The notes beneath the pieces were generated by a model. The model saw nothing but the letters and a program-made list of their open reading frames with translations. It was not told where the DNA came from and searched no databases. A stretch of DNA of 64,000 bases from positions 28,396,001 through 28,460,000 of the forward strand of contig NC_073398.1 of the NCBI RefSeq assembly GCF_028641065.1. Direction: 5' to 3'. Origin of the DNA: Leucoraja erinacea. Its lineage: Eukaryota. Below are positions 1 through 64,000 of the stretch, piece by piece. The position numbers were made by a program, and so were the translations under genes. Each line of letters starts with the position of its first letter. Positions within the stretch are counted from its first letter, which is position 1.

Positions 1-389
1 TACATGTCCTGATTTATTCTAGCCCAGCTAATATTTGTGCCTGAAAGTTGTAATGAAATATATACAAATGGAGATACTACTCTTCAAGACTAGAATGGAA
101 ACAATGTGTGCAATTATCTCCCTCAACTACATTGTTCTATGGTAACCCCACCCTCCTCCAATGTTGCCCTGTGGAGCTGCGATGAATCACAGAGCTGCAT
201 TGTAATAACCACAAGGGCAGAGATTTAATTCTATGCATTCATTCTAGTTGTTGCTCTTATGAACACACTTGCATTGATCACTATAAAAAGACTTGGGGGC
301 GGTTTGCTTTATCTGCAAATACACCTGTTGGGGGTTTGACCTTTCTGTAAATCTTGCCCCACCCCATTTCCAACGCAGCAGTGTCAATG

Positions 390-480
390 GACAGGTATTC
401 ATAAATCTAGAGGAACAGCATCTCCTATCTCACCTGGGTGGTCTACAACCTAATGGTATGAACATCAAATTCATGTAACC
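390..480 (+). mobile_element. Degenerate Penelope-like element, 3' end of GIY-YIG ORF
   Basis: LEEQHLLSHLGGLQPNGMNI resembles the copy at 18924 (EEQHLIFRLGSLHPGGMNIEF); followed by a pyrimidine-rich tract and an inverted terminal-repeat pair at 912-1140. Confidence 0.6.
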
Positions 481-1795
481 CCTCTGTCTATTTGTTGTCT
501 CATGATACACCTAGATTATCTGTATGTCACTGTATGTCATGTTGTTACTTGTGGGTGGAGCACCTAGGCTAATTCCTTGTATGTGAATACTTGGCCAATA
601 AACTTACTAACTTACTTACTTGTCTCATATGCCCCTTCTTTTCAAACCCAACCCCTCTTTCAGTTTCTGTAATCACCCTACCCCATCCCAAATGATTCCA
701 TCTGTGTATCACTTGCACATTACACCCACTTGATTTCCCAATTCCCTCCACTGTTCCCCTTTTGCCCACTATCCCACCCTAATGTGGTTCCACTCACCAT
801 TATCCTTTCTTATCAGATTCTATAATCTACCCATGTACCCATGTACCCATTATCACCTCCTCAGCTTCAGGTTCATCTCAGCATTCCTCATCTGGGCCCA
901 CCTATTACTTAAGGACACAAAGTGCTGGGGCAACTCAGCGGGTCAGGCATCATCTTTGGAGAACACGGATCACTGACGTTTCAGTTCGGGACCCCACTAC
1001 AGACTGATCATTAGTTTGAAGAAGAATCCTGATATGAAACATAATCTATTACGTTCTCCAGAGATGCTGCCTGGCCTGCTGAGTTACTACAGCATTTTGT
1101 GTTCTTTTGTGTAAATCGGCATCTACAGTTCCTTGTTTCCTCTTTTACTGTACCACTCTACTGCTTTTTTTTAAATTGCTGCTTTTTTCCCTTTTTCCTT
1201 CCGCCCACAATATCTAAAAGAATATGTGATTCTGTTCCATTCTGTTTGTAGTTTGTTTGTTTGTTTGTCTTTTTGCACAAAGTCCGCGAGCATTGCCACT
1301 TTCCATTTCACTGCACATCTCGTATGTGTATGTGACGAATAAACTTGACTTGACTTGACTTTATGCTCTAAATCCTCGACCGCAAACATCGACTGTCTGT
1401 CTGCCGCCACCGATGCTGCTTAACCCGCTGAGTTCCTCCACTAGTTCGTTTTTGCTCCAGATTCCTGCGTTTGCTGTCTCTTGTATATCCAAATATCCAA
1501 ACATTGATTATTATCAACAAGGTTGAATTGATTTTGTGTATTAGAAAGTGCTCAAGCAGAAACAAAGGATCTCTTAAACTATGTAATTACCTGAAGTCAT
1601 TTTAAGCCCCATTTGCACTATCGTTCAAAAATCATTGCCCAGACACATGTGTTAGACCAAGGTTAGACTCTGCTCTCCCAGCAGTGCCACAATTGTTTAT
1701 TTTGCAGCTACCTTTGCAGGCAGCAGTTTGTGAGGATTGTGTTCTGTCCCCAGGCACTCGGGTCTCTAATTGTTTTCAACGTCTTGTGTTTCCAG

Positions 1796-1882
1796 GGTAA
1801 GCTCCAACAAACTGACTGTAAAGTCAGCAAAGAGTTTGAATGCCGTCCTTGAAGACCCAAAGTGCAGGATTGAGACATTATC
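1796..1882 (+). CDS. Internal exon of RI-like LRR (probable NLR-family) gene
   Basis: ttccag acceptor and gtgag donor; 87 nt, phase 2-2; VSSNKLTVKSAKSLNAVLEDPKCRIETL is one RI-type LRR unit. Confidence 0.8.
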
Positions 1883-1977
1883 GTGAGATTTTTCATCACA
1901 TAAATCCTCTTGTAAAATTCTCCAAGTTTCTATAGAGCTTCTAATCGCTGACATTTGCCATTTGGTTCCGTTTTCAG

Positions 1978-2145
1978 GTGTGGTACAAACTCTTTTGGTT
2001 CGGCGGGGGCTCAGATTCTGTGGAAAGCTCTGGCACGAAACAGAAGTCTCAAAATCCTTCGCCTGTATGACAATGGGATCACAGTTGAAGGCACAGAGAA
2101 CATGACTCAGTACCTGACATGCAACAAAACTCTCCAGAAACTCTT
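1978..2145 (+). CDS. Internal exon of RI-like LRR (probable NLR-family) gene
   Basis: tttcag/gtaag; 168 nt (2x84), phase 2-2; CGTNSFGSAGAQILWKALARNRSLKILRLYDNGITVEG...NKTLQKL is two LRRs typical of NLRC3/NOD-type exons. Confidence 0.85.
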
Positions 2146-3156
2146 GTAAGTAGCTGGTAGATGTGAGAACATAAGCAGTATATTTGGTAAATGCTCACAT
2201 TGGTTTGTGTGCAATTATTTTGGCGTTGGTGAGTTTGAGATGTGTTATGTAAATGTGAACATGTAGAAACAAGGTGCGGCAGATGATAGTTTACCCGGGA
2301 AAGACACAAAAAGCTGGAGTTATGCAGCGGGTCGGGCAGCATTCCTGGTGAACATGGAAAGGTGACGTTTTGGGACAAGACCATTTGCTTAGACTGATTA
2401 GTCTGAAGAAGTGCCCCGACCCACAGGTTTGATGAATCTGATTGATCAGTTTGATCTGATTGATCAATTCAGACTGATTAAACTGAAGAACGGTCCCAAC
2501 TAGTAACATTATATATCCATGTTCTCCAGGGATGCTGACTGACCAGCTGAGTTACTCCAACATTTTGTGTCTTTCCTTGTATAAATGTGGCTTTTTTTTC
2601 CTTTCCCAGTCTCCATGGGACCCCCTACCACACAAGGAACACTGCTGTTCCAGGCATGACCGTATGTTTTTGTTTCAGTGTGGAGGAGCGGCAGGAAAGG
2701 AGCAATGATTGAGAGAGCATTCTAACTCAAGACTGTGGCTGAATCACCATTAGCAATTGCACTAAGATTAGCTGGCAAAGATTACGCCTTTCGGAAGGAA
2801 CTGGGCACATTCTTAATTGAGTAATAAATAAAAGAAACGAGTTGTGGGTTTGGAAATAGTTTAGATCAGTAAAAGGAAATTAGGATATAAGGGAACTTGT
2901 GTTCAAATTTTCAAATAGAAATAATAATATTTGAAGAAGAAACATTTGCATGGATAAGAGAAAGAGTAGAAATAGTGAGCAAGTACAAAGCTCCCTATAT
3001 GTCTGCACAGTCATGATGCTGAATGGCCACTTCCTCATTGTAGAATTTGATGATTATTAAGATACCGTGAATGAGATGGTTGGAATTTAATTTTCTAATT
3101 CCTGATTTAAATACGATTGAAGCATTCACTAATTTTCATTGCCTTGTTGCTTTCAG

Positions 3157-3541
3157 TTTATGTGTAAACAAACTTGATGACCTTGAACAGAAAAACATTC
3201 AACAAATCGAAAAGCTGTGTCACGGGCTAAAGATCATCACTAAAATCAGAGACGATGAAGAGCTCTTACTCCGAGTTGAAAGTCAGGTTCAAATGCTTCC
3301 CTCCCTTGAGCAGAGTTACAGCACAGAGTGGATGTGCAAACTATTGAAATCCATTCTGAAAGACTTGGGAGATGAGAGTACCATACCTGATGTAGACACC
3401 CGGGTAAGGATACGAAAGATAAAAGCAAATATTAACAAATATCTTCAGAAGAACAAAGACACCGTGATTGATGTTCCAGACACGGAGAATGTGTTGCAGC
3501 TCCATACCCCTGCACCACTTCTTCTGAAACAACTTCCTTAA
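3157..3541 (+). CDS. Terminal coding exon of LRR/NLR-like gene (last LRR plus about 100-aa tail)
   Basis: tttcag acceptor at 3156; phase matches previous exon; LCVNKLDD continues the LRR; open to TAA at 3539-3541. Confidence 0.75.
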
Positions 3542-3557
3542 TCGTTTCTTTTCTACG

Positions 3558-5430
3558 TCACGGTGGTGCAGCAGTAGAATTGTTGCCTTACAGCGAATGT
3601 ATCGCCAGAGACTCGGGTTTGAACCCGACTACGGGTTACATAGACATAGAAACATAGAAATTAGATGCAGGAGTAGGCCATTCAGCCCTTCGAGCCTGCA
3701 CCGCCATTCAATATGATCATGGCTGATCATCCAACTCAGTATCCCTTACCTGCCTTCTCTCCATACCCTCTGATCCCCTTAGCCACAAGGGCCACATCTA
3801 ACTCCCTCTTAAATATAGCCAATGAACTGGCCTCGACTACCCTCTGTGGCAGAGAGTTCCAGAGATTCACCGCTCTCTGTGTGAAAAAAGTTCTTCGCAT
3901 CTCGGTTTTAAAGGATTTCCCCCTTATTCTTAAGCTGTGACCCCTTGTCCTGGACTTCCCCAACATTGGGAACAATCTTCCTGCATCTAGCCTGTCCAAC
4001 CCCTTAAGAATTTTGTAAGTTTCTATAAGATCCCCTCTCAATCTTCTAAATTCTAGAGAGTATAAACCAAGTCTATCCAGTCTTTCTTCCTAAGACAGTC
4101 CTGACATCCCAGGAATCAGTCTGGTGAACCTTCTCTGCACTCCCTCTATGGCAATAATGTCCTTCCTCAGATTTGGAGACCAAAACTGTACGCAATACTC
4201 CAGGTGTGGTCTCACCAAGACCCTGTACAACTGCAGTAGAACCTCCCTGCTCCTATACTCAAATCCTTTTGCTATGAAAGCTAACATGCCATTCACTTTC
4301 TTCACTGCCTGCTGCACCTGCATGCCTAGTTTCAATGACTGGTGTACCATGACACCCAAGTCTCGCTGCATCTCCCCTTTTCCTAATTGGCCACCATTTA
4401 GATGAAAGATTATTACTAATGCATCCACTATTTCTGGAGCTACTTCCTTAAGTACTCTGGGATGCAGCCTATCTGGCCCTGGGGATTTATCGGCCTTTAA
4501 TCCATTCAATTTACCCAACACTGTTTCCCGAATAACCTGGATTTCCGGCAGATTATTTATGTCTTCCTTAGTGAAGACGGAACCAAAGTAGTTATTCAAT
4601 TGGTCTGCCATATCCTTGTTCCCCATGATCAACTCACCTGTTTTGACTGCAAGGGACCTACATTTGTTTTAACTAATCTCTTTCTTTTCACATATCTATA
4701 AAAACTTTTGCAGTCAGTTCCCTGCCAGTTTTCTTTCATAATCTATTTTTCCTTTCCTAATTAATCCCTTTGTCCTCCTCTGCTGGTCTCTGAATTTCTC
4801 CCAGTCCTCTGGTATGCTGCTTTTTCTGGCTAATTTGTACGCATCATCCTTCGCTTTGATACTATCCCTGATTTCCCTTGTTATCCACGGATGCACTACC
4901 TTACCTGATTTATTCTTTTGCCAAACTGGGATGAACATTTTTTGTAGTTCATCCATGCAGTCTTTAAATGTCTTCCATTGCATATCCACCTTCAACCCTT
5001 TTAGAATTAATTGCCAGTCAATCTTGGCCAATTCATGTCTCATACCATCAAAGTGACCTTTCTTTAAGTTCAGAACCATTGTTTCTGAATTAACAATGTC
5101 ACTCTCCATCCTAATGAAGAACTCAACCATATTATGGTCACTCTTGCCTAAGGGGGCACGTACAACAAGACTGCTAACTAACCCTTCCTCATTACTCAAT
5201 ACCCAGTCTAAAATAGCCTGCTCTCTCGTTGGTTCCTCTACAGGTTGATTAGATAACTATCCCGCATACATTCCAAGAAATCCTGTCTATCCTGAGGGTT
5301 CTGTCTATATGGAGTTTGTACGTTCTCCCCGTGACCTGCATGGGGTTTCGTCGAGATCTTTGGTTTCCTCCGACGGTCCGAAGATGTACAGGTTTCTAGG
5401 TTAATTGGTTTGGTAAATGTTTTTTAAAAA
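3558..5430 (+). mobile_element. tRNA-derived SINE split by a CR1 insertion (head 3558-3637, body about 5298-5430)
   Basis: A/B-box-like head ggtggtgcagcagtag...gggtttgaaccc; body ctgtctatatggagtttgtacgttctcccc resumes after the LINE. Confidence 0.75.
3638..5283 (-). mobile_element. CR1 LINE, 5'-truncated with the RT core deleted
   Basis: Minus ORFs 4714-5199 (PLGKSDHNMVEF), 4090-4632 (KSPGPDRLHPRVLKE joined directly to ...RPHLEYCVQFWSP), 3736-4041 (RGDLIETYKI...FFTQRAVNLWNSLP); short-repeat tail at 3638-3660. Confidence 0.92.
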
Positions 5431-8412
5431 ATCAAAGCTCTTCGAAGGAACGCTCTTCGAAGGAAAAATTAAAATACTGGCAGAATTATTTCTGCTAGTA
5501 TTTTTCAAATAAAGAGGTCCATAAAGTGGGCAAATAACATAATATAAGATATTGGGTTGTCAGCACGCAATATCCAACATTTTCATATATTTTATATTTC
5601 ATATATCCAACATCCATGTATTTTTTTTACGGTGGTTGTATTTTTTCAATGCGTGTTTTCTTAATTTCCCAACTATTTGGGAGTTAATTATGCAGGGCCA
5701 AGCCCATCAGTGTCCAGTGACAGTAATTCCACGTAATGTTGCCTATCTCAGAGAGCCTTTGCAGTGGCATCAGTGTGGCCTTCAGCACTTCTTCCAGTAG
5801 AAACAAGCTTCCAAACATGTCTTCACATTCACTTAGTCTACCTTAGAGCACTTCCCGGGTGAGAAAGTTTCCATTGCAACCAGGAGGTAAATGTTGACAG
5901 TCTACAAATAATACGAAGCCGCATTTTGCGTACGGTTTTAGAGAACAAGACAAGTGCAAATATGCATTAAGTGTAGTGGAGCAGAAAATGCCACAGGTGT
6001 TGCTGTCAACAACTGTTAGGGGAAAAACAAGTGCAAAAAGGTTGAAGTTAAAGTCAACAAATGTTCCAAGGTAGACCAAGTGAATGTGAAGAATGTTTCT
6101 CTGTCCAATATGTGTGACATTACATAAAACTAACTGCTGTAATTAATGATTGCGTTCAATCTATCTTTGTAATCAAATTGACAAGATCTGACTATGCACT
6201 ATATGAAGGCATATTATTATGGCTGTAGATGGAGGCAAAGTAACAGGATACAGTGCTGATAGACACAAAATGCTGGCGTAACTCAGTGGGTCAGACAGCA
6301 TCTCTGGAGAAAAGGAATAGGTGACACTATATGAGAGTCAGGAAGAGGAAACGAGGGATATAAATGATGTATATGCATATCTTTCATTCATTAATTCTAT
6401 ATCTGTCTACATCACCGTCTATATCACCCATTTCCCTTTCCCCTGACTCTCAGTCTGAAGAAGAGTCTCGGCTCGAAACGTCACCTACTCCTTTTCTCCA
6501 TAGATGCTGTCTGACCCGCCGAGTTACTCCAGATTTTTGTGTCAACCTTTAGTTTAAACCAGCATCTACAGTTCTTTCCTACACAGGACACAGTGCAGAT
6601 AATGATGAAGCAAGCCTTCAAATGATGGGAATGTATCTGTTAGAAATACAAAATACAAACATATACAACATCAAATACCAGAGCTTTCCACTGTAGCAGC
6701 AGTTAATGGAATGGGGGACAACAGTTGAGCTAAAATCATGGATAAGATGCATATGCCATGCACTGGTGAATAATTGGCTGGTCATTGCACTCTGTTTGCT
6801 ATGACTAGTAGTGATTGAGAAACAACACCTTGAGTAGAAAAGCAGCAAAAGTTAATGTGTAAGATTTTAGTTCAGCAAGAATGAGAGGCATTGAGAACAT
6901 GAATTGTCAGGACAGTTGTCATTTGAAGTTCAAAGCCGGTAGCCGGACCTGTTGCATTAAATGTGTTTAACTTCTGGCAAACCTAAACGACAATATTAAC
7001 CAAGACTTCATTTCCTAGCTTCTACACGCTCAAACTGATTGTATATAAATCCACAAATTACAACAGTAATGTAGATCATAATCGAAATTTAATGGCATTT
7101 AGATAATATAATTATATTGTATTTTAATCAAAATCTAAATCAAATTAGCAGTAGCTGGAGGGAGGATCAATTCATGGGGTGCATAAGAGACAGTTTTCTG
7201 AATCATTATGTGGAGAAAGCAACAATGAATAGACTATTTTAGATTTGGGATACTGCAATGGAAAGGGTTACATGATCTAAGTGACTATTGGGGAAAAGAG
7301 ATCATAATAAGATAGAATTTTGTTCAGAGTTGAAAGTGGTTTAGTTCAATCTGAAGATAGCATCCAAACAGGGATATAGAAATCACAAGCATTAGGGATG
7401 AGGTGGCCTGATAGGTTGGGGAACAACATTAATAAGTGTAACAGTAAAAAAGCAATAAAATAAGCAATAAAAAATTACCACATAGTTTACTTGTGATATT
7501 TATATATCTCTTTGTGGAATAAAATACAGCAATTATTACCATCATGTGAACGATAACAATATGTCAAAGGAAAGGGTTTATGTTACTAAATAAAGCAGTT
7601 GGCTTGAGGTTTGGGAACGTTATTAGGCACGTGGACATGTGGGGAATGGAGGGATATGGATCACATACAGACAGAGGAGAATAGTTTAATTTGGAATCAT
7701 GATCATGAACAAAGGGCCTGTTCCTGTGTTTTACATTCTGTCTACGTTCTAAAACCACAAGTCATGAAATAAATCAAGTCAAGACTTGACTTGACTTGAT
7801 GAAATAAATGCTTTATGTACTTCAAAGTACAGCAAGGTAAGACCAAGGTATTGACAATGAAAATGAGGGGAGACTGTAAGAATAGCTGAGAGATAAATAT
7901 CCTGTAAGAGTTTCTAAAGGTACGTAAAGAGGAAAATATTAGTTGAAATTAAGGTGAAAACACTTTGCAGGTGTTAAAGAAAACTTTAAAACACAGCACC
8001 AAGATCAGGCAAGGCGATCGAGACTTTATTAAAAGCATCAAATACAGTGATCAGTGGGAGCACTAGGAGTTGCTCCCTGAAAACAGATTCGTCTACTCCT
8101 TATATACAGAATTTTACTTTGTTATGTCGTTTACTATAGCAGGCACGTGTGCATTTTTCCTTCTGCTGCATGATCTTATAACAATTATAAATCATGCACC
8201 TCTGTAAAATACATATCAGTTTTGCTGAGCCCAATTCCACCCCACTGAAGATTAGCCAATGTTCTGTTACCCTTTCAACCTCTTTTAATTGTTTTTGAGA
8301 TTGCCATTTGTTCTTTGACAACAGAACAGAATCTGACTAAAGTGGACAGCATTAAGTGCCAGGTACACAGGCTCAGTTTCAACCTTCTTTAAAGTACAAA
8401 ATTATTATGACA

Positions 8413-8742
8413 CGTGGTGGCGCGGTGGTGTAGCGGTAAAGTTGCTGCCTTACAGCAAATGCAGCGCTGGAGACCCGGGTTCGATCCCAACTATGGGTGC
8501 TGTACTGTACGGAGATTGTACATTCTCCCCGTGACTTGCGTGGGTTTACTCGGAGATCATCGGTTTCCTCCCACACTCCAAAGACGTACAGATTTGTAGG
8601 TTAATTGGCAGTAAATGTTAAAAAAAAAATTGTCCCCAGTGTGTGTAGGATAGTGTTAATGTGAGGGGATTACTGGTCAGCACAGACCCGGTGGGCCAAA
8701 GGGCCTGTTTCCGTGTTGTATCTCTAAAGTAAACTAAACTAA
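8413..8742 (+). mobile_element. tRNA-derived SINE (HE1/V-SINE-like); other copies at about 15135-15365, 29035-29310(-), 31920-32232, 34295-34575, 34590-35010, 36545-36852, 46260-46480, 53340-53815, 57895-58195, 59480-59770(-)
   Basis: ggtggtgtagcggt...gggttcgatccc A/B boxes, shared body gttctccccgtgac...ggttaattggc, (taaac)n tail; repeated throughout the window. Confidence 0.85.
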
Positions 8743-8919
8743 TGAAGAGGACTTTGAGCATTTTTAGGCACTCTACCTGTCCTCATCCCCTGCTGTCTTC
8801 TTGAAATATTTGCAATTTATTTTTGACACAGATCAGATATCATCTATGGAAAGTGAAACAGAGTATACATTATAGATAGGAGATCCCTCAGCAAGACGTT
8901 TGATGAGGTTTTGCACGGT

Positions 8920-9628
8920 GGATGGCTCTGGAAGGCTTGGTCACGTGGGATCCAGAGAGAGCTAGCCAACTGATTACAGAATTGGTTTGATACAGAATAA
9001 GGGTGGTATGCCTCACGATCAGTGCTGGGCCCGTTGCTGTTTGTGGTTTACATCAATAATTTGGATGAGGATGTACAAAGCATAATTAGCAAGTTTGCAG
9101 ATGACACTAAAGTGGGAGGTATTGTAAATAGTGAAGATAGTTATCAAAAATTACCTCAAGTGAACTGAGGAATGGCTAATGGACTCTAATTACAGGTAAG
9201 TGTGAGATGTTTCATTTTGGGAAGTCAAACCAGGGCAGGACCTTCACAATAAATGGTAGGGTCCTGGGGTGTATGGTGGGCACAGGAATCGAGGAGTACA
9301 GGTACATAGTTCTCTGAAAATGGTGTCATGGGTAGATCTGGTGGTCAAGAAAGCTTTCAGTATATCGGCCATCATCAGTCAGGGTATTGAGTATAAAGGT
9401 TGGGATATTATGTTACACTAGGACAAGACATTGGTGGGGCCACATTTGGACCATTGTGTTCAGTTTTAGTCTCCCTGCTATAGGAAAGATGCTGTTAAGC
9501 TTGAAAGACTGCAGAGAAGATTTATGAGGATGTTACCAGGACTTAAAGGCATGAGCAACAGGGAGAGGTTGGGTGAACTAGGGTTTTATTCCTTGGAGCA
9601 CAGGAGGTTGAATTGTGATCTTCTAGAG
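8920..9628 (+). mobile_element. Degenerate CR1 LINE RT/3' fragment
   Basis: aagtttgcagatgacactaaa (KFADDTK), ccacatttggaccattgtgttcagttt (PHLxxCVQF) with frameshifts. Confidence 0.85.
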
Positions 9629-10060
9629 CAGTGGTTCCCAACGTGGGGCGTATGCCCAACAGGGGGGCAATTTGATTTTTAAGGGGGGCAATTGAGGAGG
9701 TCTGGGTCCAAATTTTTGATTTTTTATTTTTTGGATTTTCCATCAGGTAAATATATGTAGTTTATGTTTCAGATGTTATTTTGAGTAAATATTTTTTTGG
9801 GGTAAAAAAGGTCTTTATTGTGTAGTTATTACATAATCACCGCGCCATCGCTCTTCATGCACGTCGCACGAAGCGCGCGAGGTCATGGGAGAACCTTATT
9901 TATTGAATTGGATTTAGAAATGCGATTCAAAGAGCTTTTGCTAAGTTACCCTTATAATATCTATTTCCTCTGTTTTCTCTCAAGGGAAAGCAAGGGGGGG
10001 GCATCAGGATTTTAGAGGTGATTAGGTGGGGCATGGCCAAAAAAAGGTTGGGAACCACTG
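9629..10060. mobile_element. Non-autonomous hAT (Charlie-like) MITE
   Basis: TIRs cagtggttcccaac / gttgggaaccactg; perfect 8-bp TSD ttctagag at 9621-9628 and 10061-10068. Confidence 0.9.
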
Positions 10061-10392
10061 TTCTAGAGGCATCCAGAGAACCGGTCTCCACCGCCCTCTG
10101 AGGCAGAGAATTCCACAGACAGGGAGAGTCAAACGACTGCAAATGCTGGAATCTGGAGCAAAAAGTACTGGAGTAAGTCAGCGAGCCAGGCAGCATCTGT
10201 GGAGACAACGGACAAGGCGACGTTTCGGTTTGGGGTCCTTCTTTCGGACGTTATGTTGATCACAGAAGGTGAATTAAAGTGAGCGCGTCCGTGGTCAGTT
10301 GGGCTGTCACTGATCTTGAACCTGTTGCTTAGAATGCACCAAAGATAGACACAAAATGGTGGAATAACTCAGCGGGACAGGCAGCATCTCTG

Positions 10393-11257
10393 TAGGTATG
10401 TTACAAAACCTACCTGAATCGTCATTGGGAATCTGCCCTCAGCCATGTCGGCGATTTTGGCGCTGTTTGGAGGGGGCGGGTTTTAAACGCGATTTTTACT
10501 AGGCTGTACTAATCGCACATGTTCAGCCTAGTAAATCATTAACGAAAAATCGCTGCAAGACCCGGTCGCAAAAGGTATTATTAGTTTTATAGGCCTCGAT
10601 AATATAGTTATAATAGTTTTTTAAAATTACTCTCTGATTTCGCAACCTCTCGCAGCCCCAGGGTTTTATAAAGCAAACAATTAAAGGTATGTACCTTATT
10701 TTTACATTAAATGGGGCATATATATAACCCTGAATATCAAGTTATCTATAACGAATAGTTCATTTTGGGCTTTTTATATCCCGCAGTATTTTTCTCGGCA
10801 TTTGAGGGCACTAATCCAGCGCGCTGTCAACGTTCTAAACCAGCGCGTTCCACATGAACCCACTAGAAAGCCGATTTAAATGGGCATTTATTTACAGCAA
10901 TTGAACACTAAATTCCTTCCATTTGGCCTATAAATTAATGTAAATTAGATATAAAAATCATGTTATATTGTGAATTATTTGTGAATAATCTTTGGACACT
11001 TAGGCTATTTAAAAATGTTAATCTTTCCTTAAGAAATGGGCGTTTGACTATCCAAGATCACAGCTTTTTTGTAATGTCCATTGAAAATCAATAGGGAACA
11101 AGATGCTAATTTCCGAGTATGAAAATGGTCATAACTTTTTTAATACTTGAGATATGAAAGTGAATTTGGTGTCAAATTAAACTTATTGTTATGCTTTATC
11201 TGATGGGATAAATTGCAGACTTGATTTTTTTAATCTCAAAATTTTGTAACATTGCTA
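10393..11257. mobile_element. Non-autonomous DNA transposon with 7-bp TSD (possibly hATw-type)
   Basis: Imperfect TIRs taggtatgttacaaaa / ttttgtaacattgcta; TSD atctctg at 10386-10392 and 11258-11264; interrupts a Penelope-type repeat that rejoins across it. Confidence 0.8.
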
Positions 11258-11459
11258 ATCTCTGGAGAGAAGGAATGGGTGACGTTTGATCGAGACCATT
11301 CTTTAGGCTGAAGACGATGCTGCTGCCCCGCTGAGTGAATCCAGGGTCTGTCTTCGGTTTAAACCAGCATCTGCAGTTCCACGCTTAGAATGCACCAACG
11401 TGTTGGACGTGGAGAGCCTCTCTTGCTCTAATATTTTTGGTGTCCATTGCTGTCCCGTC

Positions 11460-11689
11460 AGCTGATCGCGGGGAGGTTGGTGAGATGACACCGCCTCTGG
11501 TGAGTCACCAGGGAGCGGCCACAGCCCGTCCTATAGACGAGGCGCAGCGTGAGCCGGGCGGAGCTTCCCCTAACGCGGACAAGGCCAATGCAAAGATCCT
11601 ATAGCGGAGTCTTTGGACAAGGCCAAAGCAAAGATCCCAAAGATCCTATAGCGAGCTCCCAGGAAGCGCGGAGTGAAAGCTTACACTCG
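11460..11689 (+). promoter_or_regulatory. Candidate CpG-rich promoter and non-coding first exon of the legumain-prodomain gene
   Basis: Local CpG/GC enrichment, AP-1-like tgagtca about 11501, GC box gggcggagc about 11556, donor cg|gtgagt at 11690. Confidence 0.5.
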
Positions 11690-12997
11690 GTGAGTTCAGT
11701 TCCCATTTGGGGGTATCCCTCCCCCAACCTCTGTATCTGAATATGTAAGATTTATTCTGTTGAAATTGACCGTGGATTATTGTAAATCGCTTTTTAATGT
11801 GGAAAGAAGTATCAATGTAACAAATTTAAAGTGTAATCCAATTAAAAGACGTTTGAAGAAGGGTCTCGACCCGAAGCGTCACCAGAGATGCTGCCTGTCC
11901 CGCTGAGTTACTCCAGCATTTTGTATCTGTTTTTGATGAAAACCAGCATCTGCAGTTCCTACATTAAAGATGTTTTCTCCTGGGAAGAACATGATTAAAT
12001 TGGTAAATATAATAGCTGGGATGTTGATGATCAGGGAGGTTGGTGGGATTAGGGAATCATACAGTGTAGGGCGAGGGGGACGAGGCACAAAGTGCTGGAG
12101 GACTCAGTGGGTCAGGCAGCCTCCCCCAGTGGCGGGCACAGACACACGATGTTCTCGGTCGAGACCTTTCTTCAGCCTCCGGTCAGGTTTTGCCCCCTCG
12201 TGTTCAGTTTAGGAAAAGCCTGAAGCGGAAACTCTGACAGAATTCCTTGATCGACATCCCCTCTTCACATGGTACACTTCCTTATCTATGTATCTCCCTC
12301 TCCCCTGACCCGAAATGTCACCCATTCCTTCGCTCCAGAGATGCTGCCTGTCCCGCTGAGTTACTCCAGCGTTTTGTGTGTATCTGGCAGAAATGCCACT
12401 GGCCCCCTCCTCCCCGCGGCGTGAGATATCTGTCAGGTCACAAGATTGTCACAAGATTGTCACATTTCATGCGGTGGCGTCGATGCAAAATCCTCAAGAC
12501 GAGTCTTTTGGCGAGAGAGTGACAATCTGCCAGCCTTTTTTGATTTGATTCCCGGCTCAGTTATCTGCTGGTTACCAGGAAGCAAATACACTGCCATAGT
12601 CCCTACAACACAACAACCATTCTGCATCGCACGCTGTCTCAGCAGCCGTGTAGATCTCGGAAATAAGACACAAAATGCTGGAGTAACTCAGCGGGGCAGG
12701 CAGCATATCTGGAGAGAAGGAATGGTTGACGTTTCGGGTCGAGACCCTTCTTCAGTTTCTCGGGGTATTTCTGAGCTCATGAAACGATATGCATGAGAAT
12801 GAACTGTAAAATACTCTGAATGTTTTCATGTTTAAGTCACTGATTAGGAGAATTCTGATGATAAATATTGATTCCTGCTCCTTGAGGTGTCCAGACTCTC
12901 TGTGCTGCTCCCTTAGGATTGGAGAGCTTTGTTTCTTTGTGAGAATTACAATATTCCCATGTTGCTTCCTGCTGCAGGTGCGGGCAAACCCACAGTA

Positions 12998-13123
12998 ATG
13001 GCAGGAATGGAGACTGTGGCACCGTGCGACGTACCTGTTACTCGTCTTGAGAATAGGATCAAAGCTGCTAAGGATCCAGAGGAGAAGGAGAAGCTGCAGA
13101 AAGACCTGGACCATCTCCTTGAG
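12998..13123 (+). CDS. LGMN-like: Legumain-prodomain-only protein, coding exon 1 (exon begins 12978)
   Basis: tgcag acceptor at 12977, gtaATGg Kozak context, gag|gtaatg donor; APCDVPVTRLENRI...LQKDLDHLLE aligns with legumain SPDVPLTIMKRKL...IQRHLD. Confidence 0.85.
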
Positions 13124-13546
13124 GTAATGGTGCAAAGTTGTTCCTCTACCCTGGGCCCCATACCAGGTATCTCCACCCATCGGGAACCAGCAAGGAGACT
13201 GTTGGATGGTGCTAGTCAGTGTGGGGCAGACATCCTCACTAACCTGCCTACAGTGCAGGGAGACACACACTGGTGGGCGTGCTGCTGTCAAATGGGGCTC
13301 ATGCTCCAGGGAATTCTTCCTTGTTCCCAGGACGGGCAGTAAAATGATGGATTCCCAGTCTTTGTCTACAGTTTAGTTTATTGTCACGTGAACCGAGGTA
13401 CAGTGAAAAGCATTTGTGGCGTGCTATCTAGTCAGCGGAAAGACAATACATGATTACGTAAATCGCGCCATTTACAGTGTACAGATACACGATGTGGGTC
13501 CTTCCTGTGTGGACGGGGTGAACCAAACAGCTCTGTTGTGTTGCAG

Positions 13547-13717
13547 GTGAGGGAGCTAATCCGACAGACAGTGCGAGAGATTGTTACTCTGGCCACGGAC
13601 TCCGAGGAACAGGCTGAGCGAGTGCTCGGCCCCAAGAAGCGTCTCACGGAGCGGGAAAACTACCGCTCTGCGGTGGAGTATTTCCAAATGCGGTGCTTTG
13701 ACTGGCACAATCCAGAG
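13547..13717 (+). CDS. LGMN-like: Legumain-prodomain-only protein, coding exon 2
   Basis: ttgcag/gtacgt; 171 nt; VRELIRQTVREIVTLA...FQMRCFDWHNPE resembles legumain ARHLIEKSVRKIVSLL...FRTHCFNWHSPT. Confidence 0.9.
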
Positions 13718-14938
13718 GTACGTCTGCGATGCATTCACATAGTACAGAGATAGATGCCAAGGTGAGTTCATGCGGCCATTGTCAAGTCTATATTATCAAG
13801 AGGCCAAAGAGAAAATATATCAAAAGCTGGGTCAACGTGTTAGCTTTAAGGAGGGGCGAGAGGCAGGGTGGTTGGGGAGTGTATTCTGGAGCATGAGGGT
13901 GAGATAGCAGAGGGTTTGGCCACCGATGATGGTGCGGATGAAGACAACGAAGCATATACTGTAGCAGCTGAGGGGGTGTGGAAACACTGCGGGAGTTGCA
14001 GGGTTACGGAGTTGTCGAGGTGCAGAGACCTGGCCAAGGAGGGTTTTACACCATTGTAAACAAGGGTAGGTCACTTGGACCCAGGTGTTGTGATGGTAGG
14101 CCATGACGTGGATGGCAGAAGTTTGGATGAGCTCGAGGTACTGCAGCTGAGAGACTTGGCTGCAACCAGGAGATCAATCGTTAAATCAAGAATAGAGGGA
14201 TAATATCCTGGGTGAACAGGGATGGGGACTAGGGTCTGATGAAGGGTCTCAACACCAAACCTTCATCAATCCAGGTTCTTCACAGATGCGGCCTGACCCT
14301 CTGAGTTACTCCAGCACTTTGTGTCCTTTTGTGTAAATCAGCGTGTCTGCATTTCCTTGTTTCTACTGGGTGGCCCTCGTCACCCACTCTTCCAACACAC
14401 ACAGGCATCAAAGAGGTTAAAATCCAGAAATAGCTTCCTACCTGCAGTTCAACCCCTGAATGATAACCCCCGCACCTGTAGGATAGATGCTTGGGTGACA
14501 CACCTACAATCAAAACCCCACACACTGACACTATACCCTGAGGAGTCCCATCCATTGGGAGCGAAAGACACATGGCCAGTCTGGCTCTGCTTCAATCACC
14601 TCAGAACATGGGTCGGACGGTGCAAGCCTTCATGCTGAAGTGGGGGTTCAACAACGAACAACTGAATGTGACTACGGGGAGGCAACCCAAACTAGTTGAG
14701 AATTTTGGAGTATCTCATGGTTGTGAATGGTGTGGAAAAGAGGAATTCCTCTGTTCCAGTCTGGGCATTGTAAATAATTGTTCTGATGTATATTGTTACA
14801 GTATGTTACTTAATGATGGGTAGGAAAGTGAGTTGTGGGGATGACATAAGGGTGACACAAAAAAGGGTGCGCATGGCCAAAGATTGGATTAATGTGAGAG
14901 AATGTGGGGTAGTCCAATGTTGTGCTTTGTTGTTACAG

Positions 14939-15006
14939 TATGAATATGCTCTTCACCAGTTGAGTCCCTTCGTCAATTTATGTGTGGAGAAGATCCCACT
15001 GACACG
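14939..15006 (+). CDS. LGMN-like: Legumain-prodomain-only protein, coding exon 3
   Basis: ttacag/gtacag; 68 nt; YEYALHQLSPFVNLCVEKIPLTR resembles [23 protein letters not shown]. Confidence 0.9.
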
Positions 15007-16027
15007 GTACAGTAATACCCAACTCTCTCTCTTTGCTCAAGCAATCAAAGCAAATAACATCTGGAATTAACTCTTAACCGATCATTGATCCCTTTAACAG
15101 AAGGCCTGATGGAATATAGTGAGCTGGGCAGTGCAATGTGTATATTCTGTATGTTCTCCCTGTGATCACTTTGGCTTCCTCCAAGTGCTCTAGTTTCCTC
15201 CCACATCCCAAACTCGTGTAGGTTCATTTGCCTCTGTAAATTGCCCCTAGTGTGTGAGAAGGTGGGATGGCATGGAATTAGTGTGAGCGGGTGATTGATT
15301 GTAGGTTTGGACTCCGTGGGGTGAAGGGCTTGTTTCCATGCTGTATCTTTAAACTAAACTAAACAGCATGGTAGTATGTTTCTGTGCCACTTAATGTAGT
15401 GGATGTTATTTTATGTAATTAAACTGATCGGGTCTATTATACTCAGAGTAATGGGGGCTAAGCTCCGCAATACACATATTCAACAGGGATATCATGAGTT
15501 AGGTCAGGTTACCCAGAGTAAAAACAGCAATAGTCTTTGTCAAACTTGAAATAATCATCAAAATCAGCCTTCGAGTCTGAATTAGCAGCAGGCTAACTTT
15601 GTACAGTCTTGTCTTTTTGAAGCAGGGAATCCCGGGCAGTGGGATAGTTTACAGCCATTGACCCAGCACAATCAAAGCCTTTTAGTCATCAGTTCAGGAC
15701 CATTCAAGTCAGAGAATTAAGGAAAGTGCTGGTAATATAATCATGAAAGTATTGTCATTCAAGCTGACAGTATTGAAAAGCATTAAATATACGGACTTAT
15801 TTTTGTCCAAAATAACTGTCTCCGCTTTGTCATCTTGAATCAAACATTGGTTGAAATTGTTCATTTTGGTCTCTTGTCTTGGAAAGGAGCCATCAAAATT
15901 GTAACAGATCTTTGCCTCTTTTCTTAACAAATGTAGATTGTGTTCGATTTTTTTCTAAAGCTTTTTTTTCCTGTGCTATCCCCCTGTCCACGAGCTGCAT
16001 TGTAATCACTCCTTTGTTTTTAAACAG

Positions 16028-16073
16028 GATCAAGGAAGCAATTGACCAAGTCAGTGAAAAGCTGAAGAAATGA
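16028..16073 (+). CDS. LGMN-like: Legumain-prodomain-only protein, last coding exon
   Basis: aaacag acceptor, phase 2; IKEAIDQVSEKLKK* resembles IKLSMDHVCLGHY*; spliced CDS 411 nt = 136 aa + stop. Confidence 0.85.
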
Positions 16074-17076
16074 AGAGTTGGCTCTCCTCATCTTCAGCAC
16101 AGCAGAAGGAGGGACCCTTAAGGACCTGTCCTCCCTCGGCCTGTGTGCTTTCCAACTGGAATTGTAATTTTTTTTAGAGTCTTTCTCTCTCTCTCTGCTG
16201 GTCAGATCATCTTGCTTGCAATAACTGGGAGGAGGTTTCTGCTGAAAGCAAATCATGGGAGACAAAAGCAAATTATAGACAGCTTTTATACTTTAAATAA
16301 TCAAATGATTACACAATGATACCAATGCTACCTCAGATGGTAGAAACATTTCTGTGCCATTAATATTTTTAATGTTGAAAATTCCTTCTCAATAGGTATG
16401 GGGTCAGATTAGTTAAATATACTTGATTATCACAAATCAATTTACTATTATTTTTTTTTCCAAATCTTTATTTTAAAGATTTAAACAGCTTCTGAGTGGC
16501 CTACCTTGATTTCTCTCACCATTCACATCTGCACTGTGGGGCAATTTAATCAGAAGTTGACAATCGGGCTTCACTAAATCTCCTTTAGGCAACGGCGAGG
16601 CTTAATTTTGCAGTGATTTTAGTCATTTCTTACCAGCAGGGCAGGCGGTTAGTTCTACGGTGGCTGAGCCTTGAGAACAAGACCCAGACTGATTCATAAG
16701 GGCATTTCTGAGAGAGTGCAGTATTTGTGTGCATGCCGACTTCTGGGTGAGATTTATACCAAAGCCATCCAACCTTTACCAGGATGCAATGTAAAAGACC
16801 CTATCCAAATATTAGTGAAGATGAAAGTAGACAAAAATGCTGGAGAAACTCAGTGGGTGAGGCAGCGTCTATGGAGCGGAGGAAATAGGCAACGTTTCGG
16901 GTCAAAACCCTTCTTCAGAAGTGAAGATGAATGTGGATTCCCGGCCAGCGTTTACTGCTAAACGAGACCTTTTGGCCTGTCCTTTGTTTAATATCATTCT
17001 GTGTACAAACATTCCCAATGGTAACTACGGTTCAATTGGCTGGGATGGCTTCAAGAACAGTGCTTGAGAAATGTCA

Positions 17077-17082
17077 AATAAA
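17077..17082 (+). terminator. Candidate polyadenylation signal of the legumain-like gene
   Basis: AATAAA followed by T-rich sequence about 1 kb after the stop. Confidence 0.4.
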
Positions 17083-18868
17083 TTTGAATCTTTAAAAAAA
17101 ATTATTGCTTTTATTTTAAGTAAATGAATTGATTAAGTCATTCTTCTGATTATTTGTTCTCTGTGTTAGTATTTCTAATTATTGCTCCTCTGATCACATT
17201 ATGTTTTCAAAAATTAGAGTTTTCCAATACAGAGTAAAGCAGCCACATGTGAGGACTAGGACTTGTAGCAACTAATGCTTCCATTAAGAGGAGGAGAAGA
17301 AGTAGGATTGCAAGTTGCTTATTTATTTGTCGAATCATTTGTGGGCATATTTGCTTCTAAATCAAGAGATTTCGGATTTAAGTCTAACTTCAGGAACCTG
17401 AGCACACATTAGAACATGCCAGATTGTTGGAGATAACCAAGTATGCCAGCTGTTGAATTTATCTCCACCCTTACTCGCAGGCGAATGGGGTTAGGAGGGA
17501 GTGATAGATCGATCAGCCATGATTGAATGGCGGAATAGACTTGATGGGCCGAATGGCCTAATTCTAATCTATTCCTATGATCATATGAAACAGGCCATTG
17601 TTAGCTGTGGCCTATGTGAAAACGAGTGTAGACGTGGAGTACATCTCATTTCCAGCTTCCTCCTCCCTACTACAACCAGTCTGAAGAAGGAGCCTGAACT
17701 GAAACGTCACCTGTCCATTCCCTCCACAGAAGTACCTGAGTTCCTCCAGCACTTTGTGTTTTGTCCACTATCCTGCAGGTTGTCCTTGATGAGCTGATGC
17801 TTTGACTAAATCTCTTTTTCTTTAGTCTCGCCGAGATTCAGGTCTGTGTTTTGACAGAGAAAGAGAGGCTGGAAATGAGGGTAAAATCAGATTACAGGCA
17901 TTTGCGTTGGACACTGTCCAGGAATGCAAAGAAGGAGACAGATAGAGTTCTGAAGGGTTCAGGTAAACCGGAGCAATTATTTCAGTAACAGTGTTTTTCT
18001 AACACACAATCTCCTGGCAGGTGAGTTTTAAGATGCCATTGCTACTTTAGGTAGCTTTGCTCGTGAGAGAGTGAGAATAGACCTTGCACATCCCATCGTG
18101 CTGTGTTAGAACCACGCCTCATATATAACTAATGTCTGACCCTTGCACAAAGTCAATGGCAATAATGAACTCTAGATGCTTTTCATCTTCTGTAACCAAA
18201 GCTCTGCTCAGTTCCAGAATGATTAATATCAAAGCTAGAAGTATATCTGAGAAGAGGGGAATCTAATTTCTCCGACAGCTGACAAATTCATTAGCAATGC
18301 ACTGTCAGCTCGGCCGTACAATATGCCCAACAAATGTCATCCCAAAGTGAACTAATGTTGAATCGATTATTTATTTGTTAGGTTTCTCCTCTGCCGTATT
18401 GTGCTGAGTGTCAGTCTCTGTCTTAGTACCTCGTGCCAAGTGGCTGCTCTCCAGCTACTGATTAAACAAAATGAGTACAGGTAGGATATTCATTCATGCG
18501 GGTAACTCGATATCTTCATTTAGGCTCTGCGCACAAGTGCTTAAAGCAAAGTGATTGATTCTCCTGGTTGACGACTGTACGGGGGAGGGCATATTGAATG
18601 GTTGCCTCACTGTCAAGTTCAACAAGTCAAAAGCCAAAGAACAAATTGATTGATTGATACTTTATTGTCACGTGTACTAGGTACAGTGAGATTCCTTCTT
18701 TGCAAACAGTACAAGCGTGCAAGAGTCGCCATGGAAAGGACGCTGACAAGGTTACAAAAGTATTTAATATAATGCCTCTTCCTTCTCTCAGAGAGGTAAA
18801 CGCTGCTTGGTCCATCACAGCTACTGACCTTCAGAAGGATTTAGAGGAGGTGCTGTCCTAAAAGCCAA

Positions 18869-19190
18869 TCCGACCTCTCTTTTCCTGGGTCTCCTCCATG
18901 GCCAGAGCGAGCAACATCGGAAATTGGAGGAACAGCACCTCATATTCCGCTTGGGGAGTCTGCATCCTGGGGGCATGAACATTGAATTCTCCCAATTTTG
19001 TTTGCCCTTGCTGTCTCCTCCCATCCCTCAGCCCTCGGGCTCCTCCTTTTTCCTTTCTTCTCCCCCCCCCCCCCCCCCACCCCCCCCCCATCAGTCTGAA
19101 GAAGGGTTTTGGCCCGAAACGTTACCTATTTCCTTCGCTCCATAGATGCTGCTGCATCCGCTGAGTTTCTCCAGCATTTTTGTGTACCTC
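18869..19190 (+). mobile_element. Penelope-like element 3' end: GIY-YIG C-terminus plus terminal repeat with hammerhead motif
   Basis: KLEEQHLIFRLGSLHPGGMNIEFSQF, C-rich tract, then ctgaagaagggttttggcccgaaacgtt. Confidence 0.8.
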
Positions 19191-19817
19191 CAATATCATC
19201 AAAGACCCCCTACACCCTAGCCATGCTTGCATTTTGCTCCTACCACCGGGAAGAAGTTATTAGAGTGGAAACCGTGACCACCAGGTTCAAGAACAGTTTT
19301 TTAGAGCCATACAGCATGGAAACTGTGCCTTCGGCCCAACTCGCCCATGTCGCCCATGATGCCCCATCTACACAGGTCTCAATTGCCCAAATCCCACTAA
19401 GCCTTTCCTATTCATGTACCTGTCCAAATGTCTTTTAAAGGTTGTTGCCTCAACTACCACCTCTGGCAGCTCATTCCTTATTTCTCCATCCAGTTTCTAT
19501 TAAATCTATCCCCTCACCTTAAACCTACGTCCTCTAGTTCTTGATTCCTCTACTCTGGGTAAAAGACTACATTCACCCTATCTTCCCCTCATGGTTTTAT
19601 ACACCTCTAAAATCACCCCTCGGCCTTCTGTGCTCCAAGGAATAATATCCTAACCACCCAATCTCTCTCTATATCTCAGGCCCTCATGTCCTGGCAACAT
19701 CCTCGTAAATCCTCTCTGCATTCTATCCAGCTGAACAACATGCTTCCTACAGCAGGGCGACGAAAACTGAACACCTTACCCCAAATGCAGCCTCATCAAT
19801 ATTTTGTAGAACTGTAA

Positions 19818-19954
19818 AGGGGCTGTCCCACTGGGGCGACCTAATCCGCGAGTTAAGAAGAGTGTCTTCGACCTTCAAGCTCGAGGGCACTCGCCTGAAA
19901 AACCTCCAGCTGGATCGACTGTCAGCGTTGAAACTGCAAGCTGGATCGACCGAC

Positions 19955-20026
<72 letters not shown>

Positions 20027-20550
20027 CATCGCAAAGGCGGGGGCCAGGGAAAGCAGGGGAGCTCTGTCTGAAATTCACACACGCGATGAAAAGAAAGCTA
20101 AAAGACGGCTGCACAGTGTACGGTAAGTCCTTTAAAGAGTGTGGAGAGGGGGAGAGGGGTGAGAAGGGGGGGGGCGGGGGAGAAGGAGTGGAGACACTTA
20201 AGAAGTATAATAAAGTTTAGCGGGCATTTTACCTAACGGCCAGTTTTCCTTGGTCCTGAAAACTCCAATGAGCCAATCATAATGCCCGGTCAGCGAAGGA
20301 GATTGCCTACGGCTGCCCTCGACTGCCTGTAACTAAAGAGCGATTCAACTCCACTGCACTACGAGTTAAAAAGAACCATGCCGACCAAATTTTACTCCGG
20401 CTGAGTTAGCGTGTATGCAGGAACTTCCCTCGAACATGAAGGAGAGTTCCAGTGACCTCATAGGACCAAGTGAGGACCATGCTGCGAGTTTGAGTCGAGG
20501 GCAAATTTATCTAAACTCGCAGATTAGGTCACCGCAGTGGGACAGCCCCT
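19818..20550. mobile_element. PIF/Harbinger-type MITE containing a (CA)n microsatellite
   Basis: TIRs aggggctgtcccactg / cagtgggacagcccct with longer imperfect subterminal IR; TAA TSD on both sides. Confidence 0.9.
19956..20028. repeat. (CA)n microsatellite
   Basis: Direct reading. Confidence 0.98.
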
Positions 20551-21845
20551 TAACATATCATCACAACTTCTATATTCAGTACCCTGACTGATAAAGGCTA
20601 ATGCACCATAAACCTTCTTGACTACTCTATGAGGAAAAACTTTTCCACACACAGGGTTGTGAATCTGGGGAATTCTCTGCCACAGAAGGCAGTGGAGGCC
20701 AATTCTCTGGATGCTTTCAAGAGAGAGTTAGAGCTCTTTATAGCGGAGTCAGGGAATATGGGGAGAAGGCAGGAACGGGGGGTAGTGATTGTGGATGATC
20801 AGCCATGATCACAGTGAATGGTGGTGCTGGCTCGAAGGGCCGAATGGCCTACTCCTGCACCTATTGTCTAATGTCTATCAGATGTTTTTGTTTGTACGAA
20901 GGACTGGGTTCTTTGCACAGTATTATGGTTACAGATTTTTTTTTGGCTTAATATTTATTCTGTGTGTATTACGTTTGCAGGCCTGTTATGCTGCTGCAAG
21001 TAAAAAAAAGGAATCGATCAGTTGTCAGTACATAAGAAAATTAAAGACTTGATCTCTCTATGGCAGCCTCCTACTGTCCCAGTAGAGTCTTTAATATTCA
21101 TTCTTGCAATGTGAACAGTTATGGCAAGACTAACATGTATTGCCTTTCCCCTGTTAGCTTTAGATGGGTGTGATTAACCTTCTTATCTGATGCATCTGAC
21201 TTTTATTTCTTGCAGTGAATACATTCAAATTGTTACTTGCTTGCTCCTTAGCTTCAGGGAGTAGCTGATGATTATCTGATTCCTGTGGGACTGGAGGTGG
21301 ATGTGACCCAGACTGAGCATGGGTGGACCATAGCGAACGTTAGTTAGCAAACTAGATTTGTCACTAGATTTGATTCAATGGCTTCACAGTCAACGGAAAT
21401 AGAAGCGTTTTAAAAACTTAAAATACTCACGTTGGCATGACGGGTTTGAAATGCGGATGAAAAAAACCAGCAACAGAACCACTGCAACACACAAATCGTC
21501 TGCAGCTCACGCCTGAGTGTGGGACCCTGCCCAATTTAGTCAATGCTACCAGGTCACCAGAGGTTTGATGAGACCCAATTTAATGCCCCGAGGTGATCTT
21601 GTCAAACAACTGTGCTACAGGAATGCTCGCTGTACTCACAGTCTGTAAACAGTGACACACACACGCACCGCAGATGTGTTACAATCTCACTTAGCACATA
21701 CGCACACTCGTCAAATATTTATGCAAATTCATGTCCAAAATTAATTGGATATTAACATCTTCAATTGCACTGACCTACAAGCGTGTTGTTAAAATCACTT
21801 CACATTTTATTTCTGCGTTGCTAAATCCAGGCTGTTCAATATGTT

Positions 21846-22042
21846 TAAGAAAGAACTGCAGATGCTGGAAAAATTGAAGCTAGACAAAAAGATGGAGAAA
21901 CACACCGGGTGAGGCAGCATCTATGGAGCGAAGGAATGGGTGACGCAGTCTGAAGATGGGTCTCGACCCGAAACGTCACCCTTCCTTCGCTCCATAGATG
22001 CTGCCTCACCCGCTGAGTTTCTCCAGCTTTTTGTCTACCTCA
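21846..22042. repeat. Inverted pair of Penelope-type terminal repeats (fold-back); similar pairs at 912-1140, 2302-2575, 6261-6585, 46558-46770, 58498-58655
   Basis: gaggcagcatctatggagcgaagg...ccttcgctccatagatgctgcctc arms surround ctgaagatgggtctcgacccgaaacgtc. Confidence 0.8.
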
Positions 22043-22849
22043 GACTGTTCAATCAGTTGATTCACATACAAACTTTCACCATTGTCATTAATGGGATGAG
22101 ACTTGCATGCCAGTCCTTCTCTGTCTCTGCTTTGTTCTCTCCCTCTGCCACTGTTTATTTGTCTCTGCCTCCATGCATTTTTCTTCTTGGCATTGCCTCC
22201 ATCTGTAATAACCTCTTCTTATAAATCACTTTTTTTCCCCATTGGTGGAAGGAAATGTCCAAACATTTTTACAGTAAGTATTATGCCTGTTGATTTGGAC
22301 TTACTACTTTGTGGGAACCTATTTTGTGGACTGGGTCTCGGGTGAGTGAACACAAGGCTCTAGACCTCGATGCCATTGACAATGCTTTATGTGATATCTC
22401 ACATACCCATCAACTTAGATGATCTTGTTGCCACTTAACTACATGAAAGGATAATTTACAGTAGCCAATAGATCTGCCGGTGTATTTTTGGGGGTGTGTG
22501 AGGAAACGAGCCGTGGTCTGGACTGACCCATGCCTGCTCGTCGGGAGTATAGGAAATTATTGATCTACCTGGAGTCACCAGTCAATGGTGAGACTTTGAC
22601 CTCGTATTCCCTTTCGGCACATATAATAGTTCTTTCTACGTACAGATCCATACAGAAACAGGCCCTTCATCCCACACATCCATCCTGATCCTTTTCGCCT
22701 GCCTATAGTGTTCCTGTTTGCCTTCATTAAATCCATAACTTTCCATACCCATGTCTATTTAAAGTTGTGCTCTCGTGTTTATGATACCCCTGCCACAAGA
22801 AAAAGATTCTGACTATGTAATCTTATCATTTTATATAGATCTCAACTCC

Positions 22850-24030
22850 TAGGAGAACAAATTCAGCCTATCCAGCCCCTCCCTGTAATTAGTCTTCCAA
22901 CCAAGCTCCAGCCTGGTGAATCTCTTCTGCACTCTCTCCAGTACCACAGCATCCATCTAGTCAATGTGTGGTCCAACTAGAGTCTTTGTAACATTGCGAC
23001 ATAATGTCCCAGCTTTTATATTCCATGTCCTAACTATGAAGCCAAGCATGCAATATGCCTTCTTCACTACCCAATTTATCTGCGTTGCCATCAGGGAATT
23101 ATATACGAACCCTAAGGTTCCCCTTTTCATCACTATTCCCTTGTGCCCCACTATTTCCTGTATATGTCCAACTAATGTCAACTGGTTTCACTTTCCACAT
23201 ATGCTGTGTGGCTGGCTGAATTCTGTCAGCATTTCTGGTTTGGTTTCAGATTCCAGCGCTTGGAAATGTATTTATTTTCCCTCTCTTCTCCCCCGACAGC
23301 CACTTGTCTCTGATTTTTACTTTCCACTTCTCTTTCTCAGTTTCCCCTGCCTGACTCTTGGTTGTCAACCTGCACTTCCTAAAATATACTTTACAACACT
23401 GGGTACGTTGTCTGCTCTTTGTTCTATTCTCTTGTCGGGGGCAGGAGCAGGATATCTACATTGGAGGAACACATGGATATGTCTTTAACATGGAGCAATC
23501 ATGCAGATACTCATCTCTTAATGCTTATTGTTCAACATCTTACAAAATGATTCTGCAGTCCCCATACACTACTTTGTTGATGCTACCATTTATAGAACAT
23601 AGAATAATGCAGCACAGGAACAGGCCCACAATGTCTGTGCTGAACATGAAACCAAGGTAAACTAGTCTAACCTGCCTGCACATAATCCATATATCACCAT
23701 TCCCTGCATATCCATGTGCCTATCCAAAGGCTTCTTAAATGTCACTATCATGTCTGCCTCCACCACCGCCCCTGGTAGCACGTTCCAGGCACCCGCCTCT
23801 CTCTGTGTAAATAGACACGCCCGCACATCTCCTTTCAACTTTGCCCATCTCGCCCTTAAATCTATGCCTCTCATAACTTTATATACTTCTATCAGGTCTC
23901 CCCTCAATCTCCTGTACACCAATGAAAACAATCCAAGTGTCTCTCCAAATCCTTTGAGGAACTGGTTCCCCCTAATCCGAGCAGCATTCTGGTAAACCTT
24001 CCTGTACCCTCTCCAAACCCATCATGTCCT
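22850..24030 (-). mobile_element. CR1 LINE fragments (about 22850-23160 and 23590-24030)
   Basis: VVKKAYCMLGFI...KTLVGPH and RRLRGDLIEVYKVMRG...WNVLP in minus ORFs. Confidence 0.8.
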
Positions 24031-24689
24031 TACTATTTTATTCCCCTTTTCAAATCTGATTCTTTCTTCATAGATGCGGCCTGACCTACTGACAATTTCC
24101 AAGCAGTTTGCACCCCAGCGGTATGAACATTGACTTCTCTAATTTCAGGTAGTCCTTACTTTCTCCTCCCTTTCTCATCTCTCCCTCAGCCCTCTGGCTC
24201 CACCTCTTCCTTTTCCCCTCCCACCCTCACATCAGTCTGAAAAAAGATTTCGACCCGAAACGTTGCCTATTTCCTTAGCTCCACAGATGCTGCCTCACCC
24301 GCGGAGTTTCTCCAGCATTTTTGTCTATCTTCGATTTTCCAGCATCTGCAGTTCCTTCTTAGATAATCTTTACGTTTTACTTCCTTTCCCATCCCCCCAC
24401 CCACCATCGCAGGAAATTTCCTGTCTGATTCCCATTCTTTCCCACAGGATTCTCTTCCCGGCCAATCCCTTCCCATTTATGGTGGACACGCTGTTGTAAC
24501 TCAGCGGGACAGGCAGCATCTCTAGAGAGATGGAATGAGTGACGTTTTAGACTCTTCTCTCCATAGATGCTGCCTGTCCCGCTGAGTTACTCCAGAATTT
24601 TCCGTGTCTATCTTCGGTGTAAACCAGCATCTGCACCTCCTTTCCTGTACACACCTGTAACAGCTGAATGAGGTCGAAGTGGGGCAGGT

Positions 24690-25145
24690 TGTGGGACGTG
24701 CAGTGAGTGGCGGACAGTGATGGGCGTCGGCAAGGTTTTAACCAAAGATCTTTGGTTTTAACGGTAGGCATTGAATGGCAGGGGCGGATCAACGAGGTGT
24801 GGAGAGAGGAGAACCATTGGTGAAGAATCTGGACCGCAAGAAGCGGGCGGGACCATCACCGGCGCCTCCCCCTTCCAGGTTGGTGTTGGCCCCACAGCGC
24901 CGGCTCGCCAGTTTCACGTTAAGTTCAGGAGGAGGAGGGGAGGTGGCGCTGCCGCCGCTGCTCCATTCCACTGGCAGGTAATTGCCTCGCCGCGAAATTA
25001 CAGCCTCTCCAAACCCTCAGCCTTCTCTAATCCCCAGTGTAACCGGAGACGGAGTACGTGGTTTTAATCCGACTGATACAATTTTCGCAGCTCAGCCTCG
25101 TCTGATTGAGTGTGGACTTGAGACCCAGAGGGACATTCGCCGACC
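24690..25145 (+). promoter_or_regulatory. CpG-island promoter/5' UTR of TSPAN33
   Basis: CpG-rich; GC boxes ggggcgga about 24781 and gggcggga about 24845, directly upstream of the ATG. Confidence 0.65.
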
Positions 25146-25235
25146 ATGGCTCGCAGCCGCACTCTGGGGGAGGATTTCACCTTCGTCAACCCCGTGGTTA
25201 AATATTTACTATTTTTGTTCAACATGCTGTTCTGG
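25146..25235 (+). CDS. TSPAN33: Tetraspanin-33 coding exon 1
   Basis: accATGg; MARSRTLGEDFTFVNPVVKYLLFLFNMLFW; gtaagt donor. Confidence 0.93.
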
Positions 25236-27984
25236 GTAAGTAATTCCCTATCGTTATCTCTGGGTAATCGCGCCGTGGATGTGTTTTTGTTTCCCCCCTT
25301 GTACTGGAGGGCACCATATCTGGGTCTGCGTGCTCGGGTTTTTGAGCAGGCTGCGAGCTTGCAGCTTAGCAACCTGTCCGGCGCAGGCATGTCCACTGTC
25401 TCACTGAATCAATGAGTGAAAGGACAGAGGATAATCCTCTCTCACCATTCAACGTTGCCCGTTCAACCACCCGGGGCTTTCCTGACGACTGGAGGGGTTT
25501 CTGAACATTGGAGCTTCCCCCTGCGATGCGTCGGGAAATTGTGGACAATTCTTGTAAAGTTGATGACAAACCCGGGTGGAATTTTCACAACATTTCGGAG
25601 AAAATGTCACTTCCTCCTCCCTTTCCCCAGTCAGTATTTTGTTGTTTTCAAAGATGCGTGTGCCTCAATCCACGTCCAATCCCGACCTTGCCCTGCATTA
25701 CATTGAACGCTCAGCTCGCCTGGAATAACGGAGTCGCAAGATACTGGCATCTTGTGCAAGACAGAATATATATATACTCAAGGAATTCAGTGGCTCGGAT
25801 ACCATCTGTGGATGGAATGGACCTGAAATGCCATCTGCCCATCACCTCCACAGTTGCTGCCTGACCCGCTGAGTTCCTCCACCACTTTGCTTTTTGCTCT
25901 AACTTCCCCCTGTAACTTTTTACTAACCAGTCAGTAGACCCCGGCCACAATCTATCATCCTGGTCTTGTTTTTGTTGACATTTGACTACCCGCAAATCAA
26001 CAAAGACTTTACAAGGACCTGTTTACAGTACATTCGTTGTATTAGTGAGGGAAACGCAGCAGCTATTTTGCATAGAGCAATACGATAATGGCCGATGCTG
26101 CCTGCGTTGTAATAATGTTGGTTGAGAAGATGGGGGAAGAAGTCCTTGGTTTGTTCAAGATACTCGCATCTTTGAATCGTTTCTAGAGGGTAGAAGGCCC
26201 TCGGTTAAATGTGCTGCCTGGAGGTGGCTCCTCTGGCAGAGAGGCATCCCCTCAGGACTACACTGTCAGCCAGCCTTTAACCAGTGCTCAAAAACAACAA
26301 CAACCCCGCGCTGAGTTCCACCAGCAGTGTCTATTGTGCTTCAGTTTCCAGCGTCTTCATGCGTATTTGTCTCCATTCTGTGTCCAAGCCTCTTGTAAGT
26401 AAGGCTAAAGTGCTGCCCACCAGCGGAGTCGAGGAAACACTTTTTCTCACAGAGAGTGGTGAGTCGGTGGAATTCTCTGCCTCAGAGGCCGGTTCTCTGG
26501 ATACTTTCAAGAGAGAGCTAGATAGGGCTCTTAAAGATAACGGAGTCGGGGGATATGGGGAGGAGGCAGGAACGGGATACTGATTGGTGATGATCAGCCA
26601 TGATCACATTGAATGGTGGTGCTGGCTCGAAGGGCCGAATGGCCTACTCTTGCACCTATTGTCTATTGACCTTGGGCTGCACTTTTATAAGATGCCTTGT
26701 CCCTGATATTGGCCGAGTCCTGTTTCTAACAAGTGATGATGTGACACCAACCGGCAGAGACTGTTGCCTGCTTTCTTTTGCCTTCTTTGTGGATGAATTG
26801 TTGGTGAATTCCATTCAGTCCATGATATTTGACCACTGCCACGTACACAGTGAGTCTCTGCGATGCATGCTGAGATATTTTCACTACCATGGGTCAGCAG
26901 TCGATTCCCATGCACCATAATCTATTCAGCATCAAGCAAGCCCTTGCTCTGCACATCCGTGTCTAGCTACTTGCTGACTTCATCCACTGACGCAGGGTCA
27001 GCGTCCACACTTAAAGTGAAGTCACCCATTTATACCCAGGGTACACAAAAATGCTGGAGAAACTCAGCGGGTGCAGCAGCATCTATGGAGCGAAGGAAAT
27101 GGGCAACGTTTCGGGCCGAAACCCTTCTTCAGACTGATATATACACCTCTTGTGCACCCTACACCCTCTGTGGCTTCAGACCGCTGGGTCTGCTATGTTG
27201 GTCTGGATGGCCTGGTTTCCTGCAGCAGGACATTGGGAAGAAGGCAGATTGAAACATTGCTCACTGCTGCAACCTCTGCACGCATGGCATCAGGTTCATT
27301 GCAGTTATCACCTGGCAACAGGATTGCTGGAAGATGACCAGATATTTTCTGGTCTTTGGCCCTTCAGCAGCTTCTATAAACCTTTCAACTCAGAGGGTCT
27401 GGCTCTTGGTGGAACCAGACCCTCTGAGCTTCAATCCCCATATTCCACAGCGCACTGACCCACTGCTTCCATCTCTGAGGTTCTGTCACTGCCTCGAGTC
27501 ACCAGTGAACAGCTCACCCAGCCCTCTAACACCACAAAGGATGGCCAGGGTCAACAACCTCCTGCCTGAAAGGGAGGATGAGACTAAAACCTTTTATCTC
27601 TGGATTCTCTATCATTGCTGCTCTAGCCCCTTTTATCGCCTTAAATCTTGGTTGCAAGCCTATTAATATCCATATGTACAGCAATATTTTGGAAACAATA
27701 TTTAATTGCAGCTACTGAAATAACTTTATGGATAAATGCAACAAAGTACAATTGAACCAACAGTCCAATTGGTCGTAGCATGTTTGGGAAGTTTCAATGG
27801 ATGTTGAGAAAAGCCTGGGCTATATCTGCAGATATTCATGGTCAGATATTCGGGGTTGTTATGTTGGCAAAACAAATTGTGACATTTGTCATATTAAAAT
27901 CAGGAATGCTTAATTAAGTTTAGTTTGTATTGCAACATTGTGATTGAGAAGATTAGCTACATTTATAATTTGTTGAGGGAGACA

Positions 27985-28160
27985 CAGGTGAGGGATCCAT
28001 CTACAACAGCAGGGGTGGAAACCATGTTTACTAAAGAAAGAAGATATCGCAGACATCCAGGAATAGAAAGCCTTATCTTGGGAATCCATGCGGTGGAGAT
28101 GAAGAAATTGAGAGCAGGGGACAACGCCCTTGCAAGAAGCAGGGCGAGAAGAAGTCATTT
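27985..28160 (-). mobile_element. Penelope-like element internal fragment
   Basis: Minus strand reads CKGVVPCSQFLHLHR..SQDKAF..SSFFSKHGF, resembling the PLE post-RT motif IPxSQFLRLRRICS...FxxRGF. Confidence 0.6.
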
Positions 28161-30161
28161 CTTGTTGAAATATAAATAGGTCGTGTGTGTGTGTCTCGGA
28201 GTGTGATCAATAAAACATGTTTGGCCAGAAGTTTTTACCCTGTTTTTTTGCAGTGCAAAACAACAACAGTGAGCAGAACCTACGGATGCTGCAGGATATT
28301 AAGGAAGTGAACAGGAGAGTGGAATCAGACTAGATGAGGTGTTGAAAATGATAGCAGGAGAGACTGCATAGTCTGCACAGTAAAATAACAGCATGGCCTT
28401 GATATACAGAATGTTCTTTGTCAGTCCTGAACCATTTTTTTGATTCCAAGTTTCAGCTTGTTTGTGACAATTTTTCCCAGGCCATGGCACATGTTCAAGT
28501 GTGTGGCTTCTGATTGAGGAAATACAACCAGCATTGAATGTTTCAGTTCTGTATCAGACTCGGCCACATTGAGAACAAGAGGTTTTGGCTTAAAACTACC
28601 TTATTTGGCCTTGGCGTGTTGTTCATGGCCAGGCTTCTGGGCTCAGTGAAGGGAGGGCATTTTGTTACAGTTCAGCGTAGACCTTGTGCATGGGCAATGC
28701 TGAGCTCTGCGCATATTCACGGTGTTGTACCCCATTGTATTAAATGGTTGGAACTTGGAAACTCCATGAGCGTTGCTGCACGAGTCATAGCTCGGGATGT
28801 TAGCTTTGGAATGAGAGAATTTTTAATTATCTTCAAAGGGTGATCTAACTGCGAGCCTAGCAACGTCCTGGGGACTGGGACACTTCACTTCCCACCACCA
28901 GCTACAGGCAGCCATTAACTGGATCCACAGACTACAAAGTCACGTGACCTCTGTGCTTCGCAGGGCAATGATTTTGAGATGCTCACCTTGCCAGGACATG
29001 ACAAAATAAACACGCCCTGTGAGCAAGAGCTGTACTTTAGACTTTAGAGATGCAGCATGCAATCAGGCTCTCTGGCTCACCAAGTTTGCTCTGACCAGCG
29101 ATCACCCTAGCTAGCACTGTCCTGAACACTTTACAATTTCAGAAGCCAATTAACCTACAAACCTGTATGTCTTTGGAGTGTGGGAGGAAACAGGAGCACC
29201 TGGAGAAAACCTACACAGTCACAGGGAGAACGTCCAAACTCAATACAGACAGCGTCTGTAGTCGGGATTGAACCCAGATCCCTGGCAATGTAAGGCTTTA
29301 CTGCTGCGTCACTGCTAGCAGCATCTATGTGGCATCCTCGCTCCTCTCACTGAGTTAACTTATGGTGATTTAATTAAGTGTTTCAGGAGCTCCATTCCAC
29401 CGATCATGGATGAAACATAGTTTAGGGAAGAACTGGAATAGTAGCTCATCACTAAGGTTACGGCGTTTTCAGACGAGAGATGGATTATAAAATGATAGAT
29501 GGTTATGGTAAAAGGATAATGAAAGGCCTAGATAGAGTGGATGTAGAAAGGATGTTTCTAGCAATGGGGGAGGTTAGAACCAGTGGGTACCGCCTCAGAT
29601 TAAAAGGACGTACCTTTGGAATGGAAATGAGGGGGAATTTCTTTAGCCAGACATTAGATTAGTATGGGTGTCAAAGGTTATGGAGAGAAGGCAGGAGAAT
29701 GACGTTGAGAGCCGTGATCGAATGGTGGAGTAGACTCGATGGGCTGAATGGCCTAATTGTATTTGCCCATGTGGTGCTGTCTTCAGGCATTTAAAAATTA
29801 GGCATCAGCTTTAAGGCACTGGAGAAACTCGTGGGTCATGAAACTTGTTACCAAAATGCTATTTTATTTCCAGCTCATGTAACCAGTGTGTCTTTTTTTC
29901 CCCTCCCTGTCGGAAACAGTAAATGCCTGATTCCAGCTGCAAACCTCCTCAACGTCAGGCTTGTAATATTTCCCATTGTTTCACAACAATGCTGTCTGTT
30001 CTTCTCTTGGACTTGACGTCAAATGTCTCAACCCACTGGCTGTGAGCAATGAGAGAGATGCAGGCTACCTGCTAACTTGAGCTTTGTCGTTTGGGAAGGA
30101 GGGAAGCGGTGAAACAAATATAACCAGAGAAGAGAAAACATTTTTGCCACTTTATTTTTCC

Positions 30162-30307
30162 NNNNNNNNNNNNNNNNNNNNNNNNNNNNNNNNNNNNNNN
30201 NNNNNNNNNNNNNNNNNNNNNNNNNNNNNNNNNNNNNNNNNNNNNNNNNNNNNNNNNNNNNNNNNNNNNNNNNNNNNNNNNNNNNNNNNNNNNNNNNNNN
30301 NNNNNNN
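30162..30307. other. Assembly gap (146 N)
   Basis: Run of n. Confidence 1.
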
Positions 30308-33300
30308 TCGGGCTTGGAGTGTGCACACTGGAATGACATCGGGGATGGAGAGAGTTAAGAGGTTAGCTTGCATAGACTTGGCTCGTAGTTCCTGTGAAAC
30401 TGGTTGAGATGTTTAAGTTTCTCTTTAACTATTTCTTCAGATGGCTGAGTTCCTGTGTAAGGGGATGGAGTGCTGATTGTTCAGGTGTGCTGTACGAGAG
30501 CTCTCTTCCCCAAAGCGACCACTTTGAAATTCTGAAAGCCTTTTCTGTGATAAAATGATTACGACAGGTGGTTAATTGGTAAATGCAATGTTGCAGTAGA
30601 TCGACTTTTACTAGACAAGGGTATGGGACAAAGGCAAGGGTAGTGAGAGTTTGTATGTTGATGATGAGCTGATTGAATGGATGAGCAATTTCATGCAGTT
30701 CAATTACTTTCGTTTTCAGCTTCATTCTCATTGTCCAATACAGGTAATTTAAGTGTGCATTAAAAATCATTGTTGTATAACGGCTATTATTACCTGCATC
30801 AGCTTTAGCACTGGTGTGCCCACTGCCTCACTGTGCCTGAGACCTGGGTTTGATCCTGGAGTGGGGGGGTTCCCCTTTGGGCTGTTTCCCCTTTAATGAA
30901 TGCTCTCCACAGGTTTGTTCCTGGAAGAGAGATCATGATCTCCATTGCACTATGTTCCATTACTATTAGCCATTACATTTATAGGAAATGTTTGGAGTAT
31001 GTTGTGTCGTGGACTTCTGTGTTTGTGCTTTTTTTTTAAAATATGTTTTATTTGTTATTTATTTTAATGTTCCTTGACCGTAAGGAAAATTCATTTTGTC
31101 TTTTATGAGATAATGACAATAAATTGAATCCAATCCAATATTGTCCAGGCACAGACAATTGGGAGTCTGAAGAAGGGTCTCGACCTGAAACGTCGCCCAT
31201 TCCTTCTCTCCAGAGAAGCTGCCTGTCCCGCTGAGCTTTCTCCAGCATTTTATGTCATTAAGTTTGGCCAAAGGGCCTGTTTTTATGCTGTATAGCTCTA
31301 CGACTACCCCACACCCCACTCCTCCCCCCTCCCCCCAACCTAATGTGCATTGTCCCAGGGTTGCTCTGGGTTATGTTGGATAGATCAGGTTAAATCCTGT
31401 CGCTGGAGAGTTGGAATAGCAGCTAACATTTATCCTTGCCATCTTCACCTTAAATCTCCACAAGACAAAGTGGGGACTTCCTCTGGAAGAAGCAGGATAC
31501 TGAAGTATGGGATGTCTCTTCAGATGTGTTTGGGGGAATTTGTGAAGGAGCATATTCCTTATTATGGCAATCCTGATGAGCTGCCAGCCTGCCTAATGTT
31601 GGTGTCTATGTCAAAGCACGGCTCGTTCCTCCACGTGCTACACATGGCTACCTCATTTCGGCACAGTAGAGACTAGCAAGGAAGTCCTTTAACCTTACAA
31701 CTTTAATCCCTTGGGTATTCCAGTGAAGGTGGGAGGTGAACCTAACTGACCTTTGAATCTGCTGAGCTGTGAATCTTCAATCTTGGTGACTGATGTCCCA
31801 ATGTGTTCCTGATCTTTCTCCCCGGATCCCCATCATCCCACATGTGTGATATTGCTGAAAATTCACCACCATGCTGGACCATATTCATCGTAGGGTGTAG
31901 AAGGATCCCACCGCTGTTAAGGCAGCACTGGCACAGCTGGTAGAGCTGCTGCCTTACAGTGTTCCAGGCTCGTGTTCGATCCTGACCCCGGGTGCTGCCC
32001 GTGTCGATGCATGTTCTCCCTGTGAACACGAGGGTTTTCTCCGGGTGCTGCGGTTTTTCCCACATCCCAAAGACGTGCGGGTTGTAGGTTCATTGGCCTC
32101 TGTCAATTGTCATTGGTGAGCAGGTAGCGGGTGAGACAGTGGTTTAACATAGAACTAGTGTGAAGAGGTGATCAATATTTGGCGTTGACTTGCTGGGCCC
32201 AAGGACCTGCTGCTATGCTGTATCTTTAAACTGTTCTACACTGTATACACAGTCTGCTGTTGGGGGTGAAAGTAAGTCGGTCTGTTGTATTGATTGTAGG
32301 AAGCATTGAGTACGGATACGGAAAATAGAGTAGGAAACGTATTCAAGATACTGGTAAGAAACTTGAGGTACTTTTACTTCTGTGTGTTGTGATATTCAGG
32401 CTTTCTCTTGATTCAAACTCTGCAGTAGATGGGTGTATTGTGAGTTGGAGCTTGGCCTCTGATTTCATGCACAGTATGTTTGGCAGCAGCTTCATTAGTT
32501 GCACGGGCTGCTGATGTGTTGGGAATAAGAAACAGTGGAGACTCCGACTGCCGGCCAGTGTCACAGGGCTGGCTGCGTGTGGAATGGGAGGGTGATGGTT
32601 TCTGGGGGCAACTGCACTCTTTATTAAAGAATGAAACTTTTTTTTGTTGATTACCAGTGCATGAAGGTTGAAAGATTGAGAAGGGAATCAATGCAGGGAG
32701 GCCTTGCAGCCTAGGGCTAAGGATGGTAGGAGAATGCAGGGGAAATGCTTCATAAGCAGGTCCTCCCACGCTAACTCTGCAAGCTTATTTAATCCAACCA
32801 GTCTGCATTTGTTTCAAGTTACCTTGCTCCTCCAGAGTTTGGGGAAGGGTTTGCTGACCAGCGGGATTCCAAATTCTAATGAGACCGAAGATGGAGATGT
32901 CAAACTGGATGCTCAGTGTCGAGTCAGTAAGGCTGTGCTCTTGTCTCCAACTTAGAGGGTTGTCTGCCATGTCCCACTCCAGATCTCGTAGACCACCCGC
33001 AGACCACAGCTCTGATTGCACTGGTGAATGTTGGAGTGTTGAAGCGAGGTGCAGACTATTTAGGTAAAGGGCAATATCTTGACAAGAAGGGCTGGGTAAT
33101 CTTAATCAATCAATGCAATCTTTTAAGAACAGATTTGGGTCATTCCAGCCTGTCCCAGGTAACGAATGGGTTCCATTTTTACAAAGGTCCACAAGTTAAT
33201 TTTCGTCCATAAGTTGAATAGCAAGATGAAAATCACTCAATATGGGACCTGCACCTCCATGTTTTGTAGTGAATGAGTTCAAAATCATACAAGACTGAAA

Positions 33301-33839
33301 AATGGCAATTGCTAGCAATGGAGAGAGAAAGAGGGGTGACTAGTTCTGCCCTCCTTTGGAATGAATGCATGTGTGCACATTGGATATCAAGTCTAATAAC
33401 AATATGGGAGCTCATTTGTATGTTGGGGTGTACCTGGGCAGGGAGTACTTAACCCAGGGGGACGGTCTGTACAACATTATTCTGTGGGATCATGCTGTGC
33501 ACAAGCTATTATGGTAATAGCCTTTCAAAGGCCACTCTTCTTTGTCAGGCACTCGTGCCTGAGGTCCTGAGAACAAGACGTCAATGCTGGTCTTGCTCTT
33601 GGGTGCTTCCACAGTCTTTTTTCACCCAGTTCCCTTGTTTGAACTAAATACTGATTTATCGGAAGGTTTTGAATGTCAGGACAGGACAGGCTTGTACTCA
33701 GCTGAAACTTTGGGAATCCCAGGAATTTTCTTTAAGCATGTGTAAACATGCCGGACCTGGAGATCACAGCCGGTGGCCTTGTATTAACTGTTGAACCACA
33801 AGCCTCCTCTACAGGGATCTCCCTGGCGATATCAGCTTT

Positions 33840-34215
33840 GAATTGATTCAATTGATTGAATAACCTTTAATAATCCTTTACAGGAAATTACAGTGCCACA
33901 ACAGCTTCAAGACAGACATAACACCACACATTTCCACAGATATCTTCAATACTTAATAAGTTAAAATGTTTGTGCATTATAAAACCTTATAGCAGCTGGT
34001 ATACAAGACTTCCTATGTCTCTCCGTTTTGCACATTGGTGCAATCAGTCTCTGACTGAAGATGCTGCACTTGATCACCTTCAGGGCGTGGAGTGGGTGAG
34101 TGGGGTTGGTCATTATTGAGCCTAGTTTGTTCAGAGCTCTGGCCTCTGCCACCTGCTGGACCATTAGTTGCTCAGCCCCAACCACTGAGCCGGCCTTCCT
34201 GATCAGCTTGTCCAG
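33840..34215 (-). mobile_element. Rex1/Babar-like LINE 3' end
   Basis: IMTNPTHPLH...RLIAPMCKTERHRKSCIPAAIRFYN. Confidence 0.7.
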
Positions 34216-37200
34216 CTATGAACAAACCCAATAGCAATAGTGGTTCAGGAGACAGAACTGCCTCCTACTTTGTGGAAATACACATTGCAAGAACAGGGCG
34301 GCACAGTGGCACAGCTGGTAGAGCGGCTGCCACAGACCACTGGAGACCCGGGTTCAATCCTGACCTTGGTTGCTGTCTGTGTGGAGTTTGCACATTTTAT
34401 CTGTGACCACATAGGCTTTATTTCCGAGTGCTCCGGTTTCCTCTCACATCCCAAAGATGTGCAGGTTTTGTAGGTAGTGTGAGACGGTGAGATAACATAG
34501 AACTAATGTAAATGGGTGATCAATGGCCAGCATGGGCTTGGTAGACGGTAGGGCTGTATCTCGAAACTAAACTAAGTTCTGTGAGTTATGGGTGGCACAG
34601 TGGCGCAGCAGTAGAGCCACTGCCTTACAGCGCCAGAGACCCGCGTTCGATCCTGTCTATGGCTGCTGTCTGTGTGGAGCTTGCATGTTCTCCCCGTGAC
34701 CACGTGGGAATTCCCCAGGTGCTCCGGTTTCCTCCCACACTCCAAGGACGTACAGGCTTGAACGTTAATTGGCTTTGGTAAAAATTGTAAGTTGTCCCCT
34801 ATGTGTCGGATAGCGCTAGTGTACAGGGATCGCTGGCACGGACTCAGTGGGTCAACTGGCCTGGAGAAGGGTCTTGACCCGAAACGTCACCCATTCCTTC
34901 TCTACCTGTCCTGCTGAGTTACTCCAGCTACTTGTGTCTCTCTTCTGTGTCAACCATCATTTGCAGTTCCTTCCTACAAACCTCAACTGGCCTGTTTCCT
35001 CGCTGTATCTCTGATATGAATGAAACTAATTTAGTGGGTTTACAAACTGGGAAAATGTTAGTTCTAACGGATTGCCTGCACCATGTGGGGGTGGCCAGTT
35101 CCCCCAATGCTGGGAGTTATTGCTGGGGAGACTCTCAACAGCATTAAGGGAGTGGCCATCTCTCCCACTATTGGGAAGAGATTTCTTGGGAAGTGAGGCA
35201 ATGTCGATTCTGGGAGATGTCTCTTCATGACGTCTCTCACAACATAACATTTCCGTAGTGTTGACAGCAAGGGATTTTATTTGTGCCCCTCAAATTAAAG
35301 GAGGACAGTTATCTGGGTACACTCCCTGCTCTCCCCAGCCAGTGTCTGCTCGACAGTTGCAACACAATCTTAATCCACACTACTGCATCACGTGCCAACG
35401 TTGTCCTTAATCTTTGTGTTTCAGTGAAACAAAACATTTAGAGGCTTTTTTCCCCCAAAATGGTTAGGATTGTGTTACTGCAATCCGCAACTGGTCCCTG
35501 TCAGCCCAAATATAATCCATCGGACTGGTACATATGGCTCGCTGGCAGCTGGCCAGAGATGGGGGAGGTGAGCGGTTTGTATTGTAGTTGTTGCTGGTCC
35601 TGACAAGGTCCCGCACCAAGTTGGAACGAGGCAGTTTAATGACTGACTCGGTCCTTGAGAGAGTGCGTTAGTTCCCCCATTGGGACTGGAACTGATGGTT
35701 TGCCAGTGACAGGATTGTTTCTCATGATGTTGGAGTGATGAACGGCCAGCAAGTGGTGGGGCCAGGTATCTCTCAGCATAGAATTGCACAGATCTTCAAC
35801 CTGGCCACACGGTCTTGGAATCTCCCAGTCTCACAGAAAAACAGGTCTAATCAGGCTTGACGTTTGTGGTTTTTCCATCAAGGCAATCACTGATTCTGTT
35901 CTCTCCAGAGATGCTGCCTGTCCCGCTGAGTTGCTCCAGCATTTTGTGTCTATCCGGTTTAAACCAGCATCTACAGTTCATTCATACACTAGTTGCAGTT
36001 TCCATCTGAATATCCTGTGAATCCCAGGTGCATAACAAGTGGGTTTTTTAATTCAACATGCCAGGACTTTTATCAAATAAAGTTTGCTTTTTGAACTGGA
36101 GAAGATATGGGAAGAATGGTGGTTTTAATTTGATTTAAAAAACCAAATTTAAGCACCATTGCATCGCTAATGTTTTCAACGGTTTACTAAATAATAATAA
36201 TAATAAAAGAATAATAATAATAAATTGATGAGAGAATGGTTGTGAAATTCACAGCAAAATATTGCAGATACCAAAAATCCAAGATTGTCAAAACATTCTG
36301 GACATTAAGATTCTGCACAGATACCCCTTGACATGCTGAGTATTTTTAGTGTTTTCTATTATATTGAATCTGGTCGAGGGTTTTAGGAAGGGAATTCCAT
36401 ATAATGAGGCTTTGGTAGAGTTGCCAAAGATGAAATAATTAAAATGGGATATCCAGTGATTGGAAATGGAGGAGCACAAATGCCTCTTGGATAATGTTGC
36501 AAAGAAAGAAAGCATAAGCTGATTAAATGATTCATTAACATTCAAGGGCGATGCAATGGCGAGGCGGGAGAGTTGCTGCCTTACAGCGCCAGAGACCCAG
36601 GTTCAATCCCGACCACGGGTGCTGTCTGTATCAAGTTTGTACATTCGCTCTGTGACCTGTGCGAGTTTTCCCCGACATCTTTGGTTTCCTCCCACACTCC
36701 AACGATGTACAGGTTTGTAGGTTCATTGGCTTGGTATAAATGCAAAATTGTTCCCAGTACGTGCAGAGTAGTGTTGATGTGTGGGGATCGCCGGTTGGTG
36801 CGGACTGGATGGGCCGAAGGGCCTGTTTCCTCACTGTATCTCTAAACTAAACGAGGCAGGTTTGTGCGTGCAGAGGTGGTGCGTGAATGGGATGATGTGA
36901 GATGGGACAGTCCAGTATAGTTTTGATGGCTTCACATTTACAGTTTGTAGGGTGGGGTGTGTTGGAGTAAAATGTCTTGACTTACTAGTCTTTGGTGAGG
37001 GATATGAGCAGTAGATGTACTGAGGCTGTGAATGTTCAATGTGGAACTCTGCGATCCTGCAGACATGTGACGGGCAGCTCACCTTGGGCTCAAGTCTGGC
37101 CTAAAAGGGTGCAATGGGGACCGGGGAGAATGGATCAGACGTGTGTGCATTGGAGCAAGTTGCTGGCTGTCGTGACACTTTAAGGTGGTGGAGGGATGAG

Positions 37201-38181
37201 GAGAGGCTTTATGTCAGTGTATGCGTGGAAACTGCTCTTTGTAGCATTACCAGGGAAATACGAGGGGGCAAGTCTAGATCCTTTGGGTGATCGACCTGAG
37301 TAATTAAGGTGGCAGCGCTCGGTACTGGTCAGCATATACTGCTCAGCTACAAGAGTGACAAAGCAACACCCAGAATACGTTTCCTGTCAATTCATCTCAT
37401 TGTTGCTTTGTTTGTAAATTTGTGGTTGTCTTCCCCCATTCCAGTACTCTCAACATGCAGCATCTGTGGAGAAGGAAATCCTCAAAAATGTCCAGTCTGC
37501 AACCTTTCATTAGAAACATGTTCTACATTGGGAGGTGCTGGCTATTGTTAATGTTCCCACTGCCGAATCATTTATCAACAATGCCCGGATGTGAGTTTTT
37601 GAGCATTATGTCTTCTCCGAAGCAGGTGGATAATATGTTGAAGAAAATTCCAGTGGCTAAACCAGACTTCGGAGATCCCATCCAAATAAATCCCAGTCGC
37701 TAGGATTTTCCTTTGATTCCACCCAGCTCTGTACACCTGTTGCTCCTTCTGATGTTAATATGGGAAATGTGTTCCCTTGGCCGACTCAACATGTTGTTAC
37801 TGAGACTGATCCATTCCTCCAGGTTTCACCAGCACTCGTGCTGCTAAAGTCTATGTGATACGTGGTCCAGTATTAATGTTCAATGGAAATGGAGATGGCA
37901 CATCAAGGGAAGTAGCTGTAACATCCAGGTTCAGGAACACCTTCTTCCCAACAACCATGAACTCCAACTGAAGAAGGGTCTCGGACTGAAAAATCACCAT
38001 TTCCTTTTCTCCAGAAATGCTGCCTGACCCGCTGAGTCAGTCCAGGATTCTGTGTCTATCTCCTACTAAACTCCGAACTACAAACTGCCTGGGTTGCTCG
38101 AGGGATGGGGCTTTGTTTTGTTTTGACCTACGGTTTAATTTTTCTGTCTAACCGTGACCATGTTTGTATTTCTTTTTCCAG

Positions 38182-38239
38182 AGCATCTCTTTGGTGATGG
38201 TTGGCATTGGTGTGTACGCCAGGGTCATGAAGCATGCTG
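38182..38239 (+). CDS. TSPAN33: Tetraspanin-33 exon 2
   Basis: ttccag/gtgagt; SISLVMVGIGVYARVMKHA; 58 nt. Confidence 0.93.
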
Positions 38240-38556
38240 GTGAGTGGCAGCAAATTATTGCCATTGTCCAGTTGCCTGTGGGCTCTGGTACAGGGATGAC
38301 ATGGAGAATCTGGGGAGTGGGACGTGTTTGGTCAAGGATATTGGGGGTGCGGTGAAATGAAGGGATTTCATGGGTTTACGAGGTAGAGAATGATACGTGG
38401 TGACTGGATGGCAGAGCGGAGGAGGAGTAATGGGATGTAGTTGTCGAAGAGGGTCAATTTGGAGGGAATGGGGTTTGGTCTGGTGGGGGGGGGAATGGTG
38501 CCCGAGGGGCAGTTGAAAGGGGGATGGGCAGATGACGGGTGCACCATGTTTTGCAG

Positions 38557-38684
38557 AGGCTGCCATGGCCTGTCTTGCTGTGGACCCTGCCATTCTCCTC
38601 ATCGTGGTGGGTGCGCTGATGTTCCTCATCACCTTCTGTGGGTGCATTGGATCCCTGCGGGAGAACATCTGCCTCTTGCAAACA
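38557..38684 (+). CDS. TSPAN33: Tetraspanin-33 exon 3
   Basis: ttgcag/gtgagt; AAMACLAVDPAILLIVVGALMFLITFCGCIGSLRENICLLQT; 128 nt. Confidence 0.95.
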
Positions 38685-38713
38685 GTGAGTGATGCTCGGC
38701 GTTGGTTGATGGC

Positions 38714-39185
38714 TTGGGTTGCCAACTGCCCCGTATTAGACTGGGCATCCCGTATATTGGTTTGTCCCACCCTTGTCCCGTATTTGACTGCTACTTCTCG
38801 GGTCGAGGGGAATGTCAGGTCGGAGCGCCGCACCCGTCCCGAAATAGTGCCGGCCATGGAATGCAGCAGCAGCGCCTCGCCCTGTCGTGGCCCTGTCGGT
38901 CGGCAGTCCGGCCAGTTGTCCGACCTTCGGACCTTAGCCACCACCCCTGCTTCTCATGGCCGATCATCGGTTCATGAGTTGGATGGGTGGCGGACTTTGC
39001 GCGCGATGCTCGGGCCAAAACTCTTCAGCTGGCCCGCTGGCTGGGCTTTGTGTGCAGTCCAGCACCCGGGCCAACTCATCATTCACCCAGCCACGGCTGA
39101 GTCGGTCAACGAATTGCCGTTGGGGATTTGTCCCTTATTTTGACCTTTTGTCCCTTATTTGGGAGTGAGAAAATTGGCAACCCTA
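38714..39185. mobile_element. hAT-like non-autonomous element
   Basis: Termini ttgggttgccaac / ttggcaacccta; GC-rich interior with tgtcccttattt repeats; TSD not resolved. Confidence 0.6.
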
Positions 39186-39749
39186 ATGCTGGGAGAACTG
39201 TCTCCGTGAGGGCTGGAGGAGCTGAAACCCAGCTCCTTGTGTTGCTCGGATCCCCTCGGTGGAGGACTATTGTTCCTTTTGGCCACCTTTGGATGCAGGC
39301 CCTCGGGATAGGACGTGGATACGGGTGGGATGTGGCACTGAGGGCCGTTCATGGACAGTAACTGGTCACTGAGGTGTTGCAGCAGGGAGTGAGAGAGTCT
39401 GGTTGATGGGCACGCGTGTGACCCTGAGGTGTTTTTGGGCTGCAGTGACGTGCCATCTTCATTGCAGTCCTTCCTCCCCGACTCCCTCTCAGAGCTGTCC
39501 ACCTGTTCTGCCTCACCACCCCCATCTCACACTACCCACAAATGGCCTGCACTCCCCCCCCCCCCCCCCCCCCCCCATACATGCAAGACAGGAGCAGCTC
39601 GTGGGTACCCATTACAAGACCTGTTCGCGGACCAATTTTAAACCAGCAATTATTGCTGATGGACAGCATCGGATAGCTGGTCCCCACCCCCTCCCCTCCT
39701 CTCTGCTGCTATTTCTGCTGATCTTGATCTTGATTTTGTTCCCCTCTAG

Positions 39750-39824
39750 TTCTCCATCTGCCTGACGCTGGTATTTTTGCTACAATTGGTTGCTGGGGTC
39801 CTGGGCTTTGTCTTTTCAGATAAG
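39750..39824 (+). CDS. TSPAN33: Tetraspanin-33 exon 4
   Basis: ctctag/gtatga; FSICLTLVFLLQLVAGVLGFVFSDK; 75 nt. Confidence 0.93.
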
Positions 39825-41556
39825 GTATGACTTTGCTTTTCTTAGTGAAATTTTGTACCAGGTTTCTATTAAATGGAAGAAAAAACCCCAAAGTTGCTGT
39901 AAACTGTCTGGCACAACTGTTGAGGATTTGTGGCTATATAATTTTTTTTTTAATTAATTCTTGATTAATACGGGTGTCAGGGGTTAAGGCGAGAAGTCGG
40001 TAGAGTGGTGTTGAGAGGGAGGGATAGATCAGCCATGATTGTGTGGTGGACTAGGCTTGATGGGCCAAATGGCTTAATTCTACTCTTATCACTTATGAAC
40101 ATATGAATTTATAAATAACACGGCAGGCAGCAGAGCGAGGGTGTGTAGCGTCTCAGTGCAGAGACGTGTGATACATTTCCTCTGTTTGCAGTTGGTTTAA
40201 CTGTGAGGGAAAATTGATTCAGTTGGGCCTTTTAGAACTGACGGAAGATTTTAATCCAGGTGCATAAATTGTGAAGCGTTCCGTGTTCACCCTTGATTTC
40301 CCTATAAAGTGATCAATAGATTACATAGAACAGTACAGCCTAGGGACAGGTCCTTCGGCCCACAATGTCCATGCTGGACTTGATGCCAAATTAAACGAAT
40401 CTCGATTTTAACAGGTAACAGGGATAATAGAAAATAAATATTGATAATGCCGAGGGTTAGATGCTTACAGCTTGATGGGGGAGGGAGCACTTATTGTGGG
40501 TGATCAACATTTGATTACAGTTTGAGACCTGTGCAATCTGCTCCATTTTCAGTTGCCTTGGAGACGGTAGATTGAATAGCTTCCCTCTGTGTTTAGATTT
40601 CTGGTTCACGAGTCAGACAGAGTGTGGAGCAATAGGATCAATGAGGTGAGAGGAATTGTGATCATTTGACACAATTTGGGATTTCAGCTTGGAAGGAATC
40701 AAGTGATGAGTGTGGTGCATTGCAAGGAGGGTGGGGTGGAGTGGAGGGTGAGGAGGGGGAGTGTCGGCAATTGTGCTTTAGGGAGAAATGCAAATGCACA
40801 CATCTGTTTCATTCTAATGTTTTCATAAAAGGGAATGGATTTAATTTAGTTTCTTTTTATTGTCACATGGTTCGACGTGTCTACAGTGCGCTGTTGGTTC
40901 AATGGTGGCGGCTGTTCGGTGAAACTCACGATGCAAAGCAGTCTTCAGCTTTCTGGAGATTTTCACATTTTTTAGAAATTGCATTTTTATACTCATCGAT
41001 TTTTGCCAGTTTTATTACATAAAGGTGCACTAGTTGTACGTGAACTGTTAGATCAAAAGGCTGTGCATTTCAATGTCATTATTTAGTTTTCCTACAATGT
41101 GGTGTGTATGTTTGGACGTCTTTTGTTATATTATTTTTAGAATATTGAATATGTAAATTTTATACAATTTAATTATTTGTTAAATTGGAAGTTGATTGGT
41201 CACAACATCAAAACAGTGGGATATTTTGATGGAATAAAATCATAGTTTAATTGATATATTCATACTGCCGCAGCACCTTTATATACTTGCGCTAATTGTC
41301 TCATTTGTTTCTGACAAAGAATGTTTGTTCCATTGAGACTCTGGTCTCCTTTCCCCCACATTTCTGTAAAACAGATTCACTCACACATGCCCTCTGTTCC
41401 TACTACCCCCTACAGAAGGGGACATTTACAGTGGCTAATTAACCTACTAGCCAGCGGGTCTTGGGCTGGGATCATTCGTGATCCCAGGGAGAAAGTGCAA
41501 TCCCCATGGAGACAACACTGGCAGCCAGGATTGAACCTGGGGCTCTTGCCGTTGAA

Positions 41557-41580
41557 GCAGCAGCAGCAGCAGCAGCAGCA
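41557..41580. repeat. (CAG)n microsatellite
   Basis: Direct reading; intronic, at the edge of a minus-strand SINE. Confidence 0.9.
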
Positions 41581-42859
41581 CCATCTGCTGCACCCCTCTG
41601 TCACCCACGATGGTGCTGATTGCAAGGAAGTGGCTACTGCAGCTGGTGGCCAAATCCCTGGGAGAACTTCAAGTGCTCCCTGACACTTGTGCTCAAACCT
41701 GCAGGCACTTGGATGTCTTGTCCAGTCTCAGGATGAGGGTACCGGTGAGGTCACCAAGTACCCTGAAGAAGGCACGACTGCCTTTCATTGGCCCAGGCAC
41801 TTCAGCAGCTGGATAGGAGTTGCCTGTGGGACAAGAGCAGAGCAGGGCAACACTCGAGATTCTGTTCTGTGAACGGATTTAAAAAGCCTGAAAGATTTTT
41901 ACAATAATCCAATGGGTTCCTGATGTTTTGTTATAGTGGGACCAGGTTTCTTTCCTTTTTTCCCCTGACTTTTAAACTCTGGAAATTTTCTTGGAATAGA
42001 ATCAAAGTGTTGGAAATACTGAGCGGATCAAGTAATTTCTCAAATTGTTGTAACATCCGACCCAAGCTTCATGCCACACCACATGTCGGCCCGAAACGTT
42101 GCCTATTTCCTTCGCTCCATAGATGCTGCTGCACCCGCTGAGTTTCTCCAGCATTTTTGTGTACCTTAGATTTTCCAGCATCTGCAGTTCCTTCTTATAC
42201 ACTGTATCAAAGCTCTCCTGCTCCACGCTTACATTTCAGCCTTCACTGTCTCAACAAAAGCCTCCATCCTTTCTCGTGGACATCAAAGTTTGTAGACAGG
42301 TTTTGCTTTCTAACTTGGTTCTCATTTCCCCTTCTCCCCAACTGCATTGCTTCCCCAACCCCAGCCATATTTTCACTGTTCTTTCCCCCTTTCCCCCTCC
42401 CCCCCCACTCCCTTGCTGATCTTGAATGATCGGTTCCCGGCAAGAACGCTGGCTTCATCCCACTACATCCCCATTTTGTTGAATCCTGAGCCGGGGATGG
42501 TATCGATTTATTCGCCGACTCCCTGTCCTGTTTCTTGGGCCAGAGATTGTCACCCCCAGACTGTGGGCTTCTTGCTTTTCCAGAATTCCTGATCAACTTG
42601 GACTCTTCCCCCCTCACCCCAATCTCTTAACCTCTCCAGATCAAAGACAAAAGGCTCACCCTGTCCACAGGTGCTGCCTACCCAGTTGGCTATTCCCAGC
42701 ACTTCTTCTGTTCCTTGTGATGTTTTGATTTCTGTGTTGTATCACTCTGACTCCAACGTCCACCCCTCCTCACCTTGAGAGTTGCTCAAACTGCAGAAAT
42801 TATTCTGGATGACATTGAGAATGTGGGGTACACCGAATCCTGGTGTAACAGTGAAAGGA

Positions 42860-43280
42860 GTGCACCAACATCAAGTGCCCCGCTCCCTGCCATGGATGCC
42901 CTCCACCGAAAACGGTGTCTGAGACGGGCTGGGAAGATCATCAAAGACCCCTCACACCCCAACCATGGACTGTTTGCCCTCCTCCCATCAGGGAGGCGGT
43001 ACAGGAGCCTCAGGTCACGTACTAGTAGGATGAGGAAAAACTTCTATAACAACACAATCACACTGCTGAACTCGGAGTCCCGACGATAGATTTCTCTGGT
43101 CCCTCCGTCCCCTTTGTTTAATCATTCTGTATTTCCTGATTATTCTGTATCTTCCCTCTTTCTATTTTTTTTTGTTTTTCTTTATGTACAACTACTACGG
43201 ACTGACGCAAAACTGCATTTCGTTGTACTGATACTTGTATTTGTGCGTTGACATTAAAGTTGAATTGAATTGAATTGAAT
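42860..43280 (+). mobile_element. Rex1/Babar-like LINE 3' end
   Basis: IIKDPSHPNHGLFALLPSGRRYRSLRSRTSR; (ttgaa)n tail at about 43259-43280. Confidence 0.85.
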
Positions 43281-44815
43281 CAAACTACCCACCTGTAGGC
43301 ACACACCGCCCCAACTCTACAAGGCCCTGTGGACTCCACAGTGCCCTCATTAATCATTCCACTGAACAGGGGTACCAAAAAAAAAAAGGATCCGTTGAAA
43401 TATAAAAGATACTTTTATGATGTTAATGTATTTGATGCAATGGAGTCAGCAGGAAAAGGTTAACTTACCCACCCAGTCATAGTCATCTTGCACAGAAACA
43501 GGCCCTTCGGTCCGACTCATCCATGCCAACCGGGATGTCTATTTACACTAATTCCTGGCTTGATGCGCTGAGTGGCCTAATCCTGATCCTATTATTATTT
43601 TATTTTTTTATAACATCCCAGTTGTTCCCAGCTAAAGGCACTAACAGTAAATGTGAAACAATTAAAAGAGCTATGATTATATCAAATGACAGGCAGTCTT
43701 GAGCAATTGATCTGCCTACGCCTATAGTTTTCATTGTGGACCGGAGTCTTAGACCATTTTATTTTCAGAATGAGGTGCATTTTCCCCATAGGACATTGCA
43801 TGGTTCTATGCATCCCTCTTGTGTTTCAGACAGTTTTTCTTTGTGAAACGTGACAGAGACTAAATTGGGAACCTCCTGCTGTTTGTCAGCCCTGGCTCAG
43901 TGGCAGCACCCTCCCCTCTGTAGTCAGGCTGCCCTGGGCTCGTGTCCTGCAGAAGGCTTCGTCACAGAAGAATTCTTGGCTCTATCTTCAGAGCAGTAGT
44001 GAGAGAGCGTTGTACTGTCAGGGATGCTTTCTTTGAGATGTGGCTTTGAGAGTCCTGTCTAGATTTTTGTTTAGATAAAGAAGCCTTTGGCACTGCTGTG
44101 GTGACCTGGCCAGTCAACATCATACCAACGGAAAGGGCTTTGACATTAAATGTGACGTCTTTCTCTTTCCAAACGTGTTGCCTGACCTGCTGAGTGTTTC
44201 ATAAAAACAACTGGCTCATAACAACATTGTTATTTCTGGCACCTTAATGTAAATTGGCTGCTGCTCTTTCAACTTGCACCCGTGTCTACACTTCAGGAGT
44301 CTTCCATTGTTTGCACAGTACTTTGTGCCGATACAAGTCTGCTCCAAGTCTGTGATAAAACTGTCTGATCTTGTGCCCAGCTGTTCCTTGCAGCTGTGGT
44401 GCAGTCAGCACCTCGGTTACTGCACTTGTTGTAATCTTAATGCCAGTTTCTTGCTTGCTGGCTGAGACATGTTTTAGGATTAATATTGGAGTCATGTTCT
44501 GACTGGTTCTTTCCCTCTGAGTTCTAAAAACAAATGTTTCATGAAATGTCCACATGCAAAACAATGCACAGAAATAAGGGCATTTGTAGCCCAATTGACT
44601 CCAATTCATTGTTTTTAAGAAGGAACTGCAGATGCTGGAAAATCGAAGGTAGACAAAAGTGCTGGAGAAACTCAGCGGGTGCAGCAGCATCTATGGAGCG
44701 AAGGAAATAGGCAACGTTTTGGGCTGAAACCTTTCTTCAGACCAATTCATGCCAGGTTTTGTGCTCCATGCACCTACTGACCAATCCTTATCTAAACACA
44801 TCTACATAACCACCT

Positions 44816-47348
44816 CAGGGCTGCCAACTCTGAGCATTGAGCGTGAGACTCGCGCTTTTCGCACAATTCTCACGCTGGTCACAGAATTTCTCACACTCAA
44901 AAACAAAAATAATAAAAAATAAAGTCACAAACAATTCAATTTGCCCAAGGCTTCCAGATCTCCTCCGCACTCACCAATGAGAATAGTTTTCTGTCGGTGG
45001 GTTTCCCGTAAAGAACGAGCAATTTGATTGGCTTAGTCCCATCGCACACTATTAATATGCATAAGCTTGGCCTTCCACAGGAACGTGGTGAGAATGCTGC
45101 TTTACAGCTTGCATTCCACTATAAGACTGTTAAGGCCTTGGACACGCTAGAGGCAGGAAACATGTTCCCGATATTGGGAGAGTCCAGAACCAGGGACCAC
45201 AGTTTAAGAATAAGGATTAAGCCATTTAGAACGGAGACGAGGAAACACTTTTTCTCATTGAGTGGTGAGTCTGTGGAATTCTCTGCCTCGGAGGGCGGTG
45301 GAGGCAGGTTCTCTGGATGCTTTCAAGAGAGAGCTAGATAGGGCTCTTAATATTATTGTGGAGCCGGGGGATATGGGGAGAAGGCAGGAACAGGGTACTG
45401 ATTGTGGATGATCAGCCATGATCACATTGAATGGTGGTGCTGGCTCGAAGGGCCACATGGCCTACTCCCGCACCTATTGTCTATTGTCTAAAAGTACGAT
45501 GCAAATATATCCCTGATATCATCGGCCACATTACGTGTGACGATACACAAGGACCATGCTAATTTTTGCATGCAGTGGAAATGTAATTCATAACCTGGTC
45601 TAGGCTCAACTGGGCTGAGTCACTCCAGAATCTGTGTCCTTTTGTGTATTAATCAGTTCCTTGTTTCTACATTTTGACTTCTCTATTTTTGCAGCCATAG
45701 CGTTATGCAAACGTCTGGCGTAATTCAGTAGATGTTTGCTCGGATTGAGATGGACAATAACCTTGACACATTCAGCGATCTGTTCCTGTGCATCAAAATA
45801 AACTTGGTCATTGGTCCAATGGTTACATTTTTCAAGATTTACTCCTTACAGTGAAATGAAATGAAATGATTCAATTTATTGTCATTGTCAGTGTACAGTA
45901 CAGAGACAACGAAATGATTTTTAGCATCTCCCAGTGCTGGAGGATGTCAGATACCATGGGTAGATATTGAGCCAAAGTGTAGCCAGTATTTTCTCTGCGA
46001 GGAGGTGGACCAGATGGAATAAATCTTTTTTTCAGTTTATTAATTCCCAGAAGAAGTGAGGCAGCAGCAGAAGTTATTTGGTGTTGTAAAAGCTGCCTTA
46101 AACGATGTAGCTTCAGTAATTGTTGCATTAATAGCAGGCTTAAAGCAGCATCAGAGGCTATGTGTGTTGAATTTAGTATTGTTGTTGTCCTGATAGAACA
46201 TAGAACACAGAGAAATACTCTTCCTCTCTCCTGAAAAGAAGAAAGAAAAAAAAACCCGGGGCGTCGCGGTGGTGTTGCGGCAGAGTTGCTGCCTTGCAGC
46301 GCCAGAGACCCGGGTTCCATCCTGACTATGGATGCTGTCTGTACGGAGTTTGTACGTTCTCCCTGTGACTATGTCGGTTTTCTCCCACACTCCAAAGACG
46401 TGCAGGTTTGTAGGTTAATGGGCTTTGGTAAAAATGGTACGTTGTCCCCAGTGTGTAGTATAGTGCTAGTGTACAGGGTGTTTCTCTCCCATCTTCAACA
46501 CCCAGCCTCTCTCGTTGTTCTTTTCACTCTGCTCTGACCAAAAGTCTTATCTTAAAGCACACAAAGCTCTGGTAACTCAGTGGGTCAGAAAGCATCCCTG
46601 GGGAACATAGGTATGTCATGTCTCAGGTTGGGATCCTTCATCAGTCTGAAGAAGGGTCCACGCCTGAAATGTCACCTACCCATGTTCTCCAGGGATACTG
46701 CCTGACCCACTGAGTTACTCCAGAGCTTTGTGTGCTTTCTTGTAAACTAGCATCTGCAGTTCCTGGTTTCTACATGCTGTACATCTTTTGTTCCTGTCTT
46801 AACTCCAAGGTAAGGTCACCAGTGCAGTTAGACAGAGTATTGCCTGACGCGCTAAGTTACTCCAGAAATTTGTTTCCCTTTGTGGATACTGTCTCTTTGT
46901 TGTTCTCTTTCTTCTTGGTCAGTAAGTTTGTATGTTGTAGTCATAGTTTTACAGCGGAAACAGGCTCTTCAGCCCAACTCGCCCACATCGGCCAACACGT
47001 CCCATCTACACTAGTTCCACCTGCCTGCATTTGGCCCATATTCCTCTAAACCTGTACCTATCTCACTGTCTCTCATGTGCTGCATCTGTTGATCAGAGCC
47101 TGGCTCTACTGTGGAATGTAATATAGCCTAACCTTATTCATACCTAATCCAATTTAAAGCATAAATGTTGCATTCAAGTGTAATTTAAAATACTCATTAC
47201 AGTATGCACCACAATTTCAAGCTGAAAAATGCAAAAGCTCCCTACCGTGGAAGGGGGGACACCCCCCCTCCCACAACCTCCCACCCTTGGTTGCTGCACT
47301 CCCTTGCAATTTCTCATTCTCAACTGTCACCCAATGTTGGCAGCCCTG
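44816..47348. mobile_element. Old hAT-like element expanded by nested CR1, SINE and Penelope insertions
   Basis: Termini cagggctgccaac / gttggcagccctg; no clean TSD. Confidence 0.5.
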
Positions 47349-48641
47349 CCATCTACACAAATGTGTGTATCTCCCGCGCTCTGTCTCACGCTCTCACACA
47401 TAATTGCAAGTTCCATATTCTATCTAGCCAAGTGGAGAAAGATTGTCCTAAATTCAGGCTGAATTTGTGGCTTTAATTTATCTCTAACTCCTAATTTTGG
47501 TCTTTCTGGGAAGTGAAAGTATCTACGTTTACCTTATTCACACCACAATCTTTAAGACCTCCATTAAATTGGTCCTTTTTTCCCCTTTTTACAAAGATAA
47601 GAGAACCATCCTCAACTGGAATCAAAGTGCAGTGATCTAGCACATCTCCATCTCACACTAGTCTCAGTTAATTAGGCTGATACCTGTGCTTTATTCAAGA
47701 GAACTCCTGGGCCCTGCTGCAGGGCTCAATGATGTCAAGGAAGTGCAGCAAGACCTCGAGGATGAGCAAAGATTTCCCACATTTCAGTGAAAGATAGGCC
47801 AAAGATGCCAAGTCAAATCAAGTTGAATTAATTGTTATATGATCGAGTACGGTGAGATACAGGTACAATGAAAAATGTTGCTATGAGGATTTGAATGGGG
47901 ATCATGTGCCTGCTGCCGTTTCAGTGGTGCCTTGTGGTGCTTCAGCGCCCTCTGGTGGCTCCGTGTAAATGCATGGACCAGTGGGAAATGAATCTTTACA
48001 GACCAGAATCTCTAGCTGTTGTGTTCAAGAAGGAACTGCAGATGCTGGAAAATCGAAGGTACACAAAAATGCTGGAGAAACTCAGCGGGTGCAGCAGCAT
48101 CCACGGAGTGAAGGAAATGGGCAACGTTTCAACGCTTCTTCAGAGGGTTTGTCTAGCTGTTGTGACTGTAATAGGCCATCTGTAACTATTGAAGTCTTTG
48201 GGGTAAAGCTGCTCCCACAATGTGCATTTTGGTGCAACTGACTGGTCTGTAATTGTATTGTTAGTTACACTGGTGCAGAACTGGTGTTGTTTGTCGGCCA
48301 GATTTAGTACCAGTGGTTAGTTTGTTCCTTCACTTGTACCAATACCAGCGTTTTTAAACCTCAAATTCTTTTTAAATGAATTCAACCTCTCAAGCTGTTA
48401 CTGTGGGCTTTGAAATTGTTTTTACTGGATTTTATTCCAGCAAGACTCCTACACTCCTTTAATTTCCATCAGTGAATTACGATGGAAGATTTTAGAAATT
48501 GCATTTCCCACCCACGAACGGCAACTAAACAAAGAACAGTCTAATGGATTGTGAGTTGTGGAGGAAGATAGATGCCTGATTATTTAAATGGGAGCTGACT
48601 CTGGCTTTAATTGCAAAATGTATTGTCTCTTTCCAACACAG

Positions 48642-48737
48642 GCCCGATCGAAGGTCAGTGAGATCATCGATAGCGCAATAATTCATTACCGAGATGACCT
48701 GGATCTCCAGAACCTCATCGACTATGGGCAGAAGCAG
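48642..48737 (+). CDS. TSPAN33: Tetraspanin-33 exon 5
   Basis: acacag/gttctg; ARSKVSEIIDSAIIHYRDDLDLQNLIDYGQKQ; 96 nt. Confidence 0.95.
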
Positions 48738-50272
48738 GTTCTGTATCACGGACTTGTGACTATAAATGCACTATATCATCTTGAACCAATCCATCTCCAT
48801 CATGCCTTTTGCATGTTCTACCTCTCCATTTGATTCACTCCTTCATCATCTTCATTGCTTTTTTATTTTATTTTTCTTGCCTTCTAGGCTTCCTAAATAT
48901 TACTTTCAGCAAACATCAATGTTCAAGTCAGTGGGGCCTCGTGGAAAAAGCACGTGGCTCTATTTGGTGGTGATGTAGCAAAATTTAACACAAATATGCC
49001 AGCTGCTGTGGACAAATGCTGTCAATCATTTTTCCCCTGCCTTTTGTTGGTATGTTTTTGAAAAGTTGAAAAATTGAATATAATGAATGAACCAGATACA
49101 TTTTCTCTTGATTTTCTACCCTAATCCAAGTCTGTCTTCTAATTTCCTTTATTTTTCCATCCCCTTTGGGTAAAGCCAAGGAATTGGGTTGATTTGTCTC
49201 CGTTTTTTCCCCCTTTTAAATCATCTGGGTAATTTTGTAGTCGTGGTCCATCACACTATATCACATCTTTCAGATGATGCACACCTCAAATTTTAACTTC
49301 CAATGATCAGGCAATTCTGTCAGCTTCACTCTCGACTTAGCATGTTTCACAATTTGTTGACGTTTAACTATGGGGTCCTCAATCCTTTCTATAATGTGAT
49401 GCTCACTTATTTTAATCTTGGAAGCATAGTCACACAGCAAACAAACAGGCCCTTCGGCCCAACTCGTCCGTGCTGACCAAGATGCCCCATTTAAGTTAAT
49501 CTCATTTGCCTTCATTTGGCCTTTATCCCTCCAAACCTTTCCTATCCATGTACCTGTCCAAGTGTCTTTCAAATGCTGTTGCAGTACCTGTTTGTCAATT
49601 TAAAAAATAATTCTCAAGTTCTGGGCATCACCAGCAGAGCCAGCATTTCATGGGCAATCTCAACTTGCCCTTGGTGGTGAGTTGTTTTCCGGAGCCACTG
49701 CAAAGCGTGTGGTTTAGGTCCCCTCAGTGCTGCCACATAGTGACCTCTGGGATTTGTACCCATTGAGGAGAAATGTCCGACCCGGGTACTGTGTGACCTG
49801 GAGGGGAACTCGTTACCTTGCAGGCCCTGTCCATGCATTTGGTAGTGAAGGTCACAGAAGTGGGTGACATTGTACACCTTCTATGTGTGTGGTGGGCCAA
49901 TGGTGATGAGTGAGCAAAGTGCTATGCTTGGGGTGATATCCAGACATGTTTATAGAGTTGTTCAGCACATAAACATGTCTTTCAGCCCATCTCATCCATG
50001 CTGACCAAGTTGCCTAGCTGAGCTGGTCCACTTGCTTGTGTTTGGCCTTTATCCCTCTAAGCATTTTCTATCCATGTTCCTGCCCAAATGTCTTGTAAAC
50101 ATTGCAAGATGAGGGCAAGTCCCAGAATAGTCCAGTGGCATATATCGTCAACTTGGGTAGAGGCTGGGTTCATTGACATTGGTAACAAAAGGCAGGTTTC
50201 TAACATTTTTGTTTCTTCTTTCTCTGCCCTGTCACCTCTTATCGCCTCGTTTCTTCTTTCTCCCTCCGATAG

Positions 50273-50398
50273 TTCAGCTGCTGTGGGGGAATTTCATACA
50301 AGGACTGGAGCCACAACATGTACTTTAACTGCACGCTGGAGAACCCCAGCCGGGAGCGCTGCTCTGTGCCTTATTCCTGTTGCCTGCGCACCACGGAG
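50273..50398 (+). CDS. TSPAN33: Tetraspanin-33 exon 6 (CCG motif)
   Basis: gatag/gtaagt; [42 protein letters not shown]; TspanC8-type large loop. Confidence 0.95.
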
Positions 50399-50584
50399 GT
50401 AAGTGACTGGGGTGGGGTAACGTTTGTAATGGGATAGGCAGAGGCTGCAGTCCTGTGCCCATTGTAAATAAATGAACCATTCATTGAACATAAACAGACT
50501 TGTCATTAATTTAATGTTTAAGAGAGAACTGCAGATCCTGAAAAAAACGAATGTAGACAAATGCTGGGAGAAACTCAGCCCAGC

Positions 50585-51058
50585 AGGTTAGATTTACTAG
50601 AATGTTGCCTAGGTTTCAGCACCGAAGTTACAGAGATAGGTTGAACAAGATAGGTCTTTATTCTTTGGAGCGCAGAAGGTTAAAGGGGGACTTGATAAAG
50701 GTCTTTAAAATTATGAGAGGGATAGACAGAGTTGACGTGGATAAGCTTTTTCCATTGAGAGTAGGGAAGATTCAAACATGAGGACATGAATGGAGAATTA
50801 AGGGACAAAAGTTTAGGGGTAACATGAGGGGGAACCTCTTTACTCAGAGAGTGGTAGCTGTGTGGAAAGAGCTTCCAGTGGAAGTGGTGGAGGCAGGTTC
50901 GATTTTAGCATTTAAAAATAAATTGGATAGGTATGTGGACGGGAAAGGAATGGAGGGTTATGGTCTGACTGCAGGTAGATGGAACTAGTTGAGAGTAAGT
51001 GTTCGGCATGGACTAGAAGGGCCGAGATGGCCTGTTTCCGTGCTGTAATTGTTATATG
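50585..51058 (+). mobile_element. CR1 LINE 3' end nested in a Penelope-type repeat
   Basis: RRLKGDLIKVFKIMRG-like coding; host repeat breaks at gagaaactcagc and resumes gaggcaacatctatggagcg. Confidence 0.8.
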
Positions 51059-52457
51059 ATGAGGCAACATCTATGGAGCGAAGGAATAGTCGACGTTTCG
51101 GGTCAAGACCCTGCTTCAGACTGATCAGTACCTGCCAATTTAATGTATCTTATGTATTCTTGTCCACGTGGTCACATTGGAAACTTTACTGCAGACAAAT
51201 TCTTTGACTACTGGGTGCGTTACATTCTCTAGAAAATGCCCTAGTTTGCCTCTCGACGATGGTCTCTTTCAAGCGTAGCTAAAAGTCCGATTATCACTTT
51301 CTCCTTTCTTTACTTCTGTGCCCAAGCCTAAAAAATGGACTTTGCGCATACTCCTAGTAAGTCAAACTCTTATTCATAGAATACTAACATTCTTGTGCAA
51401 TCCACAACATTTTGTAAGAATATTAAGCAATTTCATCATTTTTTAAAAACACAAGTTTGAATCTGATGTGATCGTGTTCAGGCTGACTCCTATCTGTCTT
51501 CTGCACAGGAGTCTGGTCTCTGTCCCTCGGGTATATTTCCCAGTGATGGTTAGTGCTGAAGTGTTACACAAAGTATCCTGTATTTCTCCAATCTATCTAC
51601 TATATCGGGTCAGAATGCTGACGAACCATGTCAGCAGTACCTGGCAAAGGTACAAGACATTAAAACAGAAAATAGAAGCATGTAACCGCCTGGGAAAAGG
51701 TGAAAATTGTAATGTTATGGAAATAATTTGACATTGGATGTCCAATGATTTAAGATGTGAAAATTGCACAGTTCAAAGCTTGAGGTTCTTCGTGAAGTGT
51801 TGAAAAGCATTATGCACGCCATTCAGTGAAGCTTTACAATCTGTACAGCAATGTTTTGCTTTTGCGTGTAGCCACTGCATTCATATGATAGCAGCCACCC
51901 TCCATCCACCCTATGCTCCCCCAACCATTCCCCATACATACTGCCGATACCAGATGGCCGAGTATGTTTGAACCCAGGTTCCTGGAGCTCTGCGGCAGCA
52001 GCAATGTTCTCAGAGTCTAACGATGCAGCGTGATCTTCCACAGAGTCCCCATTTCTTACCCTAGGTTGGCTGCCTTGACCCTGCACTGGGTGCAACCTGC
52101 AACCTGCAACCAGAACGGGAAGTGTGCATTTGCGAATGTCAGACGTATCCTCAAACACTCAGTGGCACCAGTCACACCAACAGTCTAGCAGCCTGCGGAT
52201 CCAGTTGGCGGAGCAGAGACCGAGCCTTTCTACGATGCAACTGATGGAGCCCTGGGTCAGGTTGAAGTGTGGGGAGCCAGGGTCACAGCTGAGTGCTGCT
52301 GGGAGCCACATTAGAAAAAGCAGTGATGTGTAGGGGTAGGCAGAGAATGGTTCTATGACGAGGGAGATCTGCCTGTTGTGCCTTGAGGTGGAGGAACCGC
52401 CTCTCTTTTGGTAGACACTCGGTCTTATACACTGACCCGTCTCTCTTCCCAATGCAG

Positions 52458-52619
52458 AAAGTGATCAACACTATGTGTGGGCATGGCATGCAGGATCTGG
52501 AGTACCTAGCAGCAGAGGAATATATCTACACCAATGGGTGCATCGACAAGCTGGTCAACTGGATCCATAGCAACCTCTTCCTGTTGGGAGGGGTGGCCCT
52601 GGGCCTTGCTATCCCACAG
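52458..52619 (+). CDS. TSPAN33: Tetraspanin-33 exon 7
   Basis: atgcag/gtcagt; KVINTMCGHGMQ...IYTNGCIDKLVNWIHSNLFLLGGVALGLAIPQ; 162 nt. Confidence 0.95.
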
Positions 52620-54195
52620 GTCAGTGCCTTGCCCACCACCCATGTCTACCTCAATGGACCATTCTACCCCTCAAACCCTTTCCTCCCAATATCAGATCAG
52701 GACTATCGCCATTCAGTTCCATTTCTGTTCCTTGATTCTATTTCTCTTGAAAATGTTCACTTGACTCTTTGTTCTCACAGGGTTTTCAAGAGTTAGATTT
52801 AGTTTTAGGGCTAAAGGAATCAAGGGATATGGGGGAAAAGCAGGATGGGGGGTACTGATTTTAGATGATTAGCCATGATCATATTGAATGTCTGTGCCGG
52901 CTTGAAGGGCTGAATTGCCTACTCCACCTACTTTTCTATGTTTTGGGGAAGATGGTCCAGATTTTCACTGCCCTTGCGGTGAAGATGTGCTTCCTCACCT
53001 CATCCCTGGAAGGCCCAGCATGTGTTTTTCATGTCATTCACTCTTGTTCACGAGTACTAGTGGAAATAGTTTCTCTCTGCCCATCCAGTGGTGCAGCTGG
53101 TTGAGCTGCTTCCTGTCAGACCTAGAGACGCTGGTTCTGACCTCGGTTGCTGTCTGTGTGGAGTTTATACGTTCTTTCGGTGACTGCGTGGATTTCCTCT
53201 GGTGCTCCAGTTTCCAACCGCACCTGAAAGATATGCAGGTTTGTAGGGTAATTGGATACGAAAGCGCTGCCCATGTGGCTGGGCACAGAGAAACTAAAAT
53301 GGCTTCCATAACCTTGCAATGACCGACATGGCAAAAGGAGGCAGAGTGATGCAGCAGTAGAAATACGACCTTACAACACCAAAGACCCGGGTTCGATCCT
53401 GACTACGGATCAGAAGGTCATAAGTGATAGTAGAATTAGGCCATTCGGCCCATCAAATCTACTCTGCCATTCGATCATGGCTGATTTATCTTTTCCTCCT
53501 AACCCCATACACCTGCCTTCTCCCCATAACCTCTGACACCTGAAATAATCAATAATTTATCTGTCTCTGCCTTAAAGATATTTTGCTGTGTGTATGGAGT
53601 TTTTACGTTCTCCCTGTGACCTGCGTGTGTTTTCTCCGAGTGCTCTGGTTTCTTCCCACTGTCCCAAGACGTACAGGTTTGTAGGTTAATTAGCTTTGGT
53701 GATATTTGTAAATTGTCCCAAAGTGTTTAGGCTAGTGCTCGTGTATGGGGATTGCTGGTTGGTGCAGACTCGCTGGGCCGAGGAACCCGTTTCCATGCTG
53801 TATCACTAAACTAAAATAGAGTAAAATTAAAGCTCTAAAATCAAGAGCTTGGAAACTGTAAATTTGGCCGCTAATTTGATCGCAGCAAAATCCTGCAGCC
53901 AGCAATCTCGTAATGTTATCAGTCACGTAATTAAGTGCTGACCAGGGATAATTTCTCCGTTATACAATATAGAACCACTTCAGGGGACAGGCAGGCTGGT
54001 TTAATGTTGACACTCTGGCAATGTAACACTTTGAGCCCACAAACTCCTATTTCATAAGTGAGAATGACGCAGAACCAAGTTATTTGAGATGACGTGGACT
54101 CTGCAAACAGGCTGTGGGTATGGCAGCGTTCGTGCGGGGGGGAAACTGTGTGCTTATATGTTTATTTCTCTTCTCTCCTCGGTTGCTGCCTACAG

Positions 54196-54297
54196 TTGGT
54201 GGGAATTCTTCTCTCCCAGATCCTCATCAATCAGATCAAAGATCAGATTGAGCTCCAGAAATACAACAGCCAGCACAGAGCCGATCCCTGGTACTGA
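54196..54297 (+). CDS. TSPAN33: Tetraspanin-33 last coding exon
   Basis: ctacag acceptor; LVGILLSQILINQIKDQIELQKYNSQHRADPWY*; C-terminus matches TSPAN33; total CDS 837 nt = 278 aa + stop. Confidence 0.95.
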   Translation: MVGILLSQILINQIKDQIELQKYNSQHRADPWY

Positions 54298-55056
54298 ATG
54301 CGCTCTCTCCAGAGTGAAGGGGGGGATGCTGGCTTTTACTACCGGTTGAGAGGGCCTTCGCATCGATGAATTTACTCACCGAGAAAGGACTGCCGGACAT
54401 CGGGAATGGCAAAACGCCACTCTGCTCGCTCGGGGGTACATGTGCTGTGTCCACTGGATGTGCAGATGCTCAAACTCGTCGTTTTAACTGGATTTCTCAT
54501 CACATCCTTCAGTGTCACTGTGTGAAATAAATTCACATGTTTTGCAATTCGTAGTATTCTGTGGCGTGTTTCTCGGGTACAGGTATGAAGCACAATGTCC
54601 CATTATAACTGTGGGGCAGTCTCATCCCTCCTGTCGTTGAGTACTTGCAGTTGCCCTTCAAGGAGTGTTTGCATCCGGTGCAATTAAGTTTATCTGTGCC
54701 TGTGTTTGCTGCAGTCGGTCGAGTCGCCTGCCTGTGCCTCCATCCGTTACTGTTAAACTACATTTGTGCTGCTCTATTTTACTGTTTTATTTCAGTCAGT
54801 GAGACAATGTGGGTGAAAAGGGCCAACTTTTTAACGGGAGATTTCCCTATCAATTACCTACCAGAGATGGTTTAGTTCCAGTCTATTGTGCTTTGTGGCC
54901 ACTGACTAAACCTAGCACTGAAGAGGAAAATACTTTTGAGATATGGAGTTATTGTATAGAGCTTCATGTTAATATGTTCATATGTCAGGATACAATCTTA
55001 TTGTCTAAAAAAAATAATGTACATTTTTTTGGTAAATGAAATATTTTTGTCTTTTT

Positions 55057-55062
55057 AATAAA
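55057..55062 (+). terminator. Candidate TSPAN33 polyadenylation signal (alternative at 54526-54531)
   Basis: AATAAA in an AT-rich 3' UTR end, followed by a GT/T-rich stretch. Confidence 0.5.
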
Positions 55063-58000
55063 AATAACATTAAACTGTGATGAAGTGTTTTCTTTAGTAA
55101 ATTTGCCGACTGTGCAAAAAATTCTGTTCGAGGGCCAGAGATTGTAGAACCAGGGAGTGTGAAATGCCCTGGGACCTGGTTCATTTTAAAGGAAAGACGG
55201 GTCATGCCTTCCCAGCTACCAGCCACAGGTTCCTCAGAAAAGAGGGGCTACATCTAGGATAGGGAGTAGGTACCAAAGACTGGCTCCACTGACCTGCAAC
55301 AGCCTGCTGTCCAAGCTCTCGTGAGGAGATACTAAAGGGTTGTGGAGTGGCTTTGGTAAATTGTCCCTAGAGTGTAGGATAGAACTTGTGTATAGGTGAT
55401 CGCTGGTTGGTGAGACATTGTGGGCCGAAGTGCCTGTTTCCACAATGCTTCTCTAAACTAAAACTAGAAGTCAATGTCAGGGAGAGAGTTCAAGCAGAGG
55501 AAAGTGGAGCCCAGCTTTGCCTCACACCAATGACTAACTACAATCCTATTGGAAAAATCCACACTTAAATAACGAGTACTACCAAATCCCCTTCCCCTCC
55601 CCCACCGGTACTTTGCTGACAACACCACCCCTGCAGGCTGATACTGGGGTGTGGTGAGGGTGTATTGTTAGATTGATAACCAGAGTAAATGCTGAAAGGC
55701 CGAGTGGGAGGTCGGGGATCGACAAGACCCGGGTCCTGAATTTTTTTTTTTGAAACAACAGTGTTTATCGGTTAGCAAGCTGCTCCAAGCTCCACAAAAA
55801 TATTTCAAACAGGCTCATGTTTAAATCTGTTTTTTTTCCCCATGATGGTTATTGCAGGAGATGAACTAGCAATTAAATATAAAACAAGTCTGTTTGTCGG
55901 CACGGGGCCTCAAGGGTTGCAGTCTGAGGGTGGAGGGCCTGCCTGCCTGCCTGTGTGTGGTCCCAAAGACTTGGCAAGCCTGCCACTCCCAGCAGACCAA
56001 CGCTCCACTTGTTTTTCACTGTCAGTCTCAGTTCACAGCCCTGCCCTAAAACGCGTTTCCCCCCCCCCCCCATGGTTTTTGCCCCCGCTCATCTGCTTTC
56101 CTATGTGGAAGGCATTGACGTTCAGAGGGAGTGAGCACAGAAGAGAACTGTGAAAAAAAACTCTGGCTGCAGCCTTGTGCACAGCCGTTTACAGAGTGAG
56201 CTAGTTTCACTGCGTGCTGTTCCCTGCTGCATCTGTCAATTTCCCACCCACCTTCGTCAGTGAGGCAGCGTGTGGTAAAATCACATTACTGCACATGATC
56301 TTGCCTGGCCATGAAGCACTTCACAGCTAAAGTCCAGCCTTGTCTTTGGTCAAACCCTGCCACCCCCGCATTCACCAGCTCCCCACCCCCACAACAAATC
56401 CACATGCAACATTTGCTCGTGGTGTTTTGGTACTTGGAAATGTTTACACTTTGCTAATCCACAGACCATTTATATAGTACCTTCATTGACTCTTGCAAAC
56501 GGAGTATAGGAACCCTAGCTAAATGATCTGGGCAAATCAGTGTTTGTGGGTATCTTGAGGTGCAAGTTCCTGTTCCATTTCCTTGTGGAGGTGGTAAATT
56601 GACAGATGGAATTTAAGCTCTTTCCTGGAATATTAAAATGATAAATCATACTTGGAGCCAGTTTGTATACCTTAGTCAGTTTTGATGCCTAGCTTAAAAT
56701 AGCCTGGAATTTGCTATACTAAACATTGAATGAACGTGATCAATTGCAATTCCTGTTCTACAGTAAGCGCTGCTTTCTGGGCTGGAGATGACAGAAATAG
56801 CAATTGCATATTTTTCTTTTCCTCAATAAACAGAGATCTCACATCTCCACTTCTATTGCAGATCTCTGCATTCCCTCCGGATAGATACTGCTATGTGTTG
56901 GAAACTGGATACCAGCAGTAAACCAGTGTGAGAGCATAGACTGCCAGTTATCGTCACCTCCACACGTTTGATTCCATTCACTTCAATGGTGCCAAATGCA
57001 ATGAGGTGAATGCAGCTGGTTTCCAGCAGTGTGCACAGAAGCATTTTCTTCAAAGCAAACAAGCCAAGACCAGGTGTGGGATCTAATGTTGCATTTCCAT
57101 TTGCATCCCTGTTATGGACTGACTTCTGCCAATTTGATGGGACTCCATTCTTTACCATTAGAATTTAATGACATGTATAAACTATCAAACGTGCACAATT
57201 AAAACATAACATTTTTTTATGCTTGCCTTTGATCCAGGCATCTCCTCTTCTGCCCCCTAAAGCTTTGGGTCTATAGTGAGAAGCAGTGACTGGACCACTG
57301 ATACCTGGAAAGCAGAATCTTTGGGCACCTTTCCACTTGTGGGAGCAGATGGAAGGAATCTTAAGATCCCTGGAAAATTGACAAATCATTGTAAATTCAA
57401 CATTAAATTTGGGGTGTTACTGGGTATGGTGGTGTTCAGCTTCTATTGCTTCCTCGGCAGTTCTTGTGATTCAGGATGACTTGCTTTTGCTCCAGATCTG
57501 TGGGTACTGAGGCCACTATGGTGCACCTGGACTCCTTCACAGGTGGGGCAGGCAACTGGGGGATGGAAAGTTTGTCCCGTGTTATTTAATCTGCAGGAAC
57601 TTGCCTGCTCCCCTCTCCTAGGCATCAGCAAGCAGGGGATCTGATCTCCCTTCCTAGTTATGTACTACTCCATCCAGTTGGAGAGATAACCAAACTTGCC
57701 GTGACTGGCATCTCCTCATTGGAAAGATTGTCCCATGCTTAGCAGGAGAGTGTTGTTTACTGCACTAATTTATACTTTAATTATTATCCACTGGTTATGA
57801 CCATAATGGAGAAATGAGAGTTTGGGAGGATGTAAAGGCATTTGGGGAGACAGTGTTCAAAGTTATGGAAAGATCTAAGAGGGAGTCAGCATTGGGGGTA
57901 GCACGGTGGCGCAGTGATAGAGTTATAGCTCCAGAGACCCTTGTTCGATCCTGACTGCGGGTGCTGTTTGTGTGCAGTTTGCATTTTCTTCCTGTGACCT

Positions 58001-60279
58001 GCATGGATTTTCTCCAGGAGTTCCGGTTTCCTACCACACACCAAAGAAGTACAGGTTTGTAGGTTAATTGGCTTGGTAAAATTGTAAATTATCCCTAGTA
58101 TGTGTAGAATGGTGTTAATGTGCAGGGATCGCTGATCGGTGTGGATTCGGTGGGCAGAAGGGCCTGTTTCCCCGCTGCATCTTTAAACTAAACTAAGTAG
58201 TTTCTCTGACAGGAAGGCAAAGTTTTAATATAACTGGTAAAAGTACCAAGAGGTAAAATGTGGCAAAATTGGCCTTGTTGTACGATATAAATCTACAGTA
58301 GGTAGAGGAATTGGACAGGGGACAGGGACATCTGAAGAAGATGGGAGGAAAAGGAGTAGGAAGAAGGGAAATGGATTTGAAAGGTTGCCACATGTGCCAG
58401 GAATCAAACGGCCAAATTCTACGTAGCATCACTCTCCATTTCTATGGATGTAAAGTGTCGCAATTTTTAGAAACTGTTCTGACGATGCTAATGTATAGGA
58501 AGGAATTGCAGATGCTGGTTTAAACCGAAGATACACAAACAGCTGGATTGTTGGGTCGGAGACCCTTCTTCACTCTGAAGAAGGGTCGCGACCTGAAACA
58601 TCACCCATTCCTACTCTCCTGAGATGATGCATGTACTCCTGCCTTTTTTGTCTATCTGATCATGGAAATAATGGACTCTATCCATTTGTAATGCTAACAC
58701 TCCCTCCAATGGTCCAGGATACCCGGGCATTCATCAACATACCCAATCCCATCAATCTTCTAAGGAAGTAAAAGGGTTGTTGGGCTTGCTTTATGATTGC
58801 ACATGTTGGGTTCAGGACATAATTGGAGATATGAGCACCCAGGAACTTGATTGTTGACTCTCCACCACTGACCTATTTCCTGGAGCATTAATGTGCATAT
58901 TGGAAGATACTGTATTGAGAAAAATAGTATTGAGGTACAGCACTATGAAAAGGACATCAACAATATATATATTGAAGCATTCTATATTGAGAGTCTAATA
59001 CCGATAGGTACTCTAGAGAGAAATACCTTATTCACATCTCTGTACTGAAGACTATTAAGGAATATTGTAGAAAAAGGGCATAGTAGGAGAAGGAGATGTT
59101 GAGGATCATTGTACTCGGGGATGACCCACCACGGGATATAGTATTAAGGGGGACCCACAATGGGACAATGCATTGTCCCAATGATAATTCTATTCAATAC
59201 TTCAAGCGCCATTAGTTTTTTTTTTTTTAAACATTTTTGTGCATATTGGACTCTGGTGTAAGCACACTTGATTGGGGGAGGAGAAACTAGATTTATTTTG
59301 TGCACTTCATTCAATGGGCAAAACCATTACAGAGATTTATTTTTAAAGAAGGAACTGCAGATGCTGGAAAATCAAAGATAGATAAAAACGCTGGAGAAAC
59401 TCAGCGGATGAGGCAGCATCTAAGGAGCAAAGGAAATAGGCGACGTTTTGGGTCGAGACCCTTCTTCACTCAATATTCATGAAAGCAGGTCCTTTGGTCC
59501 ATGGAGTCCAGGCTGACCATCGATCGCCCGTTCACACTAGCTCTATGTCATCCCCCTTTCGCATCCACTCCCTGCTCATGGGGGACATGTTACAGAGGCC
59601 AGTTAACCTACAGACCCACACGTCTTTGGGATGTGGTAGGAAACAGGAAAACATGGAGGAAACCCATGTGGTCACAGGGAGAACATGCAAACTACACACA
59701 GACAACACCTGAGGTCAGGATAGAACCTGGCGCTCTGAGGCAGCAGCTCTATCGGTTGTGCCAGGTGCCACTGTATTGCCAGGTTAAACGGGTACCATTT
59801 GCCAGGTAGATTAGACAAGTCCAATGGGAGGCTGCAGGCCACTTAAACCACAGCCTAGTAAACCTCTGCAAGAATAGAGAGTGGAGTGGGTGGTGGAGGA
59901 AGCCTGGGTTTAATTTTGGTTATTTTGGTTGCAGCATCTCAGTAAAGTTTACGTTTAAATTAGCCGGGGTCACTCGGAGGCCGAAGGCACACAAAATTGC
60001 TGGAGAAACTCAGCGGGTGCAACAGCATCTATGGAGCGAAGAAAATAGGCGACGTTTCTGGCCGAAACCCTTCTTGGAGGGTTAAACGTCACTCGGAGGC
60101 CCCCGTGTTTCCATGAAGTGAGTGAGTGGGTCGGGGGTCTCCAGCTGACCCAGGGCTAGATGTTCTGAAACTACAAGTGCCTGCCTGAAGTTTTCCAGCG
60201 CCCGTGTTTGCAGCGGCTGCGTGTGAACTTGCTGTCCCACAAGAGCTTTTTGTTTGCATGTAGTGGGGGATGTTCTCTG

Positions 60280-61031
60280 TTTAACTGCAGGGGAAGGTGG
60301 ACGGAGGCCTGTGAAGGGGGCTCTCGTTGCTCTGAAGCTCTCGCTAGCGCTGATCTGAGTGCGAGTTAGCCAGGGGGTGGGATTGGCTTCGTTTCGCCAT
60401 GTGCCTCCCACTCCCCACCTTGAATAAAGCCAGCTGGTGACGAGCCAGAGGGCAAACAAAGTATTTTTGTTCACTGGACGTGTGTGCAAGTTCTCCTTCT
60501 TATGGACTGAAGACCCGGGACTTACACGATCACTGGAAGAAGTTTGAGAAGGAAGGGAGGAGAGAAGGAGAATACCGCCGGCGATCAAATTACATTTTTG
60601 TTTCTCTGTCTCACTGTCACTTCATAACGTGGGAGTCGAGGGGCGAACTGAACGAGATCACATTCACATTCATCGTTGTTTTAAATCGACTCATTGGCAT
60701 TTTTTTCGTGTTTTTTTGTGAGTTTTTTTGTTAAATGTGACGGCATTTAAGGTAAAGAGTCCCCTCTCGCTGAGTTTGGAGAGAGGGGGGGAGGGGGGAG
60801 GAGGAGGAATGGTGAAACCCCAGGCTACGAGCAATGGAAACTGACGCGATGGAATTTGCTGAAAGTTGGGAAGCGGTCACATCTGGGGCAAGGAGACGCG
60901 GGCGAAGGGGCCAGCAACCAGTTGGATGAAGTTTCACCAACTTTGTTTCTCGGTGGAAAGGAGAGCCGACCCATGGTGCGGAGAGGCGAGCGCAGAAGGG
61001 ATTTCTTTAACTTTGTGACTGCAAGTCCAAG
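60280..61031 (+). promoter_or_regulatory. SMO promoter/5' leader region
   Basis: CpG-enriched, reverse CCAAT (attgg) about 60382, purine-rich tract 60780-60808, upstream of SMO ATG. Confidence 0.5.
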
Positions 61032-61281
61032 ATGTCTACCGGGTGGGAGTCTTTTGTTAAGGCGACTGCAGCCTGCCTGCTTCTCCTCTCCACTTTCCCG
61101 GGGCAGAGCGGCACCAACCACACGTCTGCTCACGACCGCTGTAAGAAGGTGTCGGACTGCGAGCCGCTGAGGTACAGCACATGCCTGGGCTCGGCGCTGC
61201 CCTACACACATACCTCGCTCGCCCTGGCCGAAGACTCCACAACTCAAGAGGAGGCACACAACAAGCTGGTCCTGTGGTCAG
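61032..61281 (+). CDS. SMO: Smoothened coding exon 1 (signal peptide + start of CRD)
   Basis: Hydrophobic N-terminus then [42 protein letters not shown], matching the SMO CRD; cag|gtactg phase-1 donor; downstream of TSPAN33 as in human. Confidence 0.95.
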
Positions 61282-62684
61282 GTACTGCATTCATATCGAA
61301 AAATAAACAAGCTCGACTTTTCATGATAAATAAGAATAGAAAATCTTGTAAGCTCCAATCCATCCCTGTCGTATTTCGCACCATTTTAAGTTCAAGATGC
61401 TATCAGAGAAAAACACAACAGATTGATTTTCCTCACAGCCTGAAAGATGGCTTCCTCAGGGAAAAGACTGAGTGGCTTTTAGTTTCACAGGGCTTACACT
61501 TCTTGGTCAGTGTGAAACAAACTTGGGGTCATTACTAAGGTTTATGATTGAAAATAAATTCCAGTTAACGGCTCTGCCAGAGAGGACTAAGATGAAAAAT
61601 ATCTTCAGTAAGAGATGTGAAACTGGAATTCTTCACTCCAGAAGGCTGTGAATGCTCAGTTCAGATTTACATATTTTATTTTAAGATCTCTCGAATAAAA
61701 GGCAACAATTAATTAAGCTACCAAGTTGGTTAAAAAATATTTTTTCCTCGCACTCATCCACCAATGAAGGAAATTTGCCATCCTTATCTGATCTAGCCAA
61801 AACATGATGCCACAGCACTGCAAAGTAATTGAGTCTGAACTAATCTTTGAAATGCCTGGTGACCCTCAATTGTGGCAAGATCTCTTGTCCCTGTAGGAGT
61901 TCCTCGACCGTGGTTGTTCAAGGTGATGGCTCATCTTCAGTTCCTTAAGGGCAATTGATATTGCTAGCAATCCTCAAATTCCATGCAAGGAAATACAATT
62001 GTAAGACTGTGGGTATAGATGGAAGTTGCAGTTCAGACATCTTAGTTCAGGTGATATAATTCATTCAAATGTCATTAATATTTTGATGCTCTGCAGGACT
62101 GCAACTGGACAAAAAAAACAGTAAGGCAGAGAAGTCAAGATTGAGCAAAAATGTTGGATAGTCAGGATGAGCTTTAAAGGAGAAAGATGTTAAACAAAGG
62201 AATCATGGAACACGAAGTACACCAGTGATGGGGCAAAGTAACAGGGGATGCAGTCACAGCTTTTAGAAGGATGGGTGCTTAAGGAAGTTGCAAACATAAT
62301 GGGGAAAACTTTTTTAAGTAATTTTAATAGTGGTTCATTATTGGCCAGCAAGTAGATGACTGCTTGATGAATGAGATTTGGTGTGACTTAGGGTGTATTG
62401 AAGTGTTATGAATGGGATGTGGTGTGCTTTATGGTGTAACCATTGGAGTTTTGTGAATGGGATTTGGTGTGACGTAGATTGTAGCCATTAGAGTAATGTA
62501 GCCATTTGCTTTTGCTTGAGTCAGAAGTTGGGGAGGGTGATGAATGCACTGACAAGAGTATGGAGAATTGAGCAGTCCAACAGTTGGGATTTTCACAATT
62601 AGTGAGGAAAATTGCAGTTTATTCAGTATAAGCAATAATTATTGCAGAATAAGTGAATGAATTGTGTGAGATCGTGAAGAGCTA

Positions 62685-63896
62685 CAGTGGCCTCCATAAT
62701 GTTTGGGACAAAGACCCATCGTTTATTTATTTGCCTATGTTCTCTACAATTTGAGGTTTGTAATAGAAAAAATCACACGTGGTTAAAGTGCACATTGTCA
62801 GATTTTGATAGCCATTTTTATACATTTTGGTTTCACCATGTAGAAATTACAAGTGTTTATACACAGTCCCCCCATTTCAGGGCACCATACTTTGGGACAC
62901 AGCAATATCATGTAAATGAAAGTAGTCATGTTTAATATTTTGTTGCATATCCTTTGCATGCAATGACTGCTTGAAGTCTGCGATTCATGGACATCACCAG
63001 TTGCTGGGTGCCTTCTCTGGTGATGCTCTGCCAGGCCTGTATTGCAGCCATTTTTAGCTTATGCTTATTTTGGGGGCTAGTCCCCTTCAGTTTTCTCTTC
63101 AGCACATAAAAGACATGCTCAATTGGGTTCAGATCATATGATTGACTTGACTGTAACGTGGCCATCCTATTTTTGCAGCTTACCAGTGGTTTGCATCTTG
63201 CAGTGTAGCCTCTGTATTTCTGTTCATGAAGTCTTCTGCGGACAGTGGTCATTGATCAATCCACACTCGACTCCTGAAGATTGTTTCTGATCTGTCGGAC
63301 AGGTGTTTGGGGATTTTTCTTTATTATAGAGATAATTCTTCTGTCATTGGCTGTGGAGGTCTTCCTTGACCTGCCAGTCCCTTTGTGATTAGAAAGCTCA
63401 CCAGTGCTCTCTTCCTTCTTAATGATGTTCCAAACAGTTGATTTTGGTAAGCCTAAGGTTTGGCTGATATCTCAAACAGATTTGTCCTTGTTTCTCCGTC
63501 TCATAATGGCTTCTTTGACTTTCATTGGCACAGCTTTGGTCCTCATGTTGATAAACAGCAATAAAAGTTTCTAAAGATGATGGAAAGACTGGAGGAAAGA
63601 CTAGGTGCTGAGAGCTCTCTTGCACCTGCATGAAGGGGGCAATTAAACCCATCTGAGCGATTACAAACACTTATGAAGCCATGTGTCCTAAACATCATGG
63701 TGCCCTGAAATGGGGGGACTATGTATAAACACAGCTGTAATTTCTACATGGTGAAACCAAAATGTATAAAAATAACCTTTATTAAAATCTGATAATGTGC
63801 CCTTTAACCACATGTGATTTTTTTATATTACAAATCTCAATTGTGGAGTACAGAGGCAAATAGGTGTCTTTGTCCCAAACATTATGGAGGGCACTG
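62685..63896 (-). mobile_element. Tc1-like transposon, internally deleted
   Basis: TA TSDs; about 200-bp TIRs starting cagtggcctccataatgtttgggacaaagac; minus ORF TTVRRRLHE..RCKPL joined to SYDLNPIEHV, lacking the first two catalytic Asp regions. Confidence 0.92.
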
Positions 63897-64000
63897 TAGG
63901 TCTTGGTACAGGTAGATTGTAATTGCAAGTTTTTGATGATTTTGGTGAGGAGAAGCATGTCAATAAGGAAAATGAGCAAACCAAGGATAGAAATATTTTT

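What the first reader, a model, noticed from the sequence alone, without database searches (positions are those of the whole stretch)
12978..16073. Stand-alone legumain prodomain (AP+LSAM) gene with no protease domain
Seen: four exons with canonical splice sites join into an uninterrupted 136-aa ORF homologous only to the C-terminal third of legumain. It starts at a good Kozak ATG (12998). No catalytic-domain exons (DHG, EACES, HVMQYG motifs) and no signal peptide were found between the upstream gene's stop (3541) and 12978, which is largely repeats. Known: the legumain LSAM domain has a death-domain-like fold and modulates AEP activity. Inference: a partial duplicate that has become an independent, probably intracellular, non-enzymatic protein. 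It could be a trans-acting legumain modulator or a death-fold-like adaptor.
Basis: partly seen in the sequence, partly recalled or inferred. Interest (0 to 1): 0.85.

Follow-up and report, generated by a model that had tools for sequence, protein, structure and literature searches.

The report
Stand-alone legumain cap gene in fishes
Sharks and rays carry a separate, spliced, well-conserved gene that encodes only the regulatory cap of the protease legumain, without the enzyme part or an export signal, and it likely works inside the cell as a free brake on legumain, a role that is untested.

Summary
Observation confirmed. Four exons give an intact 136-aa protein matching only legumain's activation peptide and LSAM prodomain, identical to a little-skate RefSeq 'legumain-like' model. 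It is single-copy. Canonical LGMN lies on another contig, and no catalytic exon was found in 124 kb around the gene. Spliced contigs of about 1.3 kb encode it whole. A CpG island with a likely non-coding first exon (ending 11689) lies upstream.

Orthologues occur in 22 shark and ray species, and LSAM-only models in sturgeon, bonefish and piranhas. Trees keep them outside vertebrate LGMN, so the duplication is ancient. All 22 lack the Asn323 cleavage site and two of four LSAM cysteines, which fits a cytosolic protein. 21 of 22 have Gln at the residue that plugs the S1 pocket, as plant legumains do; this skate has Pro.

Best guess: an uncleavable cap acting on legumain in trans (0.4). Main rival: an adaptor or decoy for the neighbouring Ig-transmembrane NLR, to which catshark models fuse it in frame. 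No paper on the gene was found, and the scan had not noted it before.

The parts
11301..11750 (.). CpG island, likely promoter of the gene
   Evidence: One of 5 clusters in the 64 kb window with CpG o/e >=0.6 and GC >=0.55 (28 of 1265 sliding windows). Another cluster sits just before the first coding exon of the downstream tetraspanin. The promoter role is inferred.
11549..11689 (+). likely non-coding first exon (5' end not determined), donor at 11689/11690
   Evidence: The N-terminal extension of Amblyraja RefSeq model P0007 maps to 11549-11686 (E 3e-13) and continues into 12978 as this donor predicts. Joined in skate, the frame has a stop before ATG 12998. The joint was not displayed in the read lay.
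12978..13123 (+). first coding exon (ATG 12998): activation-peptide segment, helix 6, start of LSAM
   Evidence: 146 nt entering in phase 1, unlike the 195-nt phase-0 homologous exon of LGMN.
13547..13717 (+). coding exon, LSAM core
   Evidence: 171 nt like the LGMN exon, 38% identical to it.
14939..15006 (+). coding exon, LSAM
   Evidence: 68 nt against 65 nt in LGMN, same phases.
16028..16852 (+). last exon: coding to the stop at 16073, then 3' UTR to at least 16852 (AATAAA at 17077)
   Evidence: Contig pieces of two runs begin at this acceptor with 72 and 273 further letters in front (records 7 and 14).
1797..3541 (+). last three exons of the upstream gene (Ig V-set, NACHT, LRR); internal donor at 3403/3404 that catshark models use to fuse the NLR to the LSAM exons
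   Evidence: In skate that join is out of frame and hits a stop after 6 codons.

Best explanation
This is a separate, spliced, single-copy gene, conserved across sharks and rays, that encodes only legumain's activation-peptide helix and LSAM cap, and its product likely stays in the cytosol, where it would dock on a legumain catalytic domain in trans as an uncleavable lid. Shown: gene structure, absence of catalytic exons, spliced contigs, conservation, LSAM-like predicted fold, loss of the autocleavage Asn and of two LSAM cysteines. Inferred: (1) a legumain gene duplicated before sharks and bony fishes split; (2) one copy lost its leader, its disulfides and, in these lineages, its catalytic exons, and gained a non-coding first exon; (3) the protein starts just ahead of the residue that plugs the S1 pocket in the zymogen, so it would block, and perhaps stabilise at neutral pH, legumain that reaches the cytosol or nucleus, or a leaderless legumain in lineages that have one.
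For: Gene is real. It is 73% identical (99 of 136) to the catshark orthologue, against 60% over 577 residues for the NACHT block of the neighbouring NLR in the same species pair. The predicted structure has pLDDT 81 and 7 helices; all 8 Foldseek matches at E<=0.001 (of 246) are prolegumains. Position map (human number = position + 298, with Asp309 and Asn323 as anchors) over 22 elasmobranch sequences: the Ser307 position is Gln in 21 of 22; Asp309 and Arg342 are kept in 22 of 22; Asn323 is lost in 22 of 22; Cys378 and Cys429 are lost in 22 of 22, while all 8 LGMN rows have Asn323 and Cys378. Ser307 of the human activation peptide sits in the P1 pocket (PMC4357240, passage), and a conserved Gln plugs S1 unproductively in plant legumains (PMC7489914, section 6); that the two positions are equivalent is my recall. 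Cleaved LSAM stays bound to the catalytic domain and stabilises it at neutral pH (PMC8491156, PMC9788469, passages). Legumain is reported in cytosol and nucleus (PMC9579014, search listing only). There is no hydrophobic leader: best 9-residue hydropathy 1.1 against 2.7-2.8 in two canonical legumains.
Against: This skate has Pro, not Gln, at the plug position in 13 of 13 near-identical variants, and the 4 fish rows have Ser or Asn. Net charge over positions 9-131 is -1 to -7 in all 22 elasmobranch rows, against -1 to +5 in 8 LGMN rows, whereas LSAM binding is described as positive on negative (PMC9788469, PMC4357240). Arg403 of the double-arginine motif is His in 22 of 22. 24 of 46 invariant positions differ from the LGMN majority, which fits a new partner. 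The only catalytic legumain found in the skate genome is the leader-bearing LGMN on C9, so the two would normally be in different compartments. Localisation is inferred from sequence only. Several database models carry N-terminal extensions unlike each other (P0007, P0044, P0045, P0046, P0048; hydrophobic in P0046 and in bonefish P0050).
Confidence: 0.4

Rival explanations
1. The protein no longer touches legumain. It is a cytosolic helical adaptor, or a decoy domain, for the neighbouring Ig-transmembrane-NACHT-LRR receptor, working in trans in skates and also as a fused C-terminal domain in catshark.
For: The two genes are neighbours in skate and in Scyliorhinus torazame (consecutive locus tags). 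Four RefSeq isoform sequences of the catshark NLR run in frame into the LSAM exons, three of them to its end. LSAM is described as death-domain-like (PMC7489914, PMC8491156). 24 family-specific invariant residues and a reversed net charge suggest a new surface. An Ig V/C1 gene also lies upstream.
Against: The same splice is out of frame in skate, and a skate NLR contig runs through the NLR's own stop (record 8). Only 1 of the 5 longer hits was such a fusion, all its members from one species, and an older annotation of that species keeps the genes apart. Adjacency is known for two species only.
Confidence: 0.25
2. It is a cytosolic protein with a new role unrelated to legumain or the NLR, for example a redox- or metal-sensing scaffold built on its three invariant cysteines (positions 10, 92, 114).
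For: All three cysteines are invariant in 22 of 22 elasmobranch rows although their recalled disulfide partners are gone, and Cys10 is new. The gene has a CpG-island promoter.
Against: The fish LSAM-only rows lack Cys10 and mostly the other two, so this would be elasmobranch-specific. The activation-peptide segment is kept intact, which such a role would not need.
Confidence: 0.22
3. These exons are the 3' end of a longer gene (a full legumain or a secreted isoform) whose 5' exons are missing from the assembly or lie far upstream.
For: 12978 is a splice acceptor. The 5' joint was not displayed in the read lay. Unnamed full-length leaderless legumains group with these proteins in one tree (97/95).
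Against: No catalytic exon in 124 kb with a working positive control, and a different gene lies 9.4 kb upstream. The acceptor and phase differ from LGMN's. Twelve Logan variants have longest contigs of 1242-1373 nt; exons 2-5 up to 16852 take 1210 nt, which leaves no room for about 780 nt of catalytic sequence. Fifteen clusters of 133-141 aa start at the same Met region.
Confidence: 0.05
4. A transcribed pseudogene or drifting relic, like human LGMNP1.
For: Eight positions vary among 13 near-identical variants. dN/dS could not be computed. Protein searches cannot show broken copies.
Against: Introns are kept. The frame is intact in 22 species from skates to carpet sharks at 72-95% identity, with 46 of 136 positions invariant, and it is better conserved than most of the neighbouring NLR.
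Confidence: 0.03

Closest known systems
Prodomain (activation peptide + LSAM, Pfam PF20985) of legumain / asparaginyl endopeptidase, family C13; PDB 4FGU, 4NOK
   Same: Sequence (E 1.5e-23), predicted fold (TM 0.74), last three intron phases, Asp309, Arg342, Cys390, Cys412.
   Different: Own gene; no catalytic domain, no leader, no Asn323, no Cys378 or Cys429, Arg403 replaced, net negative charge; Gln at the Ser307 position in 21 of 22 elasmobranchs.
Stand-alone propeptide-like protease inhibitors (CTLA-2, crammer and salarin for papain-family enzymes; PBI2 and POIA1 for subtilases) - recalled, no call
   Same: A separately encoded homologue of a protease prodomain that could act in trans.
   Different: Different clan and fold. 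None was found described for legumain in the searches run, and inhibition is untested here.
CARD-only and PYD-only proteins (COP, ICEBERG, POP), partial duplicates of clan CD protease or adaptor genes - recalled, no call
   Same: Enzyme-less partial duplicate of a clan CD protease gene that keeps a domain called death-fold-like, in an immune neighbourhood.
   Different: No death-fold protein was listed by Foldseek or VIA (inconclusive); homotypic binding untested; far older.
Released C-terminal fragment of mammalian legumain (osteoclast inhibitory activity; PMC9788469 passage)
   Same: Non-enzymatic activity is reported for the same part of the protein.
   Different: That fragment is cut from a secreted precursor. 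This protein is encoded alone and has no leader.
Human LGMNP1 pseudogene (PMC9788469 passage)
   Same: A second legumain-derived locus that may tune LGMN.
   Different: LGMNP1 acts as an RNA sponge. This gene keeps a conserved spliced frame.

Membership tests
Peptidase family C13 (legumain) | Caspase-like catalytic domain with His-Cys dyad (PF01650) | tested here: not met
   No PF01650 on the protein; no catalytic exon in 124 kb; genome matches only on C9.
Peptidase family C13 (legumain) | N-terminal signal peptide | tested here: not met
   Hydropathy proxy 1.1 against 2.7-2.8 and an in-frame stop before the ATG in the inferred 5' exon. No dedicated predictor was run.
Legumain prodomain (AP+LSAM) | PF20985 above cut-off and LSAM helical fold | tested here: met
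   34.5 bits against 25.2; Foldseek TM 0.74 to 4NOK and 4FGU; VIA Z 11.0, rmsd 3.3, 128 aligned to OaAEP1, next row Z 5.3.
Legumain prodomain (AP+LSAM) | Two conserved disulfide bonds | tested here: not met
   Two of the four cysteines are lost in 22 of 22. That each bond loses one partner rests on the recalled pairing 378-412 and 390-429; the papers seen say only 'two disulfide bonds'.
Legumain prodomain (AP+LSAM) | Autocleavage site Asn323 and double-arginine motif Arg342/Arg403 | tested here: not met
   Asn323 lost 22 of 22; Arg342 kept 22 of 22; Arg403 is His 22 of 22 (motif from PMC8491156).
Stand-alone propeptide-like inhibitors (recalled class) | Separate gene homologous to a protease prodomain | tested here: met
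Stand-alone propeptide-like inhibitors (recalled class) | Binds and inhibits the cognate protease in trans | not testable with these tools
   Needs a biochemical assay.
Death-fold adaptors (DD/CARD/PYD/DED-only proteins) | Structural match to death-fold domains | tested here: inconclusive
   Clear matches were legumains only; unlisted families are not excluded.
Death-fold adaptors (DD/CARD/PYD/DED-only proteins) | Homotypic assembly with a death-fold partner | not tested
   No job was run for this.
Pseudogene of LGMN | Disrupted frame or loss of introns | tested here: not met
   Intact spliced frame, conserved in 22 species.

The most novel reading that the evidence does not exclude
Jawed vertebrates had a second, cytosolic legumain lineage, so far unrecognised. 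It survives as leaderless full proteases with the His-Cys dyad in some animals and as cap-only genes in sharks, rays, sturgeon, bonefish and piranhas. The cap-only protein is a pseudo-substrate bait for legumains in the cytosol, host or parasite, and reports to the adjacent membrane-anchored Ig-NLR, much as an integrated decoy does, with catshark fusing the two.
Probability: 0.12. Interest if true: 0.88.

Novelty: new variant of a known kind. Interest (0 to 1): 0.62.

Why it matters
How legumain is held in check outside lysosomes, and whether LSAM has a life of its own, are open questions. The isolated human LSAM domain was only recently made recombinantly, and its disulfides were the obstacle (PMC12320161). 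Here is a natural LSAM without the usual cysteine set, conserved since before sharks and bony fishes split and filed in databases as 'legumain-like'. It gives a direct test of trans inhibition and neutral-pH stabilisation, and a possible scaffold for a legumain inhibitor. It also adds context to the reported positive selection on elasmobranch LGMN (PMC5278576), and it points to two further unstudied things: leaderless legumains and a membrane-anchored Ig-NLR.

Tried and rejected
Complex prediction of a manatee legumain catalytic domain with the skate protein: no verdict (score 0.00, alignment not used, stand-in partner); not evidence either way.

Run search: no RNA holder listed. The read lay over 1700-17400 was swamped by repeats and its tables were cut, so the 11689-to-12978 joint, the start site and dN/dS-type variants were not displayed. 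dN/dS was not computed because no orthologous DNA was available. The ESM Atlas gave no usable hit. Foldseek and VIA listed no death-fold protein among clear matches.

Split-gene idea (a catalytic-only partner in skate): own-genome searches with PF01650 and three leaderless legumains hit only C9 LGMN. These searches go exon by exon and are not sensitive: PF20985 missed this gene itself.

One clade of elasmobranch LSAM-only + fish LSAM-only + leaderless legumains: 97/95 (46 rows), 92/90 (26 rows), under 80 once the four cysteine columns were dropped. The catalytic-domain tree left the leaderless group unplaced. I treat it as suggestive only. The AU test group was named after the first tree had been seen. 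Rows for trees were chosen by hand from the hits, and the unspliced tail of P0053 was trimmed.

Literature: searches (listings of 1-25 papers each) showed no paper on an LSAM-only gene, and search 87 with the passages of PMC8455134 showed none on the Ig-NLR. Most subscription papers are not held. The original prolegumain structure paper was not held. The supplement of PMC12107551 could not be read; it might say whether its 585-nt transferred 'Legumain' belongs to this family.
Full report
Observation. They give 136 codons from ATG 12998 to TGA 16073. The product is identical to the little-skate RefSeq proteins XP_055509298.1/299.1, named 'legumain-like'. It carries only PF20985 and aligns to human prolegumain from about Ser307 to the end. 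The window lies on contig C22. The only other clear match in the genome is the canonical LGMN on C9, 38% identical in the shared exon (8 matches, of which 3 are this gene, 1 is C9 and 4 have E above 0.3). PF01650 matched only C9 (3 of 10 candidates). A catalytic profile from 26 legumains recovered 8 C9 exons and nothing better than E 0.13 in the window plus 60 kb upstream.

A gene of its own. Position 12978 is a splice acceptor, but not LGMN's. The homologous LGMN exon is 195 nt and enters in phase 0; this one is 146 nt and enters in phase 1; the three later introns keep LGMN's phases. A CpG island at 11301-11750 is one of five such clusters in the window. It holds a donor at 11689, and the Amblyraja model P0007 uses the homologous exon (E 3e-13). 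Joined in skate, that exon leaves a stop before the ATG, so it is likely non-coding. Of 20 cluster members 15 were listed; 12 are Logan-only variants whose longest contigs are 1242-1373 nt and encode the whole protein, which spans 3.1 kb with introns in the genome, so they are spliced. In the read lay, contig pieces of two runs from different studies begin at the last exon's acceptor with 72 and 273 letters in front, as splicing predicts. Both runs are only guessed to be RNA, but one of them skips an NLR intron exactly. The 5' joint itself was not displayed.

Conservation. A profile search gave 16 hits among 881 candidates: 15 clusters of 133-141 aa from skates, rays and sharks, and one whale-shark prediction running into a retroelement fragment. 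With cluster members this makes 22 species, 72-95% identical to skate, with 46 of 136 positions invariant. Skate and catshark share 99 of 136 residues, while the neighbouring NLR shares 51-76% by segment and 60% over its 577-residue core. Broken copies would not show in protein searches. The exhaustive search (182 hits, 150 listed) added LSAM-only database models from bonefish, two piranhas and two sturgeons (10 proteins looked up), 40-48% identical to skate against 30-38% for canonical LGMNs. Their genomic context was not checked. No chimaera, lobe-finned fish or tetrapod orthologue was recognised, but most hits are unnamed.

Origin. In every LSAM-region tree vertebrate LGMN, from skate to manatee, forms a group without these proteins (92/97, 95/91, 94/91 and 87/82). 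A clade of elasmobranch LSAM-only proteins plus skate LGMN is rejected (AU p=0.0008). The duplication therefore likely predates the shark/bony-fish split. Unnamed full-length legumains without a leader but with the His and Cys of the dyad (P0066, P0068) join the LSAM-only proteins at 97/95. Support falls to 92/90 with fewer rows and below 80 without the four cysteine columns, and the catalytic tree does not place them. A single cytosolic lineage is thus possible, not shown.

Anatomy. The model has seven helices, pLDDT 81, pTM 0.74. All 8 Foldseek matches at E<=0.001 are prolegumains, and VIA's one clear match is a plant prolegumain (Z 11.0, rmsd 3.3, 128 aligned). Against human numbering, in 22 elasmobranch rows: Asn323, Cys378 and Cys429 are lost in all; Arg403 is His in all; Asp309, Arg342, Cys390 and Cys412 are kept in all; a new Cys sits at 308 in all; the Ser307 position is Gln in 21. 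LSAM has two disulfides (PMC12320161, PMC7489914, passages). By the recalled pairing each has lost one partner, and the fish LSAM-only and leaderless rows also lack Cys378 and Cys429. With no hydrophobic leader, this points to a reducing compartment.

Mechanism. In human prolegumain Ser307 of the activation peptide binds in the P1 pocket (PMC4357240, passage). In plants a conserved Gln plugs S1 unproductively (PMC7489914, section 6). Cleaved LSAM stays bound and keeps the enzyme stable at neutral pH (PMC8491156, PMC9788469, passages). A protein that begins eight residues before this plug, has Gln there and cannot be cut at Asn323 looks like a free, uncleavable lid, and I commit to that at 0.4. 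Against it: this skate has Pro there in 13 of 13 variants; the fish rows have Ser or Asn; net charge is negative where LGMN's is neutral to positive; Arg403 is gone; and the only catalytic legumain found in skate carries a leader.

The NLR link. The upstream gene is the orthologue of a catshark 'NLRC3-like' protein with leader, Ig V-set domain, a hydrophobic stretch read by eye as transmembrane, NACHT and LRR. Among 7999 longer candidates 5 hits passed: four full legumains and one catshark NLR-LSAM fusion. Its cluster holds four fused RefSeq isoform sequences and one unfused older model. The fusion uses a donor inside the NLR's last exon. Skate has that donor at 3403, but the join to 12978 is out of frame, and a skate contig reads through the NLR's own stop. 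An adaptor or decoy role for this receptor is the main rival (0.25).

What is known. The gene model is in RefSeq and UniProt under automatic names. Seven literature searches listed no paper on it. The 2026 preprint on shark legumains (10.64898/2026.06.04.730232; abstract and methods read, part 1 of 3) took the top locus per species and removed propeptides. PMC5278576 (passages) reports positive selection on elasmobranch LGMN and its passages mention no truncated paralogue. PMC8455134 (passages) does not contain the word legumain. The scan's earlier notes held nothing on this sequence or place. Stand-alone prodomain regulators are a known kind in other protease families (recalled), so this is a new variant of a known kind: not a member of family C13 as a peptidase, but a prodomain-only relative.

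Verdict. A real, old, conserved and apparently undescribed gene; its function is inferred only. Interest 0.62.

Noticed in passing
window 1797-3541; L006:8187-9893; L007:9250-9618: The upstream gene encodes an NLR with an Ig V-set domain ahead of NACHT and LRR. The catshark orthologue has a leader and a transmembrane-like stretch between them, so it looks like a membrane-anchored NLR. One search and the passages of PMC8455134 showed no description.
   Followed up: partly
proteins P0063, P0066, P0068, P0198 (unnamed): Full-length legumains without a signal peptide. P0066 and P0068 keep the His and Cys of the dyad, have no N-glycosylation sequon in the catalytic domain and lack LSAM cysteines: candidate cytosolic asparaginyl endopeptidases. 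Species not known.
   Followed up: partly
L009:5210-5500 and 8387-8698 (+): Exons for an Ig V-type and an Ig C1-type domain (read by eye from the translation), 30-35 kb upstream of the window; suggests a small immune gene cluster.
   Followed up: no
G000:C9:1171137-1173099: The expected 82-nt third coding exon of canonical LGMN could not be read: an acceptor and a few matching codons run into a degenerate duplicated stretch. Probably an assembly error; a real lesion is not excluded.
   Followed up: partly
P0006 and P0007: Amblyraja radiata has two near-identical LSAM-only models on different chromosomes (105 Mb and 44 Mb contigs), whereas this genome has one copy.
   Followed up: no
window 12998-16073: Eight amino-acid positions vary among 13 near-identical database variants: high polymorphism, or close sister species.
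   Followed up: no
window 25147-52619 (+): Tetraspanin gene with its own CpG island at 24601-25200; resembles TSPAN33 (name recalled, not tested).
   Followed up: no
PMC12107551, Table 1: A 585-nt 'Legumain' orthogroup is reported as horizontally transferred between catfishes and Paramormyrops. Its short length raises the question whether it belongs to the LSAM-only or leaderless family; the supplement could not be read.
   Followed up: no

Follow-up and report, generated by a model that had tools for sequence, protein, structure and literature searches.

A conserved prodomain-only legumain gene of sharks and rays without a signal peptide and with two of the four canonical LSAM cysteines replaced

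The 64,000-nucleotide stretch of little skate (Leucoraja erinacea) DNA analysed here (the window) contains a legumain-like sequence which, according to an earlier note, has lost one cysteine from each of the two disulfides of the LSAM domain, and the question is whether this reflects random decay or relocation of the protein to the cytosol or nucleus. The sequence belongs to a five-exon spliced gene on the forward strand (11567 to ~17095, Table 1) coding for a 136-residue protein that is the legumain activation peptide plus LSAM domain alone and is 100% identical to the little-skate RefSeq ‘legumain-like’ record. The exons within the range originally noted are real, but the gene begins upstream of it with exons 1 and 2. 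RNA contigs from two studies, aligned from their first letter onward, start at 11567 and 11576 and run into exon 2, a spliced contig spans exons 1–5 and the GT-AG joints are visible in raw RNA reads (none of the sequencing runs carrying the gene is recorded as RNA; the splicing is visible in the aligned reads themselves). Exon 1 lies within a CpG-rich stretch (CpG observed/expected 0.69–0.85 over 11300–11800) and has an in-frame TGA (11674–11676) 12 codons ahead of the ATG in the spliced frame. The ends of exon 3 coincide with the match limits of canonical-gene genomic fragments, and exon 5 carries a polyadenylation hexamer (AATAAA) at 17077, its 3' end being approximate.

Table 1. Positions in the window of the prodomain gene and of its neighbours
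Feature	Position	Strand	Content or evidence
Exon 1	11567 (or slightly earlier)..11689	+	Non-coding for main frame; RNA contigs, GT-AG intron
Predicted upstream ORF (40 codons, spliced exon 1–exon 2)	11588..12998	+	TAA overlaps main ATG (TAATG)
Exon 2	12978..13123	+	ATG 12998; residues 1–42; active-site-covering activation-peptide part and first helices; Pro/Gln9 at human Ser307; Cys10 at 13025–13027
Exon 3	13547..13717	+	Residues 43–99; Arg44 (= Arg342), Asn80 (= Cys378, lost), Cys92 (= Cys390, kept)
Exon 4	14939..15006	+	Residues 100–122; His105 (= Arg403), Cys114 (= Cys412, kept)
Exon 5	16028..17095	+	Residues 122–136; Ser131 (= Cys429, lost); stop TGA 16071–16073; 3' UTR
NLRC3-like gene, last three exons	1797..3541 (~1797–1883, 1979–2143, 3158–3541)	+	Upstream neighbour; tblastn, Pfam
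Tetraspanin gene, three exons detected	38517..52793	+	Downstream neighbour; Pfam Tetraspanin in 3/295 open frames

Homology to the legumain prodomain is well beyond chance: the protein matches Pfam Legum_prodom (PF20985) above the cut-off, and a profile of 16 orthologs aligns gap-free with human prolegumain (4FGU) over ~125 residues (E 3e-28; matches to PDB chains 3e-26 to 3e-29). The top seven Foldseek matches of the predicted model (pLDDT 80) are mammalian prolegumains (TM 0.65–0.75), the best match in a wide fold search is a plant legumain (OaAEP1 proenzyme, PDB 5H0I; Z 10.8, rmsd 4.0, 129 aligned), and the ESM Atlas gave no usable match for the skate or piranha protein. The description of the sequence as highly charged was borne out, as D, E, K and R make up 49 of its 136 residues (26 acidic, 23 basic; GRAVY −0.69) against 27–37 of 133–135 in six canonical prodomains (GRAVY −0.11 to −0.41). 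Peptidase_C13, the caspase-fold catalytic domain with His148 and Cys189, has no Pfam match in the 136-residue protein, and no catalytic exon was found in the window, where seven full-length legumains match only the prodomain exons (tblastn, E < 0.05); a further match at 62995–63159 (minus strand, E 0.11) was rejected as weak and lies in a frame that we take to resemble Tc1 transposase. As the whole catalytic domain is absent, the cysteine loss is just one of the features of a family of genes that code for the prodomain only, and the locus is a separate expressed gene made of the prodomain alone, as in stand-alone propeptide-type inhibitors. The encoded protein has no N-glycosylation sequon and, as had been claimed, no signal peptide, since the first exon spliced on in the RNA contigs is non-coding and carries an in-frame stop; no upstream exon supplies one, and the best eight-residue hydropathy is 1.28 compared with 2.48–3.79 in signal-bearing legumains (a crude measure, used without SignalP).

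The four cysteines of human LSAM are presumably paired 378–412 and 390–429 (UniProt Q99538, PDB 4FGU). At Cys378 the skate protein has Asn80 (13658–13660, in ENYRSA) and at Cys429 it has Ser131 (16053–16055, in DQVSEK), while Cys92 (13694–13696, MRCFDW) and Cys114 (14981–14983, VNLCVE) are kept at Cys390 and Cys412, all as first noted; a third cysteine, Cys10, had been overlooked. The canonical four-cysteine set is incomplete in the same way in 16/16 shark and ray orthologs. If instead the first and last cysteines were partners, a single disulfide would have been lost, Cys92–Cys114 (or Cys10 with either) could still be bonded and the pattern would tell little about compartment. In favour of this, papers support two LSAM disulfides without giving the cysteine numbers, and 36 of the 144 prodomains aligned (33 belonging to this family) have lost the first and last cysteines jointly while keeping the middle two. 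We nevertheless regard it as very unlikely, because the helix order of the predicted model agrees with the presumed pairing: Cys92 ends one helix and Cys114 the next antiparallel one, which would place the two remaining candidates for a bond at opposite ends. Moreover, the middle two cysteines have been lost independently, Albula keeping Cys390 only, Electrophorus Cys412 only and piranha neither. For the piranha protein, poor in cysteines, a model built from the single sequence shows this helix order too, but its pLDDT of 63.5 is too weak for use.

Alignment with orthologs of the gene argues for function. Among 16 matches, 15 are prodomain-only proteins of 133–141 residues; the reading frame is kept in 16/16 shark and ray orthologs at 72–95% identity, Arg342 is kept as the invariant Arg44, and Cys10, Asn80, Cys92, Cys114 and Ser131 are invariant in all 16. 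As these five positions do not vary, and as the gene is spliced in RNA data, the earlier note was right to set random decay aside. A non-functional remnant, or the mis-annotated tail of a longer legumain gene, would fit an upstream ORF that overlaps the start codon and support for expression at the RNA rather than the protein level, but it does not fit the gene's own first exon with its stop, a window without a catalytic exon, constant length and sequence identity across 16 species, or 12 unnamed 136-residue variants found on 1.2–1.4 kb contigs, and this reading, already largely refuted, is hardly credible. Our best overall explanation, to which we give a probability of about 0.45, is that the locus is a functional, conserved gene, derived from a duplicated copy of legumain of which the final coding exons alone were retained, and that its cytosolic product would act as a lid in trans.

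Of the relocation proposed, exit from the secretory pathway draws inferential support (no signal-peptide exon, no sequon, and the same cysteine losses in 5/5 leaderless legumains), while the nuclear part found no conserved nuclear signal, PKKR (71–74) having been dropped as skate-specific. From its sequence the protein is probably cytosolic. With no signal peptide its synthesis would take place in the cytosol, which does not allow disulfides to form; each bond would for that reason have had one of its cysteines replaced, and the other two cysteines, lost too in other lineages, would remain as free thiols. Legumain is reported in cytosol and nucleus (PMC9788469). The shark and ray protein is probably a regulator, unstudied so far, that acts inside the cytosol.

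Signal-peptide loss and loss of the same two cysteines coincide more than once in the legumain family. Cys378 and Cys429 are present in 0/5 leaderless full-length ‘legumain-like’ proteins (Chanos, Electrophorus, Albula and the oyster Crassostrea), whereas signal-bearing legumains have Cys378 in 24/24 and Cys429 in 20/22 with the column filled. Prodomain-only ‘legumain-like’ proteins of sturgeon, bonefish, piranha and opah are 40–47% identical to the skate protein and start at the same place. Like it, these fish and oyster relatives have no signal peptide (with one doubtful model), have lost Cys378 and, where covered, Cys429; they differ in being without Cys10, in some cases in losing more cysteines, and the full-length ones in retaining the catalytic domain. 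The Albula gene model (171 residues) begins with a hydrophobic stretch. The alternative that canonical chondrichthyan legumains share the cysteine loss, which would then be unrelated to relocation, gains from a comparison set that contains no canonical shark or skate legumain (none was present among the homology-search matches or 24 proteins looked up by name, and a shark-legumain preprint covers catalytic domains only) and from the positive selection reported on elasmobranch legumain (PMC5278576). It is made highly improbable by the presence of Cys378 in every signal-bearing legumain compared, from invertebrates to mammals, and in 10/10 canonical bony-vertebrate prodomains, including those of sturgeon and bichir. 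Whether the leaderless group arose once is uncertain: support for a single origin, 95/90, falls to 53/37 once the cysteine columns are removed, the oyster protein lies on a branch apart from the teleost ones and the AU test does not reject an origin within elasmobranchs only (p 0.134); orthology has no more than moderate support from the sequences. The open-access literature searched yielded no paper on this gene and no account of fish legumains that are prodomain-only or leaderless; the protein also points to an undescribed leaderless branch of the family in fish. On a wider and rather doubtful scenario, a second, cytosolic legumain lineage would predate the shark/bony-fish split and have been lost in tetrapods. 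Some teleosts would retain it in the form of leaderless enzymes, while sharks, rays, sturgeon and some teleosts would retain it in the form of a prodomain-only protein. The elasmobranch protein would then be dedicated to guarding the cytosol against legumain-type proteases (with Gln9 in S1 and Cys10 at the catalytic thiol) or be a signalling partner of the adjacent membrane-anchored Ig-NLR.

As to function, our main, still tentative, candidate is that the protein caps a legumain catalytic domain in trans. The 136-residue soluble helical protein comprises LSAM and that half of the activation peptide which covers the active site. As a detached lid it would bind in trans, at neutral pH, to the catalytic domain of a legumain-type enzyme, the target being lysosome-escaped legumain or a leaderless paralog. 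Gln9 would enter the S1 pocket, as in plant proenzymes, which would put Cys10 beside the catalytic cysteine, and the bound lid would block the enzyme or keep it in a capped state. Published work reports that Ser307 plugs the P1 pocket in human prolegumain (PMC4357240), that plant proenzymes put Gln into S1 (PMC7489914) and that cleaved LSAM or cap remains bound or re-ligates at neutral pH (PMC8491156, PMC5834244). The skate protein starts eight residues ahead of the Ser307 position; residue 9 is Gln in 14/16 orthologs, Pro in little skate (the window's own allele, with Amblyraja and Rhinoraja compared) and Asn, Ser or Gly in the bony-fish proteins. The canonical lid is reported to hold the acidic catalytic domain through basic residues, with the double arginine Arg342 and Arg403 as the canonical LSAM motif (PMC8491156). 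In the skate protein this basic docking face is incomplete, since Arg342 is kept and Lys316 is replaced by Glu or Gln, Arg317 by Asn and Arg403 by His. These replacements, together with the acidic excess, a Gln9 that is not fixed and the finding of no leaderless legumain enzyme in any elasmobranch in two limited searches, leave the sequence evidence for a lid mixed.

The same replacements, with the loss of net positive charge, would suit a domain of the cytosol, free of disulfides, that has given up legumain binding and is a module for another partner, or is exported non-classically and has a signalling role comparable to that of legumain's 17-kDa C-terminal fragment (osteoclast inhibitory peptide 2). 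Surface positions unlike those of canonical legumain are strongly conserved (Glu45, Glu86 and the Ile127–Asp128 region), and the human fragment, likewise free and non-catalytic, is reported to be active without enzyme activity (PMC5312427). That fragment, however, is a proteolytic product of a secreted proenzyme, works outside cells and has its disulfides, whereas the skate protein comes from a dedicated leaderless gene; and a free module would have no need of a start at the active-site-covering segment or of the kept Asp11-Val12-Pro13 and Arg44. We consider such a function somewhat unlikely.

Among known systems, the mammalian prolegumain C-terminal prodomain (MEROPS C13, PDB 4FGU/4NOK/4D3Y, PF20985) shares the predicted fold, Arg342, Cys390 and Cys412 and is 30–37% identical, the skate protein being a separate gene without signal peptide or catalytic domain, with Cys378 and Cys429 lost, Cys10 new, and Lys316, Arg317 and Arg403 replaced. 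Plant AP-LSAM (AtLEG-beta Gln346–Ala486, two-chain state) begins at roughly the same point, and its S1-plugging Gln is that found in most of the orthologs, but it is released in the vacuole by cleavage of the proenzyme to which it belongs, and both its disulfides are present. The stand-alone propeptide-like protease inhibitors of MEROPS I29 (CTLA-2, crammer, BCPI) follow the same logic of a prodomain as its own gene, with other folds and against other protease clans; inhibition has been demonstrated for them, whereas the skate protein is a putative inhibitor. None was described for clan CD family C13 in the literature searched. Research on cancer and neurodegeneration has yet to settle how legumain is stabilized or restrained once outside lysosomes. 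Isolated human LSAM has been hard to produce because of its disulfides, and a natural disulfide-free, soluble AP-LSAM protein conserved in sharks and rays would allow tests of the domain alone and could serve as a tool or template to control legumain at neutral pH.

The neighbouring genes bear on one further possibility, that the domain works with the adjacent Ig-NACHT-LRR protein, as its partner or adaptor, being a prodomain-only regulator at times fused to it, by analogy with the pyrin-only and CARD-only proteins that regulate NLRs. The NLRC3-like exons are 53–76% identical to a Scyliorhinus torazame protein (tblastn), with a GT donor after 3403, and the catshark ortholog has Ig V-set, NACHT and LRR domains (Pfam). 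In both skate and catshark this NLR gene is the immediate upstream neighbour (consecutive locus tags, one scaffold), four RefSeq S. torazame isoforms fuse it in frame to the prodomain from the donor corresponding to 3403, and LSAM is called death-domain-like in published work. In the skate, however, splicing from 3403 to the used acceptor at 12978 meets a stop after six codons; at 12917, the sole in-frame acceptor, three of the four runs aligned show no depth and the fourth shows nothing but minus-strand read starts; the NLR frame is conserved beyond the donor as far as its own stop; and the older catshark annotation and sister species have two genes. No death-fold domain had a Pfam match in the encoded protein and no death-fold chain is among the structural matches listed. 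A complex prediction of catshark NLR residues 200–960 with the catshark prodomain protein scored 0.00, with the partner fold uncertain and the alignment not used, and weighs neither for nor against the idea. We judge the partnership unlikely. On the downstream side, the tetraspanin gene emerged from a Pfam scan that covered 295 of the 347 open frames of the window, the remainder being five of low complexity (~19750–20217) and 47 beyond 57261.

Transcript evidence from four public sequencing runs, compared with positions 11380–17300 (a stretch that leaves the exon of the upstream NLRC3-like gene outside), resolves a five-exon gene. All five exons are spanned by one 603-letter contig from run X3, starting at 11567, and a contig from run X1, which belongs to a different study, joins 11576–11690 to exon 2; the RNA nature of X1 and X3 is a guess, but both are nonetheless spliced. 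The three downstream GT-AG joints were also seen in raw oligo-dT reads of run X24 (3, 3 and 5 reads within ~5% of the run). The X3 and X1 contigs begin within exon 1 with no unaligned letters and are an inexact guide to the start site; the exon 1 region is CpG-rich (observed/expected 0.69–0.85). The main frame opens at ATG 12998 and gives a 136-residue product identical to the Leucoraja erinacea RefSeq protein P0006, labelled only ‘legumain-like’, with Legum_prodom as its sole significant Pfam match; the three coding exons within 13547–16073 translate to a match to the legumain LSAM domain. Twelve codons before this ATG the frame is closed by a TGA, with no intervening ATG, so no signal peptide can be gained by upstream extension; this removes one refuting condition of the earlier note, an upstream exon with a signal peptide. 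When the window was searched by tblastn with seven full-length legumains, only prodomain exons, and no catalytic ones, were matched at E < 0.05, and the nearest upstream gene terminates at 3541. Both ends of exon 3 fall at the match limits of genomic fragments from canonical legumain genes (P0093, P0101, P0110), which points to a probable origin by partial duplication at the DNA level. An upstream ORF of 40 codons (11588–12998, forward strand) has a TAA stop overlapping the main start codon (TAATG); its frame is preserved by a 9-base deletion found in two RNA contigs, and is joined to the main ORF in the Amblyraja gene model P0008 (196 aa). Coding alleles in the RNA runs are Arg16/Leu16 (13044) and Ile127/Val127 (16041), four further coding differences being silent.

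Exons and cysteine-related codons of the prodomain-only gene (window positions)
Feature	Position	Strand	Basis or remark
Exon 1	11567–11689	+	spliced contigs X3, X1
Exon 2	12978–13123	+	spliced contigs
Exon 3	13547–13717	+	spliced contigs
Exon 4	14939–15006	+	spliced contigs
Exon 5	16028 to ~17095	+	AATAAA at 17077
Cys10, third cysteine	13025–13027	+	exon outside the range of the earlier note
Asn80 (human Cys378)	13658–13660	+	profile alignment
Cys92 (human Cys390)	13694–13696	+	profile alignment
Cys114 (human Cys412)	14981–14983	+	profile alignment
Ser131 (human Cys429)	16053–16055	+	profile alignment

The skate protein is a legumain prodomain and, by the defining family features, not a legumain, having neither catalytic domain nor signal peptide. 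Exon 3 by itself matches five PDB prolegumain entries (E 3e-7 to 3e-6), and human prolegumain is matched gap-free by a profile built from 16 orthologs (E 3e-28). Foldseek ranks 1–7 for its AlphaFold model (pLDDT 80, pTM 0.72) are mammalian prolegumains (TM 0.65–0.75), and the sole standout in a wide fold search is a plant proenzyme (Z 10.8, rmsd 4.0, 129 aligned). The LSAM has two disulfides according to the available text of PMC12320161 and PMC7489914, and the earlier note had claimed the loss of one cysteine from each; the alignment confirms this, all its motifs being correct, with Cys378 replaced by Asn80, Cys429 by Ser131, and Cys390 and Cys412 kept. If the first and last cysteines were partners one bond would survive, and we considered this reading because the two are missing together in 36 of 144 aligned prodomains, of which 33 belong to this family. 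Against it stand the pairing that we take to hold, 378–412 and 390–429 (UniProt Q99538, PDB 4FGU), the helix order of the AlphaFold model and the independent loss of the middle two cysteines: an Albula prodomain-only protein keeps Cys390 alone, Electrophorus keeps Cys412 alone and piranha keeps neither.

Among 881 candidates in a search of 73–238-residue proteins there were 16 matches, 15 being shark or ray prodomain-only proteins (133–141 residues) and one a chimeric gene model. Cys10, Asn80, Cys92, Cys114 and Ser131 are invariant across 16 species at 72–95% identity to the skate protein, so the view that the cysteine pattern does not reflect random decay stands. Twenty proteins make up the 90% cluster that contains the skate protein, and 12 of the 15 listed are unnamed 136-residue variants on 1.2–1.4 kb contigs; with the five invariant positions these exclude decay of the gene. 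In Amblyraja radiata two nearly identical copies (P0007, P0008) are annotated, on separate contigs of 105 Mb and 44 Mb.

A control set of 29 legumains (Met start, at least 270 residues, N-terminal W-x-x-L-x-A-G motif, prodomain match; one tandem-fused model omitted) was used to relate leader and cysteine loss, signals being called by a crude hydropathy measure. In five (two from Electrophorus, and one each from Albula, Chanos and the oyster Crassostrea) the leader is just 7–11 residues with no hydrophobic stretch, and all five lack both Cys378 and Cys429. Cys378 is retained in all 24 proteins with signal-like leaders, as it is in 10/10 canonical bony-vertebrate prodomains; where the Cys429 column is filled (22 of the 24), 20 have that cysteine. 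As the oyster sequence sits among molluscs and other invertebrates whether prodomains or catalytic domains are used for the tree, at least two separate origins tie leader loss to loss of the two cysteines. N-glycosylation sequons number 0 in two leaderless teleost catalytic domains against 3–5 in seven complete canonical vertebrate ones, but they are also absent from two signal-bearing invertebrate domains, and the oyster domain has 3. Relocation out of the secretory route, as the earlier note had proposed, is well supported by inference from the frame without a signal peptide and the same cysteine losses in 5/5 leaderless legumains; the protein is probably cytosolic. The leaderless full-length legumains (P0047, P0050, P0054, P0140, P0081) come from teleosts (Albula, Electrophorus, Chanos, Acnodon) and oyster, and are candidate cytosolic asparaginyl endopeptidases; complete ones carry the catalytic-motif His and Cys. 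Albula and Acnodon have prodomain-only models as well.

Of 144 matches obtained when 1.84 billion representatives were searched with the profile, the best after one chimeric shark model are two prodomain-only proteins, from bonefish (E 7e-35) and from piranha (E 8e-31), the best canonical legumain reaching E 4e-22; further prodomain-only models are from sturgeon, Acnodon and opah. These bony-fish proteins have the same start point, lack Cys378 and are 40–47% identical to the skate protein (canonical prodomains, 30–37%), although some of the models are incomplete and that of bonefish starts with a hydrophobic stretch. Phylogeny of 46 prodomains places the leaderless teleost enzymes together with the stand-alone proteins of elasmobranchs and bony fishes (95/90), with canonical LGMN separate (100/99), and in every tree the bony-fish leaderless forms fall outside the tetrapod-plus-fish LGMN clade. 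A single ancient gnathostome gene is plausible from these trees but not established, because group support falls to 53/37 (stand-alone proteins alone, 92/37) once the four cysteine columns and two long branches are removed, and because, in a set without shark LGMN, the AU test (p 0.134) does not reject a tree that unites the elasmobranch proteins with canonical LGMN.

For the function of the prodomain-only protein there are candidate roles only. Stand-alone propeptide inhibitors are known for other protease clans (e.g. I29), and the skate protein, as a putative inhibitor, would act in the same mode if it were a trans-acting lid on a legumain-type catalytic domain in the cytosol. We tentatively favour this reading, at a probability of about 0.4–0.45, because of where the protein starts, its Gln9 position with Cys10, its retention of Arg342, and what is described of cleaved LSAM and of legumain in the cytosol. 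The start lies eight residues before the equivalent of Ser307, which in human prolegumain hydrogen-bonds into the P1 pocket (PMC4357240, in part). That equivalent, position 9, is Gln in 14/16 orthologs and is followed by the invariant Cys10; a Gln at this place is shared with plant proenzymes, where it occupies S1 unproductively with the following residue beside the catalytic cysteine (available sections of PMC7489914). Accessible portions of PMC8491156 and PMC5834244 describe cleaved LSAM as remaining bound and stabilizing the enzyme at neutral pH, and caps as able to re-ligate; those of PMC9788469 place legumain in cytosol and nucleus. Against the lid, the canonical one docks by positive charge, whereas Lys316, Arg317 and Arg403 are replaced here and acidic residues slightly outnumber basic ones in the skate protein (26 D/E, 23 K/R); in little skate itself position 9 is Pro, and neither Gln9 nor Cys10 occurs in the bony-fish proteins. 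Searches of limited scope found no leaderless legumain enzyme in elasmobranchs. Catalytically intact legumain genes exist in sharks, according to part of a preprint (bioRxiv 10.64898/2026.06.04.730232). The main rival is a role independent of proteases, which we regard as rather unlikely; a precedent is the 17-kDa fragment from the C-terminus of human legumain, whose reported action needs no enzyme activity (PMC5312427, in part). No prodomain-only or leaderless fish legumain was found described in the open-access literature searched. The available main text of the whale-shark genome paper (PMC8455134) does not mention legumain; that of PMC5278576 deals with the canonical gene, and that of PMC8151911 and PMC8106488 is general background.

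The sole long close relative found, a Scyliorhinus torazame protein of 1086 residues, combines Ig V-set, NACHT and LRR domains with the prodomain; RefSeq has four such fusion isoforms. The LRR and C-terminal exons of this protein match window 1797–3445 at 53–76% identity, so the gene order is common to skate and catshark. In an older annotation the catshark scaffold concerned carries two genes in succession, and the protein of the sister species stands alone. The catshark joint corresponds to the GT donor after 3403; in skate, splicing from it to the used acceptor would run into a stop after six codons. An AG acceptor at 12917 has a pyrimidine tract and would keep the frame of the main ORF if joined to a phase-0 donor, but X24, X1 and X3 show no depth for its use. 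We take the fusion to be read-through in a single species and consider a real functional link to the NLR neighbour improbable. The upstream NLR itself (1797–3541, forward strand) has a catshark ortholog, P0187, with an N-terminal Ig V-set before NACHT and LRR, an architecture given by two independent annotations; by eye its beginning resembles a signal sequence and a hydrophobic helix lies around residues 158–177, ahead of NACHT and LRR, so that it is apparently a membrane-anchored NLR. No membrane-anchored Ig-NLR was found described in the literature searched. Elsewhere in the window there is an assembly gap of 146 N (30162–30307), and fragments whose translations resemble a CR1-type LINE and a Tc1-type transposase lie at 3640–5260 and 62935–63471. 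Downstream, a tetraspanin gene (38517–52793, forward strand), whose exon at 50273–50434 is presumably TSPAN33-like, could serve as a synteny marker.
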